A stretch of 64,000 nt of DNA from Candidatus Levyibacteriota bacterium (GTDB taxonomy: Bacteria > Patescibacteriota > Microgenomatia > Levybacterales > UBA12049): positions 402,915 through 466,914 of the forward strand of contig JACOXU010000001.1 in the NCBI GenBank assembly GCA_016182185.1. Reading direction: 5' to 3'. The notes beneath the pieces were generated by a model. The model was not told the origin of the DNA. It saw only the letters and a list, made by a program, of their open reading frames with translations, and searched no databases. The position numbers were made by a program, and so were the translations under genes. Of this stretch, positions 1 through 64,000 are shown one piece after another; positions within the stretch are counted from its first letter, which is position 1, and every line of letters begins with the position of its first letter.

Positions 1-2385
1 GCAAAAAATATCGATAAAGAAGAAATAAAAAAGACCGAAGAGTTGGCAAATGCTTATAAAAAATATGAAGAGATAAAAATAAAAGAAGGATTGATGGATT
101 TTTCAGATTTGATAAATAATTCTCTTAAGCTTCTAAGAATCAGAGAAAATATTCTTAAATCATATCAAGAAAAGTTTAAATATATTTTGGTTGATGAATT
201 TCAAGATACTAATTTTGCACAAAACGAACTGGCAATACTTCTTGCTGGAAAAAATCAAAATATAATGATTGTTGGGGACGACGATCAGGCTATATACCGC
301 TTCCGAGGGGCGGCTGTTTCAAACATAATTCAATTTAAAAAACATTTTAAAAAGGCCAAGATAATTACTCTTACAAAAAATTATAGATCAACTAAAGAAA
401 TTCTTGATAAATCCTATAAACTTATACAAAGCAATAATCCTGACAGACTTGAGGTTAAAGAAAAAATTGATAAGAAATTAATATCCATGCGAAAATTAAA
501 TGGAGAAAAAATTGATTTTCTTTATAACAATCGTGTCGAAGAAGAAGCAGAATCAGTAATTAGAAAAATTAAAACTTTAATTTCGGAAAAAAAATTAGAT
601 TATAAAGATATTGCAATTTTGGTCAGGGCCAACGATCATTCACAACCATTTGTACGAGCTTTCGAACGTGCACGTATTCCCTATCAATTTTTGGGACCTG
701 GTCAGTTGTTTCATCAGGAAGAAATAAAGGATCTAATAGCTTATCTTAAAGTGCTTTACGATTTTGAAGATTCGGCCTCATTATACAGAGTCTTATCGAT
801 ATCAAACTTCAATTTTGAGGCGCGGGATATTGCGGCAATCTTAAATTTTGCCAGAAAAAGGAATATGGATCTTTTTGAAACACTTGAACACATAGACGAA
901 ACATTTCTTAACGACAAGGCGAAAGAGAAAGTCACATATGTTGTAAGGATGATAAAACGCCATCTAAAATTAGTGCCAAAAGAAACAGCCGGTCAAATTC
1001 TTTATTATTTTCTAAAAGACACCGGAATGCTTAAAAAAATGCTCTATATTGAAAGTATCAAAGATGAAAAAAAATCCCAAAATATTGCCAGATTTTTTGA
1101 TAAATTAAAAACTTTTGAAGTCGAGAATGCGGATGCATCTGTATTTTCCGTCGTTGACTGGATTGACCTTTCCATGCAAATGGGAGAAAGCCCATTGGCC
1201 GCTGATATCGATTGGACCGAAAATAATGCCGTCAATATTCTAACTATTCACTCAAGTAAGGGCCTCGAATTCCCCGCCGTATTTTTGGTGAATCTGGTCG
1301 TTGGCCGCTTTCCAACACGTGAAAGAACTGAACAAATTCCAATTCCTCAAGAGCTTATTAAAGAGATTTTACCCATCGGTGATTTTCATCTTGAAGAAGA
1401 GCGTCGACTTTTTTATGTAGGAATGACAAGAGCAAAAGATTTTCTCTTGTTGACTGCATCAAATTTTTACGGCGAGGGTAAAAGAGAGAAAAAAATTTCT
1501 CCTTTTGTTTCTGAGACACTTGGGGAAGAAACTATAGAAAAAATTAAACCAACTGCTAAAAGTGCTATTCAAACATCACTTCTTGAATGGGAACAGCCGG
1601 TTATCTCAAGCGAAAAGTTACAGAAAAGTAAACTTCAAGTCTCAAATGGAGTAACTTATCTTTCCTACTCTCAAATTCAAACATTTGATATCTGCCCTAT
1701 GCATTATAAATTAAGATATATGCTCAAAATCCCCGTACCCCAGACTTCGGCCCAAAGTTTTGGAACGAGCGTCCATGCGGCGCTTCGTGATTATTATCAA
1801 AATTGGATTTTTGGAAATAAACCAAAAATAGAAGACGTTTCTAAGTTTCTTGAAAAAGAATGGATAAATGAGGGTTATGCAAGTAAGGCTCATGAGAAAA
1901 GTGCATTTGTTAAAGCACAAAAAATCGCTATAGCATATCTTAAAAATAATTTTGATAAAACCCGTTTGCCTCTGGCGCTTGAGCTCCCTTTTCAGTTTGT
2001 AATAAAAAATTTAAAGATTGGGGGAAGAATAGATAGGGTAGATAAAATTGATAATCAAAAAATAGAAATTATAGATTATAAAACTGGGGACAATGTTCCG
2101 GATGAAAAAAAGCTCGCGAAAGATTTACAGCTTACATTCTATGCTCTTGCCGCAACCGAAGTTCATGATGCAATTCTTAATAAAAAACCGGATGAGGTCT
2201 TGCTTTCACTATATTATTTGGAACGTGAAAAAAAACTGACAACTACAAGAACTAAAGAGCAACTTGAAGAGGCAAAAAAGATGATTTTGGAAAAAGCCGA
2301 AGAAATCTCAAAAAGCGAATTTCTCTGCTCAGGTTCTGCTCTTTGCAAGAACTGCGAATACAAAATCCTCTGCGGGGTTAAATAA
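1..2385 (+). CDS. UvrD/PcrA-like superfamily-1 helicase fused to a C-terminal RecB-family PD-(D/E)xK nuclease domain with Cys4 cluster. It is 5'-partial: the reading frame is open to position 1 and motif I (Walker A) is missing.
   Basis: SF1 motifs are present: YILVDEFQDTN (II), IMIVGDDDQAIYRFRGA (III), TKNYRST (IV), VLTIHSSKGLEFPAVFLV (V/VI). The C-terminal nuclease motifs are GGRIDRVD and EIIDYKTG. The Cys cluster is CPMHYK ... CSGSALCKNCEYKILC, as in AddB/Cas4 Fe-S nucleases. The ORF-track start at 43 is a TTG in a frame that stays open upstream. Confidence 0.8.
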   Translation, partial: AKNIDKEEIKKTEELANAYKKYEEIKIKEGLMDFSDLINNSLKLLRIRENILKSYQEKFKYILVDEFQDTNFAQNELAILLAGKNQNIMIVGDDDQAIYRFRGAAVSNIIQFKKHFKKAKIITLTKNYRSTKEILDKSYKLIQSNNPDRLEVKEKIDKKLISMRKLNGEKIDFLYNNRVEEEAESVIRKIKTLISEKKLDYKDIAILVRANDHSQPFVRAFERARIPYQFLGPGQLFHQEEIKDLIAYLKVLYDFEDSASLYRVLSISNFNFEARDIAAILNFARKRNMDLFETLEHIDETFLNDKAKEKVTYVVRMIKRHLKLVPKETAGQILYYFLKDTGMLKKMLYIESIKDEKKSQNIARFFDKLKTFEVENADASVFSVVDWIDLSMQMGESPLAADIDWTENNAVNILTIHSSKGLEFPAVFLVNLVVGRFPTRERTEQIPIPQELIKEILPIGDFHLEEERRLFYVGMTRAKDFLLLTASNFYGEGKREKKISPFVSETLGEETIEKIKPTAKSAIQTSLLEWEQPVISSEKLQKSKLQVSNGVTYLSYSQIQTFDICPMHYKLRYMLKIPVPQTSAQSFGTSVHAALRDYYQNWIFGNKPKIEDVSKFLEKEWINEGYASKAHEKSAFVKAQKIAIAYLKNNFDKTRLPLALELPFQFVIKNLKIGGRIDRVDKIDNQKIEIIDYKTGDNVPDEKKLAKDLQLTFYALAATEVHDAILNKKPDEVLLSLYYLEREKKLTTTRTKEQLEEAKKMILEKAEEISKSEFLCSGSALCKNCEYKILCGVK

Positions 2386-2387
2386 AA

Positions 2388-2700
2388 AACTCTGGAGAGA
2401 GAGTAAGCCAGATTCTGTTTCTACCGCAATCTATCTACGCCCTTTACTTGATGCTTCCGTAAGGGAGTATAGCGCATCATTCTAAGGTTGCAGCAGGTAG
2501 GATTGCCCGTTTCACTTTCACTCGTCTCTGTTGCTCTCAAGTCTTGTCAATTCAAGACCTGTTTCAAACTCCGCATGTGAATAAAGAGTCTGAACACCGT
2601 TTTCCCGGAGCTTACGCTCCGTCCCTTCCTTACTGCTGTCTGGACTTTCCTCCCCAATCATGTTTTAGGTGATCGGGGTAGCGGTTCTTCTCCCCAGAGC
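2388..2700 (-). ncRNA. rnpB: RNase P RNA (bacterial type A)
   Basis: The minus strand reads GCUCUGGGGAGAAG...GGGGAGGAAAGUCCAGACAGC (P4 5' half, matching GGAAAGUCC) and ...ACAGAAUCUGGCUUACUCUCUCUCCAGAG-UUUUUU (P4 3' half, ACAGAAnCnGGCUUA). A P1 helix pairs CUCUGGGGAGA with UCUCUCCAGAG. The length of about 310 nt is right for this RNA. Confidence 0.8.
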
Positions 2701-2706
2701 CCCAAT

Positions 2707-2735
2707 ATTTTACTAGATTTAAGGCCCAAATGCAA
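2707..2735 (-). promoter_or_regulatory. Candidate sigma70-type promoter for rnpB (TTGCAT-17-TAAAAT)
   Basis: The minus strand reads TTGCAT ttgggccttaaatctag TAAAAT. The predicted transcript start is about 7 nt downstream, at the G that begins the P1 helix. Confidence 0.35.
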
Positions 2736-2736
2736 C

Positions 2737-3786
2737 TTAGGAGCGCTTGGCAGAGTAGTCTTTGGAGTTTATTTTGTCAAGATAAAATTCAAGAAGTATT
2801 TTTATGGTGGCAGCGGTAGGCACTGCCAATACAAATCCCATTGGTCCCCAAAGATGCTCACCTGCAATTACAGAAAAAAGGATTACCACCGGATGAAGCC
2901 CCACCATTCTTCCCATAATATGCGGTGAGACAAGATAGTTTTGGAATTGTTGGATAAGAAAGTAAATTAAAGCTGTAAGAAGCGCCCCCTGAATAGGCGT
3001 TAGGGGAAAATTGGAAGTCCCGTTTAAAAAAACAGTAAAAGAAGCAACAACCCCCGCAGTAATCGGTCCAATAAAAGGTACGATTTCTGCAAATCCAGAA
3101 AAAATTGCCAAAATAAGAGCAAATCTCACACCTAAGACAGTAAGTGCAATATAAGTCAGGGCAAAAACAACAAACATAAGTATCAATATGCCCCGCAAGT
3201 AGCCTCCAAATACATTGTTTATTTTCCGCAAAATAATCTCGGCCTCAATTCTATATTCTTTAGGTAAATAATATAAAAATCTGTCAAATATTTTTTTCCC
3301 TTCTTTTAAGAAATAAAAAGCAGAGAAGAGAAAAATTATAGTGCTTATTATCCCCGACAAGGCACGGGGAAATATGTTAATTATCGATGAAGGAGACAAA
3401 AATCTTGATTTTCCCAAATCCAAAGACGAAAGTATATTTTCAACTTCGGGTTTAAGCCACGAGGGCAAAAGATTTATCTGCTCGCGGGTCATACTTGTGA
3501 TATTGGCAGTGAATTTAGTCAGTTCTTTCGACTCATGCAGAACTTGCCTTGTGATAATGGTTCCAAGGCTCACAATTCCTGTGATTATTGCAACGTAAAT
3601 AACAATTATTATTAAAGTTCTGGGTAATTTTATCTTGTCGGAGAAAAAGTCAACAATGGGGTTTAAGACATAAGCAAAGACTGCGGCCAAAATAAAAGGA
3701 ATTAAAATTTCTCTTTCTATATAGAGAAAAAGTAAAGTAATGAGCCCAAGGGCTATAAAAAAAATTGTTCTAAGTCTTATCGCCAT
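2737..3786 (-). CDS. AI-2E family transporter (PerM/YdiK-like, UPF0118)
   Basis: Polytopic membrane protein of about 350 aa. The C-terminal signature LVSPHIMGRMVGLHPVVILFSVIAGEHLWGPMGFVLAVPTAA is typical of AI-2E transporters. Confidence 0.75.
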   Translation of the reverse strand: MAIRLRTIFFIALGLITLLFLYIEREILIPFILAAVFAYVLNPIVDFFSDKIKLPRTLIIIVIYVAIITGIVSLGTIITRQVLHESKELTKFTANITSMTREQINLLPSWLKPEVENILSSLDLGKSRFLSPSSIINIFPRALSGIISTIIFLFSAFYFLKEGKKIFDRFLYYLPKEYRIEAEIILRKINNVFGGYLRGILILMFVVFALTYIALTVLGVRFALILAIFSGFAEIVPFIGPITAGVVASFTVFLNGTSNFPLTPIQGALLTALIYFLIQQFQNYLVSPHIMGRMVGLHPVVILFSVIAGEHLWGPMGFVLAVPTAATIKILLEFYLDKINSKDYSAKRS

Positions 3787-3816
3787 AACTTTTTCTAATT
3801 ATATCAAGTTTGAAGT

Positions 3817-4617
3817 TTAGCTGCTCGCGCTTGAGTACCTTTTAAGCGAAAATCTCCAAAACCTGACAGACAAATATAAAGAAAGTGCCCCGATAAATAA
3901 AGAGACTATAACTGCGTTTAAGGATAAAAGTCCCATTACTGCTTTGGCAGGAAAGGTTACCATTACGCCAACCGGAATAATAAATGTGATTACAGATCTT
4001 AAGGGATTTTTATAAATGTCTACTGGAAATCTTCCCATCTGAGTCAGATCTCTGAAAAGCCAAAGCGTATTATCGACTTCGGCCGTTAGTATTCCAATTG
4101 CCAAAACCAGAATATGAAAAGATAATGCAATTACAAATCCATTCAATAAAAGCGTAAAATAAGTAATTAATTCCGACATCGATACAGGGCCGATTTTAGA
4201 AAGAGAAACAAATATGAACAAGAGAGATATTGAAATTATCGGAATATCCAGCACATCACTTCCGCCAAAGAGAAGTCTAAAAAGTGGAGAGACAGGCTTG
4301 GTGAGAAAATAATCAAAATCTCCCCTTATTATATAGCTTCGAAATCGGTAAACTTCTCTTAGGAAAAACTGCGCAAGACTATCGATAAAATTAAAGGTTA
4401 TATAGAAAAGAATTATCTGCCACAGACTATAACCTGCAATTGCATTGGTTCTTGATGCAATTATAAGAAGGAAAAAGAAAAAGAAAACAAATCTAATAAA
4501 TTTTCCTAAAACAAAAAGGGCAGAACCGAATCTTGAAACAAATGCATTTTGAGAAACCATCATGGTCATCATCCACCAAAGCTTAATGTATTTAAATAAA
4601 TTTAGTTTATCTTCCAT
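3817..4617 (-). CDS. ABC-2 type transporter permease
   Basis: A 266-aa protein with about six transmembrane segments. It overlaps the upstream permease by 11 nt and follows the ABC ATPase in the same operon. Confidence 0.55.
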   Translation of the reverse strand: MEDKLNLFKYIKLWWMMTMMVSQNAFVSRFGSALFVLGKFIRFVFFFFFLLIIASRTNAIAGYSLWQIILFYITFNFIDSLAQFFLREVYRFRSYIIRGDFDYFLTKPVSPLFRLLFGGSDVLDIPIISISLLFIFVSLSKIGPVSMSELITYFTLLLNGFVIALSFHILVLAIGILTAEVDNTLWLFRDLTQMGRFPVDIYKNPLRSVITFIIPVGVMVTFPAKAVMGLLSLNAVIVSLFIGALSLYLSVRFWRFSLKRYSSASS

Positions 4618-5401
4618 ATGCAGTATAGCTTCGCAAACCCCTCTGCCAAAAATATTTCACCGTAAAGTAAGTTATAAAAACCCAAAAATTTGCCATAATA
4701 AGACCTGAAAAGATTTCAGGAAAACTTAATTGTCCAAGATAAATCTTAAGCGGAAAATATAAAAGATACGTAAAAGGAAGAAATTTCAATATTGAAAAAA
4801 TAAATGATGGAAGAATATCAAGCGGAAACAAAGAGCCCGCAAAGAACCCAAGAAGAGTTATAAAAATAAATCTAGGCGCCCAAACCTCAGGACTCCAAAA
4901 CCCGATAAGTCCTAAGAGAAAATTAATAAAAAAATAAAGAAAAAGAGAGGAAATAATTGAGAAAATAAAAAACAAAAGATAAAAAAAATTGGTCTGAATA
5001 AAGATTGGTGGTTTAAGAATTATAAAGATCAATGTTAACTCAAATATTGAAAAACAGATATTCATTGCCTTGTCTCCAATATCTTTTGAAAACCAATACA
5101 AAAAATAATTGACAGGCTTAAGTAGAAAATTCATTAAATTTCCGCTGTTTATCTCTTCTCCGATTATGTAAGTCCTTGAAGAAAGTACAATTGAATCCAT
5201 AAGTGATGTTCCTAAAATATAGGTAAGCATGAATGATTGGCTATATCCCAAGATATTTTTTCCAGGAGGCAAAACTACCAGCCAAAGAAAATAAATAGTC
5301 AGAAGCTGAATAGTATTTCTTACCCGCCACATCACAAAACTTGCTCTGTATGTGAAGGCTTCATCCCACGTATTTCTAGCAATAATATAATACTTTTTCA
5401 T
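4607..5401 (-). CDS. ABC-2 type transporter permease
   Basis: A 264-aa polytopic membrane protein. It overlaps the ATPase gene by 4 nt. Confidence 0.55.
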   Translation of the reverse strand: MKKYYIIARNTWDEAFTYRASFVMWRVRNTIQLLTIYFLWLVVLPPGKNILGYSQSFMLTYILGTSLMDSIVLSSRTYIIGEEINSGNLMNFLLKPVNYFLYWFSKDIGDKAMNICFSIFELTLIFIILKPPIFIQTNFFYLLFFIFSIISSLFLYFFINFLLGLIGFWSPEVWAPRFIFITLLGFFAGSLFPLDILPSFIFSILKFLPFTYLLYFPLKIYLGQLSFPEIFSGLIMANFWVFITYFTVKYFWQRGLRSYTAYGR

Positions 5402-6378
5402 TTTCCTTCTCTGGTATAAACTTGAGCTATCACATCCTCTACCTGCTGCTCTTCAATTGTTAAATCTTCAACTTCAAAGTTTCTAAGAATTACAGAAGCA
5501 ATTGAATTTACTTTTTTATTAGGAACATTTAAAGTAAGTTCTGGAAATACAAAAGAATCTATTGTCCCTAATTTATCTATTTTCTTAGGATCTGCATATT
5601 TTCTAAAAAGGACTTTAATTTTCTTATAAGGTGCGTACTTTTCAACCAAGGAAGAAAGTAACCCGTCAAAAATAATTTTTCCAAAATTAATTACAATTAC
5701 ACGTTTGCAAAGTTCTTCAACATCTTGCATATAGTGACTGGTCAAAATAATTGTTGCTTTAAAACGGATATTATATTCTTTTATAAATTCCCGCAGTTTT
5801 TTTTGCATTAAAACATCAAGCCCTATGGTAGGCTCATCCAAAAATAATACTTTTGGGGAATGAATAATTGATGCCATAAGCTCAAGTTTCATCCGCTGTC
5901 CCAAAGATAGCTTTTTAACAGGAACTTTAAGTATTTCTTTGACTTCCAGAAGACTAGAAAGATCTCTTAGGACAGTATTATATTTTTCATCTGAAATTCC
6001 GTATATTTCTTTATTAAGAATAAAAGTGTCAACTGCAGGCAAATCCCACCAGAGCTGATTTTTCTGTCCCATAACGAGCGCTATTTGCCTAAGAAGCTTC
6101 GGATTTCTTTGATAAGGATCAAATCCAAGCACTGAAATCTCGCCTTTTGTGGGATATAAAAGCCCGGAAAGACATTTAAGAGTTGTAGTTTTCCCGGCCC
6201 CATTCGGACCAATAAATCCGACTAGCTCTCCCTCGTTTATTTCAAAAGAAATATCATCAACTGCTTTAACATTTTCATATTTTCTTACGAAGAGAGATTT
6301 TAATGATCCGATCATTCCAGGTTCTTTCTGATGCACCTGGTAGTATCTTGATAAATGAGAAATAGAAATAACCGACAT
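5398..6378 (-). CDS. ABC transporter ATP-binding protein
   Basis: Walker A GPNGAGKTTT, ABC signature LSLGQRMKL, and Walker B LFLDEPTIGLD. Confidence 0.9.
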   Translation of the reverse strand: MSVISISHLSRYYQVHQKEPGMIGSLKSLFVRKYENVKAVDDISFEINEGELVGFIGPNGAGKTTTLKCLSGLLYPTKGEISVLGFDPYQRNPKLLRQIALVMGQKNQLWWDLPAVDTFILNKEIYGISDEKYNTVLRDLSSLLEVKEILKVPVKKLSLGQRMKLELMASIIHSPKVLFLDEPTIGLDVLMQKKLREFIKEYNIRFKATIILTSHYMQDVEELCKRVIVINFGKIIFDGLLSSLVEKYAPYKKIKVLFRKYADPKKIDKLGTIDSFVFPELTLNVPNKKVNSIASVILRNFEVEDLTIEEQQVEDVIAQVYTREGK

Positions 6379-6524
6379 AAACTACAAATTCAAAGCACCA
6401 AGTCCCAAATAATACTTAAGTTTCAATTACCAAAATTCAAAACTGTTTTGAAATTATAATTTTGAAAATTGTAATTTATTTGGAATTTGTAATTTTGTAC
6501 TTGTAATTTGTTCATTAATTATAG

Positions 6525-6560
6525 CAAAAAAAGAAGCTTCCGAATTTTCGGCGTGCTTCT
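6525..6560 (-). terminator. Rho-independent terminator downstream of hup
   Basis: The minus strand reads AGAAGCACGCCGAAAATTCGGAAGCTTCT followed by TTTTTTT. Confidence 0.4.
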
Positions 6561-6592
6561 ATTTAATATTTGATCTTTAATATTTTATACTG

Positions 6593-6865
6593 TTATCTGA
6601 CTGCCTTTTTAAGTGTCTTTCCAGGAGTAAAACCAGGGGCTTTTCTTGATGCGATTGTAATTTTTTCTCCTGTCTTTGGATTTCTTCCTACTCTCTCCAC
6701 TCTGTTTCTTATACTAAAGGTACCAAAACCTGTAATTACAACTTTTTCTCCTCGCTTTAGTGAATCGCGAATAGATCCGACAAATGCCTGAACTGCATCT
6801 CTTGCTGCTTTATTTGTAAGATTTGCTTTTTTAGCTACGATCTCGATAAGATCTCTTTTGGTCAA
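6593..6865 (-). CDS. hup: DNA-binding protein HU
   Basis: The sequence is MTKRDLIEIVAKKANLT...GFGTFSIRNRVERVGRNPKTGEKI, a classical HU/IHF fold. The start is a TTG preceded by GGTGGTGA. Confidence 0.9.
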   Translation of the reverse strand: MTKRDLIEIVAKKANLTNKAARDAVQAFVGSIRDSLKRGEKVVITGFGTFSIRNRVERVGRNPKTGEKITIASRKAPGFTPGKTLKKAVR

Positions 6866-6908
6866 ATTACATCACCACCCTCTGGGCAAATAATTTTTGA
6901 TTTAGATT

Positions 6909-6937
6909 AAAAATACAATGAAAACAAGACATTGTCA
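6909..6937 (-). promoter_or_regulatory. Candidate promoter for hup (TTGACA-17-TATTTT)
   Basis: The hexamers are read on the minus strand upstream of the hup start. Confidence 0.3.
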
Positions 6938-6967
6938 ATATATCAAAAGAGAGCAAAATAAAGAATT

Positions 6968-7078
6968 GCGCGGGGAGTTTCTAAAATTTTCAATCTGAAC
7001 ATTTACGTAATATGATTGCTTTTCTAAAACACGCTTCTCGCGTTGTGAAGATGAAAATTTTTGGAAACGACCTCAGCG
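6968..7078. repeat. Palindromic repeat element, copy 1 (intergenic, rny 3' side)
   Basis: Nucleotide identity to 20791-20908 inside map is about 75%. Shared blocks are gcgcggggag, aaaatttt and cgacctcagcgt. The terminal inverted repeats are GTTTCtAAAATTTTCAatc and gatGAAAATTTTTGGAAAC. Translation is broken by stops, so this copy is non-coding. Confidence 0.55.
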
Positions 7079-7088
7079 TTCTCAAAAA

Positions 7089-8354
7089 TTAGTTTTCAGA
7101 CTGAGAGGAAATTGCACGAAACTCGCGAATTGCTGTAACTTTCACCTCTCCCGGAACTGCAAGAGAGCTGCTTACTTCATCTCGTATCTTATGAGCAATC
7201 AGTGTAGTTTGGGAGTCATCTAGTTTTCCCGGATCAATAATAACGCGTAGCTCTCTTCCTGCCTCAAAAGCATATGCATCCTCAACGCCCTCATATTTCT
7301 TGGCAATTTCTTCCATATCTTTAAGTCTTACTGCGTATTCCTCTACGTCCTCGTACCTTGCGCCGGGCCTTGCTCCCGAAATTGCATCAGCGATATAAAC
7401 TATAACTGATTCAATTGAGGAAAATGGCTTATCTTCATGATGTTCAAGCACGCAATTTATGACCTCCTCGGGCATACTAAACCTTTTGAGAAGTTCTGCT
7501 CCAAGTTTGACGTGACTTCCGTCTCCCTCAACAACTTTACCGACATCATGAAACAAACAGCCAAGCCTTACGATATTTACATTTGCTCCTAATTCATGAG
7601 CAATATGTATCCCTATTTTTGTTTCTTCCAAAGTATGAACAACTAAGTTTTGTCCGTATGAAGTTCTGAATTTAAATCTACCTAGAATTGATAATAAATC
7701 TTTTGGAAGATTAAAAACTCCCACTTCGTGAGCAAGTTTTTCGCCCTCCTCAAACATTATCTTTTCTACTTCTTTTCTAGTTTGTTCGACAATCTCCTCA
7801 ATTCTGAATGGCTGTATTCTTGTATCTTTTATTAATTTTTCCAAAGATCTTCTTGCGACCTCTCGCCTTATCTGATCAAAAGAAGAAAGTCTGATTACGC
7901 CTTCCTCATCTAGATCAACATCGACGCCTGTTGCTTGTTCAAATGCGCGGATATTTCGTCCTTCTTTTCCAATAATTCTTCCCTTTAAGTCTTCATCAGG
8001 AATTTTCACCACCGACACCGTGTATTCTGCTATGTAGTTGAGGGCGCCGTGGCGCATGCTGTCGATTAATATTTCCTGCGCTTTTTTATCTGCCGTTCTT
8101 TTTGCCTCTTCTTCTCTCTCTTTAATAATACGCGCAGCTGCTTTGGCTTCTTGCTGTTCTACTTCTTTTAATAATTCCTGTCTGGCCTCATCTCTCGTCA
8201 AAGAAGAGATTTTCGATAATTTATCCTTGTATTCTTCTTTAAGTCTTGCAAGATTTTCTTTTTCCTTTTCAATATTTTCTTCCCGTTCGAGAAGTTTTTT
8301 CTCAAGTTTTATAAGATCTGGACTCTGTGCTGCCATAAAATTATACGAGGACAA
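7089..8354 (-). CDS. rny: Ribonuclease Y
   Basis: N-terminal coiled coil, KH domain (GRIIGKEGRNIRAFE), and HD domain (HSLEVAH-like, CLFHDVGK). The ORF-track start is a TTG at 8354; an in-frame ATG at 8336 (MAAQSPDL) is the alternative start. Confidence 0.85.
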   Translation of the reverse strand: MSSYNFMAAQSPDLIKLEKKLLEREENIEKEKENLARLKEEYKDKLSKISSLTRDEARQELLKEVEQQEAKAAARIIKEREEEAKRTADKKAQEILIDSMRHGALNYIAEYTVSVVKIPDEDLKGRIIGKEGRNIRAFEQATGVDVDLDEEGVIRLSSFDQIRREVARRSLEKLIKDTRIQPFRIEEIVEQTRKEVEKIMFEEGEKLAHEVGVFNLPKDLLSILGRFKFRTSYGQNLVVHTLEETKIGIHIAHELGANVNIVRLGCLFHDVGKVVEGDGSHVKLGAELLKRFSMPEEVINCVLEHHEDKPFSSIESVIVYIADAISGARPGARYEDVEEYAVRLKDMEEIAKKYEGVEDAYAFEAGRELRVIIDPGKLDDSQTTLIAHKIRDEVSSSLAVPGEVKVTAIREFRAISSQSEN

Positions 8355-8470
8355 TAGAAGATAATCCCGCCCTGGCGGGAGATTAGATTTTAAACATTCT
8401 GTCTGAGGGGTTTATCTTCATATTTTTTCCTAAACCTCTAGGCATTATCCTATTGTCTCTCCCAAATTAT
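8337..8470 (-). promoter_or_regulatory. Structured 5' leader of rny (long-range helix enclosing a GC-rich hairpin)
   Basis: GACAATAGaAGATAAT at 8350-8365 pairs with ATTATCcTATTGTC at 8455-8468. A TCCCGCC-ctg-GGCGGGA hairpin lies at 8367-8388, and GAGGGGTTTA pairs with TAAACCTC. Confidence 0.3.
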
Positions 8471-8621
8471 ACCACATTCTAGATACTAGTAAATAGATAA
8501 AAGATAATGATTATTATTCGCCAATCCGTAATTAACAACTAACTTCTTATTTCGGTATATCATATACAATTAAAACCTATTGCTCACTCAAATATTATAA
8601 TTATGCTATAATTTTTTTTTT

Positions 8622-8987
8622 ATGAAAAAAGAACTTAAGCAAGTACACATAATTATTTCCGGATATGTTCAAAAGACGCTATATAGAAAATTTGCAATAC
8701 GCAGGGCAAAAAGTCTTAACTTGACGGGTTGGACAAGAAATTTAAAAAAAGACCGCAATTATTTCAATCGAAGATGGAAATTTCTTTTTTTTATTCCGTT
8801 CATAAAACCCTTAATATTCGGAAGGGTTGAGTGCGTCGTGCAGGGCAAACAAGAAGATATTGATAAATTTACTGAATGGAGTAAGAAAGGACCATTTTCA
8901 AAATGGATATCCAAAGCTGAGATTGAAGTCACAAAAGAAAAAGTGACCAAAATTTATGATAATTTTTCAAAATATCCAGATTTTTAA
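8622..8987 (+). CDS. acyP: Acylphosphatase with a 22-codon in-frame insertion
   Basis: The acylphosphatase signature YVQ..YR..A..LNLTGW.RNL ... VE.VVQG ... GP is present. An extended -10 (TGcTATAAT) lies 9 nt before the ATG. Confidence 0.7.
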   Translation: MKKELKQVHIIISGYVQKTLYRKFAIRRAKSLNLTGWTRNLKKDRNYFNRRWKFLFFIPFIKPLIFGRVECVVQGKQEDIDKFTEWSKKGPFSKWISKAEIEVTKEKVTKIYDNFSKYPDF

Positions 8988-8990
8988 TTT

Positions 8991-9473
8991 TTAAGAAATC
9001 TCTTTAAAAATTTCCTTAATAATATCGTAATTGAAACCTTTAGACGCGAGATGTCTTGCGACTTTCTGAAACTTTTTTTCCCGTGTTAAATTTTTCCATT
9101 TTTCTTTTTTTCTCTCAATAAGTTTTCTAGCTGATTCTAAATCGCTACTGATTGTTAATTGTAAGCTTTCAATAGCGTGCTCTATTAATTCATTGGAAAT
9201 TCCCTTTTGCTTTAATTCAATTTTAATTAGTCTCAAAGATCGGGGTTTGAAGTTTGTCCTTTGTTCAATCCACCATTTGGTAAATTCCTCATCGTCCAAA
9301 AATTTATATTCTTTTAATCTTGTGATTATTTTTCGAATTAAATCCTCGGGGAGTTTCTTTTTTAATAAATTTTTAACAACTTCGTGTTCTGACCGGGGAC
9401 GATAAGAAAGAAATTTCAGCGCTTTATTATAAAACTTTCCTGCCTTGCCGGCAGGCAGGTCAAATTCATCCAT
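8991..9473 (-). CDS. recX: Regulatory protein RecX
   Basis: A 160-aa protein lying immediately downstream of recA, with the RecX-like helical repeat pattern LSYRPRSEHEV. Confidence 0.75.
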   Translation of the reverse strand: MDEFDLPAGKAGKFYNKALKFLSYRPRSEHEVVKNLLKKKLPEDLIRKIITRLKEYKFLDDEEFTKWWIEQRTNFKPRSLRLIKIELKQKGISNELIEHAIESLQLTISSDLESARKLIERKKEKWKNLTREKKFQKVARHLASKGFNYDIIKEIFKEIS

Positions 9474-10558
9474 TAAGATGCTTCTTTTTCTTCGACTCCT
9501 ACAGCAACAGGGGTAGCTCCTGATTGGCTTTTTTTCATAATTTCATCAATGATTTTTTTTGCCACGTCTGACTTTTCTTTCAAAAATGCTTTTGTTGCTT
9601 CCTTTCCCTGCCCAAGCATAAGATCACCGAATCGAAAGAATGCACCGGATTTTTGAATAATTCCCATCTCAACTCCAACATCGACAATTCCACCCTCTCT
9701 AGAAATGCCACCATCTGCTATTACATCAAATTCTGCGATTCTGAAGGGTGCGGCTACTTTATTCTTGACAATTTTTACTCTGTGTCTTGATCCGATAACT
9801 TTGTCTCCATCTTTTAAGGTTTCGATCTTTCGTGAATCAAGCCGAACCGATGCGTAGAACTTAAGAGCAAGTCCTCCAGGTGTAGTCTCAGGATTCCCAA
9901 ACATTACACCTATTTTCTGACGCAGTTGATTCGTAAAGATAACTACAGTTTTTGATTTTGAAATTACTCCGGTTAATTTTCGCAAAGCCTGCGACATTAG
10001 ACGAGCCTGAAGTCCTATCATCGCATCACCCATTTCTCCTTCAATTTCTGCTCGGGGGACAAGAGCCGCAACAGAATCAATAACTAATACATCGACACCC
10101 CCAGACCTGATAAGACTCTCTGCGATTTCAAGAGCTTGTTCTCCTGTGTCGGGTTGGGAGATAAGAAGTTCATCAAGCTTGACTCCGATACGCTGCGCCC
10201 AAAGGGGGTCAAGCGCATGCTCGGCATCTATAAATGCTGCAACCCCTCCATGTTTTTGGGCTTGGGCAATAATTGATAAACAAATTGTGGTTTTCCCGGA
10301 TGCCTCAGGTCCAAAAATTTCAACCACCCGTCCCCTTGGCACTCCGCCTACTCCAAGCGCTAAGTCCAAGGGAAGACACCCAGTTGAAATAACAGAGATA
10401 TCAAGTTTTTGTCCTCCTTCTCCAAAACGCATTATAGAACCGCGTCCATATTGTTTTTCTATTTGTTCCATGGCCATTTTTACTGCTTCAAGTTTCTTCG
10501 AAGATTCTGTTGGACCATTTGCTTTTGGAGTTTTTTGAGTGTTTGATGTACGCGCCAT
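9473..10558 (-). CDS. recA: Recombinase RecA
   Basis: Walker [10 protein letters not shown] and a canonical RecA core ([11 protein letters not shown]). Confidence 0.97.
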
Positions 10559-10605
10559 TTGGTTCTAATTGTAACAACTTTTTGTTATAATGCAATAGTT
10601 ATTTT

Positions 10606-10676
10606 CGGGGTGTAGTTTAACGGTAGAATTCGCGGCTGGGGGCCGTGCGGCTGGAGTTCGACTCTCCGCACCCCGA
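10606..10676 (+). tRNA. tRNA-Pro (anticodon GGG)
   Basis: Acceptor stem CGGGGTG pairs with CACCCCG. The anticodon stem CGCGG pairs with CCGTG around the loop CTGGGGG. The T arm is TGGAG-TTCGACT-CTCCG. CCA is not encoded. Confidence 0.75.
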
Positions 10677-10688
10677 CTTAAATTAATA

Positions 10689-12101
10689 ATGACTGAGTCA
10701 GAAAAACTTCACAATAAAAGGGTTCAGAAAATTTCCGCACAGTTAAAGAAATTCTATAAGCAAAAAAAGAAAGTACGCATCTATCACGGGAGCACAAATT
10801 CCACCAGAACTCAAGAGTTTAAAAAAGACGAAATTGTATATATTACGGATTTAAATAATGTAATTGAAGTAAATCCAAAAGAAAAATATGCTGTTGTTGA
10901 ATCAAATGTTCCAATGGATAAACTGGTTGAGGAAACATTTAAGTTTGGCCTTATTCCCCCCGTTGTCATGGAATTTCCGGGTATCACCGTTGGCGGAGGA
11001 ATTCAAGGAGGGGCAGGAGAAAGCAGTTCTTTCAAATGGGGTTTATTTCACCACATTTGTCTTGAGTATGAAATGGTTTTAGGAGACGGAAAGATAATAA
11101 CAGCTTCTTCTAAGAAAACCTCTGATCTTTATTGGGGCACTGCATGTTCTTACGGATCTTTAGGAATCATCACGCAAGTAAAACTTCGTTTAATCTCTGC
11201 TAAAAAATTTATTCATTTGACATACCATAAAGTTAATAGTTTTAAAGAGTCTATAAAATCTATTGAAGAAGCCTCTCGGGATTCTGTTGATTTTATTGAT
11301 GGAATACTGTTTTCAAAACAAACCGGCGTAATAATGAGCGGAAAATTTTCCGATAAAAAAGACGCTCCGGTGGTAACATTTCGAAAGGCAATTGATGATT
11401 GGTTTTATGTTCATGCAGAAAAAATTATTAAAAAACACAAGAAATGGAAGGAGATTATACCTTTAAAAGACTATCTTTTTAGGTATGACAGGGGTGCTTT
11501 TTGGGCAGGAAATTATGCGTTTAAACGTAGCCGTATTCCTTTTAATAGATTCACTCGATTTATTTTAAATCCCCTTTTTAAAACAAGAACCCTCTATCGC
11601 TTCCTGCAGGCGATAAATATTTCCCAAAGACAAATCGTTCAGGATTTCTGTCTTCCTAGAGAAAGCGTATTGCCATTTTTAGAACTTGTGGACAAAATGA
11701 CTAATATTTATCCTATCTGGATATGTCCCGGATGGGTGGCTAAAAAATATGATAAGTTGTCTCCCGGCTATCTTAGCAATAATTTTATAATTGATATTGG
11801 GGTATGGGGAAAGACACAAGGAGATTTTGAACATCTTGTTAAACTAAACAGAGACTTGGAAAAGACTTTGACTGAATATAAAGGACGAAAAGTATTATAT
11901 GCTCATTCATATTATCCAAAAGATGAGTTCTGGAAAATCTATGATTTTAAATGGTATGAAAAATTAAGAAAAAAATATAAAGCCGAAAAAGTATTCCCCG
12001 ATGTTTATGAAAAAACTAAGGTTTCCAAAAAATATAATGTATCGATTACAAAAGGGTTGTTAAATGTTATCAAATCACCGTTTAAGTTACCTATTAATTA
12101 A
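10689..12101 (+). CDS. FAD-linked oxidase (PCMH-type FAD-binding domain), DprE1/DHCR24-like
   Basis: The stretch FPGITVGGGIQGGAGESSSFKWGLFHHICLEYEMVLGDGKIITASSK..LYWGTACSYGSLGIIT matches the FAD-binding domain pattern of the decaprenylphosphoryl-ribose oxidase and alditol oxidase families. Confidence 0.6.
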   Translation: MTESEKLHNKRVQKISAQLKKFYKQKKKVRIYHGSTNSTRTQEFKKDEIVYITDLNNVIEVNPKEKYAVVESNVPMDKLVEETFKFGLIPPVVMEFPGITVGGGIQGGAGESSSFKWGLFHHICLEYEMVLGDGKIITASSKKTSDLYWGTACSYGSLGIITQVKLRLISAKKFIHLTYHKVNSFKESIKSIEEASRDSVDFIDGILFSKQTGVIMSGKFSDKKDAPVVTFRKAIDDWFYVHAEKIIKKHKKWKEIIPLKDYLFRYDRGAFWAGNYAFKRSRIPFNRFTRFILNPLFKTRTLYRFLQAINISQRQIVQDFCLPRESVLPFLELVDKMTNIYPIWICPGWVAKKYDKLSPGYLSNNFIIDIGVWGKTQGDFEHLVKLNRDLEKTLTEYKGRKVLYAHSYYPKDEFWKIYDFKWYEKLRKKYKAEKVFPDVYEKTKVSKKYNVSITKGLLNVIKSPFKLPIN

Positions 12102-12154
12102 ATAAAGACGCAAGAGTTGCATTAAAATCCTTTTTATATATAATTGATAGACTT

Positions 12155-12907
12155 ATGAGAAATAAAACACACTCAAGTGTTTGGGATAGATTCCCTAAGT
12201 TAAAATCAATATCAAAAGAAAAGTTCCCCAATCATCTTCTTATAATTCCTGACGGAAATGGCAGATGGGCACAAAGATTTAGTAAATTGCCTGTTTTTGG
12301 ACACCGAAAAGGAAGAGAAGTTTTAAAACAAATTCTAGATGATCTCCAAGAGCTACCTATACACTTTATAACAGTTTGGGGATTTTCTACCGGCAACTGG
12401 AAAAGATCAAAAGCTGAAGTCAAAGCCCTCATGAGTATTTTTGAAAAAGCAGTAAATGAAAATCTTCCAAGATTAATAGAAACGGGCACTCGTTTTATAC
12501 ATATTGGCAGAGAGGATAGAATCCCAAAGTCTTTAAAAAATGCCATCCGAAATTCGGAAATTAAGACAAAAACAAACAGAAAACGAGTATTTTGTCTTGC
12601 AATAGACTTTGGAGGAGAAGATCAAGAACTTAGAATGATGGAGAAAATCCGCGATCTCCCAAAAAATATAAAAATAACCCCGCAGGTTGTTGAAAAATTG
12701 AGAGACGCACAGGGTTTAATTCCACAGGCAGATTTAATTATCAGAACGTCAGGTGAACAAAGAACCTCTGATCTTGGCTGGCTTGAGCGAAATTCGGAAT
12801 TCTATTCCATTAAAAAACTTCTACCGATGACTGCAACATCTGACTTTATTGAAGCAATTATTGATTATTCGAAAAGAAATAGGCGATTTGGAGCAAGACC
12901 AAAATAA
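12155..12907 (+). CDS. uppS: Undecaprenyl/isoprenyl diphosphate synthase (cis-prenyltransferase)
   Basis: HLLIIPDGNGRWAQ (like HVAIIMDGNGRWA), FSTGNWKRSKAEV, and an RTSGEQRTSD motif. Confidence 0.85.
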   Translation: MRNKTHSSVWDRFPKLKSISKEKFPNHLLIIPDGNGRWAQRFSKLPVFGHRKGREVLKQILDDLQELPIHFITVWGFSTGNWKRSKAEVKALMSIFEKAVNENLPRLIETGTRFIHIGREDRIPKSLKNAIRNSEIKTKTNRKRVFCLAIDFGGEDQELRMMEKIRDLPKNIKITPQVVEKLRDAQGLIPQADLIIRTSGEQRTSDLGWLERNSEFYSIKKLLPMTATSDFIEAIIDYSKRNRRFGARPK

Positions 12908-12912
12908 AAACA

Positions 12913-13980
12913 ATGGACGATTTACAAATTTTCAAGGAAAAATTTGATCTTTTCTTAAAAGCACGCCTTAAGCAAAAAACTAAGCAACTTGCCACATACT
13001 CAAAAGATCCTTTCGTTTTAGACTATATTGATTACGCAAAAAAGATTACTGTAATAGGCGGAAAAAGAATAAGACCATATATTGCATACTTAATGTATAA
13101 GTCTTTCGGAGGCAAAGAGGAAGAAAAAGTTTTAAAACTCCTCACTTCCCTTGAAATTCTCCATTCATTTCTGCTTATGCACGATGACATTATCGACAAA
13201 GGAACTCTTCGACATGGAATAAAAACCTCTCATATATATATCGCCAACAAATTAACTAAAGCCCAAAGACATGGGGAATACCTGAATCTTGGTAAATCGC
13301 AAGCTATGCTCCTTGGAGATTTTCTATTTTCCTGGTCGCAGGAAATAATCAACCAAAATTCCGATTTTAATGAAAAAATATTAAAGAATTTAAGACGATA
13401 TTTTTATGCAATGGTTGATAAAGTAATCCTCGGGGAAATGATCGATGTTGATCTTACAACACGAAAAAGCGTAACAAATGATCTTATAGATCAGGAGTTC
13501 CGTCTTAAAACAGCAAGTTACAGCTTTATTGGCCCAATGCAAATCGGTGTGGCCTTAGCAGACAAGACAACTAAAAAAATAGAGAAACTTTGTATAGAAT
13601 TGGGGACAAATCTTGGGATTGCTTTTCAGATACAAGATGATTTGCTTGATATCATGTCAACCGACAAAAATATGTCTAAAGCTACATCTTCCGATATTTT
13701 ACAGCATCAACATACTTATTTTACTCAATATATTTTTGAGCATGGAAGCAAAAATCAAATAAATACGTTGAATAGTTTATTCGAACAAAAAAAGAATAAA
13801 TCAGATAAATCTAAAATTAAAAAATTATTTGTTGAATCAGGAGCAATAAAGATGGGAAAACAGATAATTGAAAACTGTATTGATAAAGCAAGGGAGTTAG
13901 TCAAAGAATTTACTATTCAAGAAGACAAAAAAAGAGAATTAATTCTATTAATTGAAACTATTCGAAAAAGAACGTACTAG
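12913..13980 (+). CDS. Trans-polyprenyl diphosphate synthase, short-chain (FPP/GGPP synthase type)
   Basis: First Asp-rich motif LLMHDDIID and second FQIQDDLLD. The bulky Phe four residues upstream of the first motif suggests a short-chain product. Confidence 0.85.
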   Translation: MDDLQIFKEKFDLFLKARLKQKTKQLATYSKDPFVLDYIDYAKKITVIGGKRIRPYIAYLMYKSFGGKEEEKVLKLLTSLEILHSFLLMHDDIIDKGTLRHGIKTSHIYIANKLTKAQRHGEYLNLGKSQAMLLGDFLFSWSQEIINQNSDFNEKILKNLRRYFYAMVDKVILGEMIDVDLTTRKSVTNDLIDQEFRLKTASYSFIGPMQIGVALADKTTKKIEKLCIELGTNLGIAFQIQDDLLDIMSTDKNMSKATSSDILQHQHTYFTQYIFEHGSKNQINTLNSLFEQKKNKSDKSKIKKLFVESGAIKMGKQIIENCIDKARELVKEFTIQEDKKRELILLIETIRKRTY

Positions 13981-14045
13981 AAAAGAGCGCATATGTATTT
14001 TAGATAAATATTTACCCGACGCAAAATTGATGTTTTTAGGAAAAA

Positions 14046-14630
14046 TTGACGAGTGTTACTATAAAACAAGAAGATTTAGATAAGAATATGCTTTCGTATT
14101 ATAAAACTAGACAGTTAATAGCCAAAATAAATAGAAACGGAAAGGTAATTGGTCAAATTGACAAATGGCAAACACACAGAAAAGGAATATTACATAAGGC
14201 ATTGACTATTGCTATTTTTTATAAAGATTTTTTGATTATACAACACAGAAAACATCCTGCCTTTGATGGAGTATTTGATATAACTTCTTCATCTCATCAG
14301 CTTTTTATAGATGGAAAACTGCAATCATCATCCGAAGCAACATACGCTACTCTAAAAAGAGAATGGAACTTATCAAAAAAAGATATTCTATATGAACCGC
14401 TAAATAAAGGGGCTATTTATTACCGGGCGAAAGATACAAAAAGTGAATTCACAGAACATGAGATGTGTGATATTTTGGTTACAGAGGTCAAAAAGTTACC
14501 AACTCCAAACTTTGATTTTGCTTACGGTTTTTCTTTGGTCAAGAAAAAGGAAATCTTAAATAAAAAAAGCAGAATTTATCAAGCTCTTGCCCCATGGGTT
14601 AAGAAAGCATTAGAAGAAAATCTACTTTAA
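14046..14630 (+). CDS. Isopentenyl-diphosphate delta-isomerase type 1-like Nudix protein, catalytic Cys replaced by Ser
   Basis: [43 protein letters not shown] aligns to E. coli Idi [53 protein letters not shown] aligns to Idi ENEVCPV. Confidence 0.6.
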   Translation: [194 protein letters not shown]

Positions 14631-14635
14631 AAAAA

Positions 14636-15304
14636 CTAGAAAGATAGATCTTCAGTCTGTTCGCGGTGGAAGTTATATGCGGATATAGAAAATTCCGGAG
14701 CTAAAACTTGAGACAGAGGAAACTTTGAACCATTAATGATTGCGGGGATTATTCCTTCAATCTCATTTATGTTTATAGATTGAAATACAATATTTCTTAC
14801 CATTCCGGGATGAAGACTTCTTATGTCTTCTATCGTAAGCCACCCATTGCCTTCAACCTCAATTCCATCTAAAGGCTTAACCTCTCCGTTCATTGGTCCG
14901 TCATAGTAAAGAAATGCTAAATCCACCGGTATCTCTCCTTTCCTTATTGAGACAACACCTTCTCTATACGAATTTTGTGTAACATAAAGGTGATTTAGTA
15001 AAATCCTATCATCTCCGCTAAACTCAGCAAGAGCACCTAATAAATTATACAATGGGCTTTCTCCACGCTTTCTAGTTTCTGCGATAAATGATATTTGTCC
15101 GGCTACCTTCTCCGTCATAGGTTTTGTTTCTCTTTCTCTTACTGTCCACAAGAGGATATTATCTTCATCGCCTTGGGGACTTGCGAAAACTACAACTACG
15201 ATCGCCTTACTGCCGGGCTCGTTCTCAGGAGAAGCTATTATTTCCTGTTGGGGCTTGCTTCCATTAACTCCGTGTATTTTAATGATTCGGGTTTCTGCTA
15301 TCAT
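14636..15304 (-). CDS. Hypothetical protein, possibly a degenerate Nudix-fold protein
   Basis: AIVVVVFASPQGDEDNILLWTVRER...KVAGQISFIAETRKRGESPLYNLLGALAEFSG resembles a Nudix box that lacks the RExxEE residues. Confidence 0.3.
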   Translation of the reverse strand: MIAETRIIKIHGVNGSKPQQEIIASPENEPGSKAIVVVVFASPQGDEDNILLWTVRERETKPMTEKVAGQISFIAETRKRGESPLYNLLGALAEFSGDDRILLNHLYVTQNSYREGVVSIRKGEIPVDLAFLYYDGPMNGEVKPLDGIEVEGNGWLTIEDIRSLHPGMVRNIVFQSININEIEGIIPAIINGSKFPLSQVLAPEFSISAYNFHREQTEDLSF

Positions 15305-15305
15305 T

Positions 15306-16085
15306 TTATTTAATAACTGTTCCTTTTACGGATTTTCCTATTATAGCACTGTAGAATGAATTTTTCCTGTTTCCTATCAGAAAAGTTTTTACCCCATTTT
15401 CTGCCAGCGCAAGAGCTGTTTCAGCTTTGTGTATCATCCCGCCTGTAACATCCGGTCTATCGCTTTTTTCTATAAATTTTTTAATTTTCGGCCAGCTGAC
15501 TTTGTCAATAAGCGGAATTGTTCTTTTCTTATCATCATAAATACCATCAGTTTCTCCTATTTCGATTACTTTTTCTATATTATATTTTTTATTTATAAAA
15601 AACTCCGCTATTTTGCTCAGAATGGTTTCGCCGGAAAAAATCGTACTCTTCCATTTAGAATCCCAGATAACATCTCCGAAAAGAACGGGTACTAAGTTTT
15701 GGTTAATCATTTTTTCTATTGATGAAAAAAAACTTTTTTCCAGCATACCGCCTGCTGCAGTAATTATTCCCATAGGTCTTATTGAAATTGCGGGAATTTT
15801 TTCCTTGATTAGAGCGTCTACAACGATTTTATTTATATCAAAGGCGTCCTTTGACACCCTTGCTATTCCCATCCTGTTTTTATAACCCCTTCTTCCTCCA
15901 TAGATAGATGCTGAAGTGTGTCCGAAGGATCCGCTTCCATGAGCAATAATCATTCTAATGTTTTTCACTTTGCTTATATTCCGAGCAATTCGTTTAAGAG
16001 ACTCAGTTCTTACTTTATATGGAATATTTTTATGGGTTATGGCAGATCCCCCAATTTTTATCAAAATGAGCTTTTTAGAGGACAT
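15306..16085 (-). CDS. Isopentenyl phosphate kinase (amino-acid kinase family)
   Basis: LILIKIGGSAITHK and the HGSGSFGH motif. The start was trimmed to the ATG at 16085 (MSSKK), which is preceded by AAGAGG; the ORF-track start at 16244 would overlap rpsI. Confidence 0.7.
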   Translation of the reverse strand: MSSKKLILIKIGGSAITHKNIPYKVRTESLKRIARNISKVKNIRMIIAHGSGSFGHTSASIYGGRRGYKNRMGIARVSKDAFDINKIVVDALIKEKIPAISIRPMGIITAAGGMLEKSFFSSIEKMINQNLVPVLFGDVIWDSKWKSTIFSGETILSKIAEFFINKKYNIEKVIEIGETDGIYDDKKRTIPLIDKVSWPKIKKFIEKSDRPDVTGGMIHKAETALALAENGVKTFLIGNRKNSFYSAIIGKSVKGTVIK

Positions 16086-16086
16086 G

Positions 16087-16572
16087 TTACCTCTTTGGAC
16101 TTTGTTTTTTTCTTCTTGCCTTTCCGCCGGTTCCGATCTTTCTTCTTTCGCGAACCCTTGCGTCAGACTTGAGGAATCCTTTTTTCTTAAGAATTGGTCT
16201 AAATTTATCTTTATCGAGCCTAGAAAGAGCGCGGGAAACTCCAAGAATCAATGCATCAAGTTGCCCTCTTAATCCTCCTCCTTCGAGCCTGACAGTAACT
16301 GCAAACTTATCAAGTGTATCTGTGGCACGAAACGGTTCTTCGTATTGAGTTTTAGAGACTTCTCCTGAGAAGTAGTTTTCAACAGGCATCCCATTTACAA
16401 CAAGGTCTCCTTTTTTGACAGACAAATCTCCCCATGAAAGACTTGCTTTAACAGATGGATAAAGTCTTACTCTTGCAATTGCTTCTTTGCGTCTGCCGAC
16501 TGCATGAATGTAATCTGGTTTTACTTCCTTTTTTTCTTTTATTTCGTTTTCGGATTGTTTTTTTCTTGGCAT
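16087..16572 (-). CDS. rpsI: 30S ribosomal protein S9 (with N-terminal extension)
   Basis: The C-terminal ...GGKARRKKQSPKR is the S9 signature. Confidence 0.9.
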   Translation of the reverse strand: MPRKKQSENEIKEKKEVKPDYIHAVGRRKEAIARVRLYPSVKASLSWGDLSVKKGDLVVNGMPVENYFSGEVSKTQYEEPFRATDTLDKFAVTVRLEGGGLRGQLDALILGVSRALSRLDKDKFRPILKKKGFLKSDARVRERRKIGTGGKARRKKQSPKR

Positions 16573-16573
16573 A

Positions 16574-17002
16574 TTAGTTGTTTTCTTTCTTCAGCCTATC
16601 TTGGTAGGTATGTTTCTCATCTGAAAAAGCAAAAAGTCTTTTAAGCATCCTGTCTCTTAATCTGTTTTGCGGAAGCATACCTCTTACTGCATGTTTTACA
16701 ATTTCACTGGGATTTTTCTCCCGAAGGTCTTTAAAACTTTCCGCACGAAAGCCGCCAGGATATCCTGAATGTCTGTAATATTTTTTATCGGTCTCTTTTC
16801 TGCCGGTAACCTTTATTTCTTTTGCGTTTATAACTACAACGTAATCGCCGCAATCTAAATTTCTCACAAAATATGGTTTTGACTTTCCCATCAGTAAATT
16901 TGCGATCTTAGTTGAAATTCTTCCTAAGGTTTGCCCTTTTACATCAATAAGATGCCAATCTCTTTTGATATCTGACTGTTTTGTTGCTTTTGTAATATTC
17001 AT
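16574..17002 (-). CDS. rplM: 50S ribosomal protein L13
   Basis: DWHLIDVKGQTLGRISTKIANLLMGK is typical of L13. Confidence 0.9.
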   Translation of the reverse strand: MNITKATKQSDIKRDWHLIDVKGQTLGRISTKIANLLMGKSKPYFVRNLDCGDYVVVINAKEIKVTGRKETDKKYYRHSGYPGGFRAESFKDLREKNPSEIVKHAVRGMLPQNRLRDRMLKRLFAFSDEKHTYQDRLKKENN

Positions 17003-17005
17003 AAC

Positions 17006-17509
17006 TTATTTAGATTTTTTGGTTCTGGTTTTGCCTTTTTCAGGTTTTTTCTTGACAGCAGTTTGCTTCTTTATAGTTTTTCCCTTGGGTCTTCTTTCCT
17101 TGCCTCCTGTTTTCTTTTGAACACCTTTATCTTCGCTGGTAACAGATTTTATTACTTTTTTCTCCACCCACTCCATTATTGCCATTCTGGCATTGTCAGA
17201 CAATCTTTCTCCTAATTTTACTATCCTAACATATCCGCCTTTTCGATTCTCAAATCTTGGTGCAATTTCAGAAATTACTTTTTCAACTGCTTCAGGATAA
17301 AGATGAACTGATAGCAATCTTTGAGCTAATTTTTTTTCTCTCCTTGCTTTTGAGATTAACTTATCTGCCTCGGCCTTGATTGCTTTTGCCTTGGCCTCAG
17401 TTGTCTTAATCCTTTCATTTAAAACCAGGGAGCTTAATAGGCTCTTAAAAAGTGCCTTTCTCTCCTTAACGTCTCTTTTAAATTTTCTGCCAAATACATT
17501 TTTCTTCAT
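17006..17509 (-). CDS. rplQ: 50S ribosomal protein L17 (Lys-rich C-terminal extension)
   Basis: FGRKFKRDVKERKALFKSLLSSLVLNERIKTT is typical of L17. Confidence 0.9.
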   Translation of the reverse strand: MKKNVFGRKFKRDVKERKALFKSLLSSLVLNERIKTTEAKAKAIKAEADKLISKARREKKLAQRLLSVHLYPEAVEKVISEIAPRFENRKGGYVRIVKLGERLSDNARMAIMEWVEKKVIKSVTSEDKGVQKKTGGKERRPKGKTIKKQTAVKKKPEKGKTRTKKSK

Positions 17510-17571
17510 AATAAAATAAACGACAGGTAACCCTATCGTAATTAAGTTTTGAAAACAATATTAAAGTAGAA

Positions 17572-18495
17572 TTACACCGGCAGTTCGATTCCTTTTTCTT
17601 TAAGTTTTTCTTCGATTATTGCAAGTGATTTATTTCCCATATTTCTCATGGACATAAGTTCTTTTCTCGGTGTATTAATCAGATCTCCTAATGTTTCGAT
17701 TTCGCCATTTCTCAAACTGTTATAAATCCTTGTCGGAAGATCAAGCTCATCAACTGTAAGTCTTGAAACTGCATCAGGTATGGATGGCGAGGAAGAACTG
17801 TCGCTTTGGGCTTTAGATGGCTTGGGCTGATAAATCTGCGAGAAATATGATGATAGAATTCTTCCGGCTTCATTTAATGCTTCTCGGGGGTCAACTGCTC
17901 CATTTGTCCAAATTTGAAGAGTGAGTTTGTCCAAATTTGTCTGTCTTCCTACGCGAGTAGCGGAAACCTCATAATTTACGCGTCTTACAGGAGTGAAAAT
18001 TGCATCAGTGGGAATAACGCCGACGGTTGATATCTTGCGATCTTCTGCGATTGAGTACCCTAGTCCTTTTTCAACTGTAAGTTCTGCATCAAACTTTGCT
18101 TTCTTGTCCCCCAAAGTTCCAATATATTGATCTTTATTGACAATTTCTACATCTTCGGGTAATTCTAAGTCCTGAGCCGTTATTTTTTTTGGACCTTTGA
18201 CTGAAAGTTTTATTGTGCTTGAATCTTTAGAATCAAGAAGTCGAAGATTTAATCCTTTAATGTTGAGAAGCAAATCTATAACATTTTCTTTAAGCCCTGG
18301 GATTGTAGAAAATTTGTGCCTTACGCCTGATATTTTTATGGAGGTTACGGCTGCTCCGGGGATAGATGACAAAAGTATTCTTCTTAGAGCATTTCCCAAA
18401 GTATGTCCATAACCAGGTTCAAGTGGCTCGATAATAAATTGTCCAAAATCTTTTTCGATTTTCTCTTCTTTGACTTTAAGTACTGGCTCCAACAT
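17572..18495 (-). CDS. rpoA: DNA-directed RNA polymerase subunit alpha
   Basis: FIIEPLEPGYGHTLGNALRRILLSS in the N-terminal domain, and a C-terminal domain with the helix-hairpin-helix. Confidence 0.95.
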   Translation of the reverse strand: MLEPVLKVKEEKIEKDFGQFIIEPLEPGYGHTLGNALRRILLSSIPGAAVTSIKISGVRHKFSTIPGLKENVIDLLLNIKGLNLRLLDSKDSSTIKLSVKGPKKITAQDLELPEDVEIVNKDQYIGTLGDKKAKFDAELTVEKGLGYSIAEDRKISTVGVIPTDAIFTPVRRVNYEVSATRVGRQTNLDKLTLQIWTNGAVDPREALNEAGRILSSYFSQIYQPKPSKAQSDSSSSPSIPDAVSRLTVDELDLPTRIYNSLRNGEIETLGDLINTPRKELMSMRNMGNKSLAIIEEKLKEKGIELPV

Positions 18496-18512
18496 AAATA
18501 TCTATTTTATCA

Positions 18513-19118
18513 TTATCTCGAATAATATTCAATAATCAACTGTAAATTAAAGGGGACTTGCAAGTCATCTTTTTTGGGAAATCGAAGAAGTTTCCCGACA
18601 TCTCCTTTTCTGGTCAAAAATGACAATAATTGTAAATCTTTATCCTCCAGTTTTTCTGCGACTACTGGAGTTTTTTTTATCTTTGATCTCAGCGTTATAA
18701 TATCATTAATCTTTACTGAATAGGATGGGATATTAACTATCTTATCATTCACAAGTACATGTCGATGGGATACAAGTTGTCTGGCCATAGCTCTTGAGCG
18801 GGTCATACCCAAACGATAAACAATATTATCAAGTCTTATTTCAAGAAGAGACATTAAAATCTCTCCCGTATCTCCCTTTTTACTAGCTGCTTTGTTGATT
18901 AATTTCCTGAATTGTTTTTCCAGAAGCCCGTAGGTAACCTTTACCTTCTGTTTTTCCCGAAGTTGCAAGCCGTATTCCGATAACCTCTTGCGTCTTTTTC
19001 GGCCATGAACACCTGGAGGAATATTTAATCTTCTTTTAAGACTGGCTGAACTTTTATCAAGAAGGTTCATTCCTTCTCTTCTTGCTAGCTTATGTTTTGA
19101 TCCTGTATATCTTGCCAT
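18513..19118 (-). CDS. rpsD: 30S ribosomal protein S4
   Basis: [16 protein letters not shown]...; S4 domain. Confidence 0.95.
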   Translation of the reverse strand: MARYTGSKHKLARREGMNLLDKSSASLKRRLNIPPGVHGRKRRKRLSEYGLQLREKQKVKVTYGLLEKQFRKLINKAASKKGDTGEILMSLLEIRLDNIVYRLGMTRSRAMARQLVSHRHVLVNDKIVNIPSYSVKINDIITLRSKIKKTPVVAEKLEDKDLQLLSFLTRKGDVGKLLRFPKKDDLQVPFNLQLIIEYYSR

Positions 19119-19528
19119 TATATTCTCCTTTTCTTTTTAGGTCTTGGTCCGTTGTGCGGAATTGGAGTGACATCTGAAATAAGTGAGATCGAAAGCCCTC
19201 CGCTTCTCACTGCCCGAAGAGCCGAATCTCGTCCAGAGCCCGGTCCCTTCACGAAAACATCAACAGTTTTTAAGCCTTTTTCCACTGCTTTTTTTACTGC
19301 CTTTTCAACTGCGATTGTAGCGGCATATGGAGTTGATTTCCTCGTACCTTTAAATCCGGCAGCACCCGCTGATCCCCAGGAGATCGTATCACCCGTACTG
19401 TTAGTGATAGTAATTAACGTATTATTAAAAGTAGCTGAAACATAAACTTTTCCATGCTCAGTTAACTTAACTCCTGATTTTTTTCTAGACTTGACTGCTG
19501 TTTTTGCTGATTGTTTCTTTTCTCTCAT
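19118..19528 (-). CDS. rpsK: 30S ribosomal protein S11
   Basis: [24 protein letters not shown]... Confidence 0.95.
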
Positions 19529-19531
19529 AGA

Positions 19532-19933
19532 TTATTTTTTTTCGGTCGTAATGCCCATTTTTGCGGCAACTTCCTTTTTAATTGCTCCGATTGTAACTCT
19601 TTTTCCTCTTTTTGTTCTTGCATTACTTCTGGTTCTTTGACCTCTTACAGGAAGGTTTCTTGCATGTCTCAATCCTCTGTATGAAGCAATTTCTCTGAGT
19701 CTTTTAACATTTGATGTTATCTCTGCACGAAGATCTCCTTCAATCTTATAGCCTTCGAGAACTTTCTGAATTCTCTTTTGTTCATCTTCAGACAAAGATT
19801 TTACCCGTTTTGAACCATCCACATCTGCCTTTTTGAGAACTTCAACTACATTACCTCTTCCTATTCCATATAGATAGGAAAGTGCAATATCAATTCTTTT
19901 CTCATCCGGTATGTTAATTCCTGAAATTCTCAT
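19532..19933 (-). CDS. rpsM: 30S ribosomal protein S13
   Basis: The start was trimmed to MRISGINIP. The ORF-track N-terminus (to 19978) overlaps rpmJ and is an artefact. Confidence 0.9.
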   Translation of the reverse strand: MRISGINIPDEKRIDIALSYLYGIGRGNVVEVLKKADVDGSKRVKSLSEDEQKRIQKVLEGYKIEGDLRAEITSNVKRLREIASYRGLRHARNLPVRGQRTRSNARTKRGKRVTIGAIKKEVAAKMGITTEKK

Positions 19934-19937
19934 AATC

Positions 19938-20051
19938 TTATCCTTGTCTTTGCTTATGTCTAGGATTTTCGCACACAACGCGCAAAACTCCCCTTCGCTT
20001 AATAACTTTGCATTTCATGCATCTTGGTTTTACACTTGCTTGTACTTTCAT
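19938..20051 (-). CDS. rpmJ: 50S ribosomal protein L36 (37 aa; missed by the ORF track)
   Basis: The minus-strand translation is [37 protein letters not shown], with the C-x2-C...C...H zinc ribbon of L36. Confidence 0.85.
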
Positions 20052-20066
20052 ATTAGTTATTAGTTA

Positions 20067-20282
20067 TTACTTATAGCGATAAACTATTCTTCCTTTGGTC
20101 TTGTCATATGGGGTCATCTCCAGACGTACCCTGTCTCCCGGTAAAATTTTGATGAAATTCATTCTCATTTTACCTGACAAATGACAAAGAACTATCACTC
20201 CTTCATTAAGCTCTACTCTGAATAGAGTATTGGGTAAAGATTCTTTAACTATTCCATCTACTTCGAACGATCCTTGATGAGC
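20067..20282 (-). CDS. infA: Translation initiation factor IF-1
   Basis: The start was trimmed to [13 protein letters not shown].... The ORF-track extension (MLTMWQFIF) overlies the promoter and palindrome and is an artefact. Confidence 0.9.
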
Positions 20283-20300
20283 CATAAAAATAAATTGCCA

Positions 20301-20314
20301 CATTGTTAACAATG
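20301..20314. promoter_or_regulatory. Perfect 14-bp palindrome CATTGTTAACAATG in the infA leader
   Basis: It lies between the extended -10 (TTTGCTATAAT, minus strand, about 20322-20332) and the infA ATG. Confidence 0.3.
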
Positions 20315-20377
20315 CAACAATTTCTTAGAATTATAGCAAATTTACTCTCAAAGAACAACCTGTCTCTCAACGGTGAA

Positions 20378-21244
20378 CTATTTTGTCAAAATTACTGGCC
20401 CTTCTTTTGTGATAGCAATCGTTCTTTCAAAAAGACCTGAGATACTGCCGTCAGCTGTTTTAATTGTCCAGTTATCGTCCCTCGAAAGAATCACATCGCT
20501 TTTACCCATATTGTAAATTGCTTCAATTGCGATGGCCATCCCTTCAGAAAGTAAAGGTGTTTTGGCAACTTTTGATGTAAGAAATCCTGGAATTTCAGGC
20601 TCCTCATGTAGCTTTTTGCCTACTCCATGCCCAACGAGCGATCTAACCACGGAATAACCTTTACTCTCTATAATATTTTGAATTGTTTCTGAAATATTTC
20701 CAACTCTATTTCCTACCTTTGCCACCTTAATTGCTTCTCCGAGTGCTTTCTTTCCAGTCTGTAAAAATGTAATAAGTAAATCATAATTTTGGCGCGGGGA
20801 GCTTGCAAAATTTTTGCTGTGAGCATTTGCGCTAACTACCTTCTTGCTTTTCAAACCAAGATCACCCGCTTTGTGAACACGAAAATTTTCGGAAGCGACC
20901 TCAGCGTCAACTATTATTGTCTCTGCCATATCTGTATGAAATCCTTTGAAAAAAACTCCACAATCGATACCGACAATATCCCCATTTTTAAACTTATAAT
21001 TTGTTGGTATTCCATGAACAACCGCATTGTTTGTTGAGACACAAATTGAATATTTATAACCCTCGACTTTCTTAAAACCAGGTTCTGCGCCTTTTGATCT
21101 TATTAATTTTTCTGCCAGCTTATCAATCTCAATCTCAGAAACGCCTGGCTTAATATTTTGAAGAAGCTCAGATAAAACAGAGGCTAAAATTTCACCACCC
21201 TGCCTCATTTTTTTTATTTCTTCCTTGGATTTTAAATTAATCAT
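20378..21244 (-). CDS. map: Methionine aminopeptidase type 1, with an insertion of about 40 aa encoded by a repeat element
   Basis: Pita-bread fold motifs are present (GHGVG; metal ligands D, D, H, E, E). Confidence 0.9.
   Translation of the reverse strand: MINLKSKEEIKKMRQGGEILASVLSELLQNIKPGVSEIEIDKLAEKLIRSKGAEPGFKKVEGYKYSICVSTNNAVVHGIPTNYKFKNGDIVGIDCGVFFKGFHTDMAETIIVDAEVASENFRVHKAGDLGLKSKKVVSANAHSKNFASSPRQNYDLLITFLQTGKKALGEAIKVAKVGNRVGNISETIQNIIESKGYSVVRSLVGHGVGKKLHEEPEIPGFLTSKVAKTPLLSEGMAIAIEAIYNMGKSDVILSRDDNWTIKTADGSISGLFERTIAITKEGPVILTK
20791..20908. repeat. Palindromic repeat element, copy 2 (in-frame inside map)
   Basis: Nucleotide identity to 6968-7078 is about 75%. The terminal inverted repeats are GCTTGCAAAATTTTTG and CGAAAATTTTCGGAAGC. 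It encodes the two similar half-peptides ASENFRVHKAG and AHSKNFASSPR. Confidence 0.55.
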
Positions 21245-21920
21245 CTATAATTTTCCTTTCTTTTAATTCTTCCATGACTCTGTCAACAGTTTCTTCAATA
21301 GTCAAGTTTGTTGTATCAAGAACAAAAGCATCTTTCACAATGGTCAAAGGAGAAGCTTCTCTTTCCATATCAAGCATGTCCCTCCTTTGAGTATCACGCT
21401 TGACTTCTTCAATTGTTGTTTTTATTCCTTTTGCCAAAATCTGCTTTAATCTTCTTTGAGCTCGTACCTTAAGACCTGCAGTAAGGAAAATCTTAAGATC
21501 CGCATTAGGAATCACATCTGTGGCGCTGTCTCTTCCTTCGATGATTACTTTTCTCCCCTCTGCTACGTGCCTTTGTTTTTCGACCATCTGTCTTCTGACC
21601 TTAGCGTATGCTGCAATTATGGGCGTTGAATTGCTTACCTCTTTGGAAAAAATTTCATCAGAGACTTCCTTATCATTTAAATAAACACGGGTTCCATAGT
21701 CTGAAATTTTAAGATCTATTTTATTCCTGGAAAATACATCTAAGACTTGATCTTCTTTTCTCAAGTCAATTTTCTCTTGAAGACAGGAAAGAGTAAGGGC
21801 TCTATACATTCCTCCCGTATAAACATACAAAGCATTAAGTCTTTTTGATAAGGTAACTGCCAGAGTTCCCTTGCCGACTCCAACCGGCCCATCAATCGCT
21901 ATAGAAAAGTTTTTTTTCAT
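21237..21920 (-). CDS. cmk: Cytidylate kinase
   Basis: IAIDGPVGVGKGTLA with the typical CMP-kinase layout. Confidence 0.85.
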   Translation of the reverse strand: MKKNFSIAIDGPVGVGKGTLAVTLSKRLNALYVYTGGMYRALTLSCLQEKIDLRKEDQVLDVFSRNKIDLKISDYGTRVYLNDKEVSDEIFSKEVSNSTPIIAAYAKVRRQMVEKQRHVAEGRKVIIEGRDSATDVIPNADLKIFLTAGLKVRAQRRLKQILAKGIKTTIEEVKRDTQRRDMLDMEREASPLTIVKDAFVLDTTNLTIEETVDRVMEELKERKIIDD

Positions 21921-22483
21921 ATCTTTTTAAAAAATTTATTTAATTTATTTTCAAAAGTTTTGTAATCAAGATTATTTTTTACTATAAAATCTGCTGCCTT
22001 TATACAAGCTGCAACTTGTAATCCTGTATCCTTTTGACCTAATCCTTGATCGCGGCGATCAATTTTTTTAAAAAGTTCAAATGTCAGTCTTTCACGTCTT
22101 TTTAGATTTTTCAACCTTTCGAACCTATTTTTTTTGCTTGATACGATGGCTATCAATATAAAATTCTTTATTTTTTTAAATTCTTTTACCTCTCCTTTAT
22201 TTCTTATGCCATCAACCACAGACTTTTTAATTCCTTTTTTCCCAAGATATTCAAGTGTTTTTTTTGCCAAAATACCAACGCCGTATCTCTTTCTCCATTC
22301 ATTGCCAATATCCTGCAATATCTTTCTGGTTATTTTTTGAAAGCCTCTTTTTCTAGCTTCCTCTTCAAGAAATGACGAGAGAATAATTTTCGTAAATCCT
22401 CTCCTTTCAAAAAAAGAGGAAGCCGCTGATTTCCCGCTTCCAAATCCTCCAGTTATCCCAATAATAAAAATTTTATTTCCCAA
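21917..22483 (-). CDS. Dephospho-CoA kinase-like P-loop kinase
   Basis: IIGITGGFGSGKSAAS resembles CoaE (IGLTGGIGSGKS). Confidence 0.55.
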   Translation of the reverse strand: MGNKIFIIGITGGFGSGKSAASSFFERRGFTKIILSSFLEEEARKRGFQKITRKILQDIGNEWRKRYGVGILAKKTLEYLGKKGIKKSVVDGIRNKGEVKEFKKIKNFILIAIVSSKKNRFERLKNLKRRERLTFELFKKIDRRDQGLGQKDTGLQVAACIKAADFIVKNNLDYKTFENKLNKFFKKI

Positions 22484-23018
22484 GTTTGGTCAGAATATCT
22501 TCGTGTATCTCTTCAATTGCCCTCTCGCCGTCTATTTCTATAAGAATTCCTTTTTTTCGGTAGTAGTCAAAAACGGGTTTTGTAAGTTTGTGAAAAAGTT
22601 CAATTCTCTTAGCAATGGCCGATGGCGTTTCGTCTTCCCGGACCCCATTATCTCCGTTTCGAAAACTTAGTCTTTTAAGAGCCTCCCCATCAGAAACTTT
22701 TAAATAGATAACTTTATCTGCTCCATCTTTAAAAAACTCAGCTTGCGCAATTGTTCTTGGAAACCCATCGATTATATAACCATTTTTATATTCCTGTCTT
22801 TTTAAATATTCATCAACTATTGCAACTGTTTTCTTGTCGGGTATAAGATAACCGGCATTCATGACTTCTTTTATATACCGGCCTATTTTTGTCTTTTCTT
22901 TTGCAAGTTCTCTAAAAATATGACCCGTGGAAAGATATGGAATTTTTAATTTCTCAGAAAGAAGATTTCCCTGTGTTGATTTTCCTGCGCCTTGAATCCC
23001 AATAAGAACTATTTTCAT
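22473..23018 (-). CDS. adk: Adenylate kinase (short form)
   Basis: MKIVLIGIQGAGKSTQ... Confidence 0.9.
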   Translation of the reverse strand: MKIVLIGIQGAGKSTQGNLLSEKLKIPYLSTGHIFRELAKEKTKIGRYIKEVMNAGYLIPDKKTVAIVDEYLKRQEYKNGYIIDGFPRTIAQAEFFKDGADKVIYLKVSDGEALKRLSFRNGDNGVREDETPSAIAKRIELFHKLTKPVFDYYRKKGILIEIDGERAIEEIHEDILTKLGK

Positions 23019-23022
23019 ATGA

Positions 23023-24309
23023 TTATTTGGCGTATGAGTCGTAATTTCGCATCACGAGCTGTGCCTCAATTGCCTTTATAGTCTCAAGTACGACAGAGAC
23101 GACGATCAGAATTCCAGTTCCCCCCAAAAGCAAATTGGGCACGTTTGTGAATGCTTGAGCTACTGTAGGAAGAATCGCAATAATACCCAAAAATATTGCC
23201 CCTACTAAAGTGATTCTCGTTAAGATGTAATTCAGGTATGACGCGGTAGGTGATCCAGGTCTTATTCCCGGAATAAATCCTCCATATTTTTGAATTTCAT
23301 CAGCTATTTTTTTGGGATTAAATATTACTGCCGTATAAAAATAAGTAAATCCTACTACAAGTAAAAAATATAAACCGTTGTATAATATTCCAGTTGGATT
23401 AAACCAAACAGCAATCGTTGAAGAGACGTTACGAAGCGCCACATTACTTGAGGCAGATAAATAATTTGCCACAAGAGAGGGCATGAGCACCAAAGATACT
23501 GCAAAAATAATTGGAATAACTCCTGCCTGATTAAGTCTTAAGGGAAGATGTGTAGACTGCCCCCCATACATCTTATTACCCCTGACTCTTTTTGCATAAT
23601 ATACGGCAATTTGTCTCGTTGCTTCATTTATAACAACTATTGATGCGATTACAATAGTTCCCATCACGGCAAAAATTATGGTGTTGGTAAAATTTTCGGG
23701 TGTCAAAGTCGACAGGGTTTGTCCAAATACCACAGGAACTCTGCCGACTATACCTGCAAAAATAAGAATCGATATTCCGTTTCCTATCCCTTTTTCTGAA
23801 ATTAACTCTCCAAACCACATAAGAAGAAGGGTTCCGGCAACCATGGTTATCATAAATGCTATGAGATTAAGAGGTTGCAAAACTGAGATTATATTTTGAT
23901 TTCGAAGAAGGGCATACATTCCGACCGCCTGGAGCCCTGCAAGGGGAACGGTAAGCATTCTCGTATATTGATTAATTTTTTGTCTTCCCGTCTCGCCTTC
24001 TTTTGCCAACTCTTCAAGCTTTGGAAACACTAATTGTAAAAGCTGAAGTATAATTGAGGCATTAATATATGGATTAAGTCCAAGAGCCATTACGGAAAAA
24101 TTCGAAAGGGTTCCACCTGAAAAAATATCTAAAAGTCCCAAAAATTGATTTTGTGAGAAAAGAATTTTAAGTTGTTCAAGGTTTACTCCGGGAACCGGGA
24201 TATGGGCGAAAACTCTGAAGACGACAAAGATAAGAGCTGTAAAAAGAAGTTTTTTTCTAACATCGGGTGTTTTTATGCTGTTTTTGAAAATTGAAAGAAT
24301 TCTTTCCAT
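23023..24309 (-). CDS. secY: Protein translocase subunit SecY
   Basis: A 428-aa protein with ten transmembrane segments, in the SecY position after rplO. Confidence 0.95.
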
Positions 24310-24317
24310 TTTATTTT

Positions 24318-24764
24318 TTAATTAGCTGTCTCAATATGACCGCCAGCTTTTTTGACTTTTAAAGATGCGCCTTTTGATATGGGTAATTTAACCGTCAACG
24401 GTAAATTTAAGCTTCCTTCACCCAAAATCTTAACTCCATATATTTTAGCATCCTTTTCATCAACTATTCGATGACTAATTAGGGTCTTAAGATCAACTAC
24501 TGTATCTTTCTTAAGGGTATTAAGCACTTTAATATTGACAGCGATTGGTTTTTTCTTAAAAACTTTATTCTTACCTTTCCCTCGTCTAAAGGGTAGCCTT
24601 TTTATAAGAGGAAGGGCTCCGCCTTCGAAGGTGAGTGAAATTTTCCCTCTTGCTTTTTGCCCTTTTGTTCCGCGGCCTGCCGTTTTACCACGGCCTGACC
24701 CATGACCTTGACCCAGACGCCGTTTTTCCTTTTTAGTAATTTTACGAAGTTTATTAAGTTCCAT
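24318..24764 (-). CDS. rplO: 50S ribosomal protein L15
   Basis: Gly/Arg-rich N-terminus [20 protein letters not shown]. Confidence 0.9.
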
Positions 24765-24766
24765 AA

Positions 24767-25243
24767 TTAATCCTTTTCAACAATTTTTTTGTAACGCTTG
24801 GAAAGCTGCGTTAGTGCTTCAAGAGTTGCATATACGTTACTTGCTTGATTATTTGTTCCTAAAACTTTTGAAGAAATATTTTCAATTCCCGCCGCTGTAA
24901 CGACGCTTCTTACTGCACCGCCCGCGATAACTCCGCTTCCAGAGGGAGCAGGCTTAAGAAGTATTTTGGCTGCACCTAATTTAATGCTTGTCTTAAATGG
25001 AATAGTTCCTCTTATAATTGGGACCTCTATTAAATGTTTTTTGGCAGCTGCAATTCCTTTTTTTATGGCAAGAGAGACATCAGGTGCTTTTCCAAGCCCT
25101 ACTCCAACTTTTCCCCTCTTGTCTCCTACGACCATCAAAACCGAAAAACCGATCTTGTTTCCACCCTTTGTCTTTTTGGAAACTCTATTTACCTGAATAA
25201 TCTTCTCTTCAAACCCATTTTCTGTAAAATCTTGTTGTGCCAT
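24767..25243 (-). CDS. rpsE: 30S ribosomal protein S5
   Basis: S5 double-stranded RNA-binding and C-terminal domains. Only 2 nt separate it from rplO. Confidence 0.95.
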   Translation of the reverse strand: MAQQDFTENGFEEKIIQVNRVSKKTKGGNKIGFSVLMVVGDKRGKVGVGLGKAPDVSLAIKKGIAAAKKHLIEVPIIRGTIPFKTSIKLGAAKILLKPAPSGSGVIAGGAVRSVVTAAGIENISSKVLGTNNQASNVYATLEALTQLSKRYKKIVEKD

Positions 25244-25590
25244 TAAAATACCAAACCTCCTTCCCTTGCTCCTTCAGCAAGTGCCTTTATTCTTCCATGA
25301 TATTTATAGCTTCCTCTATCAAAAATTACATTTTTAATTTTCTTTGCAGTTGCTTTCTTGGCAAGAAAAAGTCCCAAGATCTTCGCTTGATCGATCTTGC
25401 TACCTGATACCTTTTTGTCAATGTTTTTTTCAGATACTCCCAAAATCGTATCCCCCTTTTCATCATTAATAATTTGAGCATATATTAACTTATTAGACCT
25501 GAATACAGAAAGTCTAGGTCTTTGGCTAGTACCTTTTATTTTTGCTCTAATTCTCTTTTTTCGAATTTCCTTTCTTCCTAACATATTCAT
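25243..25590 (-). CDS. rplR: 50S ribosomal protein L18
   Basis: KRIRAKIKGTSQRPRLSVFRSNK... Confidence 0.9.
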   Translation of the reverse strand: MNMLGRKEIRKKRIRAKIKGTSQRPRLSVFRSNKLIYAQIINDEKGDTILGVSEKNIDKKVSGSKIDQAKILGLFLAKKATAKKIKNVIFDRGSYKYHGRIKALAEGAREGGLVF

Positions 25591-26141
25591 TACTTTGTTC
25601 CTACGGCTTTTGCAGCTTTTCCTGCTTTTCTTCTTATCTTTTCGCCCTTGTATTTTATTCCCTTACCTTTATAGGGTTCGGGTGGTCGAATTGATCTTAT
25701 TTTAGACGCAATATCTCCAACTAGTGCCTTATCCATGCCAGAGATAATAATATTATTCTCGGCAACTGAGAGCTTGATCCCCTCAGGGGGAGTTATTTTA
25801 ACCGGGTGGGAGAAACCAAGATGAAGCGTTAGGTCAGCGCCTACAATTTGTGCTCTATATCCAACTCCTGAAAGCTCGAGTCTTTTCTCGAATCCCTCCG
25901 ATACTCCTATAACCATATTATTTATCATAGATCTAGTTAGACCATATAATGCCTTATTTTCTTCTTTATTCTTATTCTTTTGACTTATTTGAATCTTGTT
26001 TTCAGAAATATCTACGCTTACCCCATTTGGAATCTTAAATAAAAGTGAACCTTTAGGACCCGTAATTTTTACTTCATGCCCTTGTACTTGAGCAGATACT
26101 CCCTCCTTTACCGAAACAGGCTTTTTTCCGATTTTTGACAT
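25590..26141 (-). CDS. rplF: 50S ribosomal protein L6
   Basis: MSKIGKKPVSV...; two L6 domains. Confidence 0.9.
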   Translation of the reverse strand: MSKIGKKPVSVKEGVSAQVQGHEVKITGPKGSLLFKIPNGVSVDISENKIQISQKNKNKEENKALYGLTRSMINNMVIGVSEGFEKRLELSGVGYRAQIVGADLTLHLGFSHPVKITPPEGIKLSVAENNIIISGMDKALVGDIASKIRSIRPPEPYKGKGIKYKGEKIRRKAGKAAKAVGTK

Positions 26142-26144
26142 AAT

Positions 26145-26537
26145 TTACCAGATCTTAAACAAGACCTCTCCTCCTATTCCTTTCTTGAATGCTTCATGCC
26201 CTGTCATTATCCCCTGACTGGTTGAAAGGATCATTGTATACATTCCTTTTTTCTGAGCATCTAAAATATTTTTCTTGGCATTATAAACTCTAAGAGAAGG
26301 TTTGGAAACAAGTTCAACATCAGTTAAGACTGGTATTCTGTTCTTGTATTTTATTTTTACCTGAAAGACTTTCTTGTTCCCCATTGTTTTTTCCTTTATT
26401 TCTTCTAGGAATCCTTCTTTTATTAATACTTTTGCGATGTCCTTATTAATATTTGCAAATGAAACCATTGTATCTTTTCGCCTGGCCAAGGCTGCATTTT
26501 TTATTCTTATAATAAAATCAGAAACTGTATGATTCAT
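26145..26537 (-). CDS. rpsH: 30S ribosomal protein S8
   Basis: TVSDFIIRIKNA... Confidence 0.9.
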   Translation of the reverse strand: MNHTVSDFIIRIKNAALARRKDTMVSFANINKDIAKVLIKEGFLEEIKEKTMGNKKVFQVKIKYKNRIPVLTDVELVSKPSLRVYNAKKNILDAQKKGMYTMILSTSQGIMTGHEAFKKGIGGEVLFKIW

Positions 26538-26547
26538 AATTTATTTT

Positions 26548-26733
26548 TTACCAGGTAGACTTGATTACGCCTGGTAATTCCCCCTTTGATGCCAACTCTC
26601 GAAAACAAATTCTGCAAAGACCGAATCTTCTCATGTAGGAACGGGCTCTACCGCATAAATTACATCGGTTGCGGTGCCTTGTTGAGAATTTTTGTTTTTT
26701 CTTAAATTTGACTATGTCAGATACTTTAGCCAT
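26548..26733 (-). CDS. rpsZ: 30S ribosomal protein S14 type Z (zinc-binding)
   Basis: A 61-aa protein with [23 protein letters not shown]. Confidence 0.9.
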
Positions 26734-26735
26734 GT

Positions 26736-27296
26736 TTAATTTTTTACTCCTTTCTGAAACGGCATTCCAAGCGCTTGAAGAAGCGCATACCCTTCATCTT
26801 TATTTTTAGCCGTTGTAACAATAGTTATTTCAAGACCCTGTCCTATTAAAGCAGTGTCTATTTTACCTACGTCTATTTCCGGAAAAACACTTGAATCAGT
26901 AAATCCTAAGGTATAGTTGCCCATATTATCAAAACTTTCTTTTTTTACACCATGAAAATCCCTAAGTCTTGGCAGAACGACATTTACTAATTTTTCATAA
27001 AAATCATACATTCTATTTCCGCGCAACGTCACCATGAGCCCGATTTTATCTCCTTCCCTTAGTTTGAAGGTTGCTATTGATTTTCGGGCGGCTGTAACTT
27101 TCGGCTTCTGTCCGGTAATTTGTTCTAATGCGCCAAGGGCTACTTCAAGATTTTTTTTGTCTGCCAAAACGTTTCTTACTCCGACATTAATAACTATTTT
27201 TGAAAGAGAAGGTATTGCCTGTCTATTTGCAATTCCTAATTCTTTACTAAGTCTGGATAAAATTTCTTCTTTAAATTTTTTTTGCAAATTTGTCAT
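26736..27296 (-). CDS. rplE: 50S ribosomal protein L5
   Basis: L5 signature. Confidence 0.95.
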
Positions 27297-27300
27297 AATT

Positions 27301-27606
27301 TTAAATTACCTGTTGGCATCTCCTGCATATTCTTATTTTTTCATTACCTTTCATATCAAATCCTACGCGGGCTGGTAAATGACATTTGGGGCATACTAGA
27401 ATTACATTTGCCAAAGCAATCGGTTTTGTCAAAGTGATTATCTCAGACGGCTGGCTTTGAGATCTTGCCTTTAAATGTCTTTTATACAGATTAACACCTG
27501 GAATGACCACCTTTTTGGTTTTGGAAAAAATTTTTTCTATTTTTCCGGTCTTTCCCTTATCTTTTCCTCTTATAATTTTGACTTCGTCGCCCTTTTTAAG
27601 CTTCAT
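27301..27606 (-). CDS. rplX: 50S ribosomal protein L24, with a C-terminal C4 zinc-ribbon-like insertion
   Basis: KOW motif GDEVKIIRGKDKGKTGKI, and CPKCH...CRRC. Confidence 0.85.
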   Translation of the reverse strand: MKLKKGDEVKIIRGKDKGKTGKIEKIFSKTKKVVIPGVNLYKRHLKARSQSQPSEIITLTKPIALANVILVCPKCHLPARVGFDMKGNEKIRICRRCQQVI

Positions 27607-27610
27607 ATTT

Positions 27611-27985
27611 TTATAATACCTCCATAGCCATACTGGCTATTTTATTGAATCCCTTTTCCTTTACTTCTCTGGCAATTGGACCGAAAATTCTTGTTGCCCT
27701 TGGGTTTTTGTCTTTCATATTATCGATGACGACCGCTGCATTGTCGGAAAATCTGATATAAGAACCATCGTTTCTTCGCTGTTCTTTTCTTGCTCTTACC
27801 AAAACACATTTTACCATTTCTTTCTGTTTTACTTGACCATTGGGATTGGCCTCTTTTACAACACAATTTAACACATCGCCTATATGCCCAAATTTTCGTT
27901 TTGATCCGCCGTAAATATGAATAACCATTAGTCTTTTGGCTCCAGAGTTATCTGCTGATTTAAGAATTGTTCTATGCTGTATCAT
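27611..27985 (-). CDS. rplN: 50S ribosomal protein L14
   Basis: [17 protein letters not shown]... Confidence 0.95.
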
Positions 27986-28218
27986 TATTTAACTTTCTCC
28001 AATATTCTGAAATGCTTATCCTTCGAGATTGGACGTGTTTCAGCAATTTTTACCGTATCTCCTATTGCAACGTCCAATTCTCCAACATCAGATTTGTATT
28101 TTTTGCCTCTCTTAAGAAGCTTTTTATACAAAGGGTGAGCAGTTCGGCGTGTCACTTCAACTACCGCTGTTTTATTCATCTTTACTGAAATAACTGTTCC
28201 TTTAAATATTTTTCGCAT
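27985..28218 (-). CDS. rpsQ: 30S ribosomal protein S17
   Basis: [19 protein letters not shown]... Confidence 0.9.
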
Positions 28219-28420
28219 TTTTAAACAACTCCTTTTCTTTTAATAGTGTCAGGATTATTGCAATTTCTTTTTTCTTCCAAAAAACTGATCGTGTATTTTT
28301 AAGCTTTTTTTGTATAAGTTCTTGTTTTAACAAAAAAAGTTCGTCTCTTTTTTCTATTAGTAATGTTTTAAGTTCAGACGCTGTTTTTGCTGAAAATGTT
28401 TTCTTGTCTTTTATTTTCAT
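28202..28420 (-). CDS. rpmC: 50S ribosomal protein L29
   Basis: A 72-aa helical protein in the conserved position between rplP and rpsQ. Confidence 0.75.
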   Translation of the reverse strand: MKIKDKKTFSAKTASELKTLLIEKRDELFLLKQELIQKKLKNTRSVFWKKKEIAIILTLLKEKELFKNAKNI

Positions 28421-28422
28421 AT

Positions 28423-28830
28423 TTATACCTTATCAATTATTCTCGTTTTTATCGGCAGTTTATGCGATGCCAATCTTAATGCATTATGAGCCGCATCCTT
28501 TGATACTCCTGCCATCTCAAATAACATTCTTCCCGGCAAAACCCTGGCTACAAATTCATGGACGTCGCCTTTTCCTCCGCCCATTCTTGTTTCCGCAGGT
28601 TTTTTGGTAATTGGCTTGTCAGGAAAAATCCGTATCCAGACTCTTCCTCCTCTTTGAATATAATGAGTTATGGCTCGTCTTGCTGCCTCGATTTGTCTGC
28701 TTGTAACCCAAGCTGTCCCCTCAGATAAAAGTCCGAATTCACCGAAAGAAAGCCTGTTGCCCCGATAAGCCTTGCCTTTCATTCTTCCTCTCTGTTGTTT
28801 TCGATATTTTGCTCTTTTAGGTACCAACAT
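28423..28830 (-). CDS. rplP: 50S ribosomal protein L16
   Basis: [19 protein letters not shown]... Confidence 0.95.
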
Positions 28831-28831
28831 A

Positions 28832-29506
28832 TTATTTTTCCCCTCTATTGATCCAAACTTTTACTCCTATGTAACCTTTCTTTGTCAACGCAGGAACACT
28901 GGCAAAATTAATGTTCTCTCTTATTGTTGAAAGAGGGACCTTGCCTTCTTGAAGTTTTTCCCGTCTGCCAATTTCGGCTCCTCCTATTCTTCCTGAAAGA
29001 ACAATTCTAACACCTTTTGCTCCCGATGACATAACTTTTGACACTGCCTGCAACATTACGCGTTTGTGAGGCAATCGCTTAATAAGTTGGTCTGAAATAT
29101 TTTTCGCAACCAAATATGCATCGAGGTTTGGCTCTTTAATTGGCTCAATCCTAATGTCTACTTTTGGTGAATTCTTGCCATTTTGTCTTTTTGCAAGAAT
29201 TGAAAACAAAAATTTCTTGAGCTCCTCCATGCCAGTTCCTGCTTTTCCGATTACCATTCCAGGGCGCATGACATAGATTGTAAGTTTTATATTGTTTATT
29301 GACCTTTCAATATCTATGGTTGACACACCGGCAGGACTTAATTTACTCATCAGTGCGCGGCGTAATTCAAAATCCTCAATCAGAGTATTTTTATAACCTT
29401 TGTCTTCATACCAGCGACTGCTCCAGTTAAAAACAGGTCCCAGTCTTATTAATTTTGGATTAACTTTTTGACCCATCTTTTTCTCCTTTCGCTTCTTGTT
29501 TTTCAT
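28832..29506 (-). CDS. rpsC: 30S ribosomal protein S3
   Basis: [13 protein letters not shown]... The true start is probably the ATG at 29476. Confidence 0.9.
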
Positions 29507-29897
29507 TTGTTTTCTTTAATTCTGTTTCTTTTTTTATTTGAGATTTGGAATTTGATATTTGAACTTTATCGTCCATAAGGACGATTCTTATATGACTCGT
29601 CCTCTTTTTATACGGATGTATTCTTCCGCGAGTTGAAGGATGATATCTCTTAAAGGCAGGGCCAGGACTTATTTCAATGCTTTTTACAATAAGATTTTCT
29701 TTCTTGGCACCCTTATTTATAGCATTAGCCAGAGCACTTTTAAGTGTTTTTTCAATAGCATCTCCCCCTCTTTTTCTTACTAAAATAAGAGAGTCAAGCC
29801 AAGCATCAACCGATTGTTTCCTGCGAAACGCATCGGCAACTAGACCTACTTTTCTAGGGGCTATTCGAACCCCCTTTGCTACTGCTATATATTCCAT
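29460..29897 (-). CDS. rplV: 50S ribosomal protein L22
   Basis: L22 fold with a C-terminal Lys/Glu-rich tail. Confidence 0.85.
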   Translation of the reverse strand: MEYIAVAKGVRIAPRKVGLVADAFRRKQSVDAWLDSLILVRKRGGDAIEKTLKSALANAINKGAKKENLIVKSIEISPGPAFKRYHPSTRGRIHPYKKRTSHIRIVLMDDKVQISNSKSQIKKETELKKTNEKQEAKGEKDGSKS

Positions 29898-29903
29898 AAT
29901 TCC

Positions 29904-30188
29904 TTAAGTTTTACTTATTTCTCTGGCCACAACTCTTCCATGACTTCTGAATGCTCGGGTTGGAGAAAATTCTCCAAGCCTGTGTCCGACCATTCCTTCT
30001 GAAATAAATACATTGATAAAGTTTTTTCCGTTATGTACAGCAAGTGTATGGCCGACAAATTCGGGTGGAATCTGAGATGCTCTTTTCCACGTTTTGATAG
30101 GAGATTTATCTCCCGTTTGCTTCTGTGCCATAACTTTTTTCATGAGTTTTGGGTCTATAAACGGCCCCTTTTTACTGCTTCTTGACAT
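29904..30188 (-). CDS. rpsS: 30S ribosomal protein S19
   Basis: [19 protein letters not shown]... Confidence 0.95.
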
Positions 30189-30928
30189 TATTTCTTTCTC
30201 CTTTGCACTATGTATTTATCTGAATATTTTTTCTTTTTTCGGGTTTTTCCAACAGCTGGCCTGCCATAGAACGTTTTTGGTGTTGACATACCGATTCCTG
30301 ATCTTGCTTCTCCTCCTCCATGTGGATGGGATCTTGGATTTTGAGCAACTCCCCGAACAGTAGGCCTTATTCCCATGTGTCTTTTTCGTCCGGCCTTGCC
30401 AAATACTTCATTTTTCCAATTTACATTACCCAGGTTCCCTACTGTAGCGTAACCTTTGTCTTTCACTTTTCTTATTTCTCTGGATGGCAATTTAAGATGC
30501 ACATATGTTCCTTCGTGTGCCGCAACAATCGCGCTCGTTCCGGCTGATCTTGCTAATTGTCCGCCACGTCCTGGAGTAAGCTCGACATTGTGAACCACTG
30601 TACCAATCGGCATTACATAAAGAGGCAGGGTATTGCCGATTTTAATTTCTGCGTCTTCGCCTGAGATAACAAGATCATTTAATTTAAGCCCTTCAGGACA
30701 AAGAATGTATCTTTTTTCTCCGTCATCGTATTGGATAAGAGCAATATCACAAGTTCTGTTTGGATCATATTCAATCGCTACGACTCGCCCTTTGATTCCG
30801 ATCTTATTTCTTTTAAAATCAATCACCCGCATAAATCTTTTATGTTCTCCGCCCTGATGGCGAACGACAACCTTTCCGGATACATCTCTTCCTGATCTCT
30901 TTTTTTTAATAAATTTTAATTTTCTCAT
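30188..30928 (-). CDS. rplB: 50S ribosomal protein L2 (lacks about 30 N-terminal residues relative to E. coli L2)
   Basis: ...[21 protein letters not shown]...[14 protein letters not shown]... Confidence 0.95.
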
Positions 30929-30933
30929 ATTTT

Positions 30934-31233
30934 TTAGCCTTTCTGCGCTGCTACATCGAATACATCAATTTTTTGGCCCGGCTTAAGCTTTACCTTTGCC
31001 TTTTTCCAAGACGAACTTAAGACTTCTGTTCTTTTTGTTCCGTATCTTCTTTTTTTACCCTTAACGATATTGGTGAATACCTTGACCACATTGACTTTGT
31101 ATCTTTTTTCGATCTCCTTCTTAATTTGTTTTTTATCTGCGTTTTTGGCCACACGAAAAGTAAATTTCCCGGCTGATGCCTCGCTCATTGATTTCTCAGA
31201 AATTACCGGTGCAGTTATTATATTCTGGTACAT
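30934..31233 (-). CDS. rplW: 50S ribosomal protein L23
   Basis: A 99-aa protein in the conserved position, with an L23 fold. Confidence 0.8.
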
Positions 31234-31234
31234 A

Positions 31235-32029
31235 TTAATTTTTCTCCTTCAGAAAATTTTCTTTAATCTTGTCTATTGAATCCTTCATCAAAACCACAGA
31301 ATTTGCTTCTAAAATTTCATATGTATTAATAAGATTTGCACTTACTACGTCTATGCCTTCGAGATTCCTTGCTGCTCTATAAATGTTTTCCAGTCCATTT
31401 TTTGCAGGGCTTGGAACAATTAGAAGCACCTTTCTCTTTTTTTGATCAAATCCTAATTTTCCGAGCGTTGAGTTCATTTGTTTAGTCTTTGGCTCAATTT
31501 TTTCAAGCCCTGCAATTATTTTTACACTTCCGGTATTTTGCTTTAAAGACAAAGCAGAAAAAAGTGCTACTTTCTTCATTTTCTTGGAAAGCTTAAGCGA
31601 ATAATCTCTTGGCTTTGGTCCAAATACTACACCGCCGCCTACAAAAATTGGAGCTTTTCTTGATCCGTGTCTTGCGCGACCAGTTCCTTTTTGCCTCCAT
31701 ACTTTTTTGGTTGATCCCGTAACTTCTCCTCTTGTTTGAGTCGATACAGTTCCTCGTCTTTGATTTGCTAAGTAAACTCTTACGGCTTGGGCCATAAGCT
31801 GGTTATTTATCTTGGCTCCGAAAATTTCCTTAGGTAAAGTTACTCTTGAAACTACCTTTCCTTGCGTGTTATAGACCTGAGCTGAGAGACTCGGGCTTTT
31901 GGCGGAAGGGATTTTTGTAACCGCCTTTTTGACAACTTCTTTCTTCCTTTGAGCAACTTTTGACTTTTCACTTTTTCCGCCAGAGGCGGATTGGCTTTTG
32001 GCCGGAACTTTTGACTTTTTAGCTGGCAC
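31235..32029 (-). CDS. rplD: 50S ribosomal protein L4 with an N-terminal Lys/Ala/Ser-rich extension of about 45 aa
   Basis: ...RQKGTGRARHGSRKAPIFVGGGVVFGPKPR... Confidence 0.85.
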   Translation of the reverse strand: MPAKKSKVPAKSQSASGGKSEKSKVAQRKKEVVKKAVTKIPSAKSPSLSAQVYNTQGKVVSRVTLPKEIFGAKINNQLMAQAVRVYLANQRRGTVSTQTRGEVTGSTKKVWRQKGTGRARHGSRKAPIFVGGGVVFGPKPRDYSLKLSKKMKKVALFSALSLKQNTGSVKIIAGLEKIEPKTKQMNSTLGKLGFDQKKRKVLLIVPSPAKNGLENIYRAARNLEGIDVVSANLINTYEILEANSVVLMKDSIDKIKENFLKEKN

Positions 32030-32993
32030 TTTCTTTGTCCTCCTTGCTTTCTTTTTCCTCCGATGAATCGTTTGTTTTTGTGGCGATAGGCGTTTGTCCA
32101 GTTTCAGGTGAATCTAAATTCGACCCAAGGCCTTCTTGTTTTTCTTTTACCTCGGGTGTCTGAATTTCGCTTAGCGAGCCAGAATTCTCTCCTGTTTTAT
32201 CCTCAGCTTGGCGAGCGTCACCCGAAATCTGCGGTGAACGACTATCGCCATTCTCTTCTGGCTGACTTGCCGAAGCTTCTACTTTTTCTGTTTGAGTATT
32301 TTCTAATTCTTTATTTTCAGTTTTTTCTTCCTCAGTCTTTTTACTTGTTCCATATAATGGTACAAATTTTTTGTTTTCTCCAACTTTGGTAACCATTATC
32401 AAAGTATTTTTCCCTCCAGGAACAAGCCCTTTGATAAGAAGTGTGTCTTCCGAGACTCCGACAACTTCCAGATTTTTGATGGTTACTCTTTCATGCCCCA
32501 TTCTTCCTGCCATTCTTTTGCCTTTGTAAACTCTCCCCGGCGTGGTTGTTTGCCCGATGGAGCCGGGTGCTCTTTCTCTGTCTGACTGACCGTGAGTGCG
32601 AGGCCCTCCCTTGAAATGGTGTCTTTTGACAACTCCTGCGTAACCTTTTCCCTTGGAAACCCCTGTCACATCTACGATGTCGCCTAGTTTGAAGATTTCA
32701 GTGGCGCTTATTACTGCTCCAATTTCTGGAACTTCTCCATTCTCAACTTTGACCTCTCTCAAAAATTTAGGGGCAGATTCTAAGTTTGCCCCTTTAATGT
32801 GTCCCACTAATGCTTTGCTTGCGTTCTTTTTGATGCCGAGTCCAAGTTGCAAAGAAGAATAATCGTGTTTGTCTTTGGACTTAATAGCTACAACCGTATT
32901 CCCTGCAACCCACAAACGGGTTACAGGAATTCTTGTCCCGTCATCCAAAAATTTCTGTGTCTGATCAATTTTTGTACCTAAAATTGCTTGCAT
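32019..32993 (-). CDS. rplC: 50S ribosomal protein L3 with a C-terminal acidic low-complexity tail of about 130 aa
   Basis: The start was trimmed to MQAILGTKIDQTQKF. The ORF-track N-terminus (to 33044) overlies the leader hairpin. The tail is Glu/Ser/Thr/Lys-rich. Confidence 0.9.
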   Translation of the reverse strand: MQAILGTKIDQTQKFLDDGTRIPVTRLWVAGNTVVAIKSKDKHDYSSLQLGLGIKKNASKALVGHIKGANLESAPKFLREVKVENGEVPEIGAVISATEIFKLGDIVDVTGVSKGKGYAGVVKRHHFKGGPRTHGQSDRERAPGSIGQTTTPGRVYKGKRMAGRMGHERVTIKNLEVVGVSEDTLLIKGLVPGGKNTLIMVTKVGENKKFVPLYGTSKKTEEEKTENKELENTQTEKVEASASQPEENGDSRSPQISGDARQAEDKTGENSGSLSEIQTPEVKEKQEGLGSNLDSPETGQTPIATKTNDSSEEKESKEDKESAS

Positions 32994-33028
32994 ATATGTA
33001 TTTATCCTGAGCCTGCCGAATGGACAAC

Positions 33029-33056
33029 AAAAAAAGCGACCCACTTAGAGTCGCCT
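33029..33056 (-). terminator. Attenuator-like or terminator hairpin in the rplC leader
   Basis: The minus strand reads GCGAC-tctaagtgg-GTCGC followed by TTTTTTT. Confidence 0.4.
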
Positions 33057-33133
33057 GATCTCTTTCGAAACCTGAGTCACTCTTCTATGTGGTCAAAGTT
33101 TCCTCCATTGCCCTATTCATCAGAATTAAAAGT

Positions 33134-33162
33134 ATTATATAACGAAGCCAAAACAAATGCAA
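33134..33162 (-). promoter_or_regulatory. Candidate sigma70-type promoter upstream of rplC (TTGCAT-17-TATAAT)
   Basis: The hexamers are read on the minus strand between the YkgJ-like gene and rplC. Confidence 0.4.
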
Positions 33163-33177
33163 TACGAGGATTAGAAA

Positions 33178-33726
33178 TTAACTTACAGGAAGTTCCCGAA
33201 GAATAAAGGTGTTTAAGGGTGTAGACGGTTTTCTACTGACATTACTTCTGATAAATACGCTTTTCAAAACAACTTCTGCCGGAACTTCAGCTTCACCATC
33301 TACTGCGAGCGCGCAATCTTTGCAAGAAAATGTACCAAGGTCGCGAGTCTTTATTGTAGCTTTAGATCCCTTCGCCATAGCTCTAATATCTTCATCGACA
33401 TTTAATGGAATGCCGCCATTCCCATGCTGAATACAGTGAACTGGCCTATGGGGATAAATCGTGCACTTTTTATCCCTTCCTAAAAATGGGCACTGAGTTA
33501 CTTTAGGATCTTTTGCTCGTCTCTGAGCTCGCTTAACGACCCACTTTTTAATATCTCCTCTTGCTAAAGCATCGCTAATTATTTTTTTGTCACCATAAAC
33601 CATACTAACGTTTGCCTTGCAGCATCCGCCATCTATCCCTTTACAAAAATTATATTCTCTGAAAGAGGAATCAAATCGTTCAACTTTTTCTCGAAATTCC
33701 GGGTACTCAATTTCAGGCACACGCAT
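33178..33726 (-). CDS. YkgJ/UPF0153 family Cys-rich protein (putative zinc- or iron-chelating domain CxxCxGxCC)
   Basis: CKGIDGGCCKANV ... CPFLGRDKKCTIYPHRPVHC matches the PF03692-type pattern. Confidence 0.6.
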   Translation of the reverse strand: MRVPEIEYPEFREKVERFDSSFREYNFCKGIDGGCCKANVSMVYGDKKIISDALARGDIKKWVVKRAQRRAKDPKVTQCPFLGRDKKCTIYPHRPVHCIQHGNGGIPLNVDEDIRAMAKGSKATIKTRDLGTFSCKDCALAVDGEAEVPAEVVLKSVFIRSNVSRKPSTPLNTFILRELPVS

Positions 33727-33744
33727 AACAATCTCCTTGGAAGA

Positions 33745-34053
33745 TTACATTTTTATTTCGATGTTGACTCCGGCAGGAAGCTCCAGATGGGTTAGGGAAT
33801 CGATTGTTTTATCCGTCGGAGAAACTATATCGATCAATCTTTTGTGAACTTTTATCTCGAAATGATCTCTGGCATCTTTATCGATAAATGGGGATTTGTT
33901 GACTGCGTAGACGCTTCTTTGTGAAGGAAGAGGCACAGGACCTATGACCTTTGCACCTGTCCTGATTGCAGTATCTAAGATCTGCTGACAGCAAAGGTCA
34001 ATTACCCGGGCATCATAACTTTTTAAACGTACTCTAATCCGTCCTTTAGGCAT
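33745..34053 (-). CDS. rpsJ: 30S ribosomal protein S10
   Basis: MPKGRIRVRLKSYDARVIDLCCQQI... Confidence 0.9.
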   Translation of the reverse strand: MPKGRIRVRLKSYDARVIDLCCQQILDTAIRTGAKVIGPVPLPSQRSVYAVNKSPFIDKDARDHFEIKVHKRLIDIVSPTDKTIDSLTHLELPAGVNIEIKM

Positions 34054-34106
34054 TCAGCTATTTTACTATAAGAGGGGTAATTATTCAAGAAGTATGTGAG
34101 AAAACA

Positions 34107-34406
34107 TTAATTACTGACGGGCTCTCTGTGGCCGGCTGAAAATACTTCAGGAGTCTTCTTGCTTCTTTCAAAAATCACTCCCGATTCCAATAGCTGACCC
34201 TCAAGTTCAGTCGGATAATATAGTTTTGCTTCTCCGGGTCTATCCACATGCGTGTCAAAAACTATAAACATCGGTGTTTTAGTTTCACCGATTGTGTATC
34301 CTTCAGTATTAGTCTCCAATACTTCTCTATTGATGCTATCTTTGTTGCTTCTTACAAATCCGATAAAAGCTTGAGATTGTTCTTTGGATAAATGTGCTTC
34401 CGGCAT
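34107..34406 (-). CDS. Small hypothetical protein, paralog A of the tuf-rpsJ array
   Basis: A 99-aa protein starting with MP and carrying a C-terminal GVIFE motif shared with paralogs B, C and the broken copy. Confidence 0.45.
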   Translation of the reverse strand: MPEAHLSKEQSQAFIGFVRSNKDSINREVLETNTEGYTIGETKTPMFIVFDTHVDRPGEAKLYYPTELEGQLLESGVIFERSKKTPEVFSAGHREPVSN

Positions 34407-34412
34407 AATAAT

Positions 34413-34748
34413 TTATTTAAGAATTCCCGGATTATTTAGGGACTGGGAGTCTTCCTCGGTAAACGAACATATAGAATCCATGCTTGGCCACCTTGAAGAT
34501 TCAAAAATCACTCCGGCTGTTTTTAATTCCTCCGCATGTCTTTCGCTAACATAGAAGCTATCAAATCTTTCTCGATCATTAGACCATAAAACAATAGGCT
34601 CCCCGTCAACCTCATAAATCCTGGCTGCATGATTATGGGGTATATTTGAAGAAGTCAAAAAATTTCCCCTACCTTGGTGAAGCTTTCCGTAAATCCAGCC
34701 ATTTAGTTTATCAAATTGTTGTTCTGTTTCGATTTCAATCCTCGGCAT
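34413..34748 (-). CDS. Small hypothetical protein, paralog B of the tuf-rpsJ array
   Basis: A 111-aa protein carrying YEVDGE and AGVIFES motifs. Confidence 0.45.
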   Translation of the reverse strand: MPRIEIETEQQFDKLNGWIYGKLHQGRGNFLTSSNIPHNHAARIYEVDGEPIVLWSNDRERFDSFYVSERHAEELKTAGVIFESSRWPSMDSICSFTEEDSQSLNNPGILK

Positions 34749-34749
34749 A

Positions 34750-35000
34750 TTATTCTCTACGAAATTGTCCCGTCAAGTGAGGATCAAGCGTCATTTTTGC
34801 AAATTTTGATCCAGGAGCTTCGTCTGTTGCACTTTCGCTTTCAAAAATTACCCCTTTTTCTCCTAGTGTCGTTTCTATTTCATCCAATACCTCTTGTTCT
34901 CCAAAAACCCTTTGTCTACCTCCTCAACAAGATGGCTTTTTATTTTCTCAAATTTACCAGTTAATCCGCCATTTTTGTTATCAAATTCAATTGTCGGCAT
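34750..35000 (-). pseudogene. Frameshifted member of the small-paralog family
   Basis: The sequence is MPTIEFDNKNGG...ENKRYWMK* and then continues in a different frame as ...EIETTLGEKGVIFESE...GQFRRE*. Confidence 0.45.
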
Positions 35001-35002
35001 AA

Positions 35003-35290
35003 TTAAACAGAGTCTCCGTTGAGATCGTAGATTACTCCTCTTTTTTCCCTTAATTGATCAGCGGCTCCCTCACTTACGATAGCTTTCTCCCACCTATGAA
35101 TAATTCTCGTGTCCACTTGAACACCTAGCAATTCTCCATCAACCTTATATACTTCCAGAGCATTCCCGTTATCCAAAAAGCCCCTTAAAAGATGCTCTCC
35201 TTGCCCTGACTCAATTTTGTCATCAAGCCATTCTCTGAAAGCAAGTCTTTGCGGTTCGTTTATTAAGCTTAATTCTTTAAATGGCGGCAT
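35003..35290 (-). CDS. Small hypothetical protein, paralog C of the tuf-rpsJ array
   Basis: A 95-aa protein carrying YKVDGE and RGVIYD motifs. Confidence 0.45.
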   Translation of the reverse strand: MPPFKELSLINEPQRLAFREWLDDKIESGQGEHLLRGFLDNGNALEVYKVDGELLGVQVDTRIIHRWEKAIVSEGAADQLREKRGVIYDLNGDSV

Positions 35291-35295
35291 AAAAA

Positions 35296-35631
35296 TTATC
35301 CTATCTCTCCTGTTGATCCATTATGTTTTGTGTTGACAACCGTTAAGGTACCATTAATACCATTAATTTCTAATTTTTGACCTTCTTGGTCAAGAAGGAA
35401 AATGTTTTTTTTATTATCTCTTAGATAGCCCTGGCTTAATATTTTTCCACCCCTTAGTCTATTTAGATATCCCAAATTCTCGCCCGTCACATCAACAACA
35501 GTGCTTAAATCGCTAGAAGAAACATTGGCATCTATTGAACCGGCTACAAATTTTTTTTCATCGCCTGAATGGACTTTAGCGCTTGAGGACCCTTCTCCAA
35601 ATTTGAATATTCCTATTTCTGCTGGTGCCAT
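35296..35631 (-). CDS. Small hypothetical Gly/Ser/Asn-rich protein (first gene of the array operon)
   Basis: A 111-aa protein with no clear similarity to A, B or C. It lies 5 nt upstream of C on the same strand. Confidence 0.4.
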   Translation of the reverse strand: MAPAEIGIFKFGEGSSSAKVHSGDEKKFVAGSIDANVSSSDLSTVVDVTGENLGYLNRLRGGKILSQGYLRDNKKNIFLLDQEGQKLEINGINGTLTVVNTKHNGSTGEIG

Positions 35632-35645
35632 AAATATAAAAATGA

Positions 35646-35673
35646 TTATAAACCTAAAAAATAAAAAGTCAAG
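35646..35673 (-). promoter_or_regulatory. Candidate promoter for the small-ORF array (TTGACT-16-TATAAT, 13 nt before the ATG)
   Basis: The hexamers are read on the minus strand. Confidence 0.35.
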
Positions 35674-35740
35674 AATAGAATAGACTAAAATTGTTAAATT
35701 GTTCGATTGTTAAATTATGCAATTCTTATAGTTGCCAATT

Positions 35741-35893
35741 CGAAGTTGAATGCATGAGAGATTAGACGAGTGATTCAGGGGGATTCCTTGTTTATCAAGG
35801 AGGGGGTGAAATCCCCCGAAGAAGAAGTTTAACTTCGAAAGCATGAAACAAGGCTTGGCAAGAGTTTTTGGTACTTTTGTCAATACAAAAGTA
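35741..35893. other. Structured RNA-like element of about 120 nt with a closing helix and internal hairpins, followed by a perfect 9-bp hairpin
   Basis: TTGCCAATTCGAAGTT pairs with AACTTCGAA...TTGGCAA. Internal hairpins are CCTTG-tttat-CAAGG and GGGGG-tgaaat-CCCCC. The trailing hairpin GTACTTTTG-tcaata-CAAAAGTAC lies at 35870-35893. Confidence 0.3.
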
Positions 35894-35940
35894 CAAAGAA
35901 AGTAAGAATGTTATATTAAAATGAAGATTTTAAAGGAGGT

Positions 35941-37128
35941 TTAGGCAATTACCTTCGTGATTACTCCTGCGCCGACGGTTTTTCCGCCTTCCCGGACTGC
36001 AAATCTGAGTCCTTCTTCCATAGCAACAGGGACGATGAGTTTGACTGTCATTTTGGTGTTGTCACCAGGCATGACCATTTCAACTCCTTTAGGAAGTGCG
36101 ACTTCTGCTGTTACATCGGTTGTTCTTATGTAAAATTGCGGTCTGTAGCCTGTAAAGAACGGTGTGTGGCGTCCGCCTTCTTCTTTGGTCAGGATATATA
36201 CTTCTGCTTCAAAATCTTTGTGGGGCTTAATACTGCCCGGTTTGGCAATGACCTGTCCTCTCTCAACATCGTCTTTTTCAACACCTCGAAGAAGAAGCCC
36301 TACATTGTCTCCTGCCTGTCCTTCATCGAGTTGCTTCTTAAACATCTCAACTCCGGTTACGACTGTAGATTTGGTATCTTTGATACCGATAATTTCAACT
36401 GTCTCATTGACTTTAACGACTCCTCTTTCAATTCTCCCTGTTACGACTGTTCCTCGTCCCTTGATTGAGAAAACATCCTCAACAGGCATTAGGAACGGCT
36501 TTTCCAAATCTCTCTTGGGAGTTGGAATGTAACTGTCAACTGCTTCCATAAGAGCCTGAATTTGTTTTTCTGCTTCCGCGTCTCCCTCAAGAGCCTTAAG
36601 TGCCGATCCTCTTATAATTGGCACATCATTTCCTGGGTACTGGTATTTGGTAAGAAGTTCTCTTACTTCCATTTCAACTAAATCCAAAAGCTCAGCATCC
36701 TGAACCATATCACACTTATTCAAGAAAACTACGATAGAAGGAACCTGTACTTGATGGGCAAGAAGAATGTGTTCTCTGGTTTGAGGCATGGGACCGTCTG
36801 GAGCAGACACTACAAGAATGGCACCGTCCATTTGAGCGGCTCCTGTAATCATGTTCTTTATGTAATCTGCGTGTCCCGGAGCATCGATGTGAGCATAGTG
36901 TCTTTTCTCAGTCTCATATTCGATGTGGGTAATATTAATTGTAACTCCTCGGGCTTTTTCCTCGGGAGCATTATCGATATCTTCATATTTCTTGGCTGTT
37001 GCTTTACCTGCTTTGGCCAAAACAGTAGTAATTGCCGCAGTAAGCGTAGTTTTACCATGGTCAACGTGACCGATTGTACCGATATTTACGTGTGGTTTTG
37101 TTCTTTCAAATTTTTTTGCGTCTGCCAT
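35941..37128 (-). CDS. tuf: Elongation factor Tu
   Basis: [15 protein letters not shown] and the [26 protein letters not shown] motif. Confidence 0.98.
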
Positions 37129-37184
37129 ATTTTTAAAAAAATTACAAGAAAAAAATACACCTTAACAATTTTAAGGCTAGAAAG

Positions 37185-37213
37185 AATATACATTATTTTC
37201 CTGCCTTCGTCAA
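37185..37213 (-). promoter_or_regulatory. Candidate tuf promoter (TTGACG-17-TATATT)
   Basis: Read on the minus strand. tuf is separated from fusA by two inserted genes. Confidence 0.4.
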
Positions 37214-37221
37214 GAGGGAAA

Positions 37222-37791
37222 TTAGAGTGGTAATTTTATTTGCTCAGAAGTTACATAAGCGGTATCAGGAACTATTGACAATACAAACGCAGGTCTTTCC
37301 CATGTTCGAATCTCATAAGAAATTCTACCAGAGACCACAGTATAATCCCATCTCTCATAACCATTTGTACCATCGTGCAGTATTTCTTCTCGTTTGGAAT
37401 CTTTTCCTGAATAAACTCCCATCCTGCCTGAAAGGAGTTTATGAATTGTTGGAAGATCTGTACTTCGAGATTGTCCTGCTTGCGGATAACGATTTATAAA
37501 TTGTGGGGGTCTTAAAATTCTACCCCAAAGAAGAATAAAATCTAGAGACAATCTATCTAACCTATGAATTCCTGAATATAAATGTATAATTTTGGCATCT
37601 GGTCTTATTTCAAATGAAGGATTTAATTCGACATGACTACCTTGGGCACTATAGCCAAGCCGTACAAGCTCCTTATCAGCAATTTCCTGATAATGAGGCA
37701 CAAATTCTTCTAAAATCCGTCTTGATCCTTCCCTTTGTAATTCAGGGAGAAATTGTTCCTGCCTGATTCCGGACTCAACTGTCGAAAGCAC
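37222..37791 (-). CDS. Hypothetical protein, cupin-like paralog E
   Basis: The C-terminal AFVLSIVPDTAYV is shared with the neighbouring ORF (VAVVLVIMPDTADIP). HDGTNGYERWDY is a possible cupin motif 1. Confidence 0.4.
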   Translation of the reverse strand: MLSTVESGIRQEQFLPELQREGSRRILEEFVPHYQEIADKELVRLGYSAQGSHVELNPSFEIRPDAKIIHLYSGIHRLDRLSLDFILLWGRILRPPQFINRYPQAGQSRSTDLPTIHKLLSGRMGVYSGKDSKREEILHDGTNGYERWDYTVVSGRISYEIRTWERPAFVLSIVPDTAYVTSEQIKLPL

Positions 37792-37852
37792 AGGTTAAAA
37801 GGATTCTAAGAAGATTATCTCTCCGAAATTTATCTCCCGTCAATGGGGAAAA

Positions 37853-38446
37853 TTAAGCTGCTTTTTCTTGTCGAGGGATATGAAGTTCTTCGTCAGGAAT
37901 ATCTGCCGTATCAGGCATGATTACCAAAACGACTGCAACACCTTCTGAAATTTCCGCCTGATGGTAAGTTTCCGGTGGAACCATTACATGTGGCGCTGCA
38001 CTACTCAGCGTTACAACCTTCGCACTTTCTTCATTCTCATCATCCATCACAAGATCCATGGATCCTATCAAGCTGATATAGTGCTCGACCACCCTTCTTC
38101 CTTTATACGAATGCTTATGTTCGGATGTCCTGCCGATTGATTCGCCATTCTCTTCGGGTTCCGGTTTTAAAACATAACCATAGATCCTGTAATTGTTTAT
38201 TTTTTGCTCAAGGAAATAGTGGCCGTCGGACTTATGGCCATTTGACTTTATATGTCTTTCTGTCTGTTTCTTGAAATTCAACTGGCTTATATCATCAACG
38301 ATTTTAAGCCATTTAAGAGGCTTGAAAGTAAGCTCCCTATAACCGGGTGCCAATAAATTTAAATCCTCGTGGCTCAGGCTACCATTTGTTTTTCTATTTA
38401 CTGCTTCAGGGTTTATTCCCGTATTTGTTTCTGCTCTTGCTGCCAT
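37853..38446 (-). CDS. Cupin-domain protein, paralog F
   Basis: GRTSEHKHSYKGRRVVEHYISLIG has the spacing G(x)4HxH(x)8E(x)6G. PPETYHQAE fits P-x-x-x-x-H-x-x-x as cupin motif 2. A TATAAT box lies 8 nt before the ATG. Confidence 0.5.
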   Translation of the reverse strand: MAARAETNTGINPEAVNRKTNGSLSHEDLNLLAPGYRELTFKPLKWLKIVDDISQLNFKKQTERHIKSNGHKSDGHYFLEQKINNYRIYGYVLKPEPEENGESIGRTSEHKHSYKGRRVVEHYISLIGSMDLVMDDENEESAKVVTLSSAAPHVMVPPETYHQAEISEGVAVVLVIMPDTADIPDEELHIPRQEKAA

Positions 38447-38474
38447 AAAGTATTATTATATAATTTTTTTACTT

Positions 38475-38524
38475 ATTTGGAAAATAAATTCTATATCAGA
38501 CCTCGCCAATCGGCGAGCAGGCAG
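38475..38524 (-). terminator. Hairpin downstream of fusA (CTCGCC-gatt-GGCGAG followed by a weak U-tract)
   Basis: Read on the minus strand at about 38495-38517. Confidence 0.3.
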
Positions 38525-40639
38525 TTACTGTGCCGAAACTCTTCCTGTAAAGGTAGATTTGGCAAGCATCTGCTCTTGAATATTCCTGGGAACTTCTTCA
38601 TAGTGTGACGGCTCCATATAATAGGATGCTCTTCCCTGCGACATCGATCGCAAAGTCGTGGCATAGCCGGAAAGCTCTGCCAAAGGAACCATGGCAAGTA
38701 TTATTGTAGCACGAGTCCTTTCCTCGGTTCCCAAAATTTGAGCTCTTTTGGAAGATAAATCCCCGATAACATCTCCCATAAATTCAGATGGGGTTGTCAC
38801 TTCAACTTTCATAATTGGCTCCAAAAGTGTAAGCTCTGCTTTTTTGCTAGACGCCTGAAGAGCTTGAGAAGCTGCAATTTTAAATGCCACATCAGATGAA
38901 TCAACATCATGATAGCTTCCGTCATAAACCGTAACTGTCATATCTACCATTGGGTAACCCAGGAGTATCCCATTCTCCATTGTTTCCTTGACTCCTTTTT
39001 CAACTGATGAAACAAATTCTGCCGGAATGGCTCCACCTTTTATGGCATCGACAAATTCAAATCCTTCACCTCGAGGTTTTGGCTCAACGCGCAGGAAACA
39101 ATGTCCATACTGACCACGGCCTCCGCTTTGTCGAATATATTTTCCTTCTGCTTCTGCCATTTTTTTAATAGTCTCCTTATAGGCTACCTGCGGCGCACCA
39201 ACATTGGCAAGCACGCTGAATTCTCTCTTCATTCGGTCAACCATAACCTCGAGTTGCAGTTCTCCGATTCCTGAAATAATCGTCTGGCCTGTCTCATGAT
39301 TTGTTTTAATAACAAATGTCGGATCTTCCTCCGAAAGTCTCTTCAAGGCAAAGCCTAATTTTTCCTGGTCCACCTTGGTCTTGGGTTCAATTGCCAAAGA
39401 AATAACCGGTTCCGGGAAAGAAATCTTTTCCAAAATTATCGGGGCTTTTTGATCACACAATGTATCTCCGGTAACAGTTTCTTTAAGCCCGACGAGTGCT
39501 ACGATTTCACCGGCCACCGCTTCTTTAAGTTCTTCCCTGGTATTGGCGTGCATAAGTAAAATTCGGCCGACTCTTTCTGTTTTATTTTTTGTACTATTAT
39601 GGATATACGAGCCTGATACGACTTTTCCTGAATAGACTCTAAAGTATGTAAGTTTTCCTACGTGAGGATCGATCTGAATTTTGAAGGCAAGTCCTGAAAA
39701 AGGATCCTCTGGAACTAATTTTCTTGCGATAGGCTCATTGGTCTTGGGATCTACACCATGTACTTCTTTAAGATCGACCGGTGAAGGAAGATAATCAATT
39801 ACAGCATCGAGAAGGGGTTGTACTCCCTTATTGCGGAGCGAAGATCCTGCATAAATTGGGACCAATTTATATGCGATTACCGCAGCTCTTAGAGCTTTTT
39901 TTAAGTCCTCCAGCGCTGGTTCTTCGCCTCCCAAATATTTTTCCAAAAGCGCATCATCTGTTTCGGCAATTTTTTCAATAAGTTTATGGCGGTACTTTTC
40001 TACCTCATCTTTCATATCAGCCGGGATTTCATCCGAAACTTCAAATTTGGCACCCAATTCATCTGACCCCCAGACAATTGCCTGACGGGTAAGAAGATCT
40101 ACAGTACCTTTAAATGTTTGCTCTGCTCCGATTGGCAAAACCATTATTGCAGGATTTGCACCTAGCCTGTCTTCAATACTTTTTACAGTTGCCAGAAAAT
40201 CAGCGCCGAGCTTATCCATCTTATTGATAAAGCAGAGCCGTGGCACCTTGTATTTGTCTGCCTGTCTCCAGACAGTTTCGGACTGCGATTGAACTCCTTC
40301 TTCGGCATCTAGTACTGTGATTCCACCGTCAAGAACACGCAAAGATCGCTCTACTTCTGCAGTAAAATCTACATGCCCGGGAGTATCAATAATATTTATT
40401 CTGTGGTCTTTCCAAAAAGCAGTTGTTGCGGCTGATACTATAGTAATGCCTCGTTCTTTCTCCTGCTCCATCCAGTCCATTTGAGTGGTTCCGGCATCAA
40501 TATCCCCAATCTTGTAAGTTTTTCCTGTATAAAACAAAATACGCTCGGTAGTCGTAGTTTTGCCTGCGTCAATATGGGCAATAATTCCGATGTTTCGGAT
40601 TTTGTCTAGTGTATATTCTTTTTTCTTCGTTTCCGCCAT
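38525..40639 (-). CDS. fusA: Elongation factor G
   Basis: [16 protein letters not shown] and the [21 protein letters not shown] motif, over a full length of 704 aa. Confidence 0.98.
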
Positions 40640-40739
40640 AAAAAAATAAAACTCGCTCCCGCCCTTTACGGGACGAATTTATTAAACAAAGTATAACATA
40701 TTTCCTATTCATATTCCAGACAGTGATATAATAATTTAG

Positions 40740-41465
40740 ATGAAAAGTGAATCAGTCATTATAAAGAGCGATGGACATAATCTTTCAGGAACTATTATAA
40801 AACCCGATGGAAATGAAAAGATCCCTGCAGTTGTCTTCTATCACGGCATGATAAGCCAGAGTAAACCCCGATATATTAAACGTGCAGAAGAATTAGCAAA
40901 AGTTGGAATTTCCTCTTTGTGCTTTGACTTTCGAGGCTGCGGTGAAAGTGAAGGAAAACTCGGAGAATTAACTTTGAAAGATTGGCTTGACGATTCAATT
41001 TTGGCTTTTGATTATCTTATCAATCAAGAATTCGTCGACAAAGATAGGATTGGAATAATGGGCAAAAGTTTTGGCGGAGAAATGGCAGCGCTTGTTGCTG
41101 AAAAAAGAAACGTTAGATCAATTGTTCTACATGCGCCTGCTGTTTATCCGGATACGTGGTTCGATGATAAATTTACCTGGGATGAAGAAATAAGCAGAAA
41201 AAGAAAAGAATACAGAAATTCAGAGAAAGCCCTGGATAATAATGCGATAAGAGCGATAGAAAAATTCAAAGGCTCATTATTAGTGGTAGGAAGCGAACTT
41301 GACGGTACATGTCCCAAAACTATAGTTAAAGGTTATTATGAACAGGCAGGATCAACAGACAAAAAAATCGAATGGATAAAAGGTGCCGATCATCCGCTCA
41401 AAGACGAATTCCATAACCACCAACTCACAAAACTCATGCTTGATTGGTTCTCAAAAACCCTTTGA
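40740..41465 (+). CDS. Alpha/beta hydrolase (dienelactone hydrolase / S9 peptidase-like)
   Basis: Nucleophile elbow GKSFGG, with an acid residue in ELDG and a His in GADHPL. A TATAAT box lies 7 nt before the ATG. Confidence 0.7.
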   Translation: MKSESVIIKSDGHNLSGTIIKPDGNEKIPAVVFYHGMISQSKPRYIKRAEELAKVGISSLCFDFRGCGESEGKLGELTLKDWLDDSILAFDYLINQEFVDKDRIGIMGKSFGGEMAALVAEKRNVRSIVLHAPAVYPDTWFDDKFTWDEEISRKRKEYRNSEKALDNNAIRAIEKFKGSLLVVGSELDGTCPKTIVKGYYEQAGSTDKKIEWIKGADHPLKDEFHNHQLTKLMLDWFSKTL

Positions 41466-42065
41466 CTAAATTACTGCGAGGACGGAGAAGTATTGATTTT
41501 GCCTTCGTTCTTCTTGCAAATGTCTTTGTAAAGTATCTTCCGGTGCAGCCGAAATTGAAACATGTAAAGGTAACGACCCTTCAGGTCCTTTAATAACAAA
41601 AGATGGATCATGGTTATTATAGTCGAGAAAAAATGGACCGGTTTCTCTTATCGCTTTTCCATTCTCTCCAAACATGGTAACTTTTACCACTTTATAACTT
41701 TCGGTGTGATCTGGAAAATATCTAAAATCTAACCCATATTGTTTGGCAAAGTCAGAAACTGTATCAATGGTTCGGTCGATTAATCCTACTCGCATGGCTG
41801 TATTGGCCGGTGCAGAATTTAAAATTCTAAGATCTATATCGTTTAAGGGGTGGAATCGTTTTCTTTCCGGTTTTACAGAGCTGCCAATAGCTATGACTCC
41901 TATTTTCTCTCCTTGAAAAAATTGACCGTTTTCTTGAAAAGCGGCGATTAATCTTTGGACTCTTTCTCTATCTATTCCGCTAAGAGTATCTAAATATTCA
42001 CTTGATGGAATCTCTCGTCCTCTTTTTCCTCTTACAATTTCTCCAGCTCTTTCTATAATTTGCAT
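41466..42065 (-). CDS. Polymerase-beta superfamily nucleotidyltransferase-domain protein
   Basis: IGSSVKPERKRFHPLNDIDL matches hG[GS]-x(9-13)-Dh[DE]h. It lies 12 nt downstream of rpsG on the same strand. Confidence 0.55.
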   Translation of the reverse strand: MQIIERAGEIVRGKRGREIPSSEYLDTLSGIDRERVQRLIAAFQENGQFFQGEKIGVIAIGSSVKPERKRFHPLNDIDLRILNSAPANTAMRVGLIDRTIDTVSDFAKQYGLDFRYFPDHTESYKVVKVTMFGENGKAIRETGPFFLDYNNHDPSFVIKGPEGSLPLHVSISAAPEDTLQRHLQEERRQNQYFSVLAVI

Positions 42066-42077
42066 AAGTTTAAAAAC

Positions 42078-42551
42078 CTACCACTTGAAGTGGGCGAAGG
42101 CGCGATTGGCTTCTGCCATGCGGTGGGCTACATCTCTTTTCTTGACTGCATCTCCCTTGTTTTCCAAAGCATCCATAAATTCTGCTGCCAGTTTTTCAGG
42201 CATTGTATGATATTCTTTGTTGGGTCTTGATTTCGCGGCTTGAATTATCCAGCGGATCGCAAGAGATGTTCTTCTGTCTCCTCTTACTTCAATGGGAACC
42301 TGATATGATGCTCCTCCGACTCTTCTGGCTTTTACCTCCTGTTTGGGCTCTACATTTCCAACACTTTTTTCAAAAACTTCCAAGGCATCCTGCCCCTTTT
42401 CTGAAATAATTTTCAACGCCTGGTAAAAATTTTTTTCAGCCACTGTTTTTTTGCCGTCTTTCATCAAATTATTGATAAACTTTGCCGCAAGCCTACTGTT
42501 ATAAATTTTATCAGGATTTATTTGTCTTTTTTTGGTTTTCTTGTGTCTCAT
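42078..42551 (-). CDS. rpsG: 30S ribosomal protein S7
   Basis: MRHKKTKKRQINPDKIYNSRL... Confidence 0.95.
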   Translation of the reverse strand: MRHKKTKKRQINPDKIYNSRLAAKFINNLMKDGKKTVAEKNFYQALKIISEKGQDALEVFEKSVGNVEPKQEVKARRVGGASYQVPIEVRGDRRTSLAIRWIIQAAKSRPNKEYHTMPEKLAAEFMDALENKGDAVKKRDVAHRMAEANRAFAHFKW

Positions 42552-42553
42552 AA

Positions 42554-43033
42554 TTACGCTGTTTCTGCCGGCGTAGGTGATGCCTCAGGAGCCGGTGTTC
42601 CTTGAGCGACTCTTGGAGCACTGCCTCCGCCTCGCTTGGTTCCGTATTTGCTTCTTGATTTCTTCCTTCCCTCAACTCCGGCAAGATCAAATTTTCCTCT
42701 TACAATATGGTACTTTACCCCGGGTAAATCTTTTACTCTTCCTCCCCGGACCAAAACGATTCCGTGCTCAGAAAGTGCATGTCCGATGCCCTGAATATAA
42801 GCAGTCACTTCCATTTTGTTTGAAAGTTTTACTCTTGCGACTTTTCGAAGCGCTGAATTAGGCTTCTTAGGAGTCATTGTTTTGACCAAAGTTACCACGC
42901 CTCTTTTTTGCGAGGACGGAATGTTTTTGTAGACCTGGTTTTTGGCATTAAAGAGTCGTCTTAAAGCTGTTGAACGAGTCTTTTTGATCTTTTTCTTTCT
43001 TTTTTTTCTTGCTAACTGTGATAATGTAGGCAT
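42554..43033 (-). CDS. rpsL: 30S ribosomal protein S12 (with N-terminal and C-terminal extensions)
   Basis: ...[17 protein letters not shown]...[19 protein letters not shown]... Confidence 0.95.
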
Positions 43034-43051
43034 GGCGTATGATTATAGCAT

Positions 43052-46000
43052 TTATTGCGCGGCCTCTTCAACTGCGGCTTGACCTGAATCAACCGGGATA
43101 AGACGTCCGATAATAACGTTCTCCTTAAGCCCGATCAGCTTATCTTCCTGCCCCTGAAGCACCGCTTCTGTGAGAACCTTTGTTGTTTCCTGGAAGGATG
43201 CCGCAGAAAGCCAAGAATCTGAAAATAGAGATGATTTGGTGATCCCCAAAAGAATTTGCCTTGCAGTGGCAGGCTCTCCTCCTTGAGACAGCATCTCCGC
43301 ATTGATCTCTTCAAATCTTTTTTTGGTAATAAAGTCGCCTGGAATAAGCGAAGTGTCTCCAACTGTCTCAACAACTACCTTGTCTGACATTTTTCGCAAT
43401 ACTACTTCAAAATGTTTGTCATTAATTGATATTCCCTGAGATTCATAAACTTTTTGAGCTTCTGAAAGAATGTATCTTTGAGCATCTATTAATCCATTGA
43501 TTCTGAGAATCTCCTTAGGATCAAGGTATCCTTCAGCAAGCGGAGTTCTTGCGGAAATTGTGTCCCCGTCTGCTACTTTAAGCTCTGAAGACATGGGAAT
43601 AAAGTATTCCTTCTCTTCCACCGGTTTTACTCTTGAGTTTCTTATTCTGACTATGTTGCCGTCGTCTGTTTTTTCAATGCCTACCTTCCCTGAAATCTCA
43701 GAAATTGGAGAGAGATTTTTTGGTGTTCTCATTTCGAACAATTCCTCAACACGAGGAAGTCCTTGTGTCACGTCAGACATTACTACTCCTCCGAAATGTC
43801 TGACTCTCATCGTAAGCTGGGTTCCTGGCTCTCCGATCGATTGAGCTGCCATAACTCCAACTGGAACTCCAGGATTTACTTTTTGCTTGGTTGAGAAATC
43901 CCACCCATAGCACTTGGCACACATTCCATAATCAGCCTTACATGTAAGGGGAGACCTAACAATTAATTCTTCGATTCCGCTATCATCGATTAGTTTTACT
44001 TTCTCTTCATCGATCTCTTCTCCTGCCTTAAGAATTATTTTCTTACTCTTTTTGGATGAAATATCTTTGACAGTAAATCTTCCCAAAATTCTATCCGAAA
44101 AAAGAGAAGTTCTATCAGGACTTTCTTTAAGGATTGTAATTCCATCAGTCGTTCCGCAATCTTCGCTTCTTATAATCACATCGTGAGAGACATCAACTAA
44201 CCTTCTAGTTAAATATCCTGCATTTGCGGTTTTAAGCGCCGAATCAGTAAGTCCCTTTCTTGAGCCTCTCGCACTTGCCACATATTCAAAAATTGAAAGT
44301 CCTTCGCGGAAATTGGACTTGATCGGCAGTTCAACTATTTTCCCTAAAGGATCGAGAATAAGCCCTCTCATGGCAGAAAGCTGTTTAACCTGTTCCTTTC
44401 CGGCGCGGGCACCTTCAGAGTCAATAATCATTTTGATTGGATTTTCTCCTTTCAAAATTTTCCAGGTTCGGTCGGCGAGATCATCGGTAGTTTTTAGCCA
44501 AACTTCATTACTTAATCGTTTTCTCTCTTCATTGGTGATTAATCCCTGCTGATACTCAAGCTCTATTTCCGTTATTTTCTTCTCAGCTTCTCTGATATCT
44601 TCCTCCTTCTTAGACACCATTTCATTATCAAAAACTGATACCGATGTTCCTGAAACTGTTGATCCGTAAAAACCCAAAGTTTTTATATTATCAATTAGAG
44701 CCTCTACTTCTTCATGTGAACATTTGGCGATAGCGATTGTAATAAGCTTTTTAATACCCGAGGCTTTAATGGGTGCATTAATGAAATCCAAAACTTGTGG
44801 CAATTTTTCGTTGAAAAGAATTCTTCCAACACTTGTTTCCATCAAATCTGCCTCAATTCTAACTTTGATGGGTTCTCTATATTTAATTCTTCCCAATGAA
44901 TGAGCAAGAATTGCTTCTTGAGCGGACATAAAAATGGGTGAATTTTCTTTCCTTAAAGATTCGTCAATCGTTGTAAGGTAATATACTCCGACTGCCATTT
45001 CCTTATTGGGCAAAGTTATGGGGCTTCCGTCCGCAGGTTTTAGTAAATTATGTCTTGGCATCATAAGACCGATGGCTTCTTCTTTGGCCTGGGAAGATAA
45101 AGGAATATGTACTGCCATTTGATCTCCGTCAAAATCCGCATTATATCCAGCACAGACACAAGGATGAAGGCTGATTGCAGATCCTTCAATCAGAACCGGA
45201 TAAAATGCCTGAATGCCGAGCTTATGAAGCGTTGGAGCGCGGTTTAGTAGCACCGGATGATCTTTGGTAATTTCTTCGAGGATATCAAATACCTCAGGAG
45301 GTCTTTTTTCGATATATCTTTTTGCCGACTTTATGTTTGGAGCAAATCCTCTAACTATGACCTCGCGCAAAACAAAAGGCTTAAACATTTCAAGGGCGAT
45401 TTCTTTGGGGAGTCCGCATTGGTAAAGGTTGAGCTGCGGCCCAACAACAATAACCGAACGTCCTGAATAATCAACTCTTTTACCCAAAAGGTTTTGTCTG
45501 AATCTTCCCTGTTTCCCGCGCAACATATCGGAAAGTGAACGAAGAGGAGACGAAACTACCTGATTGGAACGTTGTGATACATCAATCAATGAGTCAACAG
45601 ATTCTTGAAGCATTCTCTTCTCGTTTCTCAAGATTATTTCAGGCGCCCCCAATGAAATCAAATGCTTAAGTCGGTTATTTCTATTAATTACTCTTCGATA
45701 TAAGTCATTTAAATCAGATGTGGCAAAGCGACCTCCTGCAAGTTGAACCATTGGACGAAGATCAGGGGGAAGAACCGGTAAAACGTTGAGGATCATCGAT
45801 GACGGTGCTACACCGGCTGCCCTCATGGACTCGATAAGGCGAAGCCTCTTAATAAGCTTGAGGTATTTTTGGCCTTTAGATTTCTCTGTTTCGGTTCTTA
45901 ACTTCACAATAAGATCAGGAAGATTAATTTTATTTAAAAGATCAAGAATTCCTTCAGCTCCAGTCTTGAGGGTGAAAAAAACTGGGATATCGTATTCCAA

Positions 46001-46780
46001 AATTTTTGTATATTCATCTTCCGATAAAACTGATCCTACTTTTAAACTCTTTATAAGTTTGGAGAGGGCATCATGTATTTCATCAACTTTTTTTTCTTCC
46101 TCGGAAAGTCTGGTTTGAAGACTTGCGATTCTTTGACGCTCAGTTAGATCCAACTCCTGATAAATGAGATCCTTCTGTTCATTTCGAAGTTTTCCAGTCT
46201 TCACTTCTTTCTTTTTTTCCTTAATCTCGTCAGTAATTTCTTTCTCTTCGGCCGAAATTTCGTCTCTTTGTTGTTTCTTTCTCTTGTAGATATTCTTCAT
46301 AAAGGTTTCAAGAGCTGCTTTTTTCTTCTCTTCATCCATATCGACCACTAAAAATGAAGCGTAATAGACTACAGATTCAAGACTTTTCTGAGGCATATCA
46401 AGAATCAGAGATAAAGGAGAAGTCGAACCTTTGAAAAACCAAACATGCGAAACAGGAGAAGAAAGAACAATATGACCCATCCTTTCTCTTCTTACTCTTG
46501 AAGTCGTTACCTCAACACCACACTTGTCACAAATCACGCCTCTGTGTCTTATTCTTTTGTATTTTCCGCAATAGCATTCCCAGTCTTTTGTGGGCCCAAA
46601 GATTCTTTCGTCAAATAATCCGTCCTTTTCAGGCCTCAAGGTTCTATAGTTTATAGTCTCAGGCTTGGTAACCTCGCCATATGACCATGAAAGTATGTCG
46701 TCTTTACTTGCCAGTAAAATCTTTAATGACTTGAAATCCAAGATAGTTATATCTCTTACTTTTTTATCATTTTTGTTCAT
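43052..46780 (-). CDS. rpoC: DNA-directed RNA polymerase subunit beta'
   Basis: NADFDGDQMAVH catalytic loop and zinc-binding Cys residues, over 1242 aa. Confidence 0.98.
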   Translation of the reverse strand: MNKNDKKVRDITILDFKSLKILLASKDDILSWSYGEVTKPETINYRTLRPEKDGLFDERIFGPTKDWECYCGKYKRIRHRGVICDKCGVEVTTSRVRRERMGHIVLSSPVSHVWFFKGSTSPLSLILDMPQKSLESVVYYASFLVVDMDEEKKKAALETFMKNIYKRKKQQRDEISAEEKEITDEIKEKKKEVKTGKLRNEQKDLIYQELDLTERQRIASLQTRLSEEEKKVDEIHDALSKLIKSLKVGSVLSEDEYTKILEYDIPVFFTLKTGAEGILDLLNKINLPDLIVKLRTETEKSKGQKYLKLIKRLRLIESMRAAGVAPSSMILNVLPVLPPDLRPMVQLAGGRFATSDLNDLYRRVINRNNRLKHLISLGAPEIILRNEKRMLQESVDSLIDVSQRSNQVVSSPLRSLSDMLRGKQGRFRQNLLGKRVDYSGRSVIVVGPQLNLYQCGLPKEIALEMFKPFVLREVIVRGFAPNIKSAKRYIEKRPPEVFDILEEITKDHPVLLNRAPTLHKLGIQAFYPVLIEGSAISLHPCVCAGYNADFDGDQMAVHIPLSSQAKEEAIGLMMPRHNLLKPADGSPITLPNKEMAVGVYYLTTIDESLRKENSPIFMSAQEAILAHSLGRIKYREPIKVRIEADLMETSVGRILFNEKLPQVLDFINAPIKASGIKKLITIAIAKCSHEEVEALIDNIKTLGFYGSTVSGTSVSVFDNEMVSKKEEDIREAEKKITEIELEYQQGLITNEERKRLSNEVWLKTTDDLADRTWKILKGENPIKMIIDSEGARAGKEQVKQLSAMRGLILDPLGKIVELPIKSNFREGLSIFEYVASARGSRKGLTDSALKTANAGYLTRRLVDVSHDVIIRSEDCGTTDGITILKESPDRTSLFSDRILGRFTVKDISSKKSKKIILKAGEEIDEEKVKLIDDSGIEELIVRSPLTCKADYGMCAKCYGWDFSTKQKVNPGVPVGVMAAQSIGEPGTQLTMRVRHFGGVVMSDVTQGLPRVEELFEMRTPKNLSPISEISGKVGIEKTDDGNIVRIRNSRVKPVEEKEYFIPMSSELKVADGDTISARTPLAEGYLDPKEILRINGLIDAQRYILSEAQKVYESQGISINDKHFEVVLRKMSDKVVVETVGDTSLIPGDFITKKRFEEINAEMLSQGGEPATARQILLGITKSSLFSDSWLSAASFQETTKVLTEAVLQGQEDKLIGLKENVIIGRLIPVDSGQAAVEEAAQ

Positions 46781-49700
46781 CAGTTACCTCCGCTTCAGGC
46801 GTTGCGGTATCGCCATTTGAAATTACTTGTTCCCCGCCTAATTCTTCCTGAAGCTTCTTCCCTTCCTCTTCTTTCTTTTCTTCCTCGATGGCTTCGGACA
46901 ATGGAAGTTCGGTTAACTTCGGAGTCTCAACCGTTGCCCCCTGAGCAACAACATTTAAGGAAAGTGCCGCAAGTTCTTTTATCAAAACTCTAAATGACTC
47001 GGGGACTTTCGGGGTCGGAATATCGGTTCCTTTAACAATTGCCTCAAAAGATTTTGCCCTTCCTACAACATCGTCTGATTTGATAGTCAACATTTCTTGT
47101 AAAATATATCTTGCTCTGTGTGCTTCAAGCGCCCATACTTCCATTTCTCCCAGTCTTTGACCACCCATCTGAGCCTTTCCTCCCAACGGCTGTTGAGTAA
47201 CAAGCGAGTATGGACCCGTTGATCTGGCATGAGTTTTATCCTCAACCATGTGAATAAGCTTCATTATGTACTCTATGCCTACAACAACCGGATTTTCATA
47301 AGGTTCTCCGGTCCTCCCATCGTAAAGAATCGTCTTCCCATCTTCTGGAAGTTTTGCTTCTTTAAGAAGCGAGATAATCTTGTCCTCACCAATCTCTTCA
47401 AAAACCGGAGCAGAAATTTTAATATTTAATTTCTTGGCTGCCCATCCAAGATGCGCTTCCAAAAGCTGGCCCAAATTCATACGAGCCAAAACACTTATAG
47501 GAGAAATAATTATATCAACTGGCGTTCCGTCGGAAAGATAAGGCATATCTTCGGCAGGTAATATTTTTGAAATTACCCCTTTATTTCCGTGTCTTCCTGC
47601 CAGCTTATCTCCAACGGTAACATGTCTAAATTGCGCAACCTCGACTATAATTTTTTTAATAGTTCCAGGTTCAAGCTCGTCACCTTTTTTCCTATCAAGA
47701 ATATTTACATTTATTACTGTTCCTCTCTCGCCATTTGGTACACGCAAAGATGTATCTCTGACCTCTCTTGCCTGTTCACCAAAAATCGCACGCAGAAGCC
47801 TTTCTTCAGCCGTAAGCTCAGTTTCTCCTTTTGGAGCAATTTTTCCAACCAATATATCACCGGGTCCTACTTCGCTTCCTACAACCACAATTCCGTCCTC
47901 ATCAAGATTGGCTAAATCCTCTTCTGAGACATTTGGAATATCACGAGTAGTTTCTTCGGCTCCAAGCTTGGTTTCAACAACTGCTACATCATATTTCTCA
48001 ATATGAATAGAGGACAGGATATCTTCTTTGATGAGTCTGTCTGAAATAACGATAGCATCTTCGTATCCTAACCCATCAAGCGAAGCGTATGCGATAAGTA
48101 AGTTTTTACCCAGGGCAAGCTCTCCTTTGTCAGATGCCGGACCGTCAATCAAAAGATCTCCATATTTTACCTTATCCCCGGTTGAAACCATAGTTCTTTG
48201 AGTATAAGAGGTTGCCTGCGAACTTCTTTTGAATGAACCGAGCTTGTAAGTAAGTTCCTCTCCCTTTTTTGACTTGACTGTCACTTTAGTAGCATCGGCA
48301 TATATAACTGTTCCATCGTATGGTGCCCTAGTTACTCTACTCATAACTTCTGATACAGCCTGTTCCATGCCAGTGCCTACTACTGGGCTCTCTAAAGAAA
48401 TAAGAGGAACTGCCTGGCACTGCATATGGGTTCCCATAAGAGCTCTATTTGCTTCATCGTGGCTTACAAAGGGAATAAGAGAAGCTGCAGTTCCAACAAC
48501 TTGTCGAGGCACTACATCAACAAATTCCACTTTTTCACTGTCTGCTTCTATAAATTCACCCTTATACCTTACAGGAACGCGCTGCTCCTCAATTGTTCCA
48601 TCTTTTGAAAGAATACCTGCATGCGTAATGTAATGATCCCTTTCATCATCTGCTGCCATATAAACAATTTCATTGGTTGCTTTTATATTTACTTTTTTCC
48701 CTCTTTTGTCTTTGATTATTTTTCTATAAGGAGCTTCAAGAAATCCATATTTATTAACTTTTGAGTAAAGAGTCATATAGGTAACAAGTCCAATATTTGG
48801 TCCTTCAGGACTTCTGATTGGGCAAATTCTTCCATACTGAGAACTGTTGATATCGCGAATCGAAAAGGCCGCCCTTTCCCTTGAAATACCGCCTGTTCCC
48901 ATGACAGTAAGTCGGTTTAAATTATCGACCTCAGACAAGGGATTTGTTTGATCAAGAATGGTTGAAAGTTGTGAGGTTCTGAAAAACTCATTTATCGAGG
49001 CCATTATCGGTCTTGCATTTATGAGCCCTGAGATTGAAACAGGAACGTCTGGTTGGATAAGGCTCATCCTTTCCTTAATACTTCTTTCAAGTCTTAAAAT
49101 TCCAACTCGGAAAGCATTGGTGGCGACCAGTTCTCCAACTCTTCTTACTCTTCGATTTGCAAGACTATCAATATCGTCCACTCCATCTCTTCCCTGAGCA
49201 AGCTCAATCAAAAAATTTATAGTTCCTACAATATCATCAATTGTCAGAACATGTTCTTGTGTTTCTGAAAAACCAGGTATGTCTTTCAGTTTTCGGTTAA
49301 TTTTGTACCTGCCCACGTCTCCCAAATCATATCTTCTATGATTAAAGAACATTCCATTAAAACTTTCTTTTACTTTTTCAAGAACAATCGGCTCACCCGG
49401 ATGTAGCTTTCGGAAAATTTCAACTAAAGCTTCCTGAGAATCTCCAGTTTCATCCTTTTTGAGAGTGTTTTCAATGAATGATGTATTTCCTTTGTCTTCC
49501 GACTCTTTAAATCTTTCCCTGATTTGATCACTGCTTCCAATGCCGATTGCTCGCAAAAAGGTTGTTGCCAGGAATTTTCTTCTTCTGTCAATTCTCACCG
49601 TAATTGTTTCATGTCTTGTAGTTGAAAATTCAAGCCATGATCCGTGAACGGGTCTTATCTCTGCCATATACATTGTCTTTCCCGTAACATTGTCCTCAAT

Positions 49701-50144
49701 TGCTGTAAAGAATGCGCCCGGGGAACGGACGAGCTGATTTACAATTGTTCGCTCCACGCCATTAATAATAAATGTTCCTTGTTCGGTCATTTGAGGAATA
49801 TCGCCCAAAAATACTTCCTGTTCGATTTTGGCATCTGTTTTTTTATTTGTAAGTACTGCATCCACATAAAGAGGCATATCAAAAGTTAATCCTTTTTCTA
49901 TAGCTATGTCCGGGGTAATTTGCGATTTGCCTATACGATATTTCTTAAACTCAAGACTCCAGTTTTTTTCGGTAAAATCATCGATTGGGGATATTTCTTT
50001 AAGAATTTCCCCAATGCCTTCTTCAATAAACCATTTATAAGATTCTTTTTGAACTGAAAGAAGATCTAATTTGGGCAAAAATGTATATTCACTACCCCAA
50101 TTTTTTCTGAGGTCGTTTTTTATTTTAATATTTGATTTAGGCAT
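46767..50144 (-). CDS. rpoB: DNA-directed RNA polymerase subunit beta
   Basis: A 1125-aa protein with the rifampicin-region and catalytic motifs. Confidence 0.98.
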   Translation of the reverse strand: MPKSNIKIKNDLRKNWGSEYTFLPKLDLLSVQKESYKWFIEEGIGEILKEISPIDDFTEKNWSLEFKKYRIGKSQITPDIAIEKGLTFDMPLYVDAVLTNKKTDAKIEQEVFLGDIPQMTEQGTFIINGVERTIVNQLVRSPGAFFTAIEDNVTGKTMYMAEIRPVHGSWLEFSTTRHETITVRIDRRRKFLATTFLRAIGIGSSDQIRERFKESEDKGNTSFIENTLKKDETGDSQEALVEIFRKLHPGEPIVLEKVKESFNGMFFNHRRYDLGDVGRYKINRKLKDIPGFSETQEHVLTIDDIVGTINFLIELAQGRDGVDDIDSLANRRVRRVGELVATNAFRVGILRLERSIKERMSLIQPDVPVSISGLINARPIMASINEFFRTSQLSTILDQTNPLSEVDNLNRLTVMGTGGISRERAAFSIRDINSSQYGRICPIRSPEGPNIGLVTYMTLYSKVNKYGFLEAPYRKIIKDKRGKKVNIKATNEIVYMAADDERDHYITHAGILSKDGTIEEQRVPVRYKGEFIEADSEKVEFVDVVPRQVVGTAASLIPFVSHDEANRALMGTHMQCQAVPLISLESPVVGTGMEQAVSEVMSRVTRAPYDGTVIYADATKVTVKSKKGEELTYKLGSFKRSSQATSYTQRTMVSTGDKVKYGDLLIDGPASDKGELALGKNLLIAYASLDGLGYEDAIVISDRLIKEDILSSIHIEKYDVAVVETKLGAEETTRDIPNVSEEDLANLDEDGIVVVGSEVGPGDILVGKIAPKGETELTAEERLLRAIFGEQAREVRDTSLRVPNGERGTVINVNILDRKKGDELEPGTIKKIIVEVAQFRHVTVGDKLAGRHGNKGVISKILPAEDMPYLSDGTPVDIIISPISVLARMNLGQLLEAHLGWAAKKLNIKISAPVFEEIGEDKIISLLKEAKLPEDGKTILYDGRTGEPYENPVVVGIEYIMKLIHMVEDKTHARSTGPYSLVTQQPLGGKAQMGGQRLGEMEVWALEAHRARYILQEMLTIKSDDVVGRAKSFEAIVKGTDIPTPKVPESFRVLIKELAALSLNVVAQGATVETPKLTELPLSEAIEEEKKEEEGKKLQEELGGEQVISNGDTATPEAEVTDEQK

Positions 50145-50184
50145 CGGATAAATTCAAAAGAAAACTTGCTACTTAACAAAAAAA

Positions 50185-50215
50185 ACACAAGGTGCAAGAC
50201 ACCTTATTCTTGTTT
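50185..50215 (-). promoter_or_regulatory. Hairpin plus U-tract in the rpoB leader (attenuator-like)
   Basis: The minus strand reads AAGGTG-tcttg-CACCTT followed by GTGTTTTTTTTG. Confidence 0.3.
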
Positions 50216-50272
50216 CAATGGCGTGTAACTCTTATAACATAGAGGCTTTTGTATGTCAATACCCTATTTGAT

Positions 50273-50659
50273 TTAGGAGATGGAATAGTTTATTTTTCTC
50301 TCGCTGGGGCCGTTGAGCTCGACCAAAATTACTCTCTGCCAATCGCCTAGCTGTAGTTCGTTATTTTCAAATATTAAAGACAATGAGGTCCCCAGAATTG
50401 ATGAAAGTATATGGTCGGGAGTGTGCGTTGGATCATGAGGATGACGAAATGAGATTTGAGGAATCATTTTTCTTACGGCTTCCAAAATATCTTTATCAGT
50501 TCCCGGATCAAGGTCAGCTGTTGTGAGTGCGCAAGTTGTATGAAGTAAATTAAGAACTATAATCCCATCTTTTTTGCCTGATTTTTTAATTAACTCATTT
50601 ATATCATCCGTAATATCTACAACTTCATCTTTTGTATTTGTTTTAACAGTAAAATTCAT
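50273..50659 (-). CDS. YjbQ/UPF0047 family protein
   Basis: HTTCALT....DLD and a C-terminal LGDWQRVILVELNGP motif. Confidence 0.7.
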   Translation of the reverse strand: MNFTVKTNTKDEVVDITDDINELIKKSGKKDGIIVLNLLHTTCALTTADLDPGTDKDILEAVRKMIPQISFRHPHDPTHTPDHILSSILGTSLSLIFENNELQLGDWQRVILVELNGPSERKINYSIS

Positions 50660-51909
50660 ATCCTTTTATTTTCCAATCTTCGCAAAGCCTTATCTTTTGC
50701 GATTGGATCGATTCTAGATTTACCCACTGCTTTTTGCAATATATTAATAGTAGCATCGTAAGTCTCTCTACCTACAGGATATGGAATTGCATCTTTTCCT
50801 CCATGTGCAAAACTGTATCTCGCCGGATCTTCGTAAGACGGGTCTGCTCCATATATAACTTCTCCTACCAGAGACAGGGCGCGTATTGTTTTGGGCCCAA
50901 CTCCTTCAATTGCCAATAAGTCTTCGTAATCTTTTGGACTTTCATAAGTAACTTTTTGGAGAATCTTATCTAGATATTTGCTTTTGGTAAAATCTTCATG
51001 AACAACAGGATGAGTTGTAAAATGCGGATCATTAAGCTTGAGAAAAGTTAATTGCTCTCCATCTTTTCCTTCTTTTTCCGATGGTACTTCAAGAGAAACC
51101 ATTTGAGAGTATTCAGAAAAATGACTTCTGAGAAGTTGTATATCTTTCATCAAGGTGTTATATCCGGATGAAACCAACTCTTGTGACAAATTTCTATTTC
51201 CTTTGCTTTTTTTATCTATGAGATTTAAAACGTTTTTCTCAAAAGCCTGCGATGCAATTCCCGCATGGGGCTCATCTATAAAGTCCTTTCCATATTTTTT
51301 ATTTTTAATATTTAATTTTTGATCTTGTAGCTCGTCATACCAATGATACCGTCTTGCTGTTGAACTGATGGTATTCATCCCCTGCTGAACTACTGCCCAG
51401 CTATCGATAACAGGAACTGAAGAATTTCGGTTTTTTTTTACCGAAAAGAAGAAAGCATGATGATAAATTTGATAACCGTCCTGGACCAGACTTGAGTCTA
51501 CTTTGGCAGTCATTTTTGAACTGTATGAAAGACTTTTTACTTTTTGAGAATCCAAACTTAATTTTTCTCCCCAAGCAAGAATCTCATCTGGTGTTTTCCT
51601 TGAAGTTTTTCCTTTTCCTCCACAGATAAAAATACCTAGTTCTTTTTCCTGTCCGCGGATTGCTTCTTTAAGAGCAGCAGTTAATATAGTGGTGAGACCT
51701 GATGCATTCCAATCAAAGGCAAGAACTGTACCCAATGACTGAAACCAGACAGGATCGGCAATTCTTTTTACAAATTCTGTTGGTCCGTATTCATCAACCA
51801 GGACCCGTGTCATTTCCCGACCCAAAGCAACCATTCGTCTAAAAAGCCAAGGAGGACACTTTCCCGTATCAAGTGTGAAAGTTGCGACGCCTCTTTTCAT
51901 AAGATGCAC
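50656..51909 (-). CDS. DUF763-like protein with a C-terminal helix-hairpin-helix
   Basis: The N-terminal GKCPPWLFRRM and the C-terminal LLAIEGVGPKTIRAL are recalled from memory as DUF763 features. Confidence 0.4.
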   Translation of the reverse strand: MHLMKRGVATFTLDTGKCPPWLFRRMVALGREMTRVLVDEYGPTEFVKRIADPVWFQSLGTVLAFDWNASGLTTILTAALKEAIRGQEKELGIFICGGKGKTSRKTPDEILAWGEKLSLDSQKVKSLSYSSKMTAKVDSSLVQDGYQIYHHAFFFSVKKNRNSSVPVIDSWAVVQQGMNTISSTARRYHWYDELQDQKLNIKNKKYGKDFIDEPHAGIASQAFEKNVLNLIDKKSKGNRNLSQELVSSGYNTLMKDIQLLRSHFSEYSQMVSLEVPSEKEGKDGEQLTFLKLNDPHFTTHPVVHEDFTKSKYLDKILQKVTYESPKDYEDLLAIEGVGPKTIRALSLVGEVIYGADPSYEDPARYSFAHGGKDAIPYPVGRETYDATINILQKAVGKSRIDPIAKDKALRRLENKRI

Positions 51910-51946
51910 TTACAAATTACCACATGCATCCTAATTTCTCAAGGAT

Positions 51947-52198
51947 TTAAGACGAAGGTCTTTTAATGTCGTAGACTACTTTTTCCTGCGGCCTTGGCCA
52001 CTGTTTGATAACTAGGTGATGATCTTGATCCGACTCTGATTCGTGCAATCGTGCTAAGTTGTATGCACGTCTGTGATTTAATTCGTCTCCTGGCCGCGCA
52101 AGAGCAACTGGTTCTTTCTCTGAAAATGGATTAAAACAAGTATTGCACTCCACAGAATAAAAACTAAAACCACCTGATAAATCACCTTCAATAGTCAT
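51947..52198 (-). CDS. Hypothetical protein (83 aa)
   Basis: An ORF in an operon-like position between the Tag and DUF763 genes. No recognisable motif was found. Confidence 0.25.
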   Translation of the reverse strand: MTIEGDLSGGFSFYSVECNTCFNPFSEKEPVALARPGDELNHRRAYNLARLHESESDQDHHLVIKQWPRPQEKVVYDIKRPSS

Positions 52199-52225
52199 GA
52201 TAAAAACTAGAAGATTTTATTATTT

Positions 52226-52813
52226 TTAAGAAGGCCTGTCAATTAAATCGTTAATTCTCTTATAGCAAGAACAATTTACTAGATGGTCGTTGACCATTCC
52301 TGCTGCCTGCATAAAAGCATAACAAATAGTTGAACCTACAAACTTAAATCCGCGTTTAATCAAATCTTTGCTCATCTCATCCGACTCAGAACTTTTCGCA
52401 GGAATTTCAGATAGATTTTTAAACTTATTAGTTTTCGTCTTACCATTTGTAAACTGCCAGATATATTTATCAAAACTGCCGAATTCTTTTTGTATCTCAA
52501 GAAATCTTTGGGCATTCGAAATTGCGGCATTAATTTTGGCACGGTTTCGGATAATTCCTGCATCGGTGAGCAATCGGTTATAATCTTTCTCACCGTATTT
52601 AGCAATTTTCTCTGGAGTAAAATTATCAAATGCTTTGCGGAAATTTTCTCTTTTCTTAAGTACCGTGTTCCAGGAAAGACCTGCTTGAAAAGCATCCAGA
52701 ATCATATACTCAAAAAGGGTTCTATCATCATGAACCGGAACCCCCCACTCTTCATCATGATAGACAATCATAAGTCGGTCTTCTCCTGGCCAAGAACATT
52801 TATTCTTATTCAT
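52226..52813 (-). CDS. tag: DNA-3-methyladenine glycosylase I
   Basis: CSWPGEDRLMIVYHDEEWGVPVHDDRTLFEYMILDAFQAGLSWNTVLKKRENFRKAF. Confidence 0.85.
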   Translation of the reverse strand: MNKNKCSWPGEDRLMIVYHDEEWGVPVHDDRTLFEYMILDAFQAGLSWNTVLKKRENFRKAFDNFTPEKIAKYGEKDYNRLLTDAGIIRNRAKINAAISNAQRFLEIQKEFGSFDKYIWQFTNGKTKTNKFKNLSEIPAKSSESDEMSKDLIKRGFKFVGSTICYAFMQAAGMVNDHLVNCSCYKRINDLIDRPS

Positions 52814-52839
52814 AAAAAGATTATATCAGGAGACCATAT

Positions 52840-53226
52840 TTATCGGTTGAGAGATTGAGATTGTATTCGGTAATATCCTGGTGCTTTAATTCTTACCGAT
52901 ACTGACTGATCTGATTTTCTTGCAAAAGAAATTTTAATCGGCATATCTTTGATCCTGTAATCAACATTTGTTTTAATTTGTTGTATTTTGCTTGTAATAG
53001 AAATATTATCTTCGATCAAACTTAAAGCAATTCTTAAAGAATCTGGGGACAAGAACATTTGAGGAACTATTCTATATGAAATCGCTGTTCTTATTTTTCT
53101 TATTTGAATCTCCTCCAATAGCGGACAGGTCAAAAAAATATTTCTGCCTTTGCCAGGGTTTCTCTCAGATGCCAATATAAGATTGGGCGGTTGTCTAACC
53201 AGACCCTTTTCTTTCATTGCAGACAA
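52840..53226 (-). CDS. Hypothetical protein (128 aa)
   Basis: ORF only. Confidence 0.3.
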   Translation of the reverse strand: MSAMKEKGLVRQPPNLILASERNPGKGRNIFLTCPLLEEIQIRKIRTAISYRIVPQMFLSPDSLRIALSLIEDNISITSKIQQIKTNVDYRIKDMPIKISFARKSDQSVSVRIKAPGYYRIQSQSLNR

Positions 53227-53274
53227 ATTATAAGATGATTAAATTGAGAATTCAAGAAAAACTGGTGTTGATTT

Positions 53275-53964
53275 TTGAAAATATTGGGTGTATACTCCCA
53301 ACTAATGTCAAAACAAATCGGAATAATTATAGGAATTATAGTGCTAGTCTTAATCGGTGGTGCAGTCGCATATACTCAATTAAATAAATCCTCACAGGCT
53401 CCGCAACAACCAACAACTGTTGGAGAGGAAAAAACCCAATCATCTGAATCAATGAACAAAGGATCTTTTAAGAGCCTCTTGGGTATGGGACAGACTGTAA
53501 CGTGTAATGTTTCTTATTCTGTTGATCAAATGGAGTCAAAGGGAACAGTTTATGTTGCGGGTAAAAAAATGAGAGGAGATTTTACTGTGAAGACCGCCGA
53601 TAGTCAAGCAATGGATAGTCACATGATTACCGATGAAATGTATATGTATTCCTGGTCCTCGGCAAATTCTCAAGGTGTAAAATTTAAGATCGACGAAGCT
53701 CTGCAAATTACACCGTCTCCAGGAGCCCAATCTCAAACTGCGCAACTTGATCAGGAAGTTGATTACAAATGTTCTTCATGGACAGTAGATAATTCAAAAT
53801 TCACTCCTCCGTCAAATATCAAATTTACAGATATGTCTAGCATGATGAATCAAATGAAAACACAACCAAGCGGGGCTACTCAAAACAACCAATCAGCAAT
53901 TTGTGACCAAATAGAAGATCCTACAGCTAAGGCATCTTGTCTTAAAGCCGTTTCTGGTCAATAA
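53275..53964 (+). CDS. Hypothetical membrane-anchored secreted protein
   Basis: N-terminal transmembrane or signal-anchor segment (IGIIIGIIVLVLIGGAV) and a Ser/Thr/Gln-rich ectodomain containing four Cys residues. Confidence 0.45.
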   Translation: MKILGVYSQLMSKQIGIIIGIIVLVLIGGAVAYTQLNKSSQAPQQPTTVGEEKTQSSESMNKGSFKSLLGMGQTVTCNVSYSVDQMESKGTVYVAGKKMRGDFTVKTADSQAMDSHMITDEMYMYSWSSANSQGVKFKIDEALQITPSPGAQSQTAQLDQEVDYKCSSWTVDNSKFTPPSNIKFTDMSSMMNQMKTQPSGATQNNQSAICDQIEDPTAKASCLKAVSGQ

Positions 53965-54119
53965 TTCCCAGAAGTTTTACCAGCAGAATTCGTCTTCTTC
54001 CATAAAAATCCTTTTATAACAATCTAATCTATCAGGATACTACTTATACACCCAGCTCAGCTATTTGTCAATGTTGAAAACTGTATAAGAAAAATGCTCT
54101 TGACATCAAGCATAAAAAA

Positions 54120-54689
54120 ATGTATAAAGTTAAACTTATGAGAAGAAATGAAAGAGGCGGACATCATTATTGGAATGAGGCTCCGTTTCTGCTTGCTCCC
54201 TTTTTATCGGTTGTCCTTCTTGCATCAATTTGTTCAGATCAAAAAAATGTAAGTCCGGCCGTATCGAATAGACCTGTTCCCCAACCCACTCCCGATATTC
54301 TTGCGTTCAGAGAGGATGCAGATTGCAGAGAAGTTTTGACAGAAATACAAGGGGCCCATAACAAGAGCGGTCTCACTCCGTATGGAGGAAAGTATTATTT
54401 AATAGCCAGTCCCTTAGATGGTTCTGCTCTTCGTGTACTTGTTTTAACAAGTAAGGAAGATTTCAAAAGGGAAGTCGAAAGTTTTGATGCTAACTTAAGA
54501 GATAATCTTTCAAGAACAAACATTGAATATTTTCCTGTAACTTATTATCGCGTCGGTAAAAAAATTGAAGGAGGAGGAACTCTAGTTGATGAAAGCGTTC
54601 CGAGTATCCCGAAAGGAGAACGAGGGATTGGACCGGCATGCTATTCACCAGCTCCCGCCACCCCCGCCGCCGCTCCCGCTTCCAGATGA
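54120..54689 (+). CDS. Hypothetical lipoprotein-like protein
   Basis: Signal-like N-terminus with LLASIC. The last 45 nt overlap the 3' end of the DUF2207 gene on the opposite strand. Confidence 0.35.
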   Translation: MYKVKLMRRNERGGHHYWNEAPFLLAPFLSVVLLASICSDQKNVSPAVSNRPVPQPTPDILAFREDADCREVLTEIQGAHNKSGLTPYGGKYYLIASPLDGSALRVLVLTSKEDFKREVESFDANLRDNLSRTNIEYFPVTYYRVGKKIEGGGTLVDESVPSIPKGERGIGPACYSPAPATPAAAPASR

Positions 54690-56306
54690 ACCGCCTGAAA
54701 ATCCGGATGAAGAAGACGGAGCAGAAGTCGCAATATTATTTCCTATATTTGAATAAAATCCTGCATAGTTTGTGTAAAAACTACCACTATATCCCGCATA
54801 CCAGGAGGGATTATAATCAGGTTTAAGAATTTTAAGACTTTCCATAAATTTATCGATGTACCCCAGCGCAATCGCATAAGGAATCATTTGCTCAACAATA
54901 TAAAATTTTTCAGCCTGCCATTTGTAATTTCTATCCATGCTCTTTAAGAATAGTTTTAATCCGTCGATTTTAAAATCTATTTCGTCTCCTACTGCTGTTC
55001 TACCAATAAGTTTTACCGAAAGGAAAAATAAAATTCCTGCCAGAAATATATTCAGAGTAAAAAGTGAAAATAATCCTGTAAATAAAAGAAGTGATCTTTG
55101 AATTTTGGGATTCTTAAGATAATACCCTTTTTCAACCAGAAGCTTGAAAACATCTTTTTCCATTTCCTCAAATGTTTTATAAAAATCTTTTTTGAGAGTA
55201 TCAACTTCAACACTTTTTCCTGCTTCGAAAAGCCGGTTAAATAATTTTTTCTCATATGCATTTAATTTCCCGTCATCTTCTTTAAACTTTGTAATTACTT
55301 GTTCTCTATGGGACGTGTTTATAACTCTTAAAACTTTTGAGGATTTATTTATTTCTTCAAGTTTTATATACTTTCTGATTGCCAAATCAAAAATGGTGGC
55401 CACCACATCATCTCTCTCAAGTTTTGCTGTATCTATTGTCCCAGCAAGAGCAGGTGGAATTCTTTCTTTATTTAAATCTTCAGGAAAATCAAAATTAACA
55501 ACAGGTTTTCCGAATCTTTTTTTATTTTTATTCTTCTGATACCAAACAAAAAGATAAGATGCAAGAATAAAATTTAGAAAAATAAAAATCAGATAATAGT
55601 TTTTTAGGATCGGATCAAAAATAGTTTCCGCAAAAGTCTTGGGGAAAGATCTAAGAAGAATACTTTTGGGAAAAGTGTTCGGAGGATAAACCGCAACTGC
55701 GGTTAGGCCTTCGCCGGGTGACAGAATTCCCAAATTGCTCGCAGAATAACCTGACACTTCGCAGTCTTTTTCTTTTGAGCCGGTAATTCCTGTAAAACAA
55801 ATATAATCTTTTTGCTCTACGCCAAAATCAGTGGCGATAGTTATTTTGGCTGCTTCAATTGGAACTTCCCAATTATTACCTGTCGCATTCCAATAAATCT
55901 CGTCATGATCGAGAAAATTACTGCCTATACCGTTTTCAACCGTGTAGGAAATTTTATAAATATGGGTGCCGGTTATTGTCTTATTTTTATTTCCTATCTT
56001 AATATCTATCTTATCTTTGCTTTGAGTTTTTTCAAAATTTTCAGGATTATTATCTCTCTCAATCTTTAGATTCTCAATTTTTACCACTCTGTAAAGATCG
56101 CCAACTTTTGAGTAAAGCGGAATAAATCTGTATATTCCATGACGGTCCAAATTCTCAAAATCATAATTAATTGTCTCAGTAATATCCATTAATCCATTTT
56201 TATGAGCCGCAATCTGAACTTCGAAGGATCTTATTTTCTCAGCAAAAGCAGAGGATGGATTAATAAAAAATGAGAGGAAAAACAGGAAGAAAAATAACTT
56301 TTTCAC
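54645..56306 (-). CDS. DUF2207-like membrane protein with a Gly-rich C-terminus
   Basis: Signal peptide, two transmembrane segments, and the tail SGGSSGSGSGGGGGGSW. Confidence 0.5.
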   Translation of the reverse strand: MKKLFFFLFFLSFFINPSSAFAEKIRSFEVQIAAHKNGLMDITETINYDFENLDRHGIYRFIPLYSKVGDLYRVVKIENLKIERDNNPENFEKTQSKDKIDIKIGNKNKTITGTHIYKISYTVENGIGSNFLDHDEIYWNATGNNWEVPIEAAKITIATDFGVEQKDYICFTGITGSKEKDCEVSGYSASNLGILSPGEGLTAVAVYPPNTFPKSILLRSFPKTFAETIFDPILKNYYLIFIFLNFILASYLFVWYQKNKNKKRFGKPVVNFDFPEDLNKERIPPALAGTIDTAKLERDDVVATIFDLAIRKYIKLEEINKSSKVLRVINTSHREQVITKFKEDDGKLNAYEKKLFNRLFEAGKSVEVDTLKKDFYKTFEEMEKDVFKLLVEKGYYLKNPKIQRSLLLFTGLFSLFTLNIFLAGILFFLSVKLIGRTAVGDEIDFKIDGLKLFLKSMDRNYKWQAEKFYIVEQMIPYAIALGYIDKFMESLKILKPDYNPSWYAGYSGSFYTNYAGFYSNIGNNIATSAPSSSSGFSGGSSGSGSGGGGGGSW

Positions 56307-56339
56307 TTCTCCCCAATTATACTACTTCTTTTTGAGGTT

Positions 56340-56885
56340 TTATTTTACATCCAACAGTTCGATGTCGAAAATAAGTGTTGCATCAGGAGGAATAGATCCT
56401 GCTCCCTGTGAACCGTAAGCAAGATCAGGAGGAATAATAAGTCTTCTTATTCCTCCAACTTTCATGCCCAAAATTCCCTGATCCCAACCCTTGATCACCT
56501 GTCCCATACCAATTACGGTTGCAAACGGCTGTCTTCCGACCGAACTATCAAAAACCTCTCCGTTAGTGAGTCTGCCTATATAATGAACCGTGACTGTATT
56601 TCCGCTTTTTACCTCTGCTCCGGTTCCTACTTTTGTATCTTCAACCTTAAGCTCTGTAACTGGGCCGAATGTTGGTATGGGAGTAGTTTGAGGTTTTGTG
56701 GGGGAAACAGCAAGAGACAATGTTGGTGAAATAACATTAGTCGGAGTCAAAGTTATTGTAGGAAAAGGAGTAAGTGGAATACCGTTTGCTGGAATGGACG
56801 ATTTTCTATCTATATTCATAACAATAACAGTTGCAATTACAACCAGAATCATAAATATAAATACCAGTAAATATTTATTTTCCAT
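56340..56885 (-). CDS. FKBP-type peptidyl-prolyl cis-trans isomerase, membrane-anchored
   Basis: VHYIGRLTNGEVFDSS...GMGQVIKGWDQGILGMKVGGIRRLIIPPDLAYG. Confidence 0.85.
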   Translation of the reverse strand: MENKYLLVFIFMILVVIATVIVMNIDRKSSIPANGIPLTPFPTITLTPTNVISPTLSLAVSPTKPQTTPIPTFGPVTELKVEDTKVGTGAEVKSGNTVTVHYIGRLTNGEVFDSSVGRQPFATVIGMGQVIKGWDQGILGMKVGGIRRLIIPPDLAYGSQGAGSIPPDATLIFDIELLDVK

Positions 56886-56954
56886 ATTGAATGGGGTAAT
56901 TTTAGCAGAAAACTCAATGAGATGGTATAATCAAGTAAATTTTGTAAAGCACAA

Positions 56955-58805
56955 ATGAAGGCAAAAGACATAGTTGACAAATATATTTCTTTTTTTGAAA
57001 AACGCGGACATAAAAGAATTGCCAACTCGCCTCTTGTACCGCAAAATGACCCCACCACTCTTTTCACTTCATCCGGTATGCAGCCGCTGATCCAATATTT
57101 CTTAGGTGAAATTCATCCCCAAGGAAAAAGATTAGTTAATGTACAAAATTGCTTCCGGGCAGCCGATATCGATGAAATAGGAGATAACCGTCATACCACT
57201 TTTTTCCGAATGCTTGGAAATTGGTCACTCGGAGATCCTGCCCGCAATGCTTCGCAACGCGATGCAGGCGGGTATTTCAAGAAAGAACAACTTAAATGGT
57301 ACTGGGAATTTTTAACAAAAGAAATTGGTCTTCTAAAAGAAAAACTTTATGTAACTATCTTCAACGGTTTTAATGATATCTCCAAAGATAATGAATCTTT
57401 AAAGATCTGGACAGAAATTTTTGAAAAAGAAGGTTTAAATGCAAATGAGCGAATTTTTCATTACGGAGCAGATAAAAATTGGTGGTCAAGAGCAGGTGAA
57501 CCAGAAAAAATGCCCGAGGGGGAACCAGGTGGACCGGACAGCGAGGTCTTTTATTTATTTGATGTTGCCCATGACAAAAAATATGGAAAAGAATGTCATC
57601 CGAATTGCCAATGCGGACGTTTTATGGAAATCGGCAACTCGGTCTTTATGGAATATCAAAAAACAAAGGATAATAAGTTCAAACCGCTCCCGCAAAAAAA
57701 TGTTGATTTCGGAGGAGGCGTGGAAAGACTTTTGGCAGCTGTCGAAGACCAAAATGATGTATTTCAAACATCTCTATTTTTACCAATCGTAAAGAGCATC
57801 GAAAGAGTTTCTGAAAAAGATTATCGATCTAACCATAAGACAATGCAGATTATTGCTGACCATCTCGTTGCAGCAGTTTTTATAACAGCGGCCGGAATAG
57901 CACCTTCAAATAAAGAACAAGGGTATATCCTTCGAAGGCTTATACGAAGAGGTCTGGATAATTTTTATAAACTTGAGGGAAAAGATATTAAAACAATTCT
58001 TACATCGATTGTTGATCAGTATAAAGAGACTGATCCCCCTCTTTTAGTAGACTTTGAAAAAATAAAATTGACGATTATTGAAGAAGAACAGATTTACAAA
58101 AGTACACTTTCTCGTGCCAAAAGTTACATTGAAAAAAAATATCCCTCGACGGGTTCAGAACAAGTCGGAGACGAAATAAAGGGAGTAAGAAAAATCTTAT
58201 CAGATGATGCATTTATTCTTTATTCAACTCATGGACTTTCTCCTACTCAGATAAAAAGTCTGGGATTTTTATTTGACGAGCAAAAATTTGCAGAAAAAAT
58301 GAAAGAACATCAAAAAGTTTCCCGCAAAGGTGCTGAAAAAAAATTCAGAGGGGGCCTTGCAGACCATTCTGAAAAAACAATTATGGGACACACAGCGACT
58401 CATCTTCTCCATCAGGCTTTAAGAGATATCCTGGGAAAACATGTTTTCCAAACCGGTTCAAATATAACAAATGAGAGAGTAAGGTTTGATTTTAATTTTG
58501 AAAGAAAATTAACAGATGAAGAAATTAAAAAAGTTGAAAACATTATAAATGAAAAGATAAAAGAAAATCTTCCCGTCCATTTTGAAATAATGACACTTGA
58601 TAGGGCTCAAAAATTAGGAGCAATTGGACTCTTTGATGAAAAATACGAAGATAAAGTAAAAATATATTTTATAGGAAACTATTCAAAAGAGTTTTGCGGA
58701 GGGCCTCATGTTGAGTTTACAGGAATATTAAAAAGGTTTAAGATATTAAAGCAGGAAAACATCGGACACGGACAAAGACGAATATACAGCCAAGTATTCG
58801 ACTAA
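56955..58805 (+). CDS. alaS: Alanyl-tRNA synthetase, short form (616 aa; catalytic and editing domains, no C-Ala domain)
   Basis: The N-terminus PLVPQNDPTTLFTSSGMQP...RHTTFFRMLGNWSLGD identifies the class II AlaRS. Editing-domain motifs TATHLLH and CGGPHV are present. Confidence 0.85.
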   Translation: MKAKDIVDKYISFFEKRGHKRIANSPLVPQNDPTTLFTSSGMQPLIQYFLGEIHPQGKRLVNVQNCFRAADIDEIGDNRHTTFFRMLGNWSLGDPARNASQRDAGGYFKKEQLKWYWEFLTKEIGLLKEKLYVTIFNGFNDISKDNESLKIWTEIFEKEGLNANERIFHYGADKNWWSRAGEPEKMPEGEPGGPDSEVFYLFDVAHDKKYGKECHPNCQCGRFMEIGNSVFMEYQKTKDNKFKPLPQKNVDFGGGVERLLAAVEDQNDVFQTSLFLPIVKSIERVSEKDYRSNHKTMQIIADHLVAAVFITAAGIAPSNKEQGYILRRLIRRGLDNFYKLEGKDIKTILTSIVDQYKETDPPLLVDFEKIKLTIIEEEQIYKSTLSRAKSYIEKKYPSTGSEQVGDEIKGVRKILSDDAFILYSTHGLSPTQIKSLGFLFDEQKFAEKMKEHQKVSRKGAEKKFRGGLADHSEKTIMGHTATHLLHQALRDILGKHVFQTGSNITNERVRFDFNFERKLTDEEIKKVENIINEKIKENLPVHFEIMTLDRAQKLGAIGLFDEKYEDKVKIYFIGNYSKEFCGGPHVEFTGILKRFKILKQENIGHGQRRIYSQVFD

Positions 58806-58806
58806 T

Positions 58807-61080
58807 ATGAAACTGCCATTTGCTTTACCAAAGCAGAAAGAAAAACCTGAATATTTTCTGGCTCTGGTTCTCAGAAACGAGCTTGTAAATGCTGTTGTAT
58901 TTGAAGTCTTGGCGGGAAAAATAAAGGTTGTAGGACAACACAAAGAACAATTCGATAATCTGATCGAAGAAACGCCGCTTGAGGAACTACTCCAGAAAAC
59001 TGATAAAGCAATATCAACTATTGAATCGTCTCTGTCTGAATCGGTTGAAACCATAAAAACTATTTTTGGAATTAAGGAAAGTTGGACAGAAGATAACAAA
59101 ATTAAAAAAGACTATCTTCTGAAGCTCAAAAGAGTTTCAGATGAATTAGGCCTTGCTCCAATTGGGTTCATAATTATTTTTGAAGCCATTGCTCATCTTA
59201 TTCAGAAAGAAGAAGGAGCTCCTGCTACACTCATTTTGGTCGAAACCGGTAAAAAAATTGTTTCAGTTGCTCTGATTCGCGGCGGGAAAATAACCGAAAT
59301 CAGAAGCTCCGAGCCTCTTGAAAATATCCCCTTGACAGTAGATACAATTCTTAAACACTTTACCTCAATAGAAGTTTTACCCGCTAGAATTGTAGTTTTT
59401 GATGGAGATGAGGATAGAAGTCAAGAATTTATCAACCACAGGTGGAGTAAAACACTGCCTTTCCTCCATCTCCCTCAGGTCTCGACCCTTTCTCCTGAAT
59501 TTGACGCAAGAGCTTTAGTGTTTGGAGCGGCAACTCAAATGGGATTTGAGGTCCTCGGCGACTTGACCCAAGAGAAAACTGAAGAAGAAATAAAACCTTT
59601 GGAATCCGAAAAGATTCCTGATAATCAAGAGGAATTTGAACATATCGAGGGAAAAATAACACAAGTTGGAAAAGAAAGTTCAATGGAATATTTCGGATTT
59701 ATTAAAGATAAGGATATAACCAAAGTTCCTTCACCCGCCAAACAAGATGAAACTTCAAGAGTTCCTGATCAAATCTTAGAGGATCAAATATCCGAAATTC
59801 CTGAAGAGGTACAGCTTAAAGAAAAGAGCATGCAGTTTCCTGTACTTGCTAATTCGCTATTTTTAATTATTAAATCCATTGCCCAGCAATTATTTCTTGC
59901 CCTAAAAAAAATTCCAGTTAAAAAGGTTTTTTCCAATCTGCCTGTATTTTTTTCTGGAAGACTCGCTCTTTTAATCCCGGTCATTCTAGGATTGGTTCTT
60001 ATCATTTTGGCATATGTATTTATCCCTCGCGCAACTGTTTCTATCGGGATTGATCCTAAAATTGTTAAACAAGATCAAAATATTATTTTTTCGACTTCCT
60101 CAAAGACTGATCCATCAAATAATATTGTTTCTGCAGAATTAGTCTCGATTTCTGAAGAAGGAACTATAACCACTTCGGCCACAGGGAAAAAAGAGGTTGG
60201 AACCAAGGCAAAAGGAACAGTAACTATATTTAATAATTCCTCAAAGACTGAAACTCTTCCTTCAGGAACCAAATTAACATCAGCAAATGGTCCCGAATTT
60301 ACCACAGACAAAAGCGTGACAGTTGCTTCTGCATCTGGAGATATTTTTACCGGAACAACACCCGGAAAAGCAAACATTTCAGTTACTTCCTCAGAAATAG
60401 GCAATGAGTATAATCTTCCTTCAAATACCAAACTTTCCGTAAGCGGGAGCTCAACAATTGCTGCCAAAAATGATGATCCCTTTTCAGGTGGAACAAAAAA
60501 AGAAATTAAAGTGGTTTCGAAAGAAGATATTGAAAAACTAACTGAAGAACTGCCTAAAAATCTAGAAAAAAAGGCAAAAGATGACCTCTCAAAAAAAATA
60601 TCAGATGATAAGGTACTGCTGCCCCAGTTTATTAATCAAAGTCTTAAAGATAAAGATTTTAATAAAGATGTTGGCGATGAAGCATCTCAAGTAACTTTAA
60701 AAGCAGTTGTTGAATATCAAGGAATTTCTTATGCGAAAAAAGATTTGTTAATCTTCTCTGATACTTTGGTTAGAAATCAAGCATCCGCCGATTTAGTTAT
60801 TGATCCTGACAATTTAAGGGTTGAAGTCAAAGACATCAAACAAACAGATGACAACGAAACTTCTGCAAATCTGAATATTATCGCATCTCTTAAGCCAAAG
60901 ATTGATGAAACAAAATTGAAAAAAGACTTAGCAGGAAAATCTTTTGAGAATGCTGAAAAATTAATTCTTGAAATTAATCAAGTGTCAGACGTTAATTTTT
61001 CTCTCAATATACCCTTCCTTCCCAAAAGGATCCCATTTATGGCAGGCAGTATAAAACTGAACTTTATTACTAATGACTAA
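58807..61080 (+). CDS. Large membrane protein with a cytoplasmic N-domain, one transmembrane segment and a Ser/Thr-rich ectodomain
   Basis: The transmembrane segment LALLIPVILGLVLIILAYVFI lies near residue 380. The N-domain is possibly actin-like (PilM/FtsA-like), which is a weak call. The gene overlaps the sortase gene by 8 nt. Confidence 0.4.
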   Translation: MKLPFALPKQKEKPEYFLALVLRNELVNAVVFEVLAGKIKVVGQHKEQFDNLIEETPLEELLQKTDKAISTIESSLSESVETIKTIFGIKESWTEDNKIKKDYLLKLKRVSDELGLAPIGFIIIFEAIAHLIQKEEGAPATLILVETGKKIVSVALIRGGKITEIRSSEPLENIPLTVDTILKHFTSIEVLPARIVVFDGDEDRSQEFINHRWSKTLPFLHLPQVSTLSPEFDARALVFGAATQMGFEVLGDLTQEKTEEEIKPLESEKIPDNQEEFEHIEGKITQVGKESSMEYFGFIKDKDITKVPSPAKQDETSRVPDQILEDQISEIPEEVQLKEKSMQFPVLANSLFLIIKSIAQQLFLALKKIPVKKVFSNLPVFFSGRLALLIPVILGLVLIILAYVFIPRATVSIGIDPKIVKQDQNIIFSTSSKTDPSNNIVSAELVSISEEGTITTSATGKKEVGTKAKGTVTIFNNSSKTETLPSGTKLTSANGPEFTTDKSVTVASASGDIFTGTTPGKANISVTSSEIGNEYNLPSNTKLSVSGSSTIAAKNDDPFSGGTKKEIKVVSKEDIEKLTEELPKNLEKKAKDDLSKKISDDKVLLPQFINQSLKDKDFNKDVGDEASQVTLKAVVEYQGISYAKKDLLIFSDTLVRNQASADLVIDPDNLRVEVKDIKQTDDNETSANLNIIASLKPKIDETKLKKDLAGKSFENAEKLILEINQVSDVNFSLNIPFLPKRIPFMAGSIKLNFITND

Positions 61081-61810
61081 GTATTACTATCAGAAGGTCG
61101 ATAAAAAAAAGAGAAAAAAGATCTTCAGAGTTTTAGGTTTTTTAATTTTTACAATCGGATTTTTTCTGGTACTTTATATATTCTATCCGCTTATTTCATG
61201 GCAAATTTATTTTGCTCCATATTATGCGCAAGCCACTTTCCGGACCCCAATTCCTAAAACAACTGTAGTTGATCCAACTCTTATTGGAGGACTAATTTCT
61301 CAAGCAGGTAATGTAATTTCAGGAATTGATTATACAAATGCTCAAAATTGGTTCCCAAATTACAACCCTCAAGATGCAAATAGAAAGGGCTTTCAAGTCC
61401 CTTCCTATATAATCTCTATACCAAAGCTTGGTATAAAAGACGCAGTTGTATCAACAATAGACTACGATCTTGCCAAGCATTTAATTCAGTATCCAACCAC
61501 TGCGATTCCTCCTGAAAAAGGAACTGCTGTAATTTTCGGACATTCAACTCTTCCTCAGCTTTTTAATCCCAAAGATTATAAAACAATCTTTGCAACTGCC
61601 TACAAGCTTAAGGAACAAGATTCGATCTATATAACTGTAAATAAGATCACTTTTCTTTATAAAGTCTTTAACATTTCAGTGGTTGATCCTGAGGATACAT
61701 CTGTTTTCACTCAAGATTACAATAATTCTTATTTGACGCTCGTAACTTGCACGCCTCCCGGCACTGTTTGGAAAAGATTAATTATTAAATCCAGACTTGA
61801 GCGAATTTAA
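61073..61810 (+). CDS. Sortase family transpeptidase
   Basis: N-terminal transmembrane anchor, the His in VIFGHS, the TLxTC motif (LTLVTC), and a downstream Arg. Confidence 0.75.
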   Translation: MTKYYYQKVDKKKRKKIFRVLGFLIFTIGFFLVLYIFYPLISWQIYFAPYYAQATFRTPIPKTTVVDPTLIGGLISQAGNVISGIDYTNAQNWFPNYNPQDANRKGFQVPSYIISIPKLGIKDAVVSTIDYDLAKHLIQYPTTAIPPEKGTAVIFGHSTLPQLFNPKDYKTIFATAYKLKEQDSIYITVNKITFLYKVFNISVVDPEDTSVFTQDYNNSYLTLVTCTPPGTVWKRLIIKSRLERI

Positions 61811-61961
61811 TTTTATGGAAGAAAATAGACTGAAGGGTATATTGATTAATATCTGGCCCATGATTTATCGAATCTTAAATTCGATCCTGTATTTTATTAT
61901 CGGACTTATAAAAACAGTTCTGTCTATTGCTTTTAGACAGTTAAAACAAGGTGGTTAATTA

Positions 61962-63260
61962 ATGGATAAAGAAGAAAATAATTCTCCTGAGAAACTAAAT
62001 AGAGTTCTTGAGGCCATACGAAAAAAACTAGTTGGTAAACATCTTAATTACCAAGAAATCTATGCAATAATGGACGCTATCGCAAACAACAGTTTGGGAG
62101 ACATACTTACAACTTATTTTGCTGCCTCAGGTTACGCAGAAGGATTTTCAAACAGTGAACTTTATTATCTGACTCGAGCAATGGTTGAAACTGGAGAAAA
62201 ATTGGATTTCAACAAGAAAATTGTTGCAGATAAACATTCAATAGGTGGGGTGCCCGGAACCCGTACGACTCTCGTAGTCGTACCGATTGTTGCGGCTTGC
62301 GGTTTTATCATACCCAAAAGCTCATCAAGGGCTATAACATCCCCGGACGGCACTGCAGATGATATGGAAGTTATAGCGCCTGTCAATCTTTCGAAAGAAA
62401 AAATTTACAGTGTTGTAAAAAGAACGAACGGCTGCATAGTTTGGGGAGGAAGCTTCGGGATCGCCCCCGCAGATGATATTATTATCAATGTCGAAAAACC
62501 ACTTCTGTTTGAAAGTTATGATAAGATTTTGGTTTCAATAATGGCAAAGAAAATTGCCTTCGGATCAAATCATGTTGTTATTGATTTACCGTATGGAAAA
62601 ACTGTCAAAGTTCACACATTAAAAGATGCTAAGATTATTAAAAATAAATTTGAATTTTTAGCTAGAGAATTTAATATAAAAATAAAAGTGCTTCTTAGTA
62701 AAACAGAAGAACCGGCCGGCCGGGGAATTGGACCGATTCTTGAGACTCGGGATGCTCTTCGCATACTTCAACAAAAACCAGATCGACCTCTGGATCTTGA
62801 AGAAAAAAGTATTAATCTTGCAGGCCATCTGCTTGAACTTTGCCTCAGCGATTCTTCAGATGAGACGAAAGAAAATGTCAGAAAAAATTATGGCGACACA
62901 TTTTCTTGGGCAAGAAAAATTCTTGAAAATGGCCTTGCATTCCTTAAAATGCAAGGGATTATTAAAGCCCAGGGAGGAAATTCTGAGATAGACAGCGAGG
63001 ATTTAAAACCAGGTAAATTTGTCTATCATGTCAAAGCAAACAAAAACGGTATTGTCAAAAATATTAGTATAAAAAACCTGACTATTGTTGCGAAACTTCT
63101 GGGTGCGCCCAAAGAAAAGGGCGCGGGTGTATTTTTAGATAAAAAGATCGGTGAGAAAGCGGATAAAGACGACGTAATCTGTACTTTATACAGCGAAAAA
63201 GTGTATAATCTCAAGGAGGGGAAAAAATATTTTACCCGCTTTCCAATTATAAAAATTTAA
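61962..63260 (+). CDS. Thymidine phosphorylase / AMP phosphorylase family enzyme
   Basis: DKHSIGGVPGTRTTLVVVPIVAACGFIIPKSSSRAITSPDGTADDME matches DKHSTGGVGD...AACG..V.K.SGRGLGHTGGT.D. Confidence 0.8.
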   Translation: MDKEENNSPEKLNRVLEAIRKKLVGKHLNYQEIYAIMDAIANNSLGDILTTYFAASGYAEGFSNSELYYLTRAMVETGEKLDFNKKIVADKHSIGGVPGTRTTLVVVPIVAACGFIIPKSSSRAITSPDGTADDMEVIAPVNLSKEKIYSVVKRTNGCIVWGGSFGIAPADDIIINVEKPLLFESYDKILVSIMAKKIAFGSNHVVIDLPYGKTVKVHTLKDAKIIKNKFEFLAREFNIKIKVLLSKTEEPAGRGIGPILETRDALRILQQKPDRPLDLEEKSINLAGHLLELCLSDSSDETKENVRKNYGDTFSWARKILENGLAFLKMQGIIKAQGGNSEIDSEDLKPGKFVYHVKANKNGIVKNISIKNLTIVAKLLGAPKEKGAGVFLDKKIGEKADKDDVICTLYSEKVYNLKEGKKYFTRFPIIKI

Positions 63261-64000
63261 TGAAAAAGTTATCAATACTTTTAGCTCTTATTGTAATAAT
63301 TGGCACCGCTCTTTTTCTATGGTGGAAAAACGGAATCAGTCCGGTAAATCCCAAGAACAACACTCCACAAATTTTCGTAATTGCAAAGGGCGAAGGTATG
63401 AGAGAAATTGCCAACAGCCTTAAAAAAAATGGATTGATTAAAGATCCTATCGTATTTTTTCTTCTGACTAAAAAGACGGGCTATGATAAGAGAATACAAG
63501 CTGGAGATTTTCGCCTAAACCCATCTATGAGCATGTATTCAATAATTGAGGCTTTAACGCATGGAACGTTGGATATTTGGGTTACTATACCTGAAGGATT
63601 GAGAGCTTTGGAAATCTCAGATATTTTTAAAAAAGAACTGCCTACTTATAAACCGGAATGGGAAGAAACTCTCGTAGTAAATGAGGGGTACTTATTTCCG
63701 GATACGTATTTAATCCCAAAAGATGCCAATATTGATGTAGTTTTGTCTTTAATGAAAGGAAATTTCGATAGGAAATACGAAACGATTGAAACAAATAAGT
63801 CGAATTTCAATCAAAATGAAATTGTAACAATTGCTTCTATGATCGAGCGAGAGGCCCGATATCAGAACGATCGACCTCTCGTTGCAAGCGTCATAGCAAA
63901 TCGATTAGAGATAGGCATGAAGCTTGATATTGACGCAACTGTTCAATACGCATTGGGTTCGGTAGAAAACAAAAATAGATGGAAAAAAAATCTAACATTT
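63260..64000 (+). CDS. mltG: Endolytic murein transglycosylase MltG (YceG-like), 3'-partial
   Basis: The translation is MKKLSILLALIVIIGTALFLWWKNG...IPEGLRALEISDIF...ASMIEREARYQNDRPLVASVIANRLEIGMKLDIDATVQY. The ORF runs off the end of the window and the ORF track missed it. Confidence 0.75.
   Translation, partial: MKKLSILLALIVIIGTALFLWWKNGISPVNPKNNTPQIFVIAKGEGMREIANSLKKNGLIKDPIVFFLLTKKTGYDKRIQAGDFRLNPSMSMYSIIEALTHGTLDIWVTIPEGLRALEISDIFKKELPTYKPEWEETLVVNEGYLFPDTYLIPKDANIDVVLSLMKGNFDRKYETIETNKSNFNQNEIVTIASMIEREARYQNDRPLVASVIANRLEIGMKLDIDATVQYALGSVENKNRWKKNLTF

What the first reader, a model, noticed from the sequence alone, without database searches (positions are those of the whole stretch)
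34107..35631. Tandem array of small fast-diverging paralogous ORFs, one frameshifted, inserted at the normally invariant tuf-rpsJ junction
In most bacteria tuf is followed directly by rpsJ. Here five same-strand small genes fill the junction, separated by gaps of only 2-6 nt.
- D: 35296-35631
- C: 35003-35290
- a broken copy: 34750-35000
- B: 34413-34748
- A: 34107-34406
A, B, C and the broken copy are paralogs. They share an MP start, a Y-x-V-DGE box (YEVDGE in B, YKVDGE in C) and a C-terminal G-V-I-F/Y-E/D box (GVIFERS in A, GVIFESS in B, GVIYD in C, GVIFESE in the broken copy). Outside these boxes they are highly divergent. The broken copy reads MPTIEFDNKNGG...ENKRYWMK* and then continues in another frame through ...EIETTLGEKGVIFESE..., so it is either a pseudogene or a homopolymer sequencing error near GGGTTTTTGG. 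D is Gly/Ser/Asn-rich and unrelated to the others.
The array has its own strong promoter (TTGACT-16-TATAAT at 35646-35673). The proteins have no signal peptides, are acidic, and are about 100 aa long. I cannot place them in any family known to me. A tightly packed, rapidly diverging tandem array with a decaying member is what immunity-protein or orphan-cassette arrays of polymorphic toxin or defence systems look like. Finding one embedded between tuf and rpsJ is unusual.
Basis: partly seen in the sequence, partly recalled or inferred. Interest (0 to 1): 0.75.

Follow-up and report, generated by a model that had tools for sequence, protein, structure and literature searches.

The report
Modular small-protein gene array after tuf
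Between the EF-Tu and ribosomal protein S10 genes, a Levybacteria (candidate-phyla) bacterium carries a real array with its own promoter: three intact copies and one deletion-broken copy of an undescribed ~85-residue domain with swappable C-terminal tails. The family has long been resident at that spot, no toxin or defence link could be shown, and its function is unknown.

Summary
Five minus-strand small genes (D, C, broken X, B, A) fill the tuf–rpsJ gap. B and C are clear paralogs (z=14). A is a distant paralog (profile-profile 97%, E 1e-11). D is unrelated.

X is not a homopolymer error. It is a pseudogene made by one 118-nt deletion between AARGGG microhomologies. An intact ortholog exists in a related metagenome contig, and three independent assemblies reproduce the lesion.

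The family has about 25 clusters in 1.8 billion representative proteins and no Pfam, NCBIfam, PADLOC, PHROG or PDB match. It is confined to Levybacteria-like CPR bacteria. In 9 of 11 distinct genomic contexts examined it lies directly upstream of rpsJ; tuf is visible upstream in 6 of these. This includes a single copy in a distant relative (S10 70% identical).

AlphaFold gives a confident β-α-β4-α (TBP/helix-grip-like) domain ending in the motif AGVIFE, followed by a disordered Pro/Ser-rich tail. Tails are a small set of conserved peptide types that are shuffled among domain types.

Orthologs are under purifying selection. Cassettes C and X are more alike between genomes than rpsJ is, which implies lateral exchange.

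No toxin, defence or RiPP gene is linked. The immunity-array reading is unsupported but not excluded. My best guess is non-enzymatic two-module binding or adaptor proteins.

The parts
35645..35672 (-). Array promoter, TTGACT-16-TATAAT. Only 13 nt separate the -10 box from the ATG of D, so the mRNA is leaderless or nearly so.
   Evidence: 11/12 match, the best in the scan. Equivalent promoters lie 9-55 nt before the first array gene in L004, L009, L015, L016, L021, L024 and L039.
35296..35631 (-). D: a 111-aa Gly/Ser/Asn-rich protein, predicted all-beta, unrelated to the A/B/C family. It is the first gene of the array.
   Evidence: Only two relatives were found in 5.8 billion proteins, both first genes of arrays in L004 and L015. 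z=15.8 against the L004 copy. The AF2 model is poor, pLDDT 53.
35003..35290 (-). C: a 95-aa family member. The domain is 35024-35290 (ends in GVIYD) and the 6-aa tail LNGDSV is 35006-35023.
   Evidence: It is 90.3% nt identical to L009:428-747 while rpsJ is 82.9% identical. pS is 0.22 against 0.63 for rpsJ, and dN/dS is 0.30.
34750..35000 (-). X: a pseudogene remnant of a family member. The deletion junction lies within AAAGGG at 34908-34913, after GAC at 34914-34916. GVIFE is at 34840-34854.
   Evidence: a 118-nt deletion relative to the intact 104-aa ortholog L015:593-907. Flanks are 90% and 97% identical. The lesion is reproduced in 3 assemblies.
34413..34748 (-). B: a 111-aa family member. 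The domain is 34500-34748 (ends in GVIFE) and the 28-aa disordered tail ending in PGILK is 34416-34499.
   Evidence: AF2 mean pLDDT is 85; the core (residues 1-83) is above 90 and the tail about 60.
34107..34406 (-). A: a 99-aa member of the divergent 'A-type'. The domain is 34167-34406 and the 19-aa tail ending in GHREPVSN is 34110-34166. A-type is the anchor gene next to rpsJ in five of the arrays examined.
   Evidence: A-type orthologs lie immediately upstream of rpsJ in L004, L009 and L016. In L020 an A-type gene is the last array gene, but the contig ends before rpsJ.
34060..34088 (-). Separate rpsJ promoter-like site, TTGAAT-17-TAAAAT, 6 nt before the rpsJ ATG.
   Evidence: 9/12 match. 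Promoter-like sites in the same position in L004, L009, L015 and L016.
35632..35940 (-). tuf-to-array spacer. It contains a perfect 10-bp hairpin (GTACTTTTGT/ACAAAAGTAC) just after tuf and a structured stretch of about 130 nt. It lies upstream of the array promoter.
   Evidence: fold z=-4.6. Patches are conserved in L015, L016 and L021. No Rfam family matches.
35941..37128 (-). tuf (EF-Tu), the upstream flank.
   Evidence: It is 81% nt identical to L004 and 84% to L016.
33745..34053 (-). rpsJ (S10), the downstream flank.
   Evidence: Pfam Ribosomal_S10 is assigned to the gene at this position in the related loci.

Best explanation
SHOWN
- The array encodes an undescribed family of small, acidic, cytoplasmic two-module proteins restricted to Levybacteria-like CPR bacteria.
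- Module 1 is a domain of about 83 residues with consensus MPxIEF..W..K..G...VDGEP...SE..A.EL..AGVIFE. It is predicted with high confidence to fold as β1-α1-β2-β3-β4-β5-α2, the strand and helix order of a single TBP/helix-grip-like domain.
- Module 2 is a disordered Pro/Ser-rich tail of 2-55 residues. It ends in one of a small set of conserved peptides: GDxV, GGHREPV, SPGILK, SGSGNFK, KEPHxPYYGD or EKLDVSP.
- The family gene has sat at the boundary between the str operon (ending in tuf) and the S10 operon since before these lineages diverged. It is a single copy in a distant relative and has expanded into arrays of 2-5 copies in the clade of this genome.
- Each array has its own near-consensus promoter.
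- The X copy was broken by a 118-nt deletion between microhomologies.
- Tails and domains have discordant relationships.
- Cassettes C and X are more alike between genomes than rpsJ is.

INFERRED
- The array changes by unequal or illegitimate recombination at conserved cassette boundaries: the 5' ATGCCG..ATTGAATTTGA sequence and the AGVIFE codons. This would produce duplications, the deletion that killed X, and swaps of whole tails at the AGVIFE boundary.
- Cassettes C and X have recently moved between lineages by recombination.
- The array is transcribed as a tightly coupled polycistron with little or no leader. rpsJ keeps a promoter of its own.

INFERRED MECHANISM, LOW CONFIDENCE
- The proteins are non-enzymatic binding or adaptor proteins.
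- The conserved domain supplies a common function, either binding one partner or oligomerising. The exposed, most conserved AGVIFE segment is a candidate for strand addition.
- Each paralog presents a different C-terminal docking peptide, so an array gives the cell a non-redundant set of tails.
- The stated confidence covers the whole statement. The anatomy and evolution alone I would put near 0.85, and the adaptor mechanism near 0.3.
For: Family and distribution
- A profile of A, B and C finds 26 small proteins of 81-142 aa in 1.84 billion representatives.
- Only two of 185,579 GTDB species representatives carry an A-type gene, one Levybacteria and one Patescibacteria MAG.
- The sources' own names are Candidatus Levybacteria and Patescibacteria.

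Fold
- AF2 mean pLDDT is 85 and the core is above 90, with element order E3-5, H9-24, E28-36, E40-47, E50-56, E64-66, H69-77. The tail scores about 60.
- This matches the TBP-domain order B1-H1-B2-B3-B4-B5-H2 described in PMC3597702.

Position
- The gene lies directly upstream of rpsJ in the window and in L004/L007, L009, L015, L016, L021, L022, L024 and L039.
- tuf is visible upstream in the window and in L004, L016, L021, L022 and L024.
- L022 has one copy, while its S10 is only 70% and its EF-Tu 78% identical to the window's.

Selection
- dN/dS is 0.13-0.39 for A and 0.30 for C.

Lateral exchange
- C is 90% nt identical to L009, and the X flanks are 90% and 97% identical to L015. rpsJ is 83% in both comparisons.
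- pS is 0.22 for C against 0.63 for rpsJ.

Tail shuffling
- P032-type example: P0032 and L009_728 share 73% of the tail but 27% of the domain.
- A and P0009 share 58% of the tail but 28% of the domain.
- A-type domains that are 70% identical to each other carry unrelated tails (21-28%).
- X and its ortholog diverge completely right after GVIFE.

Other points
- Tails are enriched in Pro (2.3x) and Ser (1.9x) and poor in aromatic residues.
- Within each array all tails differ.
- Short junction segments of 28-36 nt at 87-93% identity are shared between otherwise dissimilar cassettes.
Against: - No partner, oligomer or binding activity has been shown. The adaptor role is inferred only from architecture.
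- The conserved Pro-2 and Glu-5 could point to a catalytic or ligand site that I did not identify.
- Two lineages carry a member away from ribosomal genes, between ndk and VKOR/DsbA genes (L008, and L036/L050). The tuf-rpsJ position is therefore not obligatory.
- The higher nucleotide identity of C and X could in principle reflect an unrecognised nucleotide-level constraint rather than transfer.
- Only about ten genomic contexts were available, many on short contigs.
Confidence: 0.4

Rival explanations
1. The array would be a set of immunity or antitoxin-like neutralisers: orphan cassettes of a polymorphic-toxin or defence system. Each paralog would bind and block a different toxin, with the disordered tail acting as the neutralising element.
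For: - The proteins are small, acidic and cytoplasmic, and occur in a tandem array of divergent paralogs with variable copy number and one pseudogene.
- Cassettes appear to move between lineages.
- The architecture is modular, with a conserved junction motif.
- HicAB toxin-antitoxin modules and an IS1595 transposase occupy the same or adjacent gaps in relatives. These gaps therefore collect accessory and mobile genes.
- A folded domain with a disordered C-terminal tail is the usual layout of type II antitoxins (my own knowledge).
Against: - No toxin, effector, Rhs/LXG/CdiA fragment or defence gene was found among the 30 larger non-ribosomal ORFs of the window scanned against Pfam. None is adjacent to the family gene in any locus examined.
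- There are no PADLOC hits and no Pfam or NCBIfam immunity or antitoxin family hits in any of 28 members.
- The family is present as a single copy at the same place in a distant relative.
- The A-type is a positionally conserved ortholog under purifying selection.
- Tail types form a small conserved repertoire rather than being hypervariable.
Confidence: 0.17
2. The proteins would be accessory factors of the translation apparatus. They would be co-expressed with EF-Tu and the S10 operon, and their flexible acidic tails would end in docking peptides that recruit or regulate partners at EF-Tu or the ribosome. This is functionally analogous to ribosomal stalk proteins.
For: - The position between tuf and rpsJ is conserved across deep divergence, including a single-copy state with only 61 nt after tuf and 42 nt before rpsJ.
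- The A-type is always the gene next to rpsJ where it is present.
- No terminator-like site was predicted between the array and rpsJ.
- The proteins are acidic, with a folded N-domain and a flexible tail ending in a conserved motif.
- In RNase HIII and TBP the TBP-like fold binds nucleic acids.
Against: - The array has its own promoter and so does rpsJ.
- In this genome unrelated genes (cupin-like, CxxCxxCC, an alpha/beta hydrolase, unknowns) occupy the three neighbouring junctions as well, so the location alone is weak evidence.
- Members also occur at an ndk/VKOR locus.
- The family is far too narrowly distributed and too variable in copy number for a core translation component.
- dN/dS is about 10 times that of rpsJ.
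Confidence: 0.15
3. The genes would be RiPP-like precursors. The 83-residue domain would be a large leader or scaffold (as in Nif11/NHLP precursors), AGVIFE would mark the leader-core junction, and the variable tails would be core peptides that are modified, cleaved or exported.
For: - Several tandem precursor-like genes have a conserved N-terminal part and a variable C-terminal part.
- The most conserved motif sits exactly at the junction.
- Recombination occurs at that junction.
- Conserved residues lie at the extreme C-terminus.
Against: - No maturase, RRE protein, peptidase-ABC exporter or radical-SAM gene lies in the array or among the 30 larger window ORFs scanned against Pfam.
- There are no NCBIfam hits, and that library includes Nif11 and NHLP leader models.
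- Cys makes up only 0.2% of tail residues, and tails are Pro/Ser-rich linker-like sequences.
- Some tails are only 2-6 residues long.
- Tail types are conserved rather than hypervariable.
Confidence: 0.06
4. The ORFs would be non-functional: chance ORFs, decaying junk, or an assembly or sequencing artefact.
For: - One copy is broken.
- No known family matches.
- D has almost no relatives.
Against: - Orthologs occur in at least ten independent contigs, with dN/dS well below 1.
- The AF2 fold is confident.
- Three independent assemblies are identical.
- Promoters are conserved.
Confidence: 0.02

Closest known systems
Orphan immunity / variable C-terminal cassette arrays of polymorphic toxin loci (CdiA-CT/CdiI, Rhs, LXG)
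   Same: - Tandem, same-strand, tightly spaced divergent small genes.
- Copy-number variation between strains.
- Decayed members.
- A conserved junction motif (here AGVIFE) after which sequences are swapped.
- Signs of lateral cassette exchange.
   Different: - There is no toxin gene or toxin fragment anywhere nearby.
- The variable parts are 2-55-residue disordered peptides, too short for toxin domains.
- No immunity-family match was found.
- The family sits vertically at one chromosomal junction, even as a single copy.
Single TBP-domain / helix-grip-like proteins (archaeal TbpA-type monopartite TBP domains; RNase HIII N-terminal domain; PMC3597702)
   Same: - Same predicted order of secondary-structure elements (β-α-β4-α) and a similar size of about 85 residues.
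   Different: - There is no sequence or profile similarity to the Pfam TBP clan or to DUF3378.
- The proteins are acidic rather than nucleic-acid-binding in character.
- A disordered tail is added.
- Homology is not established.
Ribosomal stalk proteins (bacterial L7/L12; archaeal/eukaryotic P1/P2). This is a lead from my own knowledge, not a tested relationship.
   Same: - Small acidic proteins with a folded N-terminal part and a flexible linker.
- In P proteins, a conserved C-terminal peptide docks onto translational GTPases.
- Several paralogs exist in eukaryotes.
- The genes lie in the translation gene cluster.
   Different: - The fold is unrelated.
- The distribution is lineage-restricted.
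- Many different tail peptides exist instead of one.
- There is no evidence of ribosome binding.
Nif11/NHLP-type RiPP precursor families
   Same: - A large conserved N-terminal domain and a variable C-terminal peptide.
- Multiple tandem copies.
- N- and C-terminal parts evolve discordantly.
   Different: - No leader-family match, no Gly-Gly cleavage motif, almost no Cys, and no maturase or exporter nearby.
Core-gene-flanked integration hotspots, for example the E. coli K-12 tufA-rpsJ gap (chiA, bfd, bfr, gsp genes)
   Same: - The same operon boundary holds non-translation cargo.
- In relatives of this genome, cargo in neighbouring gaps includes HicAB and an IS1595 transposase.
   Different: - Here the cargo is one expanding paralog family with its own conserved promoter. 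It was inherited at the site across lineages rather than being a mixed island.

Membership tests
Polymorphic-toxin immunity / orphan cassette array | Adjacent or nearby cognate toxin gene or toxin C-terminal fragments | tested here: not met
   Pfam scan of 30 larger non-ribosomal ORFs of the 64-kb window and the called genes of the related loci. No toxin domain is adjacent to the family gene. HicA occurs only in the separate rpsJ-rplC gap of relatives.
Polymorphic-toxin immunity / orphan cassette array | Match to a described immunity-protein family | tested here: not met
   No Pfam hit at E<0.005 in any of 28 members. Nothing in NCBIfam or PADLOC. PDB profile search gives E>0.7.
Polymorphic-toxin immunity / orphan cassette array | Tandem divergent paralogs with turnover between strains | tested here: met
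   Arrays hold 1-5 members and differ in composition between loci. One member is a pseudogene.
Known anti-phage defence systems (PADLOC-DB) | Profile match of any component | tested here: not met
   no hits at E<=1 for A, B, C, D or the two fusA-tuf gap proteins.
Type II toxin-antitoxin (antitoxin) | Adjacent small toxin gene, and an antitoxin with an RHH/HTH/AbrB DNA-binding domain | tested here: not met
   No toxin partner lies in the array. The predicted fold is β-α-β4-α, not RHH, HTH or AbrB. No Pfam antitoxin hits.
RiPP precursors (Nif11 / NHLP type) | Leader-family profile match | tested here: not met
   No NCBIfam or Pfam hits.
RiPP precursors (Nif11 / NHLP type) | Core rich in modifiable residues, and a linked maturase or exporter | tested here: not met
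   Tail Cys content is 0.2%. No maturase or peptidase-ABC exporter among the window ORFs scanned against Pfam. The rest of the genome could not be searched.
TBP-domain / helix-grip fold | β1-α1-β2-β3-β4-β5-α2 topology of about 85-90 residues | tested here: met
   AF2 element order compared with the topology described in PMC3597702. This is a prediction, not a solved structure.
TBP-domain / helix-grip fold | Significant structural or profile similarity to members (homology) | tested here: inconclusive
   [not shown]
CYTH / triphosphate tunnel metalloenzymes | Eight-stranded tunnel of about 150-200 aa, N-terminal ExExK motif, and conserved basic tunnel residues | tested here: not met
   [not shown]
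Tautomerase superfamily (catalytic N-terminal Pro) | Pro-1 after Met removal, plus the β-α-β tautomerase fold | tested here: not met
   [not shown]
Ribosomal or translation-associated protein | Physical association with the ribosome or EF-Tu | not testable with these tools
   Only gene position is available. This needs biochemistry or complex prediction.

The most novel reading that the evidence does not exclude
The family would be a new class of translation-linked modular adaptors in CPR bacteria. These would be acidic paralogs encoded between tuf and rpsJ, and their interchangeable C-terminal docking peptides would recruit different partners to EF-Tu or the ribosome. In function they would be a stalk-protein-like solution evolved independently, on a TBP-like scaffold, in organisms with reduced ribosomes.
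Probability: 0.08. Interest if true: 0.8.

Novelty: new variant of a known kind. Interest (0 to 1): 0.42.

Why it matters
CPR bacteria make up a large share of bacterial diversity, and most of their lineage-specific proteins are unassigned. This finding defines one such family precisely. It gives the domain boundaries, a confident fold prediction, a repertoire of conserved swappable tail peptides, a conserved promoter, and a fixed chromosomal address next to the most conserved genes in the genome.

The family is a tractable case for two questions:
- How small modular proteins evolve, through domain and tail shuffling at a conserved junction and cassette exchange between lineages using ultra-conserved flanks.
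- What accessory functions CPR bacteria attach to their translation gene cluster.

If the tails prove to be docking peptides for translation factors, the result would be of broad interest. If the family is a neutraliser array, it would extend immunity-like systems to CPR. On present evidence it is a well-described family of unknown function, not a demonstrated new mechanism.

Tried and rejected
1. Homopolymer sequencing error or programmed frameshift for X. Rejected: the alignment to the intact ortholog shows a 118-nt deletion that removes the β-sheet core, so restoring the frame could not give a folded protein. Three assemblies agree.
4. Large repeat proteins P0004, P0005, P0010 and P0028 in the HMM search. 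Their scores are summed over unrelated repeats, so they are spurious.
5. D as an informative partner. Only two relatives exist and the AF2 model is unusable at pLDDT 53. An apparent similarity of D to L036:13311-13631 (z=4.7) did not survive BLASTP with composition adjustment or hhalign. A different small family does co-occur with family members in both genomic contexts (L024:1124-1477 and L036:12831-13199, BLASTP E 9e-5). Its meaning is unknown.
6. Single-sequence search with B found only B itself.
7. The search for related loci with broad alignments failed for lack of a conserved stretch. I replaced it with an A-type alignment and a degenerate DNA pattern.
8. The one viral-contig pattern match (L052) did not encode a family member.
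9. The afdb50 fold library was unavailable.
10. Literature searches for Levybacteria or CPR ribosomal-operon insertions returned nothing.
11. Rfam search of the tuf-D spacer gave only chance-level hits.
Full report
**What is there**

The window comes from a Candidatus Levybacteria (CPR/Microgenomates) metagenome-assembled genome. The public name of protein B is 'hypothetical protein HYT08_02405 [Candidatus Levybacteria bacterium]'.

On the minus strand the gene order is tuf (35941-37128), a 309-nt spacer, D (35296-35631), C (35003-35290), the broken copy X (34750-35000), B (34413-34748), A (34107-34406), a 53-nt spacer, and rpsJ (33745-34053). The gaps between the small genes are 1-6 nt.

Logan assemblies of three different sequencing runs (SRR12113420, SRR12113384, SRR12113383) match the region at 100% identity with no gaps, including the frame break. 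This is neither an assembly chimera nor a consensus error.

**Are they paralogs?**

- B and C are clearly related: Smith-Waterman z=14.4 against 500 shuffles.
- A is not convincingly related to B or C as a single sequence (z 2.3 and -1.0).
- A profile of eight A-type orthologs against a profile of 24 B/C-type members gives hhalign probability 97.4%, E 1.4e-11 over 89 columns. A is a true but old paralog.
- D is unrelated to all of them.

**The family**

No library recognises any of the proteins: Pfam, NCBIfam, PADLOC, PHROGs and PDB sequences all give nothing.

A full HMMER scan of 1.84 billion representative proteins with a profile of A, B and C found 30 hits at E<=1e-3.
- Four are long repeat proteins whose scores are summed over unrelated repeats.
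- The other 26 are proteins of 81-142 aa with the same layout. The consensus is MPxIEF..Q..F..W..K..G....VDGEP......SE..A.EL.EAGVIFE, followed by a variable C-terminal tail.

Only two of 185,579 GTDB species representatives carry an A-type gene, a Levybacteria MAG and a Patescibacteria MAG. The family is real, small and lineage-restricted.

**Structure**

AlphaFold2 on B with the 28-sequence alignment gives mean pLDDT 85. Residues 1-83 score above 90. The element order is β(3-5) α(9-24) β(28-36) β(40-47) β(50-56) β(64-66) α(69-77). The tail (84-111) scores about 60, which indicates disorder.

This order is the B1-H1-B2-B3-B4-B5-H2 topology of a single TBP (helix-grip) domain as described in PMC3597702.

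Foldseek finds nothing with E below 0.03 in the PDB or BFVD libraries.

I therefore describe the fold as TBP/helix-grip-like and do not claim homology. I considered two enzyme ideas and dropped both:
- Tautomerase, suggested by the conserved Met-Pro start.
- Half of a CYTH tunnel, suggested by the 'IEFE' start.
The defining motifs and fold matches are absent for both.

**The broken copy**

A related contig (L015, run SRR22388305) carries an intact 104-aa ortholog of X. The DNA alignment shows that the window's X differs by one 118-nt deletion. The missing segment is flanked by AAGGGG on one side and AAAGGG on the other, and the junction lies at window 34908-34916.

- The deletion removes 38-39 codons that encode the β-sheet core.
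- Because 118 is not a multiple of 3, it also shifts the frame.
- On either side the two sequences are 90% and 97% identical.

X is therefore a recent deletion pseudogene. It is not a homopolymer error, and a programmed frameshift could not rescue it.

Immediately after the GVIFE codons the two tails are unrelated.

**Where the family lives**

I recovered eleven distinct genomic contexts. The gene or array lies directly upstream of rpsJ in nine of them:

| Locus | Gene order |
|---|---|
| window | tuf, D, C, X, B, A, rpsJ |
| L004/L007 | tuf, D-like, A-type, rpsJ |
| L009 | promoter, 111-aa member, C-type, 110-aa member, A-type, rpsJ |
| L015 | 110-aa first gene (weakly D-like), X-type, three members, rpsJ |
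| L016 | tuf, two members, A-type, rpsJ |
| L021 | tuf, two members and one borderline member, rpsJ |
| L024 | tuf, one member, an unrelated 117-aa gene, rpsJ |
| L039 | IS1595 transposase, promoter, one member, rpsJ |
| L022 | tuf, one member, rpsJ |

L020 is a short contig with a four-gene array and no flanks.

L022 is a distant relative: its S10 is 70% and its EF-Tu 78% identical to the window's. It carries a single copy, 61 nt after tuf and 42 nt before rpsJ.

One other lineage has a member at a different place, between ndk and VKOR/DsbA genes (L008, and L036/L050).

The family has therefore been at the tuf|rpsJ boundary since before these lineages split, and it expanded into arrays in the window's clade.

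**How special is the junction?**

- E. coli K-12 has 17 genes (chiA, bfd, bfr, gspO-A, gspB) between tufA and rpsJ.
- In this window, non-ribosomal genes also occupy three neighbouring junctions:
  - rpsG|fusA: a 199-aa unknown and an opposite-strand α/β hydrolase.
  - fusA|tuf: a cupin-like 197-aa protein and a 189-aa unknown.
  - rpsJ|rplC: a CxxCxxCC protein.
- In relatives the rpsJ|rplC gap holds HicB-HicA.

**Expression signals**

- The TTGACT-16-TATAAT promoter (35672-35645) is the best match in the region, at 11 of 12 positions.
- A matching TTGAC(T/A)-16..18-TATAAT site precedes the first array gene in L004, L009, L015, L016, L021, L024 and L039. Several of these lie only 9-13 nt from the ATG, which implies a leaderless or nearly leaderless mRNA.
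- rpsJ has its own promoter-like site in each locus examined.
- No terminator-like site was predicted between the array and rpsJ, so read-through is possible.

**Evolutionary behaviour**

- Orthologs are under purifying selection. dN/dS is 0.13-0.39 for A-type and 0.30 for C, against 0.01-0.03 for rpsJ. The large distances between A, B and C reflect age, not runaway divergence.
- Some cassettes are more similar between genomes than the flanking housekeeping genes.
  - C is 90.3% nt identical to its L009 copy (pS 0.22), where rpsJ is 82.9% (pS 0.63).
  - The X flanks are 90% and 97% identical to L015, where rpsJ is 82.9%.
  - The simplest reading is recent exchange of cassettes between lineages.
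- Domain and tail have discordant histories.
  - P0032 (A-type domain) shares 73% of its tail with L009_728 but only 27% of its domain.
  - A shares 58% of its tail with P0009 but 28% of its domain.
  - A-type domains that are 70% identical carry unrelated tails (21-28%).
- Tails fall into a small set of conserved types (...GDxV...GGHREPV.....SPGILK...SGSGNFK...KEPHxPYYGD...EKLDVSP). Sub-modules within them are also shared.
- Tails are enriched in Pro (2.3x) and Ser (1.9x), poor in aromatic residues, and almost free of Cys (0.2%).
- Within every array the tails are all different.
- Short stretches at gene junctions and 5' ends (28-36 nt, 87-93% identical) are shared by otherwise dissimilar cassettes. 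Together with the conserved AGVIFE codons, they are plausible substrates for unequal or illegitimate recombination.

**Interpretation**

What is shown:
- An undescribed two-module small-protein family.
- Its predicted fold.
- Its ancient residence at the str|S10 boundary.
- Its expansion into an array with its own promoter.
- Deletion of one member.
- Tail shuffling and cassette exchange.

What is inferred is the function. I favour non-enzymatic binding or adaptor proteins. A common domain, possibly oligomerising through the exposed and invariant AGVIFE segment, would present one of several docking peptides.

The reasons are these:
- The two modules are separately conserved and freely recombined.
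- The tails look like linear-motif-bearing linkers.
- No catalytic signature or enzyme fold was found.

**Rival explanations**

It lacks every specific hallmark: no toxin, no immunity family, no defence match, and vertical single-copy residence in a distant relative.
- A translation-linked role is suggested only by position. That evidence is weakened by the many unrelated genes in neighbouring gaps, the independent promoters, and the ndk/VKOR locus.
- A RiPP-precursor reading fits the leader/core-like architecture. It is contradicted by the tail composition and by the absence of any maturase or exporter among the 30 larger window ORFs scanned.

**Verdict**

This is a well-defined new family in a familiar kind of arrangement: a lineage-specific paralog array at an operon boundary, with a modular architecture of conserved domain and variable tail. 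Its function is unknown.

Interest is moderate. It would be high only if the tails prove to dock onto the translation machinery.

Noticed in passing
window 2392-2697 (-): The RNase P RNA of this bacterial (CPR) genome scores to Rfam's archaeal model RF00373 (86.5 bits, gathering score 84) rather than to a bacterial RNase P model.
   Followed up: no
window 33178-33726, 37222-38446, 40740-42065: Non-ribosomal genes occupy three other successive junctions of the str/S10 cluster. rpsJ|rplC holds a CxxCxxCC protein. fusA|tuf holds a cupin-like 197-aa protein and a 189-aa unknown. rpsG|fusA holds a 199-aa unknown and an opposite-strand alpha/beta hydrolase.
   Followed up: partly
L004:6885-7378, L009:1981-2432, L015:2723-3216: In relatives the rpsJ|rplC gap holds a HicB-HicA toxin-antitoxin pair. 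The pair is 87-88% nt identical between genomes whose rpsJ is about 83% identical, so this module also looks laterally exchanged. The L009 HicA copy appears frameshifted or truncated at 60 aa.
   Followed up: partly
window 35632-35940 (-): The tuf-to-array spacer has a perfect 10-bp hairpin (GTACTTTTGT attg ACAAAAGTAC, about 35866-35890) and a structured stretch of about 130 nt. The whole spacer folds with z=-4.6. Patches are conserved upstream of the arrays in L015 and L021, and the hairpin recurs between the A-type gene and rpsJ in L016. No Rfam family matches. It could be a tuf 3' element or an unknown small RNA.
   Followed up: partly
window ~35680-35715 (-); L015:130-170; L016:1090-1140; L004:6370-6400: Repeated (T/C)AACAAT motifs lie just upstream of the array promoter in the window, L015 and L016. 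In L004 they lie upstream of the rpsJ promoter. This suggests a shared regulator site or UP-like element that moved with the promoter.
   Followed up: no
window 32019-33044 and 31235-32029 (-): Ribosomal protein L3 is 341 aa, with a C-terminal extension of about 130 residues rich in acidic residues, Ser and Thr. L4 is 264 aa, with a Lys-rich N-terminal extension of about 60 residues. L3 is similarly long in the relatives (336-345 aa).
   Followed up: no
L004:5650-5710: The D-like gene of the RIFCSP Levybacteria MAG has an 'MAP' ATG start followed 15 codons later by an in-frame TAG. The called gene restarts at a GTG. This may be a decaying or recoded copy.
   Followed up: no
L039:2978-3778 (-): An IS1595-family transposase (Pfam DDE_Tnp_IS1595, E 7e-12) sits immediately upstream of the promoter of a single family gene next to rpsJ. 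Mobile elements therefore also land in this gap.
   Followed up: yes
L024:1124-1477 and L036:12831-13199: A second small unannotated family (MSPIE/MAPIE start; BLASTP E 9e-5) accompanies family members both at the tuf|rpsJ site and at the ndk/VKOR site. It may be a functional partner.
   Followed up: partly
window 50273-51909 (-) and 58807-61080 (+): UPF0047 and DUF763 genes lie directly upstream of rpoB. A 757-aa protein with a weak Baseplate_J-like hit follows alaS.
   Followed up: no

Follow-up and report, generated by a model that had tools for sequence, protein, structure and literature searches.

A predicted metal-dependent cupin and its diverged paralog separate fusA from tuf in a Candidatus Levybacteria genome

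The canonical str operon has the gene order rpsL-rpsG-fusA-tufA, and in E. coli and Bacillus tuf is known to possess an extra promoter of its own. Among small cupins, the cupin-type phosphoglucose isomerases (cPGIs; Pfam PF06560; P. furiosus 1QXJ/1X7N, T. litoralis 1J3P) are proteins of about 190 aa that consist of an N-terminal extension and a single cupin barrel. Hansen et al. in 2005 reportedly defined their signature 1 as TX3PX3GXEX3TXGHXHX6-11EXY. The D-lyxose/mannose isomerases (B. subtilis YdaE, 2Y0O; Thermofilum, 7NZO) also consist of one metal-binding cupin domain and measure about 175-185 aa. In the MTXu-5P methylsulfurylase of the MTA-isoprenoid shunt (Rru_A2000, PDB 3JZV) there is a precedent for the feeding of isoprenoid precursor synthesis by a small cupin; neither the MVA nor the MEP pathway has a known step that needs one. 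In the P. furiosus cPGI (PfPGI), Mn is bound by H88, H90, E97 and H136 (PMC6627849). Cupin PGIs are in use in some CPR (PMC7304191), and the isopentenyl phosphate kinase (IPK) of CPR bacteria has been described as functionally 'enigmatic' (PMC6107057).

The window considered here, a 64-kb stretch of a Candidatus Levybacteria MAG, carries a str operon that is like the canonical one in order and strand but differs from it in that one or two cupin genes separate fusA from tuf. Foreign genes also interrupt the pairs rpsG-fusA, tuf-rpsJ and rpsJ-rplC, and the passengers found in the operon of this lineage include small ORFs, a CxxCxxCC protein and an alpha/beta hydrolase. The central genes are as follows.

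38525 to 40639, minus strand: fusA (EF-G, 704 aa), the upstream neighbour, from the ORF list, with EF-G Pfam domains at the same position in homologous loci.
37853 to 38446, minus strand: ORF197, a cupin with a predicted 3-His-1-Glu metal site (H110, H112, E121, H162), from fold model, alignment and dN/dS.
37222 to 37791, minus strand: ORF189, a divergent paralog of the ORF197 cupin with a GTG start, from hhalign, residue table, homologs and dN/dS.
35941 to 37128, minus strand: tuf (EF-Tu, 395 aa), the downstream neighbour, from the ORF list.

A sequence-only reading had singled out the ORFs of 197 and 189 aa between fusA and tuf. Both are present, and the comparisons show that they are two genuine genes within the rpsL-rpsG-fusA-tuf operon of this MAG. 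The insertion described by the same reading is not a recent one. The tuf product shares 96% amino-acid identity with those of two related loci (L001 and L003). The order fusA-cupin-tuf is found in L001/2, L003-6, L008, L019 and L020/21, relatives that reach down to 40% identity, and the fusA-cupin pair recurs in L017 at 35% identity. The tuf promoter, moreover, exists also where just one cupin occurs. The cupin has stood behind fusA since before the split of lineages that are today only 35-40% identical. Recent horizontal insertion was rejected because there is no GC anomaly and the position is ancient.

Neither protein reaches the cut-off of any Pfam or NCBIfam model. Against the curated profiles, ORF197 on its own gives sub-threshold cupin matches (PnbB 1.6e-3, FdtA 0.016, WbuC 2e-4), and ORF189 gives nothing meaningful. 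ORF197 is recognized as a cupin by its predicted beta-barrel fold: the AF2 model is of moderate confidence (pLDDT 65, pTM 0.69), with pLDDT 74-87 in the barrel region, and Foldseek ranks PfPGI and TlPGI first (E 1e-7) and lyxose isomerases next. There are 527 PDB matches at E<=1e-3, and the best 50 of the 527 are almost all cupins. The ORF189 model is poor (pLDDT 57.5, with the remaining four models below 37) and still matches cupins at E 3e-5. The earlier description of both proteins as cupin-like is in line with these models, the double-stranded beta-helix being predicted as a barrel in ORF197 and echoed by the weaker, low-confidence model of ORF189.

About 30 clusters or representatives of the ORF197 family were found among 1.84 billion (1.84e9) proteins, and an alignment of 32 members (A5) is the basis of the invariance counts. 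The metal motifs previously spotted in ORF197, HxH...E...G and PPxxxH, are borne out by the invariance of H110, H112, E121, G128 and H162 in 32/32 members. A second shell of residues, H65, S73, Y77 and H189, is invariant as well, E6 and Y123 are nearly so, and the family signature is completed by an N-terminal M-x(3-4)-E and a C-terminal (M/L)(P/K)xxAxIPxxxLH; ORF197 carries all of it. Its HxH-to-E spacer is 8 residues long, the classical cupin spacing of 3-4 being shorter. Pfam Cupin_2 is matched by 11/32 members (best E 1.6e-7). Run against PDB sequences, the close-clade profile A1 gave 0 matches, and the broad profile A5 was needed to reach the quercetinase YxaG (1Y3T, E 1.7e-7) and Cupin_2 proteins. 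The last protein-homolog search with A5 added P0041 alone, and profile scans yielded one locus in genome contigs and three in metagenomes. These proteins form a small, previously unannotated cupin family of known kind, with ORF197 as a member, and so far the family has been seen mainly on contigs with CPR-like (Patescibacteria) gene order, only two of which are so named. ORF197 itself has 7 homologs at 50-100% identity with conserved length, and its dN/dS of about 0.11, with pN far below pS, indicates purifying selection.

The C-terminal block that the two ORFs had been said to share is real. It is short in pairwise comparison (BLASTP, 21 aa, E 4e-4) and extends over the full length at the profile level, where hhalign of A5 against A2 aligns ORF189 with the cupin family at a probability of 96.6% (E 4.8e-10, 163 columns), a significant similarity. 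The evidence for paralogy is weak in the pairwise comparison or with close-clade profiles (hhalign 25.7%) and decisive only with the 32-member profile. The ORF189 HMM also matches three family members (P0016, P0014, P0017) at E 2e-10 to 6e-9. All four metal ligands are replaced in ORF189 (H110F, H112N, E121T, H162Y), as are H65, S73, Y77 and H189, so that none of these eight family-invariant residues is left; only E6, G128 and the PDTA block of the family signature are retained. ORF189 is therefore a homolog and not a catalytic member of the family, and the idea of a second enzyme alongside ORF197 has to be given up. Its 3-4 homologs, at 46-64% identity, are conserved in length, and ORF189 has invariant motifs of its own (REEILHD, VSGR, TW.(R/N)PA, PDTA). 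Its dN/dS is 0.21-0.44, or 2-4 times that of ORF197, and pN lies well below pS, which indicates purifying selection. ORF189-type copies are confined to the closest clade and absent from L001, L008, L019 and L020. One locus, L007, has kept its ORF189 homolog and lacks one of ORF197; a 94-aa ORF there was considered as a remnant of the latter and rejected for want of similarity (tblastn E 0.24).

The intergenic regions contain the following candidate signals.

38502 to 38517, minus strand: hairpin after the fusA stop, 6-bp GC stem CTCGCC-GATT-GGCGAG (dG -10.9 kcal/mol, z -1.4).
38455 to 38483, minus strand: promoter-like site of ORF197, TTTCCA-17-TATAAT (10/12 consensus match).
37814 to 37843, minus strand: promoter-like site of ORF189, TTGACG-18-GATAAT, preceded by ATTTTCCCCA (conserved in L003, L006 and L007).
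37185 to 37213, minus strand: tuf promoter, TTGACG-17-TATATT, preceded by ATTTCCCTC (10/12 match, 17-nt spacer).
37146 to 37177, minus strand: hairpin in the tuf 5' leader (GCCTTAA / TTAAGGT), followed by a U-run (conserved).

A predicted sigma-70-like promoter precedes each cupin gene and tuf, and those of ORF189 and tuf are conserved in sequence where present. The TATAAT element noticed earlier in front of ORF197 lies at 38455-38460 and ends 8 nt upstream of the ATG, a spacing identical in L001 and L006; the mRNA is therefore predicted to be leaderless or nearly so. The tuf promoter, also proposed before, is found within a 100-nt block that takes in the leader and shows 80% conservation in six loci; on this ground tuf is credited with a promoter of its own, a phylogenetically conserved candidate of sigma-70-like type. 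Its TTGAC and TGTAT(T)AT are invariant in the six loci. The leader hairpin has an invariant stem and a loop that varies, with a dG of only -5.6 kcal/mol and no Rfam match; the Rfam search over 32.5-43.5 kb gave no credible match. The motif ATTT(N)CCCNNTTGAC occurs exactly 2 times in 64 kb (0.04 expected), immediately 3' of both stop codons. Its value as proof of duplication is weakened because the motif also precedes an unrelated gene in L008, and it may simply be the promoter consensus of the lineage.

The conclusion that tuf is transcriptionally uncoupled from fusA is not supported. The hairpin after fusA exists, with its 6-bp stem, and is unexceptional, since 17/200 shuffles fold equally well (z -1.4). 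It has no T-run within 2 nt, the terminator scan made no call on it, and it is absent in L001, L006 and L008 and replaced by a different hairpin in L003. It was rejected as an intrinsic terminator on these grounds: no T-run, weak folding and no conservation. The scan of the minus strand found no terminator-like sites between fusA and tuf, and the internal promoters probably add to read-through from fusA instead of replacing it.

A functional lead comes from distant members of the family. In six distant loci (L009/10, L011, L014, L015, L016, L022) the cupin lies directly upstream of an IPK gene, with gaps of -35 to +81 nt, in a context a few kb downstream of rpoA-rplQ-rplM-rpsI. With 177.9 bits, the IPK of L009 exceeds the cut-off of NCBIfam IPPK_Arch, which is 120. 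The corresponding genes of the window are these.

15306 to 16085, minus strand: IPK homolog directly after rpsI (48-52% identical by tblastn to IPK from L009 and L016; Pfam AA_kinase match).
14636 to 15304, minus strand: p222, a 222-aa protein following IPK (also after IPK in L009, L014 and L016).

A protein of the p222 family is fused to IspH in L022; the p22x family has no PDB match, and NUDIX matches appear only at E 0.14. In the window the cupins and IPK co-occur on the same strand and are not adjacent, IPK lying about 21.8 kb downstream, and cupin-IPK adjacency was not found in the window's own clade. The neighbours of two other members are unrelated genes: in L012 GH18, in L024 DUF8128 and UDP-glucose dehydrogenase. 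By tblastn the window holds no homologs of idi, sigma, ispG or ispH, and among 20 further ORFs searched with Pfam the only other isoprenoid genes were UppS and a polyprenyl synthase. A literature search found no paper linking IPK with a cupin. The IPK link of the distant members lay beyond the sequence on which the earlier functional view was formed; of the isomerase or dioxygenase-type cupin that it proposed, the isomerase type is favoured by the best structural analogy and the fold matches.

With moderate confidence, we favour a reading in which ORF197 would be an isomerase or lyase that depends on a divalent metal and has as its substrate a small metabolite, probably a phosphorylated one. 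Isoprenoid-precursor (isopentenyl phosphate) metabolism would be its most likely pathway, because six distant cupins adjoin IPK and the IPK-p222 cassette is kept here. ORF189 would then be a non-catalytic, pseudo-enzyme partner of structural or regulatory kind, for instance the subunit of a heterodimer, a proposal made because cupins such as PfPGI are dimers. The place in the str operon may be a frozen passenger site that gives high, growth-coupled expression and implies no role in translation, with internal promoters that add to the read-through from fusA. A bolder version, which we regard as unlikely, makes the family an unrecognized isoprenoid-precursor enzyme that would, for example, make, isomerize or recycle isopentenyl or dimethylallyl phosphate together with IPK and p22x; the Levybacteria-type gene would have been relocated into the str operon, to be co-transcribed with EF-G and EF-Tu, and the dead paralog would serve as regulatory subunit.

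ORF197 could instead be a generic sugar or sugar-phosphate isomerase unrelated to isoprenoid metabolism, functionally a remote analogue of cPGI or of the D-lyxose/mannose isomerases; its two settings, fusA-tuf and IPK, would then be accidents of compact CPR genomes. This somewhat unlikely alternative draws on the top fold matches to PfPGI, TlPGI and the D-lyxose isomerases, on the resemblance of T-x-x-HxH-x8-ExY....G and PPxxxH to the cPGI signatures, on Pfam GPI (PF06560) matches in 2/32 members (best E 2.1e-4) and weak MannoseP_isomer matches in 3/32, on the GH18 glycosidase that follows P0020 and the UDP-glucose dehydrogenase near P0033, and on the cupin PGIs of some CPR (PMC7304191). ORF197 itself, however, does not match PF06560 even at E 1, the hhalign probability to PfPGI is 40% and concerns the 68-column core alone, the family does not conserve PP or N of signature 2, and the sole recurrent functional neighbour, in six loci, is IPK. 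An action of the cupin on the translation machinery, such as the modification of EF-Tu, EF-G or a ribosomal protein, would account for its retention between fusA and tuf but seems very improbable. In its favour, relatives down to 35% identity keep the gene behind fusA, the IPK-type context likewise follows ribosomal protein genes within a few kb, and ribosomal proteins and EF-Tu are known targets of cupin/JmjC-fold oxygenases. Yet the site is of the 3-His-1-Glu type and not the HxD/E...H facial triad of 2-oxoglutarate enzymes, JmjC_2 is matched by one member only (E 0.08), and an O2-dependent oxygenase is unlikely because CPR organisms are largely anaerobic fermenters. The operon also holds several other unrelated passengers in this lineage, and location alone is therefore weak evidence.

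As for ORF189, it is quite improbable that it is a decaying, functionless duplicate, a pseudogene in progress next to an ORF197 that alone matters. The loss of every catalytic residue, the raised dN/dS, the absence from L001, L008, L019 and L020 and the poor structure model would all suit decay. Against it stand a reading frame that four lineages, differing by 36-54% in protein sequence, have kept intact and at a conserved length, the invariant motifs of its own, a pN well below pS, a conserved promoter of its own and the retention of ORF189 in L007, where the ORF197 homolog is gone. The pseudo-enzyme partner remains the preferred reading, and ORF197 and ORF189 would make a natural pair of predicted enzyme and pseudo-enzyme.

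What is new is a small unannotated cupin family that has a clear signature of its active site and seems confined to CPR. The locus also suggests that str, among the most conserved bacterial operons, can hold lineage-specific passengers over long evolution, each with its own promoter. On the question of why many CPR bacteria have an archaeal-type IPK, the cupin gives a testable lead; given the six cupin-IPK loci and the co-occurrence here, the cupin and p22x are concrete candidates for assay. Should the IPK link be accidental, ORF197 would be one more hypothetical cupin, ordinary except for where its gene lies.

Among known cupins, cPGI is the best Foldseek match of the ORF197 model (E 1e-7) and resembles it in length, N-terminal extension and single barrel. 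H88, H90, E97 and H136 of PfPGI align with H110, H112, E121 and H162 of ORF197, the local motifs T-x-x-HxH...ExY....G and PPxxxH are cPGI-like, and both proteins have a C-terminal His beyond the last ligand (H158 in PfPGI, H189 in ORF197). The HxH-to-E spacer, in contrast, has 8 residues in ORF197 and 6 in cPGI. Only the second half of signature 1 is found, as T107-S-E-H110-K-H112-x8-E121-H-Y123: the Gly before HxH is replaced, and the upstream TX3PX3GXE half is absent or differently spaced. In signature 2 (PPX3HX3N), ORF197 has P157-P158-x3-H162 but Ile, not Asn, at +4, and the PP varies across the cupin family. For the invariant residues H65, S73 and Y77, cPGI offers no demonstrated counterpart, and the genome context is fusA/tuf or IPK for the cupin family versus glycolysis for cPGI. 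Membership of ORF197 in cPGI was rejected (PF06560 silent at E<=1; hhalign to PfPGI 40% over a 68-column core).

The D-lyxose/mannose isomerases reach the highest TM scores with the ORF197 model (0.49-0.55; Foldseek E about 1e-6), and 2Y0O is weakly matched by the family profile (E 0.04); their sequence similarity to ORF197 is below significance, and sugar-utilization genes are absent near ORF197. At the sequence level the closest relatives of the family profile are YxaG and Cupin_2 proteins, with which HxH...E...H aligns. YxaG is, however, a bicupin quercetin 2,3-dioxygenase, the match spans just about 58 core residues, and both the first 100 residues and the C-terminal IP...LH motif are peculiar to the ORF197 family. 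The ORF189 model has the methylsulfurylase structure 3JZV among its fold matches; that enzyme connects with DXP and the MEP pathway and not with IPK, and no specific sequence relationship to it was found. On the side of the operon, the candidate tuf promoter described here has its likeness in the secondary tuf promoters of the canonical str operon.

All genes from rpoB (about 50.1 kb) to 14.6 kb in this Candidatus Levybacteria MAG (CPR/Patescibacteria) lie on the minus strand, except for one alpha/beta hydrolase gene. ORF197 (HYT08_02435) and ORF189 (HYT08_02430), both labelled ‘hypothetical protein’ by NCBI, belong to this array:

Array start, minus strand except the hydrolase: rpoB, rpoC, rpsL, rpsG, ORF199 and the alpha/beta hydrolase (plus strand)
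38525-40639, minus: fusA
37853-38446, minus: ORF197, directly after fusA in gene order
37222-37791, minus: ORF189, between ORF197 and tuf
35941-37128, minus: tuf, after ORF189
After tuf, minus: four small ORFs, rpsJ, CxxCxxCC protein, rplC, remaining ribosomal protein genes
Array end, minus: rpoA, rplQ, rplM, rpsI, isopentenyl phosphate kinase (IPK) homolog, 222-aa protein (p222)

The rpsG-fusA order is interrupted by the hydrolase (S9/S33-like; 40740-41465, plus strand), found at the same position in L001, L002 and L017, and by a family-less 199-aa ORF (41466-42065, minus). The four small ORFs between tuf and rpsJ (111, 95, 111 and 99 aa; 34107-35631, minus) have no Pfam family (0/4); the 95-aa and second 111-aa ORFs are paralogs (blastp E 2.5e-7), and a homolog of the first 111-aa ORF sits at the corresponding place behind tuf in L020 (E 1.6e-11). 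A CxxCxxCC protein (PF03692, putative zinc- or iron-chelating domain; 33178-33726, minus) is inserted between rpsJ and rplC. The product of rplC (32019-33044, minus) is 341 aa long and its C-terminus is an extended acidic tail rich in Ser, Glu and Lys; L001 (308 aa) and L020 (330 aa) likewise have long L3 genes.

The cupin genes had been read from sequence alone as an insertion between fusA and tuf; comparison with relatives shows that it is not a recent one. A cupin gene lies between the two in the window, L001/2, L003-6, L008, L019 (40% identity) and L020/21 (40%, 24 contigs). In L017 (35%) the cupin follows fusA and the contig stops just past it. The arrangement is thus ancient, with no fresh insertion, and the cupin region contains neither a composition anomaly nor a known RNA family. 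An IS element, made up of an rve-family transposase and a small ORF, separates the ORF189 homolog from tuf in L003 (1384-2656), L004 and L005.

All features listed in the sequence-only reading are present at the locus, though the transcriptional uncoupling of tuf from fusA that it proposed is not demonstrated. The hairpin after fusA has a 6-bp stem (38502-38517; dG -10.9 kcal/mol, z -1.4), but it lacks a T-run, is not called in a terminator scan and has no equivalent in L001, L006 or L008; L003 carries a different, stronger hairpin. Between fusA and tuf the minus strand has no terminator-like site. Upstream of ORF197, the TATAAT box stops 8 nt short of the ATG, with equal spacing in L001 and L006. 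Conservation makes it very probable that tuf has a promoter of its own, as had been suggested: TTGACG-17-TATATT belongs to a stretch of 100 nt with 80% identity over six loci, whose cupin proteins are only 50-70% identical. Promoter and leader are retained with a single cupin (L001, L008) and downstream of the IS insertion (L003). An own promoter for tuf is not unusual. The ORF189 and tuf promoters have in common an upstream element, ATTT(N)CCCNNTTGAC, which occurs only twice in 64 kb (expected 0.04), once right behind the stop codon of each cupin ORF. This fits duplication of a gene together with its promoter; because the motif also precedes an unrelated gene in L008, it may instead be the lineage's promoter consensus. 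Within the tuf 5' leader (37129-37183, minus), GCCTTAA / TTAAGGT form an invariant stem around a loop of 5-6 nt that varies, and GTATTTTTTTCTTG comes after this hairpin. The stem has counterparts at this position in L001, L003, L006, L007 and L008; it is weak (dG -5.6), without compensatory changes or an Rfam match. Hairpin and U-run could form an attenuator or stability element.

ORF189 is a genuine paralog of ORF197 but, judged by its residues, catalytically dead. The shared C-terminal block is real, if short in pairwise comparison (21 aa, E 4e-4), and hhalign matches ORF189 to the broad family profile over 163 columns (96.6% probability, E 4.8e-10), running from M-x4-E at the N-terminus to the PDTA block at the C-terminus. 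Its low-confidence structure model also matches cupins. The proposed pair of cupin-like paralogs holds up, but ORF189 appears to be a pseudo-enzyme with its ligands replaced. In all four ORF189-type sequences H65 is replaced by R/N, S73 by A/T, Y77 by H/N, H110 by F/I, H112 by N/I/T/S, E121 by T/S and H189 by K/N, and in three of four H162 is Y; only E6 and G128 survive. ORF189 is a maintained gene, since it has an intact frame, conserved length, invariant motifs of its own, a promoter kept in L003, L006 and L007, and pN well below pS (dN/dS 0.21-0.44; ORF197 has about 0.11 and tuf 0.02, and dS is close to saturation). Apart from L007, it is confined to loci whose ORF197 ortholog shows 66% identity or more (window, L003-5, L006), and it is absent from L001/2, L008, L019 and L020. 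Its HMM scores the less derived subfamily of P0016, P0014 and P0017 better (E 2e-10 to 6e-9) than it scores ORF197 (E 1e-3). That subfamily likewise lies behind fusA. We conclude that duplication occurred within the fusA-linked lineage and active-site loss followed. ORF189 may serve as a non-catalytic partner or ligand binder. On the 1.8-kb contig L007 the dead paralog is retained without a catalytic neighbour; the place of ORF197, after fusA and before the ORF189 homolog, is taken by a 94-aa ORF (794-1078) without cupin similarity.

A second context of the family is found directly upstream of IPK, in six loci representing several subfamilies (L009/10, L011, L014, L015, L016, L022/23). The cupin-to-IPK distance is -35 to +81 nt, the downstream gene encodes about 250-260 aa in all six, and against the NCBIfam model IPPK_Arch (cut-off 120) the L009 gene reaches 177.9 bits. 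A 214-227-aa protein usually comes next, fused in L022 to IspH/LytB (533 aa); its NUDIX matches are only faint (E 0.14), and no PDB sequence matches it. This neighbourhood lies downstream of rpoA-rplQ-rplM-rpsI, and nearby are ispG, uppS, ispH, polyprenyl synthase, an Idi-like NUDIX protein and an ECF sigma factor. The corresponding features are:

Window 15306-16085 (alternatively 15306-16244), minus: archaeal-type IPK homolog, directly after rpsI, where the ribosomal protein genes end
Window 14636-15304, minus: p222, the 214-227-aa protein, directly after rpsI-IPK
Window 12913-13980: polyprenyl synthase, near IPK/p222
Window 12155-12907: UppS, near IPK/p222
L009 7388-8032, L014 1461-2144, L016 6289-6972, L022 6364-7965: 214-227-aa protein after IPK

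With IPK, p222, UppS and polyprenyl synthase after rpsI, the same genes therefore co-occur with the cupin in the window, where it lies 21 kb upstream of IPK in the same co-directional array; tblastn found no idi, ispG or ispH homologs in the window. Two other family members lie beside unrelated genes, GH18 (L012) or DUF8128 and UDP-glucose dehydrogenase (L024). Most Microgenomates have MVA enzymes, and CPR IPK homologs have been termed uncharacterised and ‘enigmatic’ (Hoshino and Gaucher, PMC6107057). In the literature searched, no paper connects IPK with a cupin. The best-supported guess at the cupin's pathway, a doubtful one in itself, is isoprenoid-precursor metabolism around IPK.

Homologs of ORF197 are few: only 7 by word-indexed search and 30, 10 of them with E below 1e-10, when 1.84 billion representatives were searched exhaustively with an HMM. 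ORF197 matches no Pfam or NCBIfam model at threshold; Cupin_2 is matched by 11 of the 32 members of the family alignment. Across subfamilies, a ...KAA or ...RAA C-terminus is common (ORF197, 37853-37870; P0002, P0003, P0004, P0007, P0011, P0027, P0031, P0032), its conserved Ala-Ala resembling an ssrA-type degradation tag. The AlphaFold model (pLDDT 64.8, pTM 0.69, barrel region 74-87) predicts N-terminal helices followed by a beta-barrel, and almost all of the best 50 of 527 Foldseek matches in the PDB (E<=1e-3) are cupins, in agreement with the fold first proposed. The metal motif likewise holds up: H110, H112, E121, G128 and H162 are invariant in the 32-member alignment, as are H65, S73, Y77 and H189, with E6 and Y123 near-invariant. 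Sequence-level matches of the family profile to cupins in the PDB (YxaG, E 1.7e-7) also bring the HxH/E/H ligands into alignment.

The top Foldseek matches are cupin-type phosphoglucose isomerases (cPGIs) of Pyrococcus and Thermococcus (E 1e-7), plus D-lyxose isomerases. In alignment with the P. furiosus cPGI (sequence checked against 1QXJ), H110, H112, E121 and H162 fall on its Mn ligands H88, H90, E97 and H136 (PMC6627849), over a 68-residue core only and at 40% probability. ORF197 as a cPGI is ruled out, because PF06560 is unmatched and only half of the cPGI signatures are matched. It would function like a metal-dependent cupin, most plausibly as an isomerase or lyase whose substrate would most likely be a small phosphorylated metabolite. 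From sequence and model, ORF197 is a putative enzyme of an undescribed family within the well-known cupin superfamily.

What the first reader, a model, noticed from the sequence alone, without database searches (positions are those of the whole stretch)
40740..42065. Nucleotidyltransferase gene fused onto the rpsL-rpsG transcript, with a convergent alpha/beta hydrolase, between rpsG and fusA
ORF 41466-42065 starts 12 nt after rpsG on the same strand. Its product carries the minimal polymerase-beta nucleotidyltransferase signature IGSS-x13-DIDL.
It abuts, tail to tail and with no spacer, a plus-strand serine hydrolase (GKSFGG nucleophile elbow, Asp in ELDG, His in GADHPL). A minimal nucleotidyltransferase co-transcribed with S12 and S7 is not part of any canonical str operon.
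Candidate roles are a nucleotidyltransferase that adenylates antibiotics, tRNA or mRNA, or half of a toxin-antitoxin or defence-type nucleotidyltransferase pair.
fusA then needs its own promoter in 40640-40739. A weak TCCCG/CGGGA hairpin followed by a U-run lies just 5' of the fusA ATG.
Basis: partly seen in the sequence, partly recalled or inferred. Interest (0 to 1): 0.55.

Follow-up and report, generated by a model that had tools for sequence, protein, structure and literature searches.

The report
Orphan nucleotidyltransferase gene trailing rpsG
A small uncharacterised enzyme gene of the nucleotidyltransferase fold sits just after ribosomal protein gene rpsG in a Candidatus Levybacteria genome, but this slot holds different genes in close relatives, so it looks like an accessory passenger, not a new part of the ribosomal operon.

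Summary
A 199-aa ORF (41466-42065, minus strand) starts 12 nt after rpsG. It ends flush against a convergent 241-aa alpha/beta hydrolase. The motif is IGSS-x12-DIDL, not x13.

ORF-X has no Pfam, NCBIfam or PADLOC hit that passes a threshold. Two AlphaFold models (pLDDT 79.5 and 87.7) match almost only Pol-beta-type nucleotidyltransferases in PDB, and mainly such enzymes in BFVD. These matches are weak (E about 1e-3, TM 0.3-0.46). A family profile aligns the GS...DxD block with the MNT protein HI0073 (E 0.019).

The family is small and unannotated: 92 clusters at 50% identity among 1.84 billion representatives. The few named members are Patescibacteria. G61 is invariant and S62, D76 and D78 are above 90%.

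Across about 16 distinct loci the neighbours vary. The rpsG-X arrangement recurs once, with a 6-nt spacer. No HEPN or other partner was found.

In the closest relatives (S7 78-90% identical) the slot after rpsG holds a LysM-like ORF, an HTH gene or nothing. The hydrolase is conserved in three of them. fusA has a conserved extended -10 promoter and a leader hairpin.

Verdict: an accessory, probably active nucleotidyltransferase of a new family sits in a rearrangement-prone slot. Its substrate is unknown. Interest is low to moderate.

The parts
42554..43033 (-). rpsL (ribosomal protein S12, 159 aa). It is the first ribosomal gene of the unit that ORF-X trails.
   Evidence: Pfam Ribosom_S12_S23 at 2e-31. 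A promoter-like site, TTGAAG-18-TATAAT with an upstream TG, lies at 43071-43042 inside the rpoC 3' end.
42078..42551 (-). rpsG (ribosomal protein S7, 157 aa).
   Evidence: Pfam Ribosomal_S7 at 3e-56. The product is identical to NCBI 'MAG: 30S ribosomal protein S7 [Candidatus Levybacteria bacterium]'.
42066..42077 (-). 12-nt rpsG to ORF-X spacer (GTTTTTAAACTT). There is no room for a promoter and no significant structure.
   Evidence: The junction folds no better than shuffles (z -0.31). The terminator-like CCACT/AGTGG hit is a 5-bp stem made by the HFKW codons and is absent in L008.
41466..42065 (-). ORF-X, 199 aa: a divergent Pol-beta-fold nucleotidyltransferase of an unannotated family. It carries GS (61-62), DxD (76-78) and the conserved strand LPLHVSIS (165-172).
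   Evidence: family and conservation. (models). (fold matches). (sub-threshold profile matches to nucleotidyltransferase families).
40740..41465 (+). Convergent alpha/beta serine hydrolase, 241 aa, with Ser110 in GKSFGG, Asp188 and His218. It is the clade-conserved insertion between rpsG and fusA.
   Evidence: Pfam Hydrolase_4 and Peptidase_S9. PDB esterases and serine hydrolases at E 6e-27. Orthologues sit at the same place in L018 (80% identity), L028 and L019 (truncated, 64%).
40690..40698 (-). Extended -10 element TGTTATACT of the fusA promoter, inside the 100-nt divergent intergenic region 40640-40739.
   Evidence: AAATATGnTATAC is invariant in the window, L018, L028 and L019. The function is inferred.
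40640..40680 (-). fusA leader: a hairpin (40649-40680) followed by UAUUUUUUU that runs up to the fusA AUG. It looks like a terminator or attenuator.
   Evidence: Fold energy -15.8 kcal/mol, z -2.3. L019 has a hairpin with a different upper stem at the same place, before the same U-run. Attenuators upstream of fusA have a precedent (PMC2965389).
38525..40639 (-). fusA (EF-G, 704 aa), separated from rpsG by ORF-X and the hydrolase.
   Evidence: translation. Orthologous loci are annotated with EF-G Pfam domains.

Best explanation
ORF-X is a lineage-restricted accessory gene. It encodes a small, probably active enzyme of the Pol-beta nucleotidyltransferase fold and belongs to a previously undescribed family.

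**Inferred chemistry.** The GS loop and the D76-x-D78 pair bind NTP-Mg2+. The enzyme then transfers an NMP onto a hydroxyl group of an acceptor. The acceptor is not identified. I lean weakly towards a small-molecule or protein acceptor rather than RNA. The reasons are an acidic-to-neutral family pI, the lack of any RNA-binding neck or body domain, and a C-terminal beta-rich module in place of the helical domains of ANT, PAP and CCA enzymes.

**Genomic logic.** In this Levybacteria clade the str operon was split after rpsG, and the region downstream of rpsG is rearrangement-prone. ORF-X occupies the slot at the 3' end of the rpoBC-rpsL-rpsG unit. It is most likely expressed by read-through, and possibly by translational coupling from rpsG. 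fusA is driven by its own conserved extended -10 promoter and has a terminator-like leader hairpin.

**Shown:** the gene, the family, the conserved motifs, the fold class, the variable context and the conserved fusA promoter sequence.

**Inferred:** catalysis, co-transcription and the acceptor class.
For: **The gene is real and conserved**
- It has homologues at 39-48% identity by BLASTP.
- 92 cluster representatives were found, 33 of them at E<1e-30.
- The start codon region aligns with P0003.

**Fold**
- The models have pLDDT 79.5 and 87.7, with pTM 0.76 and 0.82.
- The top 50 PDB matches are almost all Pol-beta-type nucleotidyltransferases or their homologues. They include OAS1, 3wfr/4wby tRNA nucleotidyltransferases, CutA, URT1, CdnC, GLD-2, TUT7 and FAM46C, with probability up to 1.0.
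- The best viral matches are phage 'nucleotidyltransferase' and 'PolyA pol head domain' proteins, with TM 0.44-0.46.

**Motif**
- The profile aligns GS...DxD onto HI0073, aadA and OAS2.
- Nine of 66 members touch NTP_transf_2. Two each touch Polbeta and DUF294.
- G61 is kept in 100% of members, S62 in 95%, D76 in 91% and D78 in 92%.

**Accessory, variable slot**
- The loci are those of the closest S7 relatives. Percentages give the identity of each locus's S7 protein to the window's S7.
- L017 (S7 90% identical) has an unrelated LysM-like ORF in the slot.
- L018 (87%) and L028 (86%) have empty gaps of 250 and 472 nt with no ORF-X remnant.
- L019 (78%) has an HTH_31 gene.
- L026/L027 (85%) have convergent TrpR-like and RibD_C genes.
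- Family members elsewhere follow tgt, dnaB or an acs-like gene, or stand alone.

**Expression**
- The GC content of ORF-X equals the window mean.
- The rpsG-X junction is unstructured.
- The fusA promoter is conserved.
Against: - All fold matches are weak. E is only 1e-3 to 5e-2, TM normalised to the query is 0.24-0.46, and rmsd is large.
- No curated nucleotidyltransferase model passes its threshold.
- No invariant third carboxylate lies on a strand after the DxD. The conserved candidates are H168 (88%) and E186 (89%).
- The rpsG-X arrangement recurs in a second genome at only 48% protein identity (L008). This could mean the position is selected rather than accidental. A tgt-X arrangement also exists, so three contexts are translation-related.
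- The Foldseek neighbours are mostly RNA-acting enzymes, which runs against my lean towards a non-RNA acceptor.
- No transcript data exist.
Confidence: 0.62

Rival explanations
1. ORF-X is a translation-linked nucleotidyltransferase. It would add nucleotides to an RNA 3' end (tRNA, rRNA or mRNA), or nucleotidylate a ribosomal component. Under this reading its position after rpsG is functional, because coupling to S7 synthesis would tie its dose to ribosome production.
For: - rpsG-X occurs in two genomes whose ORF-X proteins are only 48% identical, with spacers of 12 and 6 nt.
- A third member lies 36 nt after tgt, the tRNA-guanine transglycosylase gene.
- The Foldseek top hits are RNA-specific nucleotidyltransferases: tRNA nucleotidyltransferases, CutA, URT1, TUTases and GLD-2.
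Against: - The slot is filled by unrelated genes, or is empty, in the five closest S7 relatives. No ORF-X remnant is left.
- About 13 of 16 contexts have no translation gene directly upstream.
- The protein is short and lacks the neck, body or RNA-binding domains of CCA, PAP and TUT enzymes.
- The family median pI is 6.0, which is not basic.
- PDB composition biases Foldseek towards TUTase and OAS entries.
Confidence: 0.17
2. ORF-X is a small-molecule (antibiotic-type) nucleotidyltransferase, similar in action to ANT or Lnu enzymes. Placed next to the gene for S12, the streptomycin target, it would give constitutive expression of a resistance function.
For: - The family profile gives weak alignments to streptomycin 3''-adenylyltransferase AadA (6sxj, E 0.81) and ANT(3'')(9) (7uy4, E 2.6) over the GS...DxD block.
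- The protein is small, stand-alone, partner-less and non-basic.
- It lies in a variable, accessory-like genomic position.
Against: - Those E-values are not significant, and they cover only the universal nucleotidyltransferase core.
- NCBIfam, which carries the curated resistance nucleotidyltransferase models, gives nothing.
- The modelled C-terminal half is beta-rich. It is not the helical substrate domain of ANT(3'')/ANT(4')/ANT(6)/Lnu (the comparison rests on my own knowledge of those structures).
- No mobile-element hallmarks are present, and the GC content equals the genome mean.
Confidence: 0.1
3. ORF-X is the MNT-type half of a toxin-antitoxin or defence pair. It would be an AMPylating antitoxin, or a sensor or effector nucleotidyltransferase.
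For: - The best sequence-profile match in PDB is HI0073, the MNT protein of the HI0073/HI0074 pair (E 0.019).
- MNT antitoxins AMPylate their HEPN partner (PMC7641770).
Against: - No HEPN or other recurrent adjacent gene appears in any of about 16 contexts.
- PADLOC returns no defence nucleotidyltransferase or HEPN model for ORF-X or its neighbours. The only line is a sub-threshold 14-bit PglZ match.
- ORF-X is about 60-100 aa longer than MNT proteins. It has an extra conserved C-terminal module.
Confidence: 0.04
4. ORF-X is a catalytically inert nucleotidyltransferase-fold protein, acting as a binding or scaffolding protein, or a decaying passenger gene.
For: - There is no clear third carboxylate.
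- Four of 66 family members have Asn at D76 and four at D78.
- The gene is dispensable in close relatives.
Against: - The window protein keeps G61, S62, D76 and D78. These are the most conserved columns of the family.
- The ORF is intact, and conservation runs over its full length against homologues at 39-48% identity.
Confidence: 0.07

Closest known systems
Pol-beta-like nucleotidyltransferase superfamily (Pfam clan members NTP_transf_2 PF01909, Polbeta PF18765, DUF294 PF03445)
   Same: - The hG-S motif follows the first strand, and D-x-D sits on the second strand 12 residues later.
- The order is helix-strand-helix-strand-helix.
- Nearly all PDB fold matches, and the best BFVD ones, belong to this superfamily.
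   Different: - No member model reaches its gathering score. The best is 17.8 bits against a cutoff of 21 for one family member, and the window protein has no hit.
- There is an extra conserved C-terminal module with the motifs DPSF and GLPLH[IV]SISG.
- No invariant third acidic residue is present.
MNT (minimal nucleotidyltransferase) antitoxins of HEPN-MNT type VII toxin-antitoxin modules, e.g. HI0073 (PDB 1no5) and MntA
   Same: - This is the best sequence-profile match in PDB, aligned over the helix-GS-DxD core (E 0.019).
- Both are small and single-domain in scale.
   Different: - There is no adjacent HEPN gene in any context.
- ORF-X is 199 aa, against about 100-140 aa for MNT proteins.
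- The match is below significance.
Small phage 'PolyA polymerase head domain' / nucleotidyltransferase proteins (e.g. UniProt A0A411AWC7, 186 aa, Providencia phage PS3)
   Same: - This is the best global structural overlap, with TM 0.44/0.46 over 195 columns and probability 1.0.
- The length is similar, and both are head-domain-only nucleotidyltransferases.
   Different: - Sequence identity is only 8% and E is 2.6e-3.
- Those proteins are themselves uncharacterised, and they are viral.
- ORF-X lies in a cellular genome, with native composition.
Canonical str operon (rpsL-rpsG-fusA-tuf) with S7-mediated control and attenuators upstream of fusA
   Same: - The gene order rpsL, rpsG ... fusA ... 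tuf is kept on one strand.
- A terminator-like leader lies upstream of fusA. Attenuators upstream of fusA are reported for streptococci and Pelagibacter (PMC2965389).
   Different: - rpsG and fusA are separated by ORF-X and a convergent hydrolase.
- fusA and tuf are separated by two further ORFs.
- In all six related loci rpsG is not followed directly by fusA.

Membership tests
Pol-beta-like nucleotidyltransferase superfamily | Core alpha-beta-alpha-beta-alpha-beta fold with a mixed sheet. | tested here: met
   The AF2 models (pLDDT 79.5 and 87.7) show H30-45, E55-60, H61-64, E77-83, H90-109 and E113-117. Nearly all top Foldseek hits in PDB, and the best in BFVD, are nucleotidyltransferases, with probability up to 1.0 but E only about 1e-3.
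Pol-beta-like nucleotidyltransferase superfamily | hG[GS] motif after strand 1. | tested here: met
   The sequence is IAIGSS at 57-63. G61 is kept in 66 of 66 members and S62 in 63 of 66.
Pol-beta-like nucleotidyltransferase superfamily | [DE]h[DE]h metal-binding pair on strand 2, 9-13 residues after the G[GS]. | tested here: met
   D76-I-D78-L lies 12 residues after IGSS. D76 is kept in 60 of 66 members and D78 in 61 of 66. The block aligns to the DLDL of HI0073.
Pol-beta-like nucleotidyltransferase superfamily | Third carboxylate on a neighbouring strand. | tested here: inconclusive
   No acidic column on a strand after residue 80 exceeds 73%. The conserved candidates are H168 (88%) on strand 167-171 and E186 (89% Glu, 92% acidic) in helix 179-188.
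Pol-beta-like nucleotidyltransferase superfamily | Mg2+-dependent transfer of NMP from NTP to an acceptor hydroxyl. | not testable with these tools
   This needs biochemistry.
HEPN-MNT (type VII) toxin-antitoxin, MNT component | Two-gene module with an adjacent HEPN-domain gene (PMC7641770). | tested here: not met
   The neighbours in the window are rpsG and a hydrolase. No HEPN gene and no recurrent neighbour appears in L001-L016 or L020-L025. PADLOC gives no defence nucleotidyltransferase or HEPN model.
HEPN-MNT (type VII) toxin-antitoxin, MNT component | Significant match to MNT, NTP_transf_2 or Polbeta models. | tested here: not met
   The window protein has no Pfam or NCBIfam family at E<0.07. 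The family profile against 1no5 gives E 0.019.
Antibiotic nucleotidyltransferases (ANT(2''), ANT(3'')(9), ANT(4'), ANT(6), Lnu) | Sequence membership in a curated ANT or Lnu family. | tested here: not met
   NCBIfam gives no such hit. The PDB profile gives AadA at E 0.81 and ANT(3'')(9) at E 2.6, over the core motif only.
Antibiotic nucleotidyltransferases (ANT(2''), ANT(3'')(9), ANT(4'), ANT(6), Lnu) | C-terminal helical substrate-binding domain (from my own knowledge of ANT structures). | tested here: not met
   In the model, residues 113-198 are mainly beta strands with one helix at 179-188.
CCA-adding enzymes, poly(A) polymerases and terminal uridylyltransferases | Head domain plus neck, body or PAP-associated domains. 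Typical length is above 300 aa. | tested here: not met
   ORF-X is 199 aa. Foldseek covers only 24-46% of the query by TM score and 8-24% of the PDB targets. There is no PolyA_pol or PAP_assoc Pfam hit.
Canonical str operon | rpsL-rpsG-fusA-tuf are contiguous and co-directional. | tested here: not met
   ORF-X and a convergent hydrolase lie between rpsG and fusA. Two ORFs lie between fusA and tuf. Relatives show similar interruptions.
Alpha/beta hydrolase fold (the convergent neighbour) | Nucleophile elbow G-x-S-x-G, then Asp, then His in that order, with significant family matches. | tested here: met
   GKSFG is at 108-112, D188 is in ELDG and H218 is in GADHPL. Pfam gives Hydrolase_4 at 1.7e-19 and Peptidase_S9 at 4.5e-16. 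PDB matches are 9w30 and 3ksr at E 6e-27 and 2e-26. The motifs are kept in the L018 orthologue.

The most novel reading that the evidence does not exclude
ORF-X founds a Patescibacteria-specific family of compact nucleotidyltransferases. Their dose would be coupled to S7 and ribosome synthesis, and they would nucleotidylate a component of the translation apparatus: a tRNA or rRNA 3' end, S12/S7, or a ribosome-targeting small molecule. The family would use an unusual active site in which a His (H168) or a helix-borne Glu (E186) replaces the canonical third carboxylate. The recurrence of rpsG-X at 48% protein identity, and of tgt-X, would then reflect function rather than chance.
Probability: 0.1. 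Interest if true: 0.6.

Novelty: new variant of a known kind. Interest (0 to 1): 0.3.

Why it matters
If the reading is right, this is a modest addition. It is an undescribed, rare family of the nucleotidyltransferase fold in ultra-small CPR bacteria, about 90 clusters at 50% identity. It has its own C-terminal module and no curated model.

It also gives a clear example of the conserved str operon being broken in one CPR clade. The break created a slot where unrelated small genes come and go behind rpsG.

It would matter more only if the enzyme acts on the translation machinery or on ribosome-targeting compounds. The present evidence neither shows nor excludes that.

The practical value is for annotation. 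The family can be labelled 'nucleotidyltransferase-fold protein, uncharacterised'. The rpsG-fusA hydrolase insertion can serve as a synteny marker for this Levybacteria clade.

Tried and rejected
**Searches that gave nothing useful**
- Pfam, NCBIfam and PADLOC on ORF-X gave no hit above threshold. The only lines were DUF1302 0.17, GlnD 0.16 and PglZ 0.0026 at 14 bits. I treat these as noise.
- The first metagenome scan with A1 found nothing. The second, with A4, gave six loci.
- Domain fusions as functional clues failed. The longer members P0036 (438 aa) and P0037 (326 aa) have no Pfam domain in their extra parts.
- Cluster look-up for names and taxa of 10 members returned only 'hypothetical protein' or no name, all singletons.
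- Literature searches found no paper on a nucleotidyltransferase after rpsG in Patescibacteria.

**Ideas tested and rejected**
- Remnants of ORF-X in the empty slots of L018 and L028, or in L017, L019 and L026. None was found by tblastn or blastn.
- The L017 189-aa and L019 186-aa ORFs after rpsG as divergent ORF-X homologues. This was rejected (BLASTP E>1).
- A terminator between rpsG and ORF-X. The 5-bp CCACT/AGTGG hit is made by the HFKW codons. It is not better than shuffles and is absent in L008.
- Horizontal acquisition judged by composition. The GC content of ORF-X is 0.375 against a window mean of 0.372, so there is no signal.
Full report
**1. What is in the sequence**

All of the following genes are on the minus strand:
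- rpoC, 43052-46780
- rpsL, 42554-43033
- rpsG, 42078-42551
- ORF-X, a 199-aa ORF at 41466-42065
- fusA, 38525-40639
- two ORFs of 197 and 189 aa, at 37853-38446 and 37222-37791
- tuf, 35941-37128

A 241-aa plus-strand ORF (40740-41465) lies between ORF-X and fusA.

Pfam confirms S12 (2e-31) and S7 (3e-56). It also confirms an alpha/beta hydrolase for the plus-strand ORF (Hydrolase_4 1.7e-19, Peptidase_S9 4.5e-16).

The spacer between rpsG and ORF-X is 12 nt. The hydrolase stop (41463-41465) and the ORF-X stop (41466-41468) touch.

The ORF-X and S7 proteins are identical to entries from a Candidatus Levybacteria MAG with a 617-kb contig. The GC content of ORF-X (0.375) equals the window mean (0.372).

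**2. What ORF-X is**

No curated library recognises it (Pfam and NCBIfam; PADLOC).

A word-indexed search of 5.8 billion proteins found only four relatives, at 39-48% identity. An exhaustive HMM search of 1.84 billion cluster representatives found 92 proteins at E<=1e-3. Of these, 63 are at E<=1e-10 and 33 at E<=1e-30. Nearly all are 170-240 aa. None of the members looked up has a name other than 'hypothetical protein'.

In a 66-member alignment the most conserved columns are these:

| Residue | Kept in |
|---|---|
| G61 | 100% |
| S62 | 95% |
| P166 | 94% |
| D78 | 92% |
| D76 | 91% |
| E186 | 89% |
| H168 | 88% |
| E18 | 85% |
| R80 | 83% |

This is the pattern expected if the GS...DxD block is the functional centre.

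Two AlphaFold models were made. The first used 5 sequences (pLDDT 79.5, pTM 0.76). The second used 66 sequences (pLDDT 87.7, pTM 0.82). Both place GS at the end of strand 55-60 and DxD at the start of strand 77-83, followed by a long helix at 90-109.

Foldseek against PDB returned almost only Pol-beta-superfamily nucleotidyltransferases and their homologues in the top 50 for both models. They include OAS1, the 3wfr and 4wby tRNA nucleotidyltransferases, CutA, URT1, CdnC, GLD-2, FAM46C and TUT1/4/7. Probabilities reach 1.0, but E is only 1e-3 to 5e-2 and TM (normalised to the query) is 0.24-0.38.

Against viral models the best hits are phage 'nucleotidyltransferase' and 'PolyA polymerase head domain' proteins. 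One is a 186-aa protein with TM 0.44/0.46.

The family profile against PDB sequences puts the MNT protein HI0073 first (E 0.019). AadA and OAS2 follow, all aligned on the GS...DxD block. Nine of 66 members touch NTP_transf_2 below threshold.

I conclude that ORF-X has the nucleotidyltransferase fold and is probably active. It is not a member of any described family. Its C-terminal half carries the conserved motifs DPSF and GLPLH[IV]SISG and has no counterpart that I could identify. A canonical third carboxylate is not evident.

**3. Is the position after rpsG meaningful?**

*Family contexts.* The family members whose DNA I could read give about 16 distinct contexts:

| Locus | Arrangement |
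|---|---|
| Window | rpsG then ORF-X, 12-nt spacer |
| L008 | rpsG then X, 6-nt spacer; the upstream 15 codons read HRMADANKAFSHFRW*, an S7 C-terminus; convergent PNPOx-like and S51 peptidase genes follow |
| L013 | tgt, then X after 36 nt, then a TrpR-like gene |
| L024 | dnaB-like gene, then X |
| L025 | acs-like gene, then X |
| L021 | X between a 154-aa and a 191-aa ORF; no domain search was run on these |
| L001-L006 | X a few genes after dnaG-rpoD |
| L007 | X after a methyltransferase gene, 390 nt upstream |
| L009, L011, L012, L014, L015/L016/L020, L022, L023 | X alone, or between opposed genes |

No neighbour recurs, and there is no HEPN gene. That removes the toxin-antitoxin or defence-pair reading.

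*S7 relatives.* The loci of the closest S7 proteins show what occupies the slot in relatives. Percentages are S7 identity to the window protein.

| Locus | S7 identity | After rpsG |
|---|---|---|
| L017 | 90% | unrelated 189-aa LysM-like ORF, then a convergent RibD_C gene |
| L018 | 87% | 250 nt of non-coding DNA, then the convergent hydrolase (80% identical), fusA, a 194-aa ORF, tuf, rpsJ |
| L028 | 86% | 472 nt, then the hydrolase, then a co-directional partial ORF where fusA lies in L018 and L019 (not checked) |
| L026/L027 | 85% | convergent TrpR-like and RibD_C genes |
| L019 | 78% | an HTH_31/DUF3467 gene, a truncated hydrolase (139 aa, 64%), then fusA |

tblastn and blastn find no trace of ORF-X in any of these loci.

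So the operon is broken after rpsG in every relative examined. The hydrolase is the conserved insertion in a sub-clade. The slot immediately after rpsG is variable.

ORF-X is one of several alternative occupants. The second rpsG-X case, at 48% protein identity, keeps open the possibility of an older or favoured association. It does not make ORF-X an operon member.

**4. How it is probably expressed**

The 12-nt spacer leaves no room for a promoter. The junction folds no better than shuffled sequence (z -0.31).

The only terminator-like hit there is a 5-bp stem made by the HFKW codons. It is not conserved in L008.

A promoter-like site, TTGAAG-18-TATAAT with an upstream TG, lies at 43071-43042 in the rpoC 3' end. 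Read-through from rpoBC and/or this site into rpsL-rpsG-X is the simplest reading. This is an inference.

ORF-X and the hydrolase have no space for terminators between them. Convergent transcripts would therefore overlap, which is also an inference.

Upstream of fusA, the block AAATATGnTATAC (an extended -10) is invariant in the window, L018, L028 and L019.

The leader then forms a 13-bp bulged hairpin (40649-40680, -15.8 kcal/mol, z -2.3). A UAUUUUUUU run follows, directly before the AUG. L019 has a hairpin at the same place with different upper-stem bases and the same U-run.

Terminator-type attenuators upstream of fusA have been reported in other bacteria (PMC2965389). This element could attenuate fusA expression, or it could stop antisense read-through coming from rpsG-X. 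Neither has been tested.

**5. Mechanism and rivals**

The best-supported statement has two parts:
- ORF-X is an NTP-dependent NMP transferase whose acceptor is unknown.
- It is carried as an accessory gene at the end of a highly expressed unit.

Against an RNA acceptor:
- The protein is small.
- It has no neck, body or RNA-binding domains.
- The family median pI is 6.0.

For an RNA or translation-linked acceptor:
- The Foldseek neighbours are mostly RNA-acting enzymes.
- Three contexts are translation-related: rpsG twice and tgt once.

The antibiotic-nucleotidyltransferase idea rests only on non-significant core alignments to AadA and ANT(3'')(9). It is not supported by NCBIfam.

The MNT antitoxin idea fails its defining test, an adjacent HEPN gene.

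An inert protein is unlikely, because the catalytic columns are the best conserved in the family.

**6. Novelty and score**

The fold is known. The family is undescribed, rare and so far seen only in Patescibacteria-type contigs. It has a distinctive C-terminal module and an unclear third metal ligand. I rate it a new variant of a known kind.

The genomic arrangement is a lineage-specific break of the str operon with a variable slot. It is not a new operon design.

A specialist would find it mildly interesting. It does not open a long-standing question. Interest is 0.3.

The most novel reading that remains possible is a ribosome-coupled nucleotidyltransferase acting on the translation apparatus with an atypical active site. 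I give it about 10%.

Noticed in passing
window 40640-40698 (minus strand); L019 7795-7847: The fusA leader has an invariant extended -10 (TGnTATACT) in four related loci. A hairpin of -15.8 kcal/mol and a U7 run then lead directly to the AUG. L019 has a hairpin at the same place with different stem bases. The element looks like a terminator or attenuator, or a stop for antisense read-through from rpsG-X.
   Followed up: partly
window 2392-2697 (minus strand): The RNase P RNA of this Levybacteria (bacterial CPR) genome scores best with the archaeal Rfam model RF00373. The score is 86.5 bits, just above the gathering score of 84. No bacterial RNase P model was reported.
   Followed up: no
window 37222-37791 and 37853-38446 (minus strand): Two ORFs of unknown function (189 and 197 aa) lie between fusA and tuf. 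The 197-aa ORF has a weak cupin-like hit. Each has a promoter-like site upstream. The 197-aa ORF is conserved at the same place in L018 (53%) and L019 (31%). The 189-aa ORF is weakly similar to the L019 copy, so the two may be paralogues.
   Followed up: partly
window 42554-43033 (minus strand): S12 is 159 aa. It has a Pro/Ala/Thr-rich C-terminal tail ([25 protein letters not shown]) beyond the Pfam S12 domain. The S12 genes of the related loci are 156-160 aa, so the extension seems to be clade-wide.
   Followed up: no
window 43042-43071 (minus strand): A strong promoter-like site, TTGAAG-18-TATAAT with an upstream TG, lies inside the rpoC 3' end. Its -10 ends 9 nt before the rpsL ATG. If used, it would give a nearly leaderless rpsL mRNA.
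   Followed up: no
L019 7327-7746: The hydrolase orthologue between rpsG and fusA is truncated to 139 aa. It keeps the Ser elbow but lacks the Asp and His parts, so it is probably a pseudogene or a split gene.
   Followed up: partly
alignment A2 (family members): Four of 66 family members have Asn at D76 and four at D78. I did not check whether these are the same proteins. They may be catalytically inactive paralogues.
   Followed up: no
L012 (contig CAZFVS010000100.1): A family member lies on a contig labelled 'uncultured Gammaproteobacteria' MAG. Its neighbours are dnaB, a uridine-kinase-like gene and an AAA_18 kinase gene. The contig has runs of N. The label may be a binning error, given that all other named members are Patescibacteria.
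   Followed up: no
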